DNA of 63,323 bases, the filler included, from Collodictyon triciliatum (taxonomy: Eukaryota): assembly GCA_043381765.1 (NCBI GenBank). It is 6 parts of 6 records of this genome, joined end to end, with 100 filler letters (N's around TTAATTAATTAA, not from the genome) between each part and the next. Parts side by side here need not be neighbours in the genome. Positions count along the whole stretch, not along the records: positions 13,970 to 32,278 come from JBHJMP010001381.1; 5 more parts are not named here. The stretch is one strand, 5' to 3'. Of the stretch, positions 1-63,323 are shown one piece after another (position 1 is the first letter of the stretch; every line of letters begins with the position of its first letter). The position numbers and the translations under genes were made by a program. A model generated the notes under the pieces. The model was not told the DNA's origin and ran no database searches. It saw only the letters and a program-made list of their open reading frames with translations.

Positions 1-662
1 ATGAGCGAGCCATCAACGATGCTCCAAACTTTGATTGTACTGTCACTACTTCCAGAGACTATTTTCGTACCGTCCGGGGTAACCACAACACTATTAACGG
101 AATCGTTATGACCGTATATCGTATTTATCAAAGTTCCGTTTGATGCATCCCACACTCGGATTGATCAATCTTGACTTCCAGAAACAATCTTTGAGCCATC
201 AGAAGTAACCGCAACACTGTAAACACTACTAGTATGGCCACGAATTGTACGAATCAATGTTCCGTCCGAAAGATTCCAAATTTTGATACTATCATCTGAA
301 TCTCCACACACAATTTTTGAGCCATCACGGGTGAAAACAAGACTATAGACAAAATAACCAGAACGAAGCAGAGGGCGAACCAAACTACCATCAGACACGT
401 TCCATACATTAACTGCGCTATGATAAAGAGAATTAACTCCAGCTACAAGTTTCGAGCCATCAGGTGTCACAGCGACACTTCGGATAGGATTAATTGAATC
501 TGTCAGGGTAATAATCGTCCCGTTATAAAGATTCCAAATTTTGACTGATTCGTCTTCACCCCCAGAAACAATTGTCAAGCCATCTGGTGCGGTCGAAGTG
601 ACACTATTTACGGACCGTATATGACCATTCAATGTACGCAATAGATATTCTTGACCGTTCAC
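1..662 (-). pseudogene. WD40-repeat protein fragment with in-frame TGA (3' end runs off window)
   Basis: ORF 165-662 has GH...SGxxDxSVKIWN WD40 repeats. The same frame continues past TGA at 165-167 as SIRVWDASNGTLINTIYGHNDSVNSVVVTPDGTKIVSGSSDSTIKVWS to the window edge. Confidence 0.75.
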
Positions 663-2666
663 GCTGCATCCACGGTTGAAGACGACGATTACTATTCAAT
701 TTTTTGTTATTAGTGCAAATCACCTGGCTTTTTCCATGACTTTATGTTCAAAATAAACATATGCCAAACCAAGAAGCGCGGTGGCTATCGCGCGATGAGT
801 GATGCCCTTCATCTCAATAGCTACAGTTATTTATATGATTGGTTGCATTCAGACTCTTGCTTCTAAACATTATTCATAATCCAGAAACCTCTGGCTTCTC
901 GGAAAGAGAATTTTAGACTGTTCAGTTAATCGTGAATGAAGGTCCAATCTCTTTGAGTCATTCATACAAAAAAAAAAAAAAAAAAGTCATGCGGTCTTTG
1001 AATGGTACTTCGATGTTTTCATATAATATAGACACATAGAATCATGAATTCAATATCTTTCTTAATCATATCCATGTATAACGAAGTGTGCCCAGCCCAT
1101 CCAACTTCATAAATATTGATCAGGCCATAGGCCACCCACAAAAAATAATTATATCGGATCATTCTTAAACGCCCCAGTTTTTTATCTTGGTATCTTTTTC
1201 AGAGATCTCTAATGATCACCCAGAACATATGATTCGTTATATAAACGGGACTGGATCTAGAGTGGTGATCTTGATTGTCATTCCGAATGGCAAAACTTTG
1301 AAAGATTAAGGTAGCTTTAACTCAAAGGGCGAAATATACATCAATAACATTATAAATCCGCTATATGTAGTCGAATCATCGTTGCATAGCTCGCGGTCGC
1401 TGTTCCGTCCAGGTGATGGGTCTCTCATCCGGTAAAGTCGTGCTGCCCTCGGCTCCTCTGACTCAAACTATAAGTACCTCTGTTCTGTATATATGAAGCC
1501 ATCATATTTTTGTTAAGTCATGGTGAATTGGACATATCTTACATATACTTCTGCACTTGCGTGACCGCTACCGAGAAAAAAAAATACTCGCCACTTTGAC
1601 ATTCCAAAAAAAAAATGTTCGCATCCTTATCATTATCCATGACAGTATGCCCATTACATACAGCGTGTAGCCTCTGATAAGTTTTACTCTATGACTTGTA
1701 CGCAGATCTCAGTCACCTGGCCGTCTCCATGTCTATGGTGTGGTGCTGTGACTCTCTTCTTTTCTGTAGAAAATATTCAGCAAGTGTGGATAAAGAACAT
1801 AATGTCGGCAAGAATGGGAAGCAGCAGACTATTCGTGAGAATCTATGAGTGTGTCAGCATTAGTTAAGGTTCCCAAAGTGCCACTGAAAATAGCACAAAG
1901 GGTTGGTTTACGATGCACATCTGAGTACAGAATGACCATGCGTCAGTATTTCTCGCACATAATATGTATGGTCACAAGCTCCAAAGTTGGAATGACGAGC
2001 TCGTCAAGATGAGAGGCGCACCTCCAAACCCTACATATCCTTTTGGTCGAAGGTCCAGCACAGGTTGTAGCCTAACTTAAAAAACACACAAAAAAAACCG
2101 GTTGTTGGACTCTTCGACATAGACTCTGTAGCTCTTCCTGGCTGGAGCGCTTCTTGTGCCTTCCACACGTGTACTTGATCCTTCGAAAGACCTAGACGGG
2201 CTCAGAGTCAGAGTCGAGGTGGTTGTGGTAAAGAAGGCTGCTGTTCTCAAATAAAACATTCTTTAAGTCAAGAAGACTAGAAAAGCTATTTTGTTTTCGT
2301 TTCTGTTGGTGTTTGCGTGTAGCGGGTTGGCTGAAGAGCAACCAAGACCCAAAAACAACAGCCTGGGTCATAAGGAAAGGCCGGTGGATGCATCAGTGAT
2401 GTTGAGCTCTAACGTTTGTAATATTGACACGTCTGTTTGGGTGTATAGACTTGCAGATTTGTGGAGATGATTGCACCTTCAAATCGCAACTGGGTCGAAC
2501 ACCACCACTGTATAAATACAAAGCGACCCTAGCGGACAACGAAAATTTCAAATGCAAGCTACTTAATATATATATATGTGTGTGTGAATCGCTTGACTAA
2601 AAACACTTGATTTTCAAGGTCAAGTTCTGTGGCCAGAAGCGCGCCATATTATGATGGATGGGAAAT

Positions 2667-2686
2667 ATCGAATAAAGGAAAAAAAA
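2667..2686 (+). mobile_element. 20-nt LINE family A 3'-end insertion
   Basis: ATCGAATAAAGG-A8 matches the end of the LINE at 21924-21942. Flanked by a perfect 16-bp direct repeat ATGATGGATGGGAAAT (2651-2666 / 2687-2702). Confidence 0.8.
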
Positions 2687-4460
2687 ATGATGGATGGGAA
2701 ATGCTCAATAGAACGATTGATTTTCTTGTGACGTTTTATGGCGGGGATGTATTAACCACACAACCGCTGTTCTATATAAAAAAAACCCAGAAAATGTGAC
2801 CTAGCGTCCTCGCGCATGGATTGGTAAGTGCTTTTTAGTGAATAAAAGTGAGGCCTTTCATAAATCCTTTGGACAACCGCACTTGCGCTTCGCTCACCCG
2901 AAGTCACAGACACGCGAAGGCGCGACAGATGCGCCGAGGTGGCTCGAGCTTGCATTCCATTCCTAGTGGGCTGTCTCGCGCTCCGTCTCGCTTGGGTGTA
3001 ATGAAAGACGAGATACACCCAGCAGCAGAGCAGCTGAAGGCGCCACCGACACAAGAAAGGCCGCAAATAAATCAATCAAGAGGAGTGAATGAAGGAGCCC
3101 AATGTCTAATGTTTATCATTTTTATTCTCTTACAAACGGCGGTACAATATTACTGCTTATCAGGCATGCCCAAAAAAAAACGACGCAAACTAAAAGGAAG
3201 AGTCACACCACTTGGAGTCGAATATAAGAAAAGGAAGAGTTGCAGTGAGTGTTGAGCTCTTGTGAGAGTCAGCAAAGTAGTTGTGCAAGGTTGGTTTGAG
3301 TCTGGTGGTTTGCGCTGTACTCACTCCAGCCAAGATGGATTCGGATTGCTTCTTACTTTCTTTCGCCTGCGCTCGTTTTGGACAAAAGAAGCACGGTGCT
3401 GTAGCGAGAGACTTTACGGCAGGCCACTTTTAATTCTGTGTGGCAAAAGCGAATATAGTTGCATTCAACGTGCTTTCGGCGCTTGGGAGTGCGAAATGTA
3501 CAAGACAACCTCTCTATGACCCAAATAAGCGGTCTTGGACTTCTTTCGGGGTTACTGGCCTGCAAGGCTAACACGGCTGCTAAAGTGTTAGAAGCGTCGC
3601 AGGGTTGCCTATTGCTGTCAAGTGTTTTTCTTTCTGTGACAGGTATAGTCCCAGGCTCTTGCTAGCGTAACGAGGCCATGTCTTTGTAGGTGGGTATTTG
3701 GGCTGTTACGTTCAGCTTCCTGCGCAGCTAGTAGCCAAGTAATGTGATTAATTATTTATTTATTTTAGGCCAGGAACATTCGGTGCGAAGCTGCGATTAC
3801 CCACCAGTCAAAGTCGATAAAGGCTTTCAAGAGTATCGAAGCACACAATCGGCCAACAAGCGGTTTGTTTGCCACTTTCTGCTTTTTCTTTGGGTGAGTC
3901 GAGACTCGAATGGGATTGGCAAGTATTTTTGACAAGTCTTGTTGTTAATTGTGTATTCCACATTTGTCGGATAAATTTGGAGGCTTTCTTTGATTCTTCT
4001 TAGGTTTTGATTTGTCATCTGTCAAATGCCATTTGTTTTACCTTTGTTCGATTGAAAGTTCTCAATTGTCATTTGTTTGGGATTTCTTGAGTTCGCTTGT
4101 GGCTGGGATGGGGGCGTGTGGGCTGTGGCAGGCGAAGGCGCGGCCAATCGCAAGGCTCGAGACAAAAGGAAGGATGTGGGTGGTTTGGGTGGTTGGATTC
4201 AAAAGGACGTGTGTTTTTCTTTAGCAGTATGGGTAGAAAAATGTCAACACAAAGATATATCTGGATTCTATACTAAATTATATGGAAAAGGATACATGAC
4301 GCAAATGAATACACTGGCGTTAAAGGTATATGTGCATTTTGTTCAGGATGGTACTATGAATTGATGAACTTGGGAGTTAAACAAAGAACAGAGGCTGGGA
4401 TTCCAATTCGGTTCAAAAGAACAGCGAAGTTGAGAGGTTTTGTGGCCTGCAAAAAAAAAA

Positions 4461-4585
4461 CGAATAGCGTTTGTGTCCAATAGTTCCAAATGTGGAATAA
4501 ATGGATTTACTAGTTTGGCAGCCTCTGGGTTCATGACTTCGGGTGGCATAAAAACACACTAACAATAGTATATAACACTTCGTTC
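4461..4585. repeat. 125-bp dispersed repeat, copy 1
   Basis: Nearly identical (two 1-nt indels) to 13745-13869; both copies are preceded by an A10-12 run. Confidence 0.9.
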
Positions 4586-4865
4586 AAACTCGACACTCAC
4601 ATCTCTGCGGCCGTGTGATGCTTGTTGTATCTTGGTTGCTGATTTAGATTTATTTGGCTAACCTTATTGTTTTCTTCTGTTTCCCCCGATTTATTTATCT
4701 AATTGATATTGTTAACACAAATAAAAAAAATTTAGAGTTATCATCCGATTCTCTTCATATTTTTTTTTTTCGTTTTCTTTATATCGTTCTTGATTTTCTT
4801 CGTTCATGAACGTCCATGAAGCAATCAACCAGAGACACATGTGGTCAACACTGCTTTATCTCTTT

Positions 4866-13585
<8,720 letters not shown>

Positions 13586-13744
13586 CTAAGGGATGTCAAG
13601 GTAAATATTCAAAATAAATTCATAAAATTAGTCCTTTTTACTTTATTTTTTCTCAAATATGCATGATAAAATTGTTTGTGAGTTGTCATGCATATCATAG
13701 TACAAGCAAATTATTTCTTTTTTTTTTTTTTTAAAAAAAAAAAA

Positions 13745-13869
13745 CGAATAGCGTTTGTGTCCAATAGTTCCAAATGTGGAATAAATGGATTTACTAGTTT
13801 GGCAGCCTCTGGGTTCATGACTTCGGGTGGCATAAAACACACTAACGAATAGTATATAACACTTCGTTC
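13745..13869. repeat. 125-bp dispersed repeat, copy 2 (at contig end)
   Basis: Near-identical to 4461-4585; the contig breaks at its right end. Confidence 0.9.
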
Positions 13870-13969
13870 NNNNNNNNNNNNNNNNNNNNNNNNNNNNNNN
13901 NNNNNNNNNNNNNTTAATTAATTAANNNNNNNNNNNNNNNNNNNNNNNNNNNNNNNNNNNNNNNNNNNN
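13870..13969. other. Artificial contig spacer N44-TTAATTAATTAA-N44
   Basis: 100-bp N linker with a six-frame stop cassette. Confidence 0.98.
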
Positions 13970-14090
13970 CTTATCTTTTCTCTTTTTCTCTTGTCTTTTC
14001 TCATAGGGTGCGTGCAATAAAGAACGCAGATGTTGGTATGGAAGCTGTCGAGGAAAGAGATTTTGTATGATGCCATACAGTCTATACCAG
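13970..14090 (-). mobile_element. Decayed LINE family B ORF2 C-terminal fragment
   Basis: Translates KISFLDSFHTNICVLYCTHPMRKD, similar to IISFLNGFLHHLQVPYYSDPVRRD (in 14644-14990) and to YSFLNSLLKHARILRYSDRRQRE of the LINE near 21640. Confidence 0.5.
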
Positions 14091-14109
14091 CAAAGGATGT
14101 GTGGATGTT

Positions 14110-14163
14110 TTTTTTTATTCTTCCTTTCAACTTTTGTGCAGGACCGAGGGGGGGTGTTGGCTG
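14110..14163 (-). mobile_element. 54-nt LINE family B 3'-end insertion
   Basis: Poly(T)-ATTCTTCCTTTCAACTTTTGTGCAGG... flanked by a perfect 16-bp repeat AGGATGTGTGGATGTT (14094-14109 / 14164-14179). Confidence 0.82.
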
Positions 14164-14368
14164 AGGATGTGTGGATGTTGAATCTTGCAATTCTTGAATC
14201 TATAAGTCTAAATATTAAATGGGATGGTATTGAAGTAGATGAATGCAATGAATGATGGAGTGAATAATTTTATTATGTTTTTCAGCATCTGCCTCGCACT
14301 TTGGTAGTCGCATATGTAAGAAGATGCCATTAGTCCTCACATACAGACATCATGCAACGTAGTATGAT

Positions 14369-14412
14369 TTTTTTTATTCTTCCTTTCAATTTTGTGCAGG
14401 GTGGTGAAGATG
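14369..14412 (-). mobile_element. 44-nt LINE family B 3'-end insertion
   Basis: Poly(T)-ATTCTTCCTTTCAATTTTGTGCAGGGTGGTGAAGATG flanked by a perfect 17-bp repeat ATGCAACGTAGTATGAT (14352-14368 / 14413-14429). Confidence 0.82.
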
Positions 14413-14643
14413 ATGCAACGTAGTATGATATTACTGGATGAATAAAGCAGTATCTTAGATTTCATTTCGATTGACGTGAATTGTAGTGATTTTGCAGAAA
14501 AATTTTTAAGCAGAACATGGTGTAAAATTTTTTTGATTGCGTGATGAAAAGTAACCACTTTTTTTACAATATGTAATAAATTACCGTGCTGTATTCGATT
14601 GAATTTTTATCTATGCTTGACTGAAACTTGCTTCTATATTGTA

Positions 14644-14990
14644 TTTTTCTATTCTCTCTTTCAGTTTGTACAGAATAGTGGAGGCTTTGGTTTTGACTTC
14701 ACCAGCCATCATTGCATGGACGCTACTTGGTGGTCAGCTGGTGGGGAAGTTGTCACTTATCAGGAATTGCATCCTGCAGTTTGGCCTGTAGGCTGGATTT
14801 TATGCTTGCATGAAAGAGCTAAGGCGAGGTTTAATCTCTTTCTCAGCCTCTTTTCACATATCTCTCCTCACAGGGTCTGAGTAATATGGAACTTGCAGGT
14901 GGTGAAGGAAGCCATTGAGGAAAGAGATGATAAGGTGTCACCTAACCTTATTGTCAGGAATGGGTAGCTGGTTTTTGAATCTTGCTTTGC
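14644..14990 (-). mobile_element. Longer decayed LINE family B 3' fragment (ORF2 end plus 3' UTR)
   Basis: Left end TTTTTCTATTCTCTCTTTCAGTTTGTACAGAATAGTGGAG resembles the family B motif. Internal minus-strand translation IISFLNGFLHHLQVPYYSDPVRRDM*KEAEKEIKP aligns by eye with the LINE A C-terminus SFLNSLLKHARILRYSDRRQREMWEY...IKP. Confidence 0.6.
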
Positions 14991-16239
14991 GTGAGTATAT
15001 CGTGTTATCTACACAGTCCCTAGAAAATGGCATCTATTATATTTACATATTATTATCTTTGGTTTGATGTAAGTGACATTATGATATCTTAAAAAGCCAG
15101 CTTATTTCGCGTTTTGTTGAAAGAAAATGTAGGCTATAGGAGCATAGGAGTGAGGGATTAGGCATACCAAATGAACTCGCCCTCTAATCGTGCCAGTATC
15201 TGCATAGAGCGAGGAGGATACTCGTGAGGCGTGAAATAGGTATTCCATACTAAGGGAGACTGTGTGAAATGGCCTTCTCTGCGTTGTACTGCATGCGCGT
15301 TTTTATTTTCTTTTTAATAAAATATAATAATTGAGCTCAAGAGATTCACACGTTGAAGAAACGTGGGAGAACTCGTCTACTAATTTTATGACTCCTTTCT
15401 GCGATTATTCATCCCAGATATTATCGTATAATTTTTTTTATTGTAGATTCATCAATTATTTACAATGAAATTTGTTGGGATTCATCAATAATTTTGCTTA
15501 TTATTTCGATTTTAAACCTCTGTTATTGTAAAGACTCTTCATTTTAAAGATGTTGAAATTGAAATTGAAAAAAAAACCATTCTATAAGAACAATTCACGC
15601 AGGCGTACCCACACTTGAGGATGGATGTACTTTAAAAAAGTATCAGTGAGTAGGATATATCAATTTTTATTAGTTACAAGAAAATTATCGAGTATTTTGT
15701 AAATGAAAAATAGGAAAAACACAAATAAAAGTATAATGTGCTGTATTTTTTGTCATGTTTAATGGAGTGTGATACCTAAATCATGAAGATTAGAAAAAAT
15801 TGTATCTGTGTATCTATCACCCTGCGGATTCATCACTTTCCCTTCCACAACAAAATTACTCGGTGATTGTGAAAGTGATGGAATCGAGCTGTTTTCACCT
15901 TGCAAATTCATTTTTTTTTTGTTGAATTTTCAAAAACCTAGAAGAGCATGTTCTTGTCACTAAGGAGGGTATATCCCAAGATTCAAGCATATATGAGATT
16001 CCATTCGTCATCTATCGGTGGCTGATTGTTATGTGAGTGCCTGAAGGGGTATTAAGTGATTATCACAACCACTCCAATCTCGCCAAGACGACAGACGAAT
16101 GAACTACAATATAATGCACATGAAACTTGCGTACGGGGCACAAACCCCCTGTAAGCCGTTTATTAATCATGCTTAACACCTATGTGTATTTACTCAAATT
16201 CTTGTGCTTCACAAATCCCTCCGAAGGAGCCAACTAGTC

Positions 16240-16940
16240 AAATAGAACATCCCCTCATCATCGATCTATTCATGCAGGCCATCCTTGCCGGGTTAAGAAG
16301 GGTAGGCGGGCGTTGAGCGTGGCGTCGTGGAGTTCATTCAATGGCTCCGGCGCTAATTGCAGCGAATATCTTTCTTACTTTGGGATGGCCGAGGTTTGTA
16401 TCGCTCCACAGTTGGAAACCGTCCTCGCGGAGAAATGAACCACTAAAGGGGGTCACTACGCATACTGGTGTTGTATTTTCCAATGATTATACGCGGTGCC
16501 ATATCCTGACTCGATGGGGAGCAGCCCCGTTGCTTCAGCATGGCTCCTAACAGTAGCGTCTATTGCGGGAAACAACGCACCCAACAGGCATGTCCCATAT
16601 GCAAACCACACCCTCGAATTTCTTGTTTTCTTTGTTCTGTACAGTGTCTGCATGTGATTTAAAGAGTTTCATCAAGACCGAAGAAATGAACTCCCCAAAC
16701 CAAGGACTCATTCCAATCAGTATTTTCTGCCCTTCATTAATCTTTGTCGTTTACAGTTACATAAACCACATCAACCCACAAATGAATCATCGAATCTATG
16801 CATCAAAACCAATCTGACCCGAATTACTTTTTCCATCCCTCATCCAGGTACTACTGCCAGGCATCCCTTGCTGGACTCACGAGTAAACTGCTCCTCATTG
16901 GAGCAACGCCTTTGTACATAAAGAGTCGGGATAAAGCTGT
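16240..16940 (+). pseudogene. Possible decayed tyrosine recombinase (DIRS/Crypton-like)
   Basis: Broken frames give HPLIIDLFMQAILAGLRR, AANIFLTLGWPRFVSL, FIKTEEM...IFCPSLIFVVY and AGLTSKLLLIGATPLYIK, in the order expected for YR motifs. The catalytic HxxR is not recognisable. Confidence 0.3.
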
Positions 16941-17954
16941 ATGTAAACCTCAGCAACGCGAAGCCTGAGTGGCCAGGGTTGTCCGTTTATTCAAGTTTCG
17001 TTCCCTTTTGTTCGTTCCTTTCAAGGTGAGCGGCTTCGGCATCAAATCGCCTCGTGAGCGCGAATCTTTTTTTGCAGCAGCCGGTCGGTCGCCAACCAGT
17101 CCCGAGTCGAGTCGAGTCAACCAACAAATGTCGTCTGCAACACGCAGCCACGAGCAACGCGATACAACGAGGACTCACGAGTACACTCATGCACCCACAA
17201 CACACACAAAGGGCTCTGCAATATGCCGTCATACGACCAAGTCTGCTACACGCACGAGGACAAGGAGGAATACGAACTCGCTGCGACAAAGATGAAAGGT
17301 TCGCCCACCCCATATAGAAGCCATGTAACACCCTCAAGTAAAAAAAAAAAAAAGCTAAAAATTAACTTGGATAATAAAGGCATGAAGAATCAATACTGTC
17401 ATCCAAAAAGAAAGAGGTCATTTATATTCGGTACCACTCTTATCATAAATATGTCAATTTATGGAATTTACAGCATTTTTTTTATTCTTTCAATTTTTGC
17501 GGCAGGAACATACATTATGCGTTATTTAGAGATATCGCACCTGGAGCGCACGAGAATGTTCTGCCTTCCCAATCACCACACGAGCCACACATCGCACGCG
17601 ATTGACACACAGCCCAACGCGTCCACCTATATAATGCGATGGCCACATATTTATTCGGACGGAAGATTCGCCGGCCTTTGTGGGGTATTTAAACTTCATC
17701 CAGTTGAAATCATTGCTGCCTCGCGTTCTCTCTTTTCTCGCTACCTTTATGACATCTCATATTCGCAATCCGCGTTCTATTCTCTGTGTGCACAACTGCA
17801 CCGCTCACCCCAGCAACGCTCATCCTGTATTACTTGTCAAGTGCAGTCACAAAACAAATAAACACTGCTGTGCACTAACACAACCCATTCTACTAATACA
17901 CGCACAGCCCTCAGAACCTGTCCAAAACCGCCTTCCCTTTCCATCTCTGACGCG

Positions 17955-19250
17955 ATGGCCGACGAGGCCGCACTTTTAGAAGAAGTTCGAAAAAGATCCG
18001 GACATTTTCGCGACACCACCTCTTTAAAAAGCTCCACGAGTTTAGGTTTAGGCGGGAAAGATTTAACTTCCGTTCCTTGTGGTATCTTTTTGTTGACTTG
18101 TCTGAAAGTGCTGAATCTTGGTGGAAATCTGTTGCCATCGCTTCCTCCACAAATATCTTGTTTGGCAAGTCTCACTGGGCTTTATGTTAGTGGAAATAAG
18201 TTGTCATTGTTGCCTGTACAAATATCGTGTTTGACTGGTCTCATTGAGCTATATGTTAGTGACAATAAGTTGTCATTGCTGCCTGTACAAATATCGTGTT
18301 TGACTGGTCTCAGTAGTCTTTATGTTTTTGACAACCTGGTATGTTTTATTGGTTTGTTATATTTTAATTCACCTTGAAAAGAGAAAGTTGCTGACAACGA
18401 TACACGCAGATGGAGGAGCTTCCGGTGCAAATCACAGCGCTCACAAATCTAAATGAGCTCTACATCGAATACAGTGGAAGAATTAACATTAAGAGGGCGC
18501 CGTGTGGCCTCACAGCCCTACCAGCATGGAACAACACAAAGAGGCCTTGGCCAGGAATGAGACTGAGCCATGCCAACGCCCTCCGAAAGCTGCAACTTTG
18601 TGAGATGGTAAATATATCGATGATGATACAAACAATTTACTTAATATTCCTAAAAAAAAAATTAAGAATAAAAGAAAACCCAATATAAACCATAAACACA
18701 GTTAGAATCAATCTCGGAGCCAGGATGGGCTCCAACAACAGAGGAAATCGAATTCCATTCATTCAGTCTGTACAGAAGGAGCCTCGTCACTTTGCCAGAG
18801 AGCATCACACTTCTAAAAAACATGACCTTTTTGAATCTATCGGGAAATCATGTAATTATCTTCATGAGTCAATAAATCGGTGTAAATTTATGTACAGTAA
18901 ATGCCAATAGGAACGACATAGTTCACCGACATCCCAGAGCATCTGTTTTGTCTGACTTTGATCAAAGCTCTTGATGTTTCCAACAACAGGGTATCATCAA
19001 AAATCATTTTGAATTTTGATTTGATAAGTAAAATCTTCAAATAATAAAACTGAGCAACCCGTAACACCAACAAGATATCGATTATTCCTGAGAGTATCAA
19101 CCAACTCTGCAATCTCGAATAACTGGATGCTTCGAGGAAATAAGGTGGTTGTAAATTGGAAATTTGATGGAAAAAAACATAGCAACTTTGTATCACATGA
19201 ATGGTTTGCTGACGCTCGCAGACGATATGATTGATAGGCTCACCATCTTA
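17955..19250 (+). pseudogene. Leucine-rich repeat gene, spliced, 3' part disrupted
   Basis: Exon 1 has LxxLxLxxNxLxxLPxxI repeats (LKVLNLGGNLLPSLPPQISCL). Later exons read FTDIPEHLFCLTLIKALDVSNN and ISIIPESINQLCNLE*LDAS, with an in-frame TAA near 19119. Directly followed by the LINE remnant. Confidence 0.7.
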
Positions 19251-19421
19251 TCTGCAATTTCTTGCTTTTTGAATGAATAATTAGATAATTCAGCTACCAC
19301 GATTTCACGGAAGTCCAGAAGACCTTACAAGTAAATGATATTTCGAGACAAATCCCGAGACATCTTATCACATAAACAAGAAATGAAAAGAAAAGATTTG
19401 AAGAAAAGAAAAGATACCGCG

Positions 19422-19770
19422 TTGGATTAGACATCGACACTTCCAGCGTGATAGTAGATTAATGCATGTGATGTTTGAGAACTTGTCCTTGTCTATAACG
19501 GCATCGTACCGCGCTATCACTGACACTTGTCTGATAATTCATTCATTTCAGATTTATTGAGTAGCATCGTACCTTTGATATTTACTCCAAATGAAAATAA
19601 ATAAAACGAAACAGATTGATTGAGAAAATCTGATTTGCTTATCATCGGATGATTATGATGAACTATCAACATTTTCACATATTGAAAGGAAGAGTAAAAT
19701 AAAATCAACATTTTCCTCCTTCACTGCCACGGTTTGCATAATCTAGGTCTTGAAGTTAAAAAAAAAAAGG
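19422..19770 (+). mobile_element. ~350-bp A-tailed insertion nested in the LINE
   Basis: Flanked by AAGATACCGCG (19411-19421 / 19771-19781); A11 run just before the right repeat; no recognisable ORF. Confidence 0.55.
19677..19703 (+). mobile_element. 27-nt LINE family B 3'-end insertion (nested)
   Basis: ACATATTGAAAGGAAGAGTAAAATAAA flanked by ATCAACATTTTC (19665-19676 / 19704-19715). Confidence 0.7.
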
Positions 19771-21942
19771 AAGATACCGCGAAAAATATTAATCTGACTC
19801 TTGAGAGAGTTTGAACAGATTGATAAATGGTTCTTTGGACTAGTAAAGGAAAAAGAAAAGACATTGTATCCGTCCTGCACACCATCTGAGGATATGCAAC
19901 ATTTATTATCTCGCAACAACAAAAAGAACACCCACGACTTCTTCTCAAAGATGTGGTCAAGACGAGACTATGATGCTGCTACTCTCGAGCTTATCACCAC
20001 AAATTGCTCCAAGGCTTCACCCTCGCAAGCAGCCAGCATGATAACACCAATAGATGCAGGCGAATTGTGGAAAGCGGTCAAGTCGCTACACAATGGAAAG
20101 GCGCTAAGTCCAGATAGGCTGCCCAACGGAATATACCCTGCTTTCTTTAATGAGGTCAAGGCATCCTCAGTGGCTTTTCTGAATGGAATCATGTCTGGTG
20201 GCGACTACCGCAAGGATTTACGGAGGCCACGGTGCGGCTGATACCAAAGAAAGGAAACTCGAGCAACCTTGCAGACTGACGACCAATATCGCTGTAGAAT
20301 AACGACTACAAGATATTCACGACACTACTCAGAAATCGCATATCACCCATCGCTGACGAACTCATATCCAAAGAGCAGATTGGCTTCATGAACGGAAGGA
20401 ACATCGACACAAACATCTGGGTTGTCAACAAAGAGTACATAGAATATCAAGTAAGCGGGACACCCCGCGCTATGATTTTCTACGACCTGGAGAAAGCATA
20501 AGACTACGTGAACTGCGAAGCACTGGAAACAATCCTACATAAAAGAGGCTTCTGCGCCGGATTCACCGGCCTTATCAAGAAATTGCACGACAATGTAACA
20601 GCGAGGGTACTCACGGCACACGGACCTATGGATGCAATCCAAAGACAGAGCGGGGTGTATCAAGGCTGCCCACTTGCACCACTGCTCTTCAACTTTGCCG
20701 CTGACTGCCTTGCAGATCACTTCCGAAACCAAAACAAGGTGCGCAACCAACTGCTACTTCAATATGCAGACGACACAGCTTTCATTTTGCGGTCTCCCGA
20801 AGGCGCCACACTCGCCAACAAATGCATGCAAGATTACACACGAGCTGTCGGCGGGAAAATCAACTATGACAAGACAGAAGGAATTCTTTTTGGGTTTCAG
20901 GACGGACTGATGTTTCCAGGAAACATTGTGTGGAAGTCACCTTCACATCCACTCAAGTATCTTGGCATCATCTTCGGTCCGCAATCGGATAACAAATGGA
21001 CAGGCCTGGTTGAGGACATCAAGTCGAAAATATCAGTCTGGAGCAACTTTCATCTCTCGGGTGTCGGGAAAGTAAGGTTGTGGAACCAAGTGATGCTGTC
21101 GACCCTTATCTACAACATGAAAGGCACTGTGCTGAATCCCCAAAGGCTGAAGGAGCTGGAAGACATCTACTTCAACTTCATCACTACGAATAATCAAAAA
21201 ATACAAAAGCTGGAAGCAAGCCCGTATACCTCAGCTACTTCCGAAACACCACGCCCTACTGCTCAATATCTCCAACAGAGAGCTGTGGATAGGTGCGTGG
21301 TGTAGTCCATGCAGCAACGACATCTACAGAATGCACAATGTGCCATAGTGGAGATGACTCTATCGAACACACATTTATTGAAGTGTTCCCTTGCTCAAAA
21401 AGTGCCAGAATCCACCCACAAGATGCTTTCTGAACTTGATTATGCTCCCAACCGACCCAGCGCATCAGACATCCTGTTTGGCCCACAATACCATATGACC
21501 CACGACTCTAGAATACTCTGGACAGTCACAAGGGGACATATGCTGTGGTTCTTATGGAGTGTGTGTGCATTCTCTCGCTCTAATGATTCACCCGAACGAG
21601 AAATCAATATATCCCGGCTTGAAAGCCTCGTGCAATACAGCTTCTTGAACAGCCTGCTGAAACACGCTCGCATTCTTCGCTACTCTGACCGCAGGCAAAG
21701 AGAGATGTGGGAATATGTCGTAAGATATCTCACACAGTATATCAAACCCCTGCTACCCACGCAACCAATCGACCAGTTGGGTCTCCCGCCTGGCCAGCTC
21801 GCTATCACTGATTTCTTTCCAGTGCTAACTTCTTCACGGTAGTGTCTTCTCTTACTCACATTGGCTCTCTACCATGCGCTCCCATCCCGCCCCTTTGCAT
21901 GGCTTAACCTCGCTACACTATGAATCGAATAAAGGAAAAAAA

Positions 21943-22226
21943 TATAAGTGCCCGATGGGGCTACAAGTTAAGCTCTGCGCGTATATAAGAAATGTGCCTA
22001 ATGGGGCATTAAAGATGAGCTGCTGTTGTGTATATAAGAAATGTGCCTAATGGGGCATTGAAGATGGGTGGCTGGAGATTATATAAGAAATGTGCCTAAT
22101 GGGGCATTGAAGATTAGTGGTTGGTGTGTATATAATAAATATGCTTAATCGGGCAATGAAGATGGGCGGCTGTTGTGAATATAAGAAATATGCTCAGTGG
22201 GGGATTGAATGTAAGATGTTAGGTGG
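21943..22226. repeat. ~49-bp minisatellite, about 6 diverged units
   Basis: Unit core TATATAAGAAATGTGCCTAATGGGGCATTGAAGAT plus a ~14-nt G-rich variable part; best copies at 21982, 22031 and 22080. Confidence 0.85.
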
Positions 22227-23214
22227 AATCGATGCGACAGAACATGGTCAACAATCATATCAAGTCTTTGTTACATCCCCTGAAGAACACGCACATGACG
22301 AACCAAATAACTAAGCACCTAAATATCGCGATGAGCTGTGGGGGTTAGCGAAGCAGTTGTCCCAGGCCAACATTATCAAATATCAACATACAAAACCCAT
22401 GCGACTCCATATCCCTCGCGGTGGGCATATACTTTGAAACTAATCCAGCAGAGCCATCACCAAGTCACGAAAGTCACGAGAGTTTCAAACCACGATATTC
22501 GCAAAGGAGTGGGTTGACCTAAATGGTTACGCTTTATGTACGTATGATAAATGTGTGTATAATTTGAGAATTGTGGTCCATTTTAACGTGAAGCTATTCA
22601 AAATGATTCATTTATTGTCTGTCAAACTAAGTCAATTCGTGTCTTCTGGAGGTTTTTCTTTGAGTAATAAGTACCTAAGAACATTTTCATGAGCATGTTG
22701 TATCTATTCTGTCTCCGATGTTTTCTAATGCGGACATAGTGGGCGAATACTATTATCAGAATGCTACGATTTCTATTTCTTCATAATCCGATTTTTTTCA
22801 ATGCACTCAGGTTCTTCGATCTGTCACCACATCCCTATTACTCGCAATAATATTGACAAATAGCATTCAGATATCAATAATTTAATTTGCTCAACAAAAA
22901 AACTATGTAAAATATCAATATTCATAGTGAATATTTTATTGAAGCCTAACTGATTTCTCGAATATTATGCCATTCATAGTCATGATGTTGAAAAAACCAA
23001 ATTTTGGAGAATTTGTGAATCGAGGGGTCTATTAATTATCTTTATAAAACAGAGGGTGCATATATCAACCAACCTTATTTAGAGTAAAAATTGAGTCAAA
23101 AGCATATCTCTTTCCTTACGTTCTCTTATGAAAAGATACTGAATTTGCACTGAGCTAAGTTATTTTTGGGAACTTAATTTTAACTTGCAAAGAAGAAACA
23201 GGGAATTTCAAAAC

Positions 23215-26200
23215 ATGTCCGCAACCGAAACAAGCACCGAGGCCAACGTCAGCCTTGTCACCATTGACGAAGTCTGTACAAATACATACATTATCTTCAA
23301 GAAATATTTTTATGTATCGGAATGGATTGATAACTTAATCTGGCAACTGAGCACAGGCTGTCCTCGAATGGGTGAACCACCACCTGGGAAAAATCGAGCT
23401 CAAGGCGAAGAACATCCGCGATGACTTAATGGACGGGTTCTTTTTGGCCATGCTGTTTGAGACGGTCATCGGAAAGTCCTTAGGAAGCTACCACTCCCGC
23501 TTGTTTGCGTATGACTTATTTATGATATTCACAATTTTTATAGTTTATTTCTATATTTCATGGATTGTTATTTAATCCCTGTATTTATATCAGTGATAAA
23601 GCTATTGAGGAGGAGGTTCTTGTTGACGAGAATCAAAAACTCATTGTTGATTGGTTTCTGAAATTGAATGTGCGTGATGAGGCTGTTGCTCCTCAGGCCC
23701 ATTACGCTGGTTTGCTTCATTTGTTTTAAAGGGACATAATATTGGAATTTTTCATACATCATACATTTATTTTGCATTAGTGACGTATACATATTCTTAC
23801 AGATTTGCTCAATACAATGCTCCAGTATCTTATTGGAAAAAGCGTTGGCGATTTGGGAAGCCTTGGGGTAACAATTTCTTTACTTTTTTCTATTTCGACT
23901 CTTATGTAATTTAATTTCTGAATATTGAAAAACTTAGAAAAAATGTCGTGAGAGGTACGATATTGCCAAGAAGCTCTACGAAAGAGCGAAGGCCCCGTTT
24001 CCGTTCCATGGTTGAAATTTGATTTATTTTCATTTTTTTATATTTATTAATTTATTGTTTTGTATTTATTTCTCAACTAAATTAAATTTATATATTGATG
24101 CAGGTCTTGGTCTGGAAGAAAAAGGCTCTGTCGTCCTCATCCGCACTTGCATTCTTCTTGACAAGGTAATGAATAATTTATTAAAATAATTAAAGTTTGA
24201 CCAAATACATTCCTTTTGTGAAATATAATCTCCTTTTCAAATCAGATGAAGCTTGCTCGTGAAGACCTGAAGGAGAGGCAATACAAGAAGTGGAATCCGG
24301 CTCCACAAAGATACGTGTCACCAACACCATTGCCACTCATTGTATTTGACGAGCGTGTCGTTCGTGCTTTCCTTTCCTCGACTTTCCGTGACATGCAGCA
24401 AGAAAGAGACGAATTCTTCAAGAACGGAGCCCCTGAGTAAACATAATACATTTTTATATTGGGAAGTCATGATAGGGAATGATAATTTGATGGTTTATTT
24501 TATAACAGTGTTATCTGTATGTCAGGTTGAAAAGGCTTGCAAAATCGAAGGGAGTGGACCTTGTCTTTATCGATTTGCGCTGGGGACTGACTTCTGAGGA
24601 CAGTAGTGAGGGATGGGTAATCACAATATTATTAACATTATTTTTTGAAACTTTCAATATGCTGCAATTTTATAGAATAATTAACTTCAATTTTCTCCTG
24701 TTACTTCAAGGTTGTGATTCGCTGTCTGGACTCTATCGGAAAATGCCCATACTTTGTGTGCTCTCTCGGTGCGCGTTACGGCTGGATTCCTGACCAAAAC
24801 AAAACGGAGCTGAACAAACAGGCCCGCCTTGAGGAGCTGCTGAATACCAAGCCTGATGCCACCATGAAGGATGTCTGGGTGGAATGGCGCAGTGAAACTA
24901 ATAGCCGCTTCCCTTTCATCGACGGAATGCCTGGGCTGAGTGTGACTGAATACGAGGTGAAGTCGATATCTACGTTTTATTCTGTATCTATTTATGAACA
25001 TTAATTGAAAAATAAACAAAGCAATCTCTAAATCATTTATTCATGTCCAGATTCAGTATGCCTGTCTGATTGACAAGCCAGCATGCAGCCGCGCCTTCTT
25101 TTACCTCCGCGATGAGCACTATGCTGTCGAACATGCCAAGAGCGAGGAAGAAAGAAAGCTTTTCCAAGCTGAAAGCAAAGAGGCGGTAAAAATTGATACA
25201 AATTCTTAATCTTCATTTCCAAGTAATGTATGTTATGATTGTTTAATGATTTAATTGTTTGTCATATATTATAATATATTTTTTTAGCGTAAAAGGCAGG
25301 ACGAGCTCAAAGAGAAAGTTAAGGCCAAGTTCGGTCATGTTGTCTTCAAAGGAGCGAAAGAGTATTCGGAATTTGTGACCTACCATCTCTCCTATGCCAT
25401 CGAGCGTGACTTTGGGAATCAAATTGTAATTTTTATGGATTTATGGATTGAGATTTAAGTATCGATTGGTAAGGTATATATTTCATTTCTATTACGTTGA
25501 CATAACTATACCCTAGGTGAGAGACCCTGAAGACCAAGCGCAGCACCAGTTCAAGATGCATCGACTGGCTGGGTTTGGCGGAAGAAAAGAGCTTCTCAAG
25601 ACAATTACGGAGCAAGTAAGATGAAAATCAATCAATTAAAATGACAACAATTTCCTTTGATTTTTTCTTATCAATTTTTTATCAGGCTATGAACCAGCTG
25701 AGCATCGAGAAATCCAAAATCATCGTTCTTGCTGCCGAGTCTGGTATTGGAAAGTCGTCACTCATGGCTGCTACAGCGAGAGACCTCGAAGGGCTGAAGC
25801 ATCCTGGGCTGCATGTCTTTTTCCATTTTGTTGGATGCACCAATCTCAGCAACTACGTGGAAAGGTTAATTTGTTTCTTTTTGTTTTTATAGATATAAAT
25901 ATATTTTATTGTTTTTTCTAAAAATATTTGTATTATTTTAGTGTGTCGATTCGCTTCTGGACTCTGGTCGCAAATTCTGCCAACTTTGTCGAGCAAAAGA
26001 AGCAGGAAGCAGGTATTACATTATTGTATTTTATTTTTATCTTTTCGATTTAAATGACGTATAACAATTCTTGCATTTATTTTATTTTACCACTAGAATA
26101 CGAAAAAGAGGGACTCCAGGGCTTGCTGAAGATGATCCAGGAGAAAAACAAGTAATACGTCAATTTGTTATATTTTTTGATAAATCGAAATTAAATACTA

Positions 26201-29200
26201 GAATCGAATAAAAAAATTGGTAATAAACAATTATGTTTTATAGGGACGAGAAGTTTGTCTTCCTCATCGATGCCATCAACCAAATCCACCCGTCGCAAGG
26301 AACGCCAGCTCCGCATCTGCTGACCTGGTTACCCAAGGAAACACCACCTAATGTTTCCGTGGTTGTTTCGACCATTCATACCCATGAATCTTGCGCGGTA
26401 TTCACCATTTATTTATTATTTTTTGTATATGTTTGTTTTCTGCATAAAAAATGAATTGAGTGGAACTTTACTTAATGTATCTGTCATAAGTCTGCTAAGC
26501 AAAGTGGACTGGAGCCGATTCCTGTCGCCAAGTTGACCGAGGGCGAAATTAAGGACGGTGTCGAAACATTCCTCATTCGCTACGACAAGACCCTGAACGA
26601 AAAGCAAGTTGGAATGATTCTGGCTGACCTGGAAGATACTGGTGAGGCATTTTTAATAAGAGTGTATATGTTGATAAAAAAATTTCCAAGGAATGATTTA
26701 GTTATTCTTATCTGATATTTTTTATAGGCCATCCACTTTATCTCCGCATCATTCTGGATGAAGTCAGGGTCTTTGGTGTCTATGAGAAGCTCGATGATGA
26801 ACTGAATACGCTGCTTTCGACCAACGGTGTCATTGAGCTTTACACTCTCATTATCAAGCGCTGGCAATTGAAGTTTGACAGGAAAGGTGAGTATTGATTG
26901 TACATATTTCATAAAAATAAAAAGTGCAAATTATAATAGCAATTTTTGTTGAATACCTTTTTTTTTTAATTGTACAGTCTCCTCGTCTGATGGAAAAGAG
27001 ACAATGAAGGTCGAGTATGTCTCCCTCTCGATGAAGGTTCTCTTTGTCTCCCGCATCGGCCTGAGTGAAGGTGATTTGGACAAGTACATGAAAGATGCGA
27101 TTGGCACAGGATTCGAGCTTGCTGAATGGTTTGCTTATTCTTGAATTTTAATAGAATTTATAGGTTTACCCTTTCTCATTTTTTCATTTTTTATTTAATT
27201 TATCTTTTATTCATTCAAACAGGAAATCCTTTTTCTTTACCCTCATCGAGTCACTTTTCGTCCGCAATGGAAGGTTAGTGTTATTTTCCTAATTTTTCGT
27301 TCGTTAATCGGTGCTTTCAGTATAATTATATTTTGGATATAAAGCTGACTATTGTTTATCATAGATACATGTACTTCCACCAGCTGCTGTTGGAGACCAC
27401 TGAAAAAGTTTACTTCTCCGAAAACCAGGAGATGGAAAAAACGCACGAAAAATACGGAAAATGGCTGTTTGGCCAGTATTCTGAGGCTGCCGACGCAGAT
27501 GAGGAGCTTGCTGCTGAGATATGCTACCAACTTCTGAAGGGCAGTTCGTTTGACTTGCTTGTGGAATACATGAAGCAAAAACATGTAATTTTTTATTTTT
27601 TATTTAATTATTTAATTATTTTCACTCATGATGAAACGGCATTCACTGATTAATTTTAAATATTTCATAGGTTATCAGTATCATGCTTGGTGGCCGCTAT
27701 CGCTACGAGTTCTTTACATGCTGGAGAGCAATCAACGCAAGCGGAGCGGCAAACTACAAAGATGCGTATGGAAGCTTGGCTAAGGTATTTTACTATTTAG
27801 TTTTATTTTTTTTTTGAAGGTTACTAACAAAATTTAAATATTAATCATGATTTATTTATTAATTATTGTTTTTTTTTTATTAATTTTCAGTCTTTGGATA
27901 ATGTGGGAGACCTGCTGGTTGGATTTTTCTTGGAGTCTTTTGAAAACTCATTCTTGTTGTCTGTTCTGAATGTGCGTCTTGCGAAGCATCAGACAGAAGG
28001 TATGCAATTCATTGTCTTTGATGATTAATTTTTGTCATGAATATGAGTTATATGTGGAGACAATCAATAATCTATCAATTCATAGATGCAAAGTCTGCTG
28101 ATTACCTGAATCTCGGTCGTGTCTACAAGAACCTCCAAAAGTATAAAAAGAAAACATCATAAAAAACATTAATGATATACTCAGGACATGACATGATGTC
28201 TATAATGAAAACTTTTCTAAAATAAAAATAAATTAAATAGCTGGGCTGAGTCCATGGTCTACTACAAGAAATGCCTTGATTCAGTTGAGAAAAACGAAGA
28301 TGATTCCCTGCGTATTGCTACCATTCATGAAGAGATGGGAATCATCTACCAGCAACAGGATAAGTAAGGCTCGTTTTCAATTATAAATTAAATTATGAAT
28401 AATGTTTCAAAAAGGAATTATTCTGATTTGCTTATGAAATAGAATTGATGAAGCTCTTGATGAATACAAGAAATCACTAGACCTGAGAATCAAACAACTG
28501 GGCGAGAACGACCTGCAAGTGGCCCAATCGCATGACCGCTTCGGAGACATCTATGTCAAGCAGTCAAAGTAATATTTGAATCATTTATATTCGTTAGCAT
28601 TATGCCTTTATTCGAAATATGTAAGTATGCTGATCAATTTTTATGATAGGAATGAGCAAGCTCTGGATGAATATGAAAAAGCCATGGAAATCCGCCAAAA
28701 GAAAGTCGGAAACGAGCATCCCCTTGTCGCAACATCGTACCAGAACTATGGCCATGTCTCTCTGGCTGGGAAAAAGTATCACAGTCATTCGATTAAAGAC
28801 AGTTTTAAATACAACTATGATATTTTGAGAAATATTAATATGATTGAATCACCAAGGTATCAAGAATCTATTAAAAACTACGAAAAGGCGAAATCTATCC
28901 TTGAAAAATCGCTGGGAGCTAAGCATGCATCCGTTGCCTCGACAATCCAGTTTATTGCGAGTGTTCATCTTGCCAATGAAAAGTTCGGATTCCTAAATTA
29001 CGGATATTTTCATAAAACAATAATAATTTTCTATTTCTTACAATTTGCAAAATGAGTTTAGCTTCATATTGTTCATTTTTATGGACTCTATTTGGGGTTA
29101 AAATTATGCATAAGATTATTCTAACTAAATAAATATCAAAACTATTATCTTATATAGGAAAACTGAGGCCTTGTCCTCATTAAAGCAATCGCTGGATATT

Positions 29201-31907
29201 TTCATGTCTGCCCTGGGTGAAAATCATCCGAATGTTGTGGCCTGCTACGAGATGATTGGAGACGTCAGCCATGATTTGAAGGAGTATCTCTTATTATTAA
29301 TTACTATTTTTTAATTGAAAAGAATAATGTTTTTACCCATATTATCCTAGCTTTAAGGGTGCTCTGGAGGCGTATATAAAGACACTGGATATTCGCATGA
29401 GAACACTAGGCGAAAAACATGCAGATTATGCTACTTCTCTTGAGAATGTTGGCCGAACAAATTTTGAGCTTGAAAGGTAATTTTTCTATTATATTAAAAT
29501 TTTTAATATTTGACTAGCACTTGTAAAAAACAATAAATATTGAAAAATAACTAATGCACATGCATCTAGTTCTGCTCAATGTGTTGATTGCTTCCAGAAA
29601 GCAGCTGCTATCAGAAAGGAGACAAATACTGTAATATCGCTGAAAGATGGTTCACAATGTACAAGGATTGCGGAACTTATGGGAGACAAGAAAGAGCATG
29701 AATTAGTCATTCAGCTTTACAAAACAGCTGCTGTTAGACATGGTGAAAAGTCCTCCTATGAAAATTGGGACTGCTGGGTGGCTTGTGAGAATGCAGATAA
29801 GATTTACAAGGAACTGAAGCAGCATAAAGAAGCAGTGGCATTCTGGGCTGAGATGAGAGACAGATTTGCAGATAAAGTTGGATGGATTCACCCCAGAACA
29901 TTTAACTCATGCGAATACGTGTCCGTCCATTCAAAAGAAATTGGAATCAACAAAGAGCCTGTCGAGTTTACAAGAGTCAAGGACTTCATCTGCGAAACTA
30001 TTGATGATGCAAAACTGGATGAGATATGGAATCGTGAGCAAATCATTGCATCGTTATTCAGAATTGTCTACATGTCAAAGACTGATGAGAGCAAAGCAAA
30101 GGTTGCATCTAATGCAATCACACTTTTGAATTTCATGAATGTTTCTTTCGGTGGAATGGATTTATCAAACATCAAAATTCCACATGCAAATATCAGTAAC
30201 TCAATCCTTGATAGTGTAAACCTCACTGGTGCCAACTTGGATGGTGTTGATTTCACGAATTCGATGCTTGGTGACTGTGTTTTTGATAATGCAAAAATGA
30301 GTAATGTGAAATTCAGAATTCCTCATAATAAACTAGAGGGTCATACGGATTCTGCCATGAGTATTTGCAGTTTTCAAGGACTGAATGGTGAAAACTGGCT
30401 GGCTTCTGGAAGTGGTGATAATACAATTTGTATTTGGGATGTAGCCACAGGAAACCAGATCAAAAAATTAAATGGACACACAAGAACGGTCAATAGTGTT
30501 TGGAGTATTCAAGGAACGAATGGTGAAAATTGGCTGGCTTCTGGAAGTCGTGATAACACAATACGTATTTGGGATATAGCCACAGGAAACCAAATCAAAA
30601 TATTAGAAGGACATACAGATTATATCAAAAGTGTTTGCAGTATCCAAGGACCAAATGGTGAGAAGTGGCTGGCTTCTGGGAGTTATGATAACACAGTACG
30701 TATTTGGGATGTCGCCTCAGGAAACCAAATCAAAATATTACAAGGTCATACAAATCATGTCACTAGTGTTTGCAGCATTCAAGGACCAAATGGCGAAAAA
30801 TGGCTGGCTTCTGGAAGTGAAGATAAGACAATACTTATTTGGAATGTAGCTACAGGAAACCAAATCAATATATTAGAAGGTCATACACGTTTTGTTAGTA
30901 GTGTTTGCAATATCCAAGGGCCGAATAGTGAAAATTGGTTGGCTTCTGGGAGTTATGATAACACAGTACGTATTTGGGATGTAGCCACAGGAAACCAAAT
31001 CAAAACATTAAAAGGGCATACAAGTGGTGTCAGTAGTGTTTACAGTCTTCAAGGACCGAATGGAGAAAAATGGCTGGCTTCTGGAAGTATGGATAACACA
31101 ATACGTATTTGGGATGTAACTACAGGAAACCAAATCAAAGTATTAAAAGGTGATTGGGGTGCTGTCAATAGTGTTTGCAGTATTCAAGGACCGAATGGTG
31201 AAAATTGGTTGGCCTCTGGAAGTGCTGATAACACGATACGTATTTGGGATGTAGCCACGGAAAACCAAACACACAGTGTGCAAAAATCAGAAGTGACCTA
31301 CATCCAAGGAAAATACCTCGTCAACGAAGAAAAGCCAGACGAAGTCATCGCAGTATTCAACAGAACAAGTGATGCGATGAACATGATTGACACCAACAGA
31401 ATCCAAGATGCAAAGACAGTCCAGATTGTCGGCCCAAGAAAGCTACAAGGTGGTAACATCCTAATCAGAAATGTCACAGGATTGATTCAATTCAACAAAT
31501 CCCTCCTACTTTCTATCGGTGCTGCTTCCTTTGATGCGGACTTTGCTGCTTATTGTGAGCAGGGCAAGTTCACAAAGTTCCAGGCTCAAATGTTGGCTGA
31601 GTGCTATGAAAACGGATGGGGTGTTGAGAAGGACAATGAGAGAGCTTATTTTTGGAAAGTTATCGCTCCTTTGAAATTATCATTAGATTTTGATGGATTG
31701 AAGCAACTCGCAAAACAAGGCTCAAAGGATGCATTCAATGTTTTGAAGGAAATGGCTGAAATGAAAACATGGGACGAGAATTATGGTGAATACAAATATA
31801 AATATCCACAAGCTGTTTCTACTGTTGCAGAATGCTATAAGAATGGGTGGGGTGTTGACAAGGACACCGTGAAAGCTGCTGATTGGAGAAAGAAAGCCGC
31901 AGCTTAA
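23215..31907 (+). CDS. NLR/STAND-like multidomain protein: calponin-homology, DUF4062, NACHT-like P-loop NTPase, TPR array, pentapeptide repeats, 7x WD40, SEL1-like repeats
   Basis: Spliced exons: CH-like AVLEWVNHHL...DDLMDGFFLAMLFE; DUF4062 RAFLSSTFRDMQQERD, FIDLRWG, CPYFVCSLGARYGWIP; Walker A-like AESGIGKSSLMA; Walker B FVFLIDAINQI; TPRs ALDEYEKAMEIRQKKVGNEHPLVATSY. Terminal exon 29570-31907 stays in frame and carries the pentapeptide, WD40 and SEL1 (LAECYENGWGVEKD) repeats. Confidence 0.88.
30339..31270 (+). repeat. Seven highly similar 135-bp (45-aa) WD40 coding repeats
   Basis: Unit GHTxxVxSVCSIQGPNGExWLASGSxDNTIRIWDVATGNQIKIL; the similarity is visible at nucleotide level. Confidence 0.92.
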
Positions 31908-32089
31908 CAAGGTAAGTAGTATAATAAATGCATATTGATATATGTTCGTTAACTATAATCATTTTAGATGGAGAGATTCTCTGGGTTTTTTTCAAGCACA
32001 CCTCCGCTTTTTTCCCACCAGGACGCTCCATGAAAACAGAATAAAACCTTAAAAATGAAAGCAAAGCTGATCGATATCTGTTGCATCCT

Positions 32090-32278
32090 TTTTTCCTTTC
32101 TTTCCTTTTCTTTTTTCTTTTCTTTTTCTTTTTCTTTGTCTTTTCCTTTTTCTTTTTTCTTTTCTTTTTCTTTTTCTTTTTCTTTTTCTTTTTCTTTTTC
32201 TTTTTCTTTTTCTTTTTCTTTTTCTTTTTCTTTTCTTTTCTTTTCTTTTCTTTTCTTTTTCTTTATCTTTATCTTTAT
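32090..32278. repeat. (TTTTTC)n/(TTTTC)n simple repeat at contig end
   Basis: Direct reading. Confidence 0.9.
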
Positions 32279-32378
32279 NNNNNNNNNNNNNNNNNNNNNN
32301 NNNNNNNNNNNNNNNNNNNNNNTTAATTAATTAANNNNNNNNNNNNNNNNNNNNNNNNNNNNNNNNNNNNNNNNNNNN
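32279..32378. other. Artificial contig spacer
   Basis: N44-TTAATTAATTAA-N44. Confidence 0.98.
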
Positions 32379-32473
32379 ACAAACAAACAAACAAACAAAC
32401 AAACAAACAAACAAACAAACAAACAAACAAACAAACAAACAAACAAACAAACAAACAAACAAACAAACAAACA
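32379..32473. repeat. (AAAC)n microsatellite
   Basis: Direct reading. Confidence 0.95.
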
Positions 32474-32581
32474 AAAAAATAATCAAAAAACAAATCTCAG
32501 ACACGTAAATACGAAATAAACAGTCTAGAAGTCCAGGCCAAAAAAAAAGAAGAAAGAAAGAAAACCCCAAGAAAGACCCCA

Positions 32582-35500
32582 ATGACCAGCCCCGAGATCG
32601 ATACATATGTGTTGGAACGTAAGTCTGATATCCAGTTTCATTTGAAGAGGGGCATCCGTCGTTTTTTTTCTTCACGGCCCTAAATTACTACAGTCGAAGG
32701 CAACTTTACTTGTTTGAATAAAATCTACTTTGTCCCTACTCGTGTGCAGAACTTTCCGTCGCTGATGAGAGCGAAGAAGAATACAAGTACGAAGAAGTTC
32801 CTGTGGACTCAGACTCTGACGAAGAAGGACACGAAGAGGACCTTCAAAGTGCCCTTAGGGCTCTCAAGACAAAGGAGGAAAGTAAGTTGCTTTCTGCCCG
32901 CTTTCGCCTATTTCCTTTCTTCTCCGCCCAGTCCCATGGCAGCATAACCTAACCCCGTAACGATGTCGCCCCATATACTCATACTTGCATGATAATTGAA
33001 GATGAACGACCTCTTTCTCAAATGTTCTGTGATTCAACAGACAAGGGCAAGGAAGACCTTGGAAAACCGTCAGTCTCAAAGAAGCCTGAAGTGTTGGATG
33101 ATTTCTTTCGCAACTTTCTTAATCGTTTGGGCCTTGTAAAAACATTAGAAGTCTTTCAGGTTCTTTACATATATATTTAGTGTCTCCCTGGTTCAACCTC
33201 TACAACAATCATACCATGTTACTAATTTTATTTGGCTTTTGAAGGAGTTTTGGGGTTTCTTCTCCCCAATACTTCCGAGGTTTCTATTGTGAATAAATTA
33301 AAACCTGAATGCATATACTTTACAGACGGAATGGTATGATATGCAGCAACAAGGGAAAATATCACCCGAGCAAATCGGGGTTGTTCCTGATGTCTACGCG
33401 AAGAATCAAGCGCTGGGAGAAGTCGTTGGAAAGCTGAGAACCGAGATTGAAGATTACAAAGAGATTGCACAGTTTGTATTTTCGATCAAGACTAGATCGA
33501 CCATCATTATTTTATTTTTTCTAAATTCTATTATAGGAATATAGATTTAAAATGTAGGTAAAATTTCTTTCGCAAACATTCTAAATATTTTTCATAACTC
33601 TTTTTTTTTATTTTTTTATTTTTTTTATCTCTCATAGAAAGGCCCAAAATACATGGGATAAGTTACGGAAAGAGCGTGATTTTCACAGAATGCATCACCG
33701 AAGAGCTGTTCAAGAAAAGAACAAGTTAATTACTGACCTAAAAAACCTTAAGCGTCACTATGCCATGTACGAACCAGCCCTGCAACAACTTCAGAAAAAA
33801 TACGAGGTTTCTATTGTTTTACATTTTCCATCAAGGGCAAATACATGATATAGGATCTCAAATACCTACCCATCATGGCAAGTTCAGAAAATTAAAGTTT
33901 TCTATTTATGCACTTTCATCAGGCCGCCATGAAAGAAAAAATGCTGGCCAAGCTCGAAAGAGATCGAATCCAAGCCAAGGTTAGTCGTATCATAATAAAG
34001 TTATCCTCTGGTGCTTTTTCCAGAGTGTTTATTGCTTTCCGTAAAAGATTACATCTAAAATTATAATAAATAGATAGGTATATAAAGAAATCCACAAATA
34101 GATCTATATGTGAATTAAACTTCTATTGACATCAGGTAGAATCCATGGAGTCAACTTTGAAACAATACGACACTTCAAAATCACCTGCTATTCCAACACA
34201 AGTAGCACAAGTCAGTGCTGATAAACTTCAGAGCAGCAAGAAGAAGAAATCGACCAAAGACTCGACTCTTCCTTCTGAAAATCGAGCCAATCCATTTGCA
34301 AATCTCTCATTCTCACCAGCGAATGTCGAGGTCTACTCTTTGCAAAAAGTTATTAAGGCACATGACATGGCGATATCGTCGTAAGTTACGAAATATTCTC
34401 TTTTAGAGAGATGGGATATGACCCTATTTTTTTTCCTTCTGTTTTTATGTAATGGAGTAACCCGTGCTTCCCATAGAATTGCCTTGCATCCAAAGAAGCC
34501 CATCATTGCTACTGTGTCGGACGACCGCACATGGAAGATGTGGTCCATTCAAACTGGAGAGGTACGATTTATTATTCGTTGACAATTTATCTCCATTTGT
34601 GTATTCTTTGTGACTGTGAATATACACATATGTCAAACCACCGCAACAAAATTCTACATATAAAAGATATTCTTTTATTCATCTTAATATAAACCGAATG
34701 CTCATAAACACAGCTGATAATGAGCGGTGATGGCCACAAGGACTGGGTCTCCAATGCTGATTTTCATCCAAAGTAAATGCACTTACATTGAAGACGTGCT
34801 GACATTATTATCTTAGATTGAGGCATCCCTCATTCATCCACTGTTTGTAGCATTTTCTATAATATACCCATTTAAAATTGATTGCTGTAGAGGAACACAT
34901 CTCGTTACGTCTTCTGGCGATTCCACAGTAAAGATATGGGACTTTGCTGAAGCCTCTTGTGCAATTACATTTACAGACCACACACAAGTTTGTCTATTCA
35001 ATCATGGGAGTATAAAGTTATCTCTTTTTTTCACCAAGTTGAAATATGAAAAAAAAAAGAAAAAAGAAAAAAAAGAGGGTCATCGACCCACACAGCAAAG
35101 GCATAACTCACATCAAGCAGTATTCCACGGAGCACGTAGCTTTGCTCTTATTTTCCTATTTTAATTTTCTGCGACAAACCAGGCTGTTTGGGGCTGTGCT
35201 TTTCATGACAGTGGAGAATTTGTCGTGAGTTGCTCTCTAGACCATACAGCTAAACTGCTAGATATAAATAGGTAATTCCTTGAACATATTCTTTGATGAT
35301 GAATTCTTGAACCGAGGTTTATGCTGTTCATTCTTTTGTTTTCTGTTTCCAAAAGGTAGCTCAAGGATATATGCGATATTAATTCAAATCGCATTGTCAT
35401 TTGCCTATATGCATTGACCTCATTCACACACACTATATATGAATGAATTCAGTCAAGTATTTCGTTACTTACATATACACTGTTCAACAGTAAACGTTGC

Positions 35501-36585
35501 CGAGTAACATTCCGTGGTCATGTTGACTCTGTCAATGCTGTTGTGTTTCAACCATATACAAATACAATCTGCACATGCTCGGGAGACAAAACAGTACGTT
35601 CTTCTTCGCATGAAATCGTTTCTATGGAAAACTTTCCTTTCAGCAAAACTTTATTCAACTTGTGCACCACAAAAAGGTCTCGCTATGGGACAGTCGCACT
35701 GGTCTCTGCGCACAAACATTTTACGGCCACATGAATGCTTGCAATGACGTGACCTTCAACAAACAGGTTTCCACCTCTTAACGAACAACCAACCATGAAG
35801 CCGATACTTGATTGCTTTCTCTGTTTACAGTTATTATACATACGAACAAGGAAGAATGAAAGTGAAGAATGAGAAAGATAGAGTGAAAACGAAAAGGAAA
35901 GAGAAAAGACTTACCCCCACTATCCTCATATCTGAATCAAGGGCGACACAATTGCATCCACCGATGCGGATGGGGTTGTGAAGGTCTGGGATGTCCGAAT
36001 GATTCAAGAGCGAACAACAATCAACGTTGGGCCACACCCAGGTACGCTACCAGACCGAGACTGAAGCACAAACACGCTCATTTTTATTACCACACTATCT
36101 TTATATTGCTGTTGATTATGGTTACCTACCCGAATATCATGCAGATATTAAAAAAAAACAACATATTTCAACACTTCTATATCGCATCCCTCAGCAAATA
36201 AGGTATCATTCGACCGGTCTGGTGAACTCCTTGCTGTGGCAAGCGATGACAGCACATGCAAATTGTAGCGTCATTTACTCTCATACATTGATATTTCGTC
36301 TTGTGCACTTGCTTGTTTTCATCACCTTTTTATCTCCATGAGAAAACACATAATGAAATTACATTTATGTTTATAAATAATTAGAAAGAAAAAATCAGAT
36401 AGTGGTGAGCAAAGTCAACCCACACAAACTATTCAACACTTTATACCAGATTCAACATCAGCACGAGTCGACACGTGGTTGATTTGCGGGGCCATGAAGA
36501 TTCTGTCCAGTGCGCCCGGTTCGATAATCTCGGCGGCTTTATAGTCACTGCGGGTTCCGATTCCACAGTGCGCATTTGGTCATAG
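32582..36585 (+). CDS. SPAG16: Sperm-associated antigen 16 / PF20 axonemal central-apparatus WD40 protein (multi-exon)
   Basis: KPEVLDDFFRNFLNRLGLVKTLEVFQTEWY; WDKLRKERDFHRMHHRRAVQEKNKLITDLKNLKRHYAMYEP; KYEAAMKEKMLAKLERDR; C-terminal WD40 repeats (GHKDWVS, GHVDSVN, GHEDSVQ) ending VRIWS-TAG. Confidence 0.93.
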
Positions 36586-36877
36586 TTGTACACATCTGCA
36601 CAATCGTATTGCGCACCATTTTGCAAACCCACTTTCCTTTCCTTTTTTCTCTTTGTTTTCACGTGGCCTTCCTTTGCAACGCACCACCGAGTTTTACTAA
36701 AGATATTCACCAGACTGGAAAATGAAAAGAAGGCTAATCCAGAAGCATGTCTTATACATGTATTTTCTATGAATAGCCATTTGTGCTGTAATTTCGAATG
36801 TATCACTAAGTGCGCGACGAGCCTTACGAAGGAATAATCAAATACATCAAAAGATATCACCAAGGTAGATTGCAAAT

Positions 36878-36989
<112 letters not shown>

Positions 36990-37321
36990 AATTAGACGAT
37001 GAGACCTGCTTCTGAATGGGTGTCAAGAGTCTGTTCGTATAGGCTCTCGTGATTATGAAAACATAATTGAACTGATGGGGTTGTTTATAGCCAGACTTGA
37101 ACGGGTGCATTCTGCCAGCGTGCTCGCTCGCTGCTCATTATGCCTGTCGGTTGAGTTATTTTTATTTATTATCACTGCCGAAGGTGCCTTCTGGAGCCTC
37201 GGGGCCTCTCCTGCATTCCAGCCGAGTTTGCATCCTCAGACTCCGGGTTGCTGTGTCGGCAGGTCGAGGAGGAACGGGGGATTTTAGGGTGTTCTTTTTT
37301 TTTTTTTCAAAAGATAAGTCA

Positions 37322-50437
<13,116 letters not shown>

Positions 50438-50587
50438 TCAGAACGTGCTCCGTGTTTTTGAACTGGGCTTACGAATGAAGCACAAAGGAAAAGAGACAAA
50501 GCAAAGCGTCTTCGCGCAGGCCGAAACCCCTGCCCTGTGCATTTCTGCTTCGGGCTTCGTGGGCTCGATTTCCTTTTTTTNNNNNNN

Positions 50588-50677
50588 TTTGTTTTGTTTT
50601 GTTTTTGTTTTTGTTTTTGTTTTTGTTTTTGTTTTTGTTTTTGTTTTTGTTTTTGTTTTTGTTTTTGTTTTTGTTTT
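50588..50677. repeat. (TTTTTG)n simple repeat at contig end
   Basis: Direct reading. Confidence 0.9.
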
Positions 50678-50777
50678 NNNNNNNNNNNNNNNNNNNNNNN
50701 NNNNNNNNNNNNNNNNNNNNNTTAATTAATTAANNNNNNNNNNNNNNNNNNNNNNNNNNNNNNNNNNNNNNNNNNNN
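50678..50777. other. Artificial contig spacer
   Basis: N44-TTAATTAATTAA-N44. Confidence 0.98.
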
Positions 50778-50940
50778 AAGAATATATAAAAAAATAAAAA
50801 AAAATAAAAAAAGAAAAAAATAAAAAAAAAAAAAAATTTAAACAAAAAAAAAAAAAAAAAAAGAAAAAAAAAAGAAAGAGGATTGAATAAACCATTAATT
50901 GGGGTTTAAATCCAATACATCCAATTAAACCGGAGCTCAG

Positions 50941-53079
50941 CTTATCAACTCGTGATTGGCCATAGAGGAAGCTCTACCACAGCACCTGAGGTTATTGGCA
51001 TATCCTACTTTGAAAAAATAAATATACAAGTTGTGTTTATTCCCCGTGTTATCATCATTTTTATTTTATAATTCTATAAATACGATATACATGATTATGA
51101 TTACCCAAAGTCAGCATCTCCACCATCCTGCACAAAATTGAAAGGAAGGATAAAAAAATGCATGATTATTATTGTTATTATTATAATAGAACACCATTAA
51201 ATCATTCAACGAAGCCGTCCTTCAAAAATGTGATGGAATTGAAACCGATCTTCAGTTGACAAAAGATGGATATATAGTCTTGATTCATGACAAGTATGTT
51301 AACTACGAAGGATAGCTTTGACAGTTTTATATTAGTATTAGTATTTATTATTGTAATTATTGTGGTGGTGGTGATGGTGGTGGTGGTGGTGGTGGTTAAA
51401 TTATTCCATCAATTTTCTCTAAATTAAAGAGTATGAATATATCACGTAAAGGACACTTGAAAGAACAACAAACGGAGAAGGGCTTGTATCTGAAAAGACT
51501 CTAAGTTCAATTAGAAGGCTGGATGCTGGGTGTTGGAAAGGCTCACGTTTTTGTGGGGAAAAGGTCCCGACATTCGAGGAACTGCTGAGCCTTCTTAAAG
51601 GAAAGAATATGATTATCATCATGGATCTAAAATCAACAGGATTGGGTGCCGCAATTAAGAAAGCCGTTACAAAGCATGGTAAATATGCATATTCATATTA
51701 AACTGTTATGTTGGGATGGAATATAAGTGTTTCGATCTATATGTGCCCTCAAGTAAACAAATGATAAAAAAAGAGAGGGAAATAAAGACATCGCTCAAAT
51801 AACTTGAATATTTTCTGAATCGAATTATAATATTTTCCAAGGCTACCCACAAGACTTGCTGATAGCCTCATGCTGGACAAACCAACAAGCCCTTGACATA
51901 AAAAAGAATCTCCCTGTAAGAGGATCTTCTATAAAATTACTGTCTCTAAATATATGAGTATTCAAAATTGTGATATCGCAATTATATGTGAATGTTTTTT
52001 TCCCTTTATTCGATTCAAAGAATTATATGTGAATGTTATTATTTTCTTGTTTTTATTTATGAAAGCGCAAACACTATTCCGTAATTTTCGTTTGGAGTTA
52101 TGCGGTGTCCTTGGAGATTTGGGATACGGCAAAGTTCACCTGTATACTAACCACTCAACTACTCAGATGGTACGGACTCAGTTACTAGGAGACGCTCCGC
52201 CCTCGTATAACACAGATTACTGGACCTCGTTGGTACAAACAGGCGTGTCAGGGTTCTCCCTCAATCATGAAACGGTGAGCGCTATACAGAACCGAAATAT
52301 GTCACTTTTTTTCCAAAAGAGCGAAAAGCATATATATATTTTTCATAAAACTTCTAATATTGTAATCAATCATAAATCTGATTCATGTTTAAATAAAAGT
52401 AACATTTTGCCCTTCAGGTCACGAAAGAATTTGTGAGAGAGGCACACAGGCACTTGGTAAATGTCTTACTATTACAAGAGACTTCGTTGTTGAATCTTCT
52501 TCTTCTTCTTCTTCTTCTTCTTCTTCTTCTTCTTCTTCTTCTTCTTCTTCTTCTTCTTCTTCTTCTTCTTCTTCTTCTTCTTCTTCTTCTTTCATTCTTT
52601 CTGAACCTTTACATTTACTTAAATTGTTCGCGCAGATGACTGTCTTTGTCTGGACTGTGGATACCTCGGATGACGTGAAAAAAATGGTATCGTACGGGGT
52701 GGATGGAGTCATCACAAACAAAAACTCAGAGACATTAAGCTATATGAAAGGTATAATTCAGTACACATATATATTTCGATGCGGGAATGGCGACTATATC
52801 ACTGGCGACTCTTTTACCTTCTTAATCGTTTTCTTCTGTGTTTCTTTTTCTCTCTGTCTCGACTGTTATTCAAACTAATACATAAATCCAGATGGAACAT
52901 ATGTTGCTTCTGTGAGCACACCACCATTGCTACCGCAGGTGTCTGCAACAACCACCGCCATCCCGAAACAGTCAGGGGACGCCTCATATCCTTTTGTATT
53001 GACAGTCTTTGTATTTGGTTTTGTCATATCGATTCTCATTCTCATGTCTATTCTCAAGAGAAGAAGACTGATTCCGTGA
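50941..53079 (+). CDS. Glycerophosphodiester phosphodiesterase (GDPD family) with C-terminal TM helix, 5'-partial, spliced
   Basis: VIGHRGSSTTAPE|NTIKSF, DGIETDLQLTKDGYIVLIHD, TLERTTNGEG, LDAGCW, VPTFEELL, VFVWTVD...GVDGVITN; ends FVLTVFVFGFVISILILMSILKRRRLIP-TGA. Confidence 0.9.
51103..51157 (+). mobile_element. 55-nt LINE family B 3'-end insertion in a GDPD intron
   Basis: ...CAGCATCTCCACCATCCTGCACAAAATTGAAAGGAAGGAT-A6 flanked by ATACATGATTATGATT (51087-51102) / ATGCATGATTATTATT (51158-51173). Confidence 0.78.
51997..52020 (-). mobile_element. 24-nt LINE family A 3'-end insertion in a GDPD intron
   Basis: Reverse complement is CTTTGAATCGAATAAAGGG-An; perfect 17-bp flanks AATTATATGTGAATGTT (51980-51996 / 52021-52037). 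Confidence 0.82.
52496..52591. repeat. (TTC)n microsatellite, intronic
   Basis: Direct reading. Confidence 0.95.
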
Positions 53080-53107
53080 CCCACCTATACTGAGGTAAGT
53101 AGCGTGC

Positions 53108-53305
53108 TCTCTCTGTCTCTGTCTCTGTCTCTGTCTCTGTTTCTGTCTCTGTTTCTGTCTCTGTCTCTGTCTCTGTCTCTGTCTCTGTCTCTGTCTCTGT
53201 CTCTGTCTCTGTCTCTGTCTCTGTCTCTGTCTCTCTGTCTCTCTGTCTCTCTGTCTCTCTGTCTCTCTGTCTCTCTGTCTCTCTGTCTCTCTGTCTCTCT
53301 CTCTC
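53108..53305. repeat. (TCTCTG)n/(TCTCTCTG)n simple repeat
   Basis: Direct reading. Confidence 0.93.
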
Positions 53306-53623
53306 GTTTCCAGTGATGATTACTTCCTTCTTATTTGCTGTGGCGTGCTTTCATAATCACCACCATCATCATACCCAGTTGTCACCACCTATGAATCATT
53401 TTTGTGAAGATAATCAAATATATCCCTTCTTAGGAGCGGATATCAGTGTATAACATCTATATGAAATGAAGCAAACGGGATACCGGAACGGAATAATACC
53501 GAAAAATGAAAAATATTGAGTGGGTTGCATTCGTTTATGTATTTTTTTTTTTTTAGTTTATTTTATTCCTGTGTGGTTGACTCTGAAAGCGAGAGGATGT
53601 CGACAACGAAAAAGAGAAGCAAA

Positions 53624-55004
53624 TCAACGACGGATAACCTTCACAGTTAAAGTTGCCGGCTCCCCAGTGGAATCAGGCACCTGGACTGGAACCGAGAAAG
53701 TACCGAGCTTCTGAATTGGTGCTTCTAACACAATGGTTTCAGGGGCAATCTTCAAGTTGTGTTGCTTGAAGAGTTTTTCGGCGATATGGCTATGGAGGGC
53801 ATGGAAGAATAAGTGTGGAGCGATAGATAACATTACGTGTTTCATTTATCTTGTGTTTTTTTGGTTGTTGGCTGTTAGTTTTTTTTTTTTCCACCCATAT
53901 TCATCGCAATTCAGTTTTGACTGTTGGTTTCTACTCAGCCCTTACCTTGCAGTAACATCATTGATTGGCGGGTCGTATGTCTCTTCATAGTTTCGTTTCA
54001 TCTCGACAGTCAGCTTCGAGATGCGCACTTTAAGCCGGTCAGACGAGCGGCGATCCTCCACAGTCTGGACTGAGGTTGTCTTTGAGATGACGCCGGCATA
54101 TGCAGCCTTGTTTGTCGGAGTAGCGTAGACGGCGAACTGCTTGGGCACAAGATAGTTTCTGGCAAAGCCTGCGCTCACAGAGACACGTTCGTACTGGTAC
54201 CCGCAGTTGGGCACATCGTGAAGGAGAATGACTTCGAGCTGCCCATCATGGCGACGATAGAGACGGGTGTAGCGGCCCGGCGCAATCCCGATATCCCCAC
54301 GTCGGGGAACGCTAATCTGCGGGGCCGCGGTATTAAGCTGCACTTAGTAGGGGGACACGCTTGGCCGAGGGCATGAAAAGAGAGAAGACACTTTGTTATA
54401 TATATATGAAAATATTTTGTATTAATTCCTTGTTATGCAATTTTATTATGTTTTTTTTTTAAAAAAAAAAGTTATATTTCTTATAAATAGTTTTTCAATA
54501 CTTCAGAGACATTTCATTTCTGGTAATTTAAGTCGACATCATTGTTTATGAATAATCTTGAGTTATTATTAGTAAGGGTTGTTACTGCTGGGGCAGAGGC
54601 AGTGTTGTTTCCCTCGGCTTCCTCATGGGTGGCCTGAGTAGCCGCCAAGCGGGACGTGGGAAGAAGTGTTGCAGGAGAAAACCTGCCCAAGAAGAGACAA
54701 TTGGTGAGATGATCAGTTGCGAATTATGTCTTTGCAGTGCGACCAGGGGACCTATTTCTGTTCTCTGAGAATCGTGAGGTTACAAGAGTATCAAAAGAAA
54801 TAGACTTGTTGCCCCTCGAAAAAGAATCAAGATGCAAGACGAAAATACGTGTAGAGATACTTGTCTCATGACAAAGAAAGAAAGAAAAAAAGAAAGAAAA
54901 AAAGAAAGAAAAAAAGAAAGAAAAAAAGAAAGAAAAAGAAAAAAGAAACAAACAAGAAAGTATGGCTGAAACCTGAGGAAAGAACCAACGGAGCGTGCCA
55001 GCAT
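53624..55004 (-). CDS. MRPL9: Mitochondrial ribosomal protein bL9m (spliced; 5' exons tentative)
   Basis: L9 N-domain LEVILLHDVPNCGYQYERVSVSAGFARNYLVPKQFAVYAT and C-domain LEAPIQKLGTFSVPV...LTVKVIRR (core 53624-54343). Tentative upstream exons give MLARSVGSFLR|FSPATLLPTSRLAA, a presequence-like N-terminus. Confidence 0.82.
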
Positions 55005-56795
55005 GTCTGACCCTTGCTTCTAGTCTCTGCTTCAATTAGCGAGGAAATAAACATTTCTGTGAGTGACTTGAGCTTGACGAGCTCGCCGAACTGCTCGGCC
55101 GCTTCCCTTCTGTCCCGAACCTGTTGGTAGGTTTCGACGCAGCCGGGTAGCGCTCTCGGCGTGTGGTTGGATTTGCAGTTGTGATTCGGCCTGGGTCGGA
55201 TGTTGGAGCAACAACCAAAGAAAAAAAAACGCATATTATCCAATTGTGGAAATTAAACACAAATCCAAAGTGCAAAGTCTGTTCCTTTGTGGAAGACATT
55301 TATTCCAGAAATGATGATGGATCTAGATTCCAAAATGCCGAAAAAGAAGGCGCTTATTTGCGTTGCTGTTGGGGGGTAGGTGTTGCTTATTTGGAAGTGC
55401 GGCGTGGGGTGGGCTACCCAACTGGGAGTGGCCAGTTTCCGAAGGCGTGGGGGTTGGCGACATAAGGGGGACGTGAGCTGGCGGCAGGGTATAAAGATGA
55501 GGGCGAATCGGGGGCGCAAGTCGGGCACTCAAGCCTCGTTTGAGAGTGTCCCTGGTTCGGCCGATGGAATATTTCTCTTTTGACCAAGACAACCATGGAT
55601 ATGGGTTGGGTTCACCAACATCCCGCGCCGAAAAATCTAGACATACTCTGTGTGGTTCACTCCAATTCGTCTCTCCTTTGCCGTGCTCGGCGCACTTTCA
55701 CACGTTTGTAGTATACATGCACATAAATAACGGGCTTGCATGTGTTCTTTGAGCCTTTGCTACAAATACTTTACTAGTTCTATCTTATTTGCCTCATTTA
55801 ACACTCTGCATTTGGGGTGTGCACTTTTTAGAAAATATGAAAAAAAAAACTATTGTGTATCCCATTATTACTTGGAGATGCTTCACATACGCCAGAGTGC
55901 TCGTATTTGGTTGATTTTTCAATTGCGCTGATATTTTACCTTTAAATTATGTTATGTAATGATACTTTTAATTATGTTCTTTTTTTTGTTTTTGTTTTTC
56001 ATGTTTGATTAGAAGTATATGTATATGTACATGCACATGTGTTTACATTTACTTTTACTTTTGCACTGCATAAATGTGTTCATGTTACAAACGACACGAA
56101 GGGCCTACTAATGCTTGAGAGCTAAAAGCACGGGAGGCTTATTCTAATATTATTGAAAAAACAATAAGCATGAATCTTCCTTTTCATCCCTAGCAACACT
56201 GTTACTGAAACTAGCTGTGGATAGTATGTATCACTTGAACCTGTATTTCTGTCTAGAGATTGGATTTGTAACCTTAGGCTCTCTTTCATTGCTCATTAAA
56301 ATATTTATATATATGATGGCTATCTTCTTGCTGTCCATGAGTATATTATAATTCTGTATGTGATGTATTCCAGAACCTATATGATTATTTTTTTTAAAAA
56401 AAATACCAACAAGATAGAAACACAACCTTCCGTCACCAACAATAAGCTGCACATTATTAGCCTTTCTTCCTTTTATTTAATTTTTAAAAATCCTATCTGA
56501 AATGAAGGTTGAAGAAACCAAAACAATTATTTTACTTTTTTTTACTTTTTTTTCCTTTTATCGTATTATTACATATTTAATATAGAGGAAATAATAAGAC
56601 ACCTTTCCATACTTTTTTCATATTTTTTTAGGTTCAAAATCAGAAGGGACTTAAGTGTTTTCAAGGACCAACTCGAAAGTCTCTAAAGTGATATCATTGT
56701 TTCAATTAAAAAAATTTGCTGGTGGTGCGACCATATATTGAAAAAGTGTCCACTTACGTGACTTGGACCCATTAGACCCTACTTACTGATACAAA

Positions 56796-58826
<2,031 letters not shown>

Positions 58827-59614
58827 TCCAGAGGCACTGTTTTTGTTTTGTTTTGTTTTCCTCTTTTCTCGTTTTTCATCCATATGTCTTTCTTTCCTTT
58901 TTATTCTTTCCTTCAAATTGTTCAACATGGAGAGTATCGGCCTTGGTTCACCCGCAAAGCCTTTTTTCTTTTTTTTCTTTCCTTTTTTGTTTTCTATTTT
59001 ATTTCGGGAGCCGGAATTATATAACATTTGTTCTCGAGATTTTTCTCAAAGTTCATTTTTGTTTCCCCTTCTACGTGTTTTTCCTATTTGTCCTGATTCT
59101 TTTTACGTAGATAGATAGGAAGAACTCTGATATGTTTTAGCTGAGCTGATTTACACCGAAACAATAAATTTGTTTGTGTCCGAATTAGATTCTGATCTTT
59201 ATTGAACCCTTACACCCGCTTCTTATATTCACAGGGAATTTAAATCTATAATTGCATTCTTTTCAAATTTAAAATGTAATTCATAGTACTTCTGGCCTAT
59301 AGGATAAGTGCATGAGACATAGTGTTTTATTATAGGTGATTTCGATTTTGTAGAATATCAAAATCATTTTCAAATAAAGCTAGAAATATATGTGGATTAC
59401 TTATGGTAGATTGATGCATTGCAATTTAATTGGCTGAAATATGCGGGTATCATCGTTCCTGTTGAGAGGCTTATCTTATCAGCGCATGATAATATCTTTT
59501 TATTTCTAAATTCAATGGAGCATCCTTTTCCATAAGTTGAATTATTTTTTCACGAAAGTGTTGGGACCCAACGTTTTGCTTATCCTTTGCTTTTGTTTTC
59601 TTTTCTTCGGTAGA

Positions 59615-59672
59615 TTTTTTTTTTTTTTTTATTCTTCCTTTCAATTTTGTGCAGGATGGTGGAGATGTTGGC
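59615..59672 (-). mobile_element. ~58-nt LINE family B 3'-end insertion
   Basis: T16-ATTCTTCCTTTCAATTTTGTGCAGGATGGTGGAGATGTTGGC flanked by TCGGTAGA(T)n at 59607 and 59673. Confidence 0.8.
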
Positions 59673-59699
59673 TCGGTAGATTTTTTTTTTTATTCTTTT

Positions 59700-59799
59700 N
59701 NNNNNNNNNNNNNNNNNNNNNNNNNNNNNNNNNNNNNNNNNNNTTAATTAATTAANNNNNNNNNNNNNNNNNNNNNNNNNNNNNNNNNNNNNNNNNNNN
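59700..59799. other. Artificial contig spacer
   Basis: N44-TTAATTAATTAA-N44. Confidence 0.98.
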
Positions 59800-59867
59800 G
59801 GGGGGGGGGGGGGGGGGGGAATATGTTGAGATAATTGAGATAAAATAAAAAATAAAAATACTCTAAC

Positions 59868-61760
59868 GTTTCCAGGGAGATTCTTCAGTAATCCAAAAAA
59901 CATCTTGATTTCTCGTACATTTATGCTGTGAGAACCCAATGTGCCAACGAACTGAATAAGTATTTCTATGCACGCTTAAATTAGATTTCTACAGTAACAA
60001 TGTTGGGCTAAAAGGAATTATTATTTCATCAAAAAAAATTCTTAGTTTACGGTTTTAATATGCCTCATGAGTACAATACCTTGTATCTCCTGGGTAACAG
60101 ACTTCGGAATCCATTCAAGAATCACAGATATCAATCCAATAGAGCAGCATTGAGAACAATTCACTGTGCTTATCTTGGCACAATCCAGCATCCTTTTTAA
60201 CGAAAATGTTTGTATGTCGACTTTCGAGTTCGCCAAAAGTGTGAATATTAGCAGAATAACATCAGGGTTTTGAAACGTGAATCTGTTTTCCAAATCGAAA
60301 GCTCCTTCAACCAACTAGATATTAATAAAAAAAAAAAAAAACCAAAAGGTTCATCAACTGACTGAGGAAATTATTACAAGAAAAATATATGAGGAACTGA
60401 ATGTTACGAATTAAACATGATTATATTAAGATAAAAAATTGCTAATGAATTACCTACCATGTCAAAAAGCATGTCGAGAGATTTTTTGGATGGAGATGAA
60501 TTTTCAGAACGTAGGACGAGCTCCTTAATAGATTCGTAGCCGACACATGACCTGAAGTAATCCTAAGTCGATAGATAAATATACAAATAAATAAATGAGC
60601 AGGAAATTTGTTCTTTTTGAGAAATTCTTATATGATATGAGCCCTGAATTAAACGTGTCTTGATTGACAAAGTTATTGGGGAAAGGCATGACATCAGTAT
60701 TAACCTTGTTCTCGCGTGAATTTTGAAGAAGAATGGTAAATGTACTCAAAATACGATGGCACAAGCCTGGAGAGCACACGATGTACCCAAGCGATATAAT
60801 TTTCAAGAATGAGTCAACTTTGCGAAAAGTGTTCTTGTGCTCTGGTACTCTTGTTACAATGGACTTGATGCCCTCAAGCATTTCGTAAGTGGATATTTCT
60901 GAATATTTTTTTTGTTTTGATGGAGAGTGGCTGTAGTCATCTAATCCGTCATTCCTTTTGAATGAGAATATCTTAGAGGGCCACTTATTAAAATTACGTT
61001 AAGATAACACACATGCAAGGATGAACTTACTTTCAAAAAAAAAGTCATATTTACTGGTGGCTTTGGCTCTGAAATTTTACGTCTGTATTTTATTGTGATT
61101 TAAAGTACCTTGTTAACACATCTAGATACTTTGAAAAAAGAGTGAGGGTGTATGGTGAGTCACTGGATGCACTTTTCATCAGCCCAATGACGTGATGTAT
61201 AGAGAACTGTCTGAGTTCGTCTTCACTTATAATAGAAAACAGAATGTCCACTGCGTGTAATTTTTTTGACGATGATTTCTGAACGTCAGGATTAGACAGA
61301 TATAAATCCTGTACGTAAGATAACAGCAGTGTAGGTTAAAATTTTATTAAACCAAGTTAGTTTGTATTTCTAATATGTAATCCGTAAATGAGTAGAGTCA
61401 ATCCGATAGTCTTTGAAATAATTCAGAAATGAAAAGGAAGAGAGTGTATGTTTGTGAACGAGAAAAATTAGAAAAATTGTTTTTAATATGAACATATTAA
61501 TTAGTAAATAGTTTGGTGCTCGTGTCTTTTATATTACAAGAAATTTCTCTTTGAATCGAATAAAGGAAAAAAAATATTACAAGAATTTCTAAAATCGTAT
61601 ATCGGCAAGCTTTGAATAGATTATATGGCCACGGTGGCCGCTTGGTGATGTATGCCACATCTCCTGACTCGGAAAGTCGGTATCTAGGATAGGGCATGTG
61701 ATTATTGCGTGCATTTAAGTGAGTTTGAAGCGCTTCATAGACTGAATCTGTTTCATAACT
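59868..61760 (-). CDS. Neurobeachin/LRBA-like (BEACH family) protein, N-terminal ARM-like region, internal fragment
   Basis: LVEGAFDLENRFTFQNPDVI...STVNCSQCCSIGLISVIL and VGTLGSHSINVREIKMFFGLL resemble the neurobeachin/LRBA segments LVGGEFDLEMNFIIQ and LASYSITVKELKLLF (recalled). The BEACH domain itself is not in the window. Confidence 0.68.
61549..61573 (+). mobile_element. 25-nt LINE family A 3'-end insertion, intronic
   Basis: CTTTGAATCGAATAAAGG-A7 flanked by ATATTACAAGAAATTTCT (61531-61548) / ATATTACAAGAATTTCT (61574-61590). Confidence 0.8.
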
Positions 61761-61860
61761 TATAGAGAACAAACAAAAAAAAACAAAGAAAAAAAAAAAA
61801 AAAGAGGGGGAGGGGGAAGAGGAAAGAAAAGCGACAAGAAGAACAACAAGACAACAAAGA

Positions 61861-61960
61861 NNNNNNNNNNNNNNNNNNNNNNNNNNNNNNNNNNNNNNNN
61901 NNNNTTAATTAATTAANNNNNNNNNNNNNNNNNNNNNNNNNNNNNNNNNNNNNNNNNNNN
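61861..61960. other. Artificial contig spacer
   Basis: N44-TTAATTAATTAA-N44. Confidence 0.98.
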
Positions 61961-61963
61961 ATA

Positions 61964-62016
<53 letters not shown>

Positions 62017-62076
62017 AAAAAAAGAAAGGGGGGGGGGGGGGGGGTGGGGGGTCCACTAATGAGTACGTATGTAAGA

Positions 62077-63105
62077 CCTGTTATCAACCATCGAGTGGAA
62101 GTTTACTATTGTACACAGGAGGGGGAGTGCATCTAATTTTTCAAGGGAGTTTTGACTCTGGTGGAGATTATTTCGTAACATAGCAATTAAACACTCTCCA
62201 AATTCGAGTGATATATAGATTGACTTGTAGTTCAACTGCAGTACTTTCTGTGTGCACAAAAGATTTATTTTTTTTTTTAAAAAAAAAAGGTAAGAGGCAG
62301 AGAAATTTTAGGAATTATTGAACTCCCCTGAGTTTTGGATAAAAAGAAGAAAAATAGAAATCTGACCAATATTGCACGGCATTCGAGAAAATTCATATGG
62401 CCCGTTACATTCGCAGCCTCTATAATCCCATTTTCAACGTGCTTTGCGAGTTCTTTCTGCCCTATGCGACTTAATGTCCCAACAGATTTGATTAGACCCA
62501 TCACAATAGCCTTGAGTTGTCCAAAATTCCATTGGTTTGATAAGATCGAAGATAAATCCTAACGTGTGTAAGGAATAAATATTGATTAAGGTATGGCAAT
62601 GGGATTAAATGGATTTAATAGATAGATAGATATTTTAACGATATCGACAATATGTGTCTTTCCACAAGAAGAGTACCTCGGTAGTTGGAACTGACGCAAA
62701 GTAAAAATATTCTCCCAGGAATAGGTCATAGAGTGCTCCGTCGTTACTTTCGAAGAGCCTGTAGTAAATAAGTGGGCCTTCTTGAAGAACTTCTGGGGTG
62801 TCTCTTGATAGAAAAACAATGCATCCCGTAATCAGAGCAATCTAATGGTTTCAGAATCAGTTCTTGTCTTTCTATTTGATTATCATCGCATAAAGAATGT
62901 CCATGGGAAATGTAGGAATCAATCATGCATAACGCATAAAATTAAATACGATAGAAACGTAAAAAAAAAAAAAAATTGCCTGGAGGTTTGGACGTTCTGT
63001 CTTTATCTTCTGGCGAGCATCTCTGTTTTGTTCTCCATTACGTATTTCGGGATTGAAAACATCGATTATTACATTTAGAAATGGATTGATATTGATGTCC
63101 AGTTC
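62077..63105 (-). CDS. Spliced helical-protein fragment, possibly an upstream part of the BEACH-family gene
   Basis: GT-AG-bounded exons, e.g. KVLQLNYKSIYISLEFGECLIAMLRNNLHQSQNSLEKLDALPLLCTIV and MGLIKSVGTLSRIGQKELAKHVENG. Same strand as the neighbouring fragment; no diagnostic motif. Confidence 0.45.
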
Positions 63106-63323
63106 TAGAATAGACAAGCAATTTAAGAAAGGGAAACTATTACTAAATGATATGTTGGTTATTCAAATTCAAAAACACTTGAACTAATAGTACACAAAAT
63201 TTGGGTCACTATATAAGTGAGTTATGATGTATTGGGGAGGGGGGGGGGGGGGGGGGGGGGGGGGTGTTTTTTGTTTTTTTTTTGTGGTTTGTGGTGGGGG
63301 GGTTTGTTTTTTTTTTTTTAAAT

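Follow-up and report, generated by a model that had tools for sequence, protein, structure and literature searches.

Does the long spliced frame on the plus strand of a Collodictyon triciliatum sequence, at positions 23215-31907, represent one gene, and what kind of protein would it encode? The window, i.e., the whole stretch of DNA analysed, comprised 63,323 nucleotides. Dynamic-programming exon chaining yielded a single spliced frame running from an ATG at 23215 to a TAA at 31905-31907, with 31 exons and 1994 codons plus the stop. No in-frame stops were found in any of the 31 exons of this model. All 30 introns were of the GT..AG type, with a length of 67-175 bp (median 90 bp) and an A+T content of 71-88%. 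The end of exon 1 and the start of exon 2 were set from an RNA joint, which corrects the preliminary description. The transcribed features were as follows:

23215-23271, 23357-23508, 23594-23709, 23803-23867, 23938-24010, 24104-24165, 24246-24436, 24526-24616, 24711-24956, 25051-25185 (+): coding exons 1-10
25288-25425, 25517-25615, 25686-25864, 25942-26012, 26097-26151, 26244-26397, 26491-26641, 26728-26886, 26978-27128, 27223-27273 (+): coding exons 11-20
27365-27584, 27671-27784, 27891-27999, 28086-28140, 28241-28363, 28443-28568, 28650-28775, 28857-28982, 29158-29283, 29351-29476, 29570-31907 (+): coding exons 21-31
31910-31967 (+): 3' UTR intron, from a GT..AG joint of 31909 to 31966 (cut +2) in contigs of three of the four runs

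Spliced contigs of the RNA runs reproduced the introns of the model. Among the 15 RNA joints listed, out of 82, 13 were model introns, one corresponded inexactly to a model intron, and one was the 3' UTR intron, which begins a few bases past the stop codon. Contig pieces bridged two more model introns, and loose ends fitted at least three others, including 29476/29570. This RNA support consists of short contigs that are 90-99% alike, with no single read across the whole gene; that two of the four runs are RNA is a guess. The model was also collinear with two transcriptome-derived proteins of Diphylleia rotans (EukProt EP00002), P0006 and P0109. P0006 was 52% identical to the locus protein over 990 columns. 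P0109 (2619 aa) aligned to residues 18-1816 in one HSP, with 49% identity over 1812 columns, continuing to the first Sel1 repeat. Because the RNA contigs reproduce the introns and P0109 is collinear over these residues, the locus is one gene spliced as one message, as the preliminary description had proposed. The opposite view, that exon chaining wrongly fused neighbouring CH-NIR-NACHT-TPR and pentapeptide-WD40-Sel1 genes or that the locus is a pseudogene, could draw on P0006, the first homologue found, which stops within the first TPR unit, and on the 29476/29570 junction, which no RNA contig of at least 99% likeness spans. However, in two runs the loose ends at 29476 and 29583 connect the final TPR exon with the large exon of a nearly identical copy. 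Moreover, the TPR units, helical extension, pentapeptide stretch, WD40 repeats and tail, with a Sel1-like repeat, lie within a single chain in each of the transcript-derived proteins P0109, P0110 and P0133, and the exons are free of in-frame stops. We therefore regard this opposite view as close to refuted.

The order of regions in the 1994-residue protein, which refines the preliminary description by six TPR units, two Sel1 repeats, the helical extension and the post-propeller region, was as follows:

23357-23867 (+): CH domain, aa 20-130, exons 2-4, from the exon 2 Pfam match and homologue alignment
23938-24356 (+): conserved connector between CH and NIR, aa 131-212
24357-25525 (+): NIR/DUF4062 domain of the TIR-like NADase type, aa 213-445, from DUF4062 exon matches, homologues and a family profile
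24387-24389, 24774-24776, 24954-24956 (+): NIR key residues R223, R291 and catalytic E351, from alignment
25526-26792 (+): NACHT-type STAND NTPase, aa 446-700, from exon Pfam matches and homologues
25734-25757 (+): Walker A, AESGIGKS, with K498, from motif columns
26254-26283 (+): Walker B, FVFLIDAINQ, with D586, from motif columns
26793-28126 (+): conserved post-NTPase region, presumed helical arm, aa 701-960
28127-29570 (+): array of six TPR_12 (kinesin-light-chain type) units of 41-42 aa, aa 961-1216
29571-30128 (+): helical (TPR-like) extension, aa 1217-1402 (~185 aa), from an AlphaFold model and homologues
30129-30332 (+): pentapeptide-repeat beta-helix, aa 1403-1470
30333-31277 (+): seven WD40 repeats of exactly 45 aa each, aa 1471-1785, in the last exon
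31278-31562 (+): post-propeller region without an assigned family, aa 1786-1880 (~95 aa)
31563-31904 (+): two Sel1 repeats, aa 1881-1994

Pfam was run on 27 of the 31 exons singly (the exceptions being three exons of 16-17 aa and the 19-aa exon 1) and gave matches in 12 and none in 15. The CH, DUF4062 and NACHT scores of the locus protein come from these single-exon queries and are all below cut-off, so the three calls rest on homologues. In P0006, CH (34.1 bits), DUF4062 (42.9 bits), NACHT (27.4 bits) and nSTAND1 (32.0 bits) all exceeded the cut-off. Together with the exon matches, these scores back the earlier view of an NLR-like core made of DUF4062, NACHT and repeats.

The N-terminal CH domain was likewise upheld. 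Exon 2 alone gave a sub-threshold CH match (21.7 bits, E 2.4e-4, cut-off 26) and a CH_2 match of 18.1 bits, and the stretch was 31-36% identical to the CH domains of P0006 and P0109 over 105-107 aa. The first 400 aa of P0109 scored 46.8 bits for CH (cut-off 26), and the P0006 domain matched CH1 chains of plectin and alpha-actinin (E about 1e-5). By analogy, the CH domain probably places the protein on the cytoskeleton; the tether and decoy roles suggested earlier are both hypothetical. The connector that follows had no Pfam match in the single-exon search and was 32-35% identical to P0006 and P0109.

The NTPase exons matched NACHT, NPHP3_N, AAA_16 and nSTAND profiles at 15-18 bits, with NACHT/NPHP3_N at about 17-18 bits in two exons, and the domain was 59% identical to those of P0006 and P0109. 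The P-loop Lys and Walker B Asp are kept. The Walker A reading was confirmed, but the A at its first position, singled out earlier, is a common family variant (A in nine and G in 18 of 28 aligned members). The PROSITE P-loop pattern allows either residue there. Since N-Q, not acidic residues, follow Walker B, NTP may be hydrolysed slowly or not at all. The post-NTPase region (56-61% identity to P0006, P0109 and P0133) had no Pfam match in the single-exon search and is presumed, by analogy, to be the winged-helix/helical arm of STAND proteins.

Each TPR unit occupies a separate exon; five of these exons are exactly 126 bp long and one is 123 bp, all in identical phase. The TPR_12 profile matched all six exons (13.7-30.5 bits), and over 256 aa the array was 41-43% identical to P0109 and P0133. 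The extension behind it, kept in P0109, P0110 and P0133, was modelled as nine helices (mean pLDDT 85.5), which Foldseek matched weakly to the TPR domains of kinesin light chains (E 2.2e-3 at best, TM about 0.32). The pentapeptide stretch (45.8 bits, cut-off 20.2) aligned without gaps to P0109, and its AlphaFold model showed a regular five-residue strand ladder. The WD40 repeats (213 bits in seven stretches), predicted to form one seven-bladed propeller, were 64-80% identical to one another in protein and 76-87% in DNA. Their variation was concentrated at repeat positions 2, 6, 7, 9, 28 and 45, which differed in 90% of repeat pairs versus 20% at the other 39 positions. The overall dN/dS between repeats was 0.43, with no direct sign of positive selection. 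Fungal NACHT/NB-ARC-WD40 receptors of the HET-E/NWD type resemble the locus in having highly alike WD40 repeats with few variable positions. The post-propeller region was modelled at low confidence (pLDDT 31-65) and was 40-47% identical to the tails of P0109, P0110 and P0133. Sel1 matched in two stretches (41.9 bits, cut-off 30.7); one contig of the RNA runs links 31645 with 31966, adding 33 other letters, and corresponds to a one-repeat Sel1 variant. The mixing of repeat types was rightly called rare: among the Pfam domains listed for 88 relatives, TPR was listed with WD40 for one and with Sel1 for one, and pentapeptide repeats were listed for none.

The architecture as a whole, previously thought undescribed, also occurs beyond this locus, as D. 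rotans transcripts encode the same domain order (the whole order in P0109, its C-terminal part in P0110 and P0133). P0109, P0006, P0110 and P0133 share with the locus protein the connector, helical extension, post-propeller region and Sel1-like end. They differ in having 186-270 extra N-terminal residues, where the locus protein has 19 aa before CH, and one Sel1-like repeat only, where it has two. P0109 further shows CH in two stretches of its first 400 aa and carries, roughly at aa 1630-2490, many more than seven WD40 repeats. Among the Pfam domains listed, CH appeared for one of the 88 relatives; in P0109, CH was found additionally by script.

According to the available parts of three 2026 preprints (including 10.64898/2026.05.01.722283 and 10.64898/2026.09.04.749371), DUF4062 is a TIR-like NADase, renamed NIR, and eukaryotic NIR proteins are mostly NLR-like. 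In the locus, two exons matched DUF4062 at 18.2 and 24.1 bits, against a cut-off of 24.7, and the domain was 62-67% identical to those of P0006 and P0109. Family profile A1 matched the human TEP1 NIR crystal chain 11gz_A (E 1e-60, chain residues 3-218). When the chain numbering places R908 and R976 at the conserved arginines of FRDM and SRYG, E1008 falls on the invariant Glu of S-x-T-E-x-E. These residues, which human TEP1 requires to hydrolyse NAD+, are kept in the locus protein as R223, R291 and E351 (the last codon of exon 9), as were all 34 invariant or near-invariant columns checked. The TEP1 BB-loop Arg (R954) has no counterpart in the locus protein, as read from the profile A1 alignment. 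We infer NADase activity from these residues, in keeping with the nucleotide-processing effector suggested earlier. No NADase activity was seen for full-length human NWD1, NWD2 or NPHP3 in the available parts of the two preprints although their Glu is kept, and conservation therefore does not prove activity. In the 2026 preprints, as far as available, the assayed TEP1 and bacterial NIR systems gave only ADP-ribose and nicotinamide. This counts against a variant in which the same NLR-like switch makes an NAD+-derived signal for a separate downstream effector, without NAD+ depletion, as raised for NIR domains by analogy with TIR (10.64898/2026.09.04.749371, available parts). No candidate for such an effector was seen within the window, and we give this variant little credence.

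The inactivity of the human proteins suits another reading, a non-immune STAND scaffold associated with the cytoskeleton or flagellum in the manner of NPHP3/NWD1, with NIR as a protein-protein interaction module and repeats binding fixed partners. NPHP3_N and TPR_NPHP3 were among the Pfam matches of locus exons and P0133 (TPR_NPHP3 at 89.7 bits in P0133, against a cut-off of 100), the presence of CH is in keeping with a cytoskeletal role, and the 49% identity to D. rotans across the kept architecture would be expected of a stable cellular job. A pure scaffold, however, would not need the catalytic Glu and both Arg, which are kept in 28 of 28 or 27 of 28 relatives. Against it also stand the many D. 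rotans paralogues (P0006, P0109, P0110, P0133, P0126, P0010-P0018) with swapped N- and C-terminal modules, whose extra domains include CH, RRM (P0011) and COR (P0018), and the WD40 repeats so alike save six hypervariable positions. Such swapping and such repeats are marks of diversifying receptors in fungal NLR-like genes. On balance, we consider the scaffold possible but rather unlikely.

Among known systems, human TEP1, NWD1, NWD2, NPHP3 and TTC41, as described in the available parts of 10.64898/2026.09.04.749371 and 10.64898/2026.05.01.722283, resemble the locus in placing NIR directly before a NACHT-type NTPase, then a helical arm and C-terminal repeats. These repeats are WD40 in TEP1 and NWD1/2 and TPR in NPHP3, whereas the locus stacks TPR, pentapeptide, WD40 and Sel1. 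NIR lies inward of the extreme N-terminus, as it does in TEP1, behind a domain of targeting type: TROVE/vWA in TEP1 and CH in the locus protein, which lacks both TROVE and vWA. Identities to bacterial and other eukaryotic relatives were 20-26%, so judged by sequence the protein is not an orthologue of these human proteins. Bacterial Avs2-NIR (PsAvs2), Swarozyc, Vulcan, Vesta and Evangelion share its logic of N-terminal NIR effector, STAND NTPase and C-terminal repeat sensor. In these defence systems, the NIR Glu is essential and NAD+ is depleted after sensing (2026 preprints, available parts). They are prokaryotic, intron-less and have a TPR-like sensor for phage terminase/portal, in contrast to a 31-exon eukaryotic gene, and lack CH, WD40, pentapeptide and Sel1, all four of which the locus protein has. 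In APAF-1, a WD40 propeller serves as the autoinhibitory sensor of a STAND NTPase (10.64898/2026.05.01.722283, available parts), as proposed here for the locus. The effector differs (NIR versus CARD/HET in APAF-1/fungal receptors), and the locus adds repeat classes and a CH head. Because the NIR-NACHT NLR-like class was already published in the 2026 preprints, the novelty of the locus is smaller than first thought.

We therefore favour, with moderate confidence, a 1994-residue NLR-like STAND protein of the NIR-NACHT class that acts as a ligand-triggered oligomerising NADase receptor, with CH placing it on the cytoskeleton. We infer the immune function, and with it the putative NADase activity and CH role, and draw the mechanism by analogy with NIR-bearing Avs proteins, TEP1 and APAF-1-type STAND switches. 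In the resting state, the C-terminal repeats would be folded back on the NTPase, holding the protein as a monomer. CH, most like plectin/alpha-actinin CH1, would most likely set it on actin or another cytoskeletal partner, in parallel to TROVE placing TEP1 in the vault. A ligand bound on the repeat surfaces, the best candidate being the propeller's top face, which would carry the hypervariable WD40 positions, could trigger nucleotide exchange and oligomerisation and so bring the NIR domains together. As a result, NAD+ would be lost locally or throughout the cell, which would stop growing or die, or a signal would be produced.

We modelled the gene at 23215..31907 (+) by exon chaining, a dynamic programming procedure trained on the long exon and then on its own output, and refined the choice of acceptors and donors from homologue and RNA evidence. 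The model comprises 31 exons and 1994 codons, running from the ATG at 23215 to the stop codon at 31905-31907. All 30 introns are of the GT..AG type, with lengths ranging from 67 to 175 bp (median 90 bp). Upstream, the frame runs into a stop codon at 23140-23142, 24 codons ahead of the ATG. The surrounding DNA is intron-rich and eukaryotic, with a G+C content of ~35-39%, and open frames on the plus strand are mostly short, the exception being a 787-codon frame at 29544-31907. One script-proposed 'intron' of 66 bp (30271-30336) was rejected as wrong because the alignment with P0109, a homologue derived from a Diphylleia rotans transcript, passes straight through this stretch.

Part of the stretch was found in 20 sequencing runs, each containing at most 0.10 of its words. 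Contigs were compared with the window for four runs: two freshwater metatranscriptomes (X6 and X16) and two small runs whose RNA nature was guessed (X1 and X3). These contigs were 90-99% alike to the window and therefore originate from alleles, paralogues or close relatives. Among the 15 joints listed (67 more exist), 13 were GT..AG skips exactly at model introns, and the joint 25616->25689, from a divergent copy, reproduced model intron 25616-25685 inexactly. The remaining one belongs to the 3' untranslated intron described below. The boundary between exons 1 and 2 was set by the joint 23271->23357 in an RNA contig. Contig pieces bridged 26884->26976 and 27584->27671, while loose contig ends read across 24616/24711, 28568/28650 and 29476/29570, the last being the junction of the final tetratricopeptide repeat (TPR) exon with the big exon. 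Read depth over the WD40 part was inflated by repeats and relatives and was left out of the analysis. The preliminary description had proposed one spliced frame from 23215 to 31907, and this is borne out both by the RNA joints, which match the introns, and by P0109, which is collinear with the model on one transcript.

The ends of the transcript extend beyond the frame. Contigs of three runs carry the same sequence of at least 30 letters ahead of 23207, absent from the window, which suggests a spliced 5' leader exon with its source further upstream or outside the window. This shared leader departs from the window before 23207 and contains a stop in frame, 10 codons ahead of the ATG, and 23215 was therefore taken as the start. 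Further upstream in the window, we found no exon similar to the 186-270 aa by which the D. rotans proteins are extended at the N-terminus. At the other end, a GT..AG joint in three of the four runs marks a 3' untranslated intron at 31910-31967 (+), which starts a few bases past the stop.

The gene and the features around it are as follows.

165-695 (-): open frame with WD40 (87.8 bits) that continues beyond the window start
11345-11785 (-): exon-sized RhoGAP frame (61.7 bits)
17862-18377 (+): leucine-rich-repeat open frame in a G+C-richer stretch (LRR_8, 49.6 bits)
19798-21842 (+): three adjoining open frames, with RVT_1 at 20502-21305 (52.1 bits)
23215-31907 (+): the gene studied
52393-52878 (+): exon-sized frame with a GDPD fragment beside a poly-Ser run
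53942-54343 (-): exon-sized Ribosomal_L9_N frame (64.7 bits)
13870-13969, 32279-32378, 50581-50777, 59700-59799 and 61861-61960: runs of N, mostly pairs of 44 N with 12 bases between (447 N in total)

The RhoGAP, Ribosomal_L9_N and GDPD frames are ordinary neighbouring genes. The stretch at 19798-21842, which lies ~1.4 kb upstream of the gene and has a G+C content of 0.48, above its surroundings, looks like the remnant of a non-LTR retrotransposon. The N pair at 32279-32378 follows the gene's stop by ~370 bp and sits in A/G-rich low-complexity DNA, with poly-Lys frames on the minus strand.

The domains of the gene were assessed by a Pfam scan of 27 of the 31 exons, each taken singly; 12 had matches. 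The last exon scored above the cut-offs for WD40 (213 bits, cut-off 27, seven stretches), Pentapeptide (45.8 bits, cut-off 20.2) and Sel1 (41.9 bits, cut-off 30.7, two stretches). TPR_12 matched six exons, one at 30.5 bits (cut-off 30.1) and five at 13.7-28.6 bits singly. In the N-terminal half, single exons stayed below the cut-offs: exon 2 alone matched the calponin homology (CH) profile PF00307 at positions 6-45 with 21.7 bits (cut-off 26), two exons matched DUF4062 (PF13271) with 18.2 and 24.1 bits (cut-off 24.7), and two matched NACHT (PF05729; 17.3 and 17.0 bits) and NPHP3_N (18.1 bits).

Homologues from D. rotans carry the same domains on single transcripts. P0006 (1245 aa), the product of a Trinity transcript in EukProt, was found with an 82-aa exon from the DUF4062 part and aligns with model residues 24-1009 at 52% identity (516/990) with small gaps only. 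All of its Pfam matches in this region exceed the cut-offs: CH at 34.1 bits, DUF4062 at 42.9 bits, nSTAND1 at 32.0 bits (cut-off 27.1) and NACHT at 27.4 bits (cut-off 26.7); within the DUF4062 domain it is 62% identical to the window. An exhaustive search with the last exon gave 318,846 matches at E<=0.001, mostly WD40 proteins, of which the top one was P0109 (2619 aa). This protein aligns with model residues 18-1816 at 49% identity in one HSP of 1812 columns, and its similarity to the model goes on across the post-propeller region as far as the first Sel1 repeat. Its residues 1-400 match CH at 46.8 bits in two stretches; the CH stretches of P0006 and P0109 are 31-36% identical to the window over 105-107 aa. 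Two further D. rotans proteins, P0110 (2520 aa) and P0133 (1219 aa), have TPR, helical extension, pentapeptide, WD40, tail and a Sel1-like end, and the TPR_12 arrays of P0109 and P0133 score ~136 bits. From the alignments of P0109, P0110 and P0133 it follows that the full domain order is present on single transcripts of a second organism. Judged by these domain assignments, the gene has the three-part build of an NLR, with a predicted effector, a STAND NTPase and a repeat sensor.

The effector candidate is the DUF4062 domain, for which work from 2026 is available. According to one preprint, DUF4062 is a TIR-like NADase; the activity of human TEP1 needs E1008, with contributions from R908 and R976, and increases with concentration (10.64898/2026.05.01.722283). 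A second preprint renames the domain NIR and describes depletion of NAD+ by Avs2-NIR, dependent on E108 (10.64898/2026.09.04.749371). We built a family profile (A1) from 28 relatives and aligned it with 11gz_A, the crystal chain of the human TEP1 NIR domain (E 1e-60, chain residues 3-218). On the assumption that this 220-residue chain ends at residue 1113, R908 is the Arg of S-T-F-R-D-M, R976 the Arg of S-R-Y-G and E1008 the second Glu of S-V-T-E-M-E. The numbering is supported by the fact that all three sites fall on conserved family columns. The counterparts in the window are R223 (R908), R291 (R976) and E351 (E1008 of TEP1, E108 of PsAvs2). The Glu column holds E in 28 of 28 relatives, and when the window model is aligned to A1, none of the 34 invariant or near-invariant NIR columns checked is lost. 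Conservation of these residues predicts that the NIR domain of the gene hydrolyses NAD+, with ADP-ribose and nicotinamide as products. The codon of E351, the presumed catalytic Glu (24954-24956, +), is the last of exon 9 and lies directly at the splice donor.

The main rival reading holds that the protein is a scaffold at the cytoskeleton or flagellum, non-catalytic and of the NPHP3/NWD1 kind. The same preprints describe human NWD1, NWD2 and NPHP3 as inactive in vitro (10.64898/2026.05.01.722283), although these proteins keep the catalytic Glu (10.64898/2026.05.01.722283, 10.64898/2026.09.04.749371). The window retains this Glu together with both Arg residues that contribute in TEP1, as would be expected of an active enzyme, and its CH domain would suit a scaffold as well.

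The NTPase retains both nucleotide-binding motifs, Walker A reading AESGIGKS (K498) and Walker B FVFLIDAINQ (D586). The Walker B Asp is followed in the family by [AG]-h-[ND]-Q, with N-Q in the window. The classic P-loop pattern allows A or G at the first Walker A position. The preliminary description had read the motif correctly and had remarked on the A at the first G position; this is not unusual, being a normal family variant, since A occurs there in nine of 28 relatives (G in 18).

The relatives of the gene were surveyed to place its architecture. The close relatives of both protein halves all come from D. rotans, and the nearest are D. rotans paralogues throughout; this is compatible with, though no proof of, a related freshwater protist as the source. 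A search with the CH-NIR part of P0006 among proteins of 684-2179 aa (5429 candidates) gave 88 matches. Among the Pfam entries listed for these, CH appeared for P0006 only, TPR with WD40 for one of the 88 and with Sel1 for one, and pentapeptide for none. As a pair, pentapeptide and WD40 are not rare generally, adjoining each other in 24 of 258 proteins compared. A word-based search of longer proteins with the last-exon linker returned four pentapeptide proteins among 432 candidates and no relatives. In the ESM Atlas, the CH-NIR part of P0006 scored 0.75-0.77, below the meaningful level, with all matches to DUF4062 clusters. A Pfam scan of the 15 top representatives was swamped by beta-propeller families, and segment-wise blastp was used instead. 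Within the window, no second NIR or NACHT copy was found, only the WD40 ORF at the window start (matches to 6-641, -), which is 30-36% identical to the gene's propeller and may belong to a different repeat protein.

The gene belongs to the eukaryotic NIR-NACHT NLR-like class, which is by now known. Unlike TEP1, it has no TROVE or vWA domain in the exons before NIR (Pfam by exon) and has CH there instead. What is unusual is the combination of the CH head with a sensor of four repeat classes. In literature searches covering the main texts of preprints, we found no paper describing a CH-NACHT or CH-NIR protein. The query combining calponin homology, NACHT, WD40 and TPR yielded no paper; among the matches listed, calponin with NACHT gave none relevant by title, and Diphylleia with NLR gave none relevant. 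In D. rotans, two other proteins of the family, P0011 and P0018, have RRM (PF00076) or COR (PF16095) in place of the CH domain or repeats. From its domain content, the NIR-NACHT family appears to swap accessory modules.

The TPR units are encoded by five exons of exactly 126 bp and one of 123 bp. All six exons share one phase, so that the gain or loss of a unit would leave the reading frame intact; similarity among them at the DNA level is low (38-52%). Each of the seven WD40 repeats has a length of exactly 45 aa, and they share 76-87% DNA and 64-80% protein identity. Variation is concentrated at positions 2, 6, 7, 9, 28 and 45, where 90% of repeat pairs differ, compared with 20% for the other 39. 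Position 28 precedes the conserved Asp and positions 6-9 come after the G-H dipeptide; in WD40 structures, these positions sit on the top face, which is the ligand-binding side. Across the repeats, overall dN/dS was 0.43, so the variability is a pattern and not proof of selection.

Other parts of the last exon were examined by structure prediction. For its first 254 residues, the AlphaFold model (mean pLDDT 85.5) has nine helices followed by a regular five-residue ladder of strands. Foldseek gave weak matches to kinesin-light-chain TPR (best E 2.2e-3) and also to pentapeptide proteins; for the helical extension, no match was found at E<=0.001. The nine helices and the kinesin-light-chain matches imply that the TPR array runs on, in the form of a helical extension, up to the beta-helix. 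The 95 residues past the propeller are conserved in D. rotans and were modelled with low confidence (pLDDT 31-65). In run X1, one contig links 31645 with 31966 (+) through 33 different letters resembling the protein's final residues and therefore represents a near-identical copy with one Sel1 repeat, not two. It resembles the D. rotans homologues in this respect, and the window appears to have gained its second Sel1 repeat recently.

How these parts may act together can be proposed by analogy. Most likely, as in Avs2-NIR, TEP1 and APAF-1, a ligand would release a switch and the resulting oligomerisation would activate NAD+ hydrolysis. The CH domain of P0006 resembles CH1 of plectin, alpha-actinin and MACF1 (E 1e-5 to 1e-4), a likeness by which the domain may bind F-actin or microtubules. 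From such proteins we infer that CH would give the receptor a cytoskeletal address. The paralogue expansion in D. rotans and the hypervariable repeat positions are indirect signs of a role in defence or non-self recognition. In a broader reading, which we consider rather improbable, interchangeable N-terminal modules would serve as 'addresses' that send NIR-NACHT machines to particular cell structures, where these would consume NAD+. The modules in question are CH in this gene and two D. rotans paralogues, RRM in another and TROVE in TEP1.

If the address reading holds, the gene, from a deep-branching protist, would encode an NADase receptor that resides at the cytoskeleton or guards it, and in which four repeat folds in series would read several ligands. 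On the same reading, CH could instead act as bait for pathogen factors that attack actin-binding proteins. NADase activity of the NIR/DUF4062 domain was demonstrated only in 2026, and here the domain is found with the catalytic Glu and the TEP1 Arg residues kept, linked to a CH domain of cytoskeletal type. The gene is also a clean test object, as the NIR domain is small and E351Q is the obvious control. The family has an unusually composite sensor, is conserved between two protists and has expanded in one of them, with head domains swapped, which makes it a natural system in which to ask at what place and time NIR domains fire in eukaryotes.
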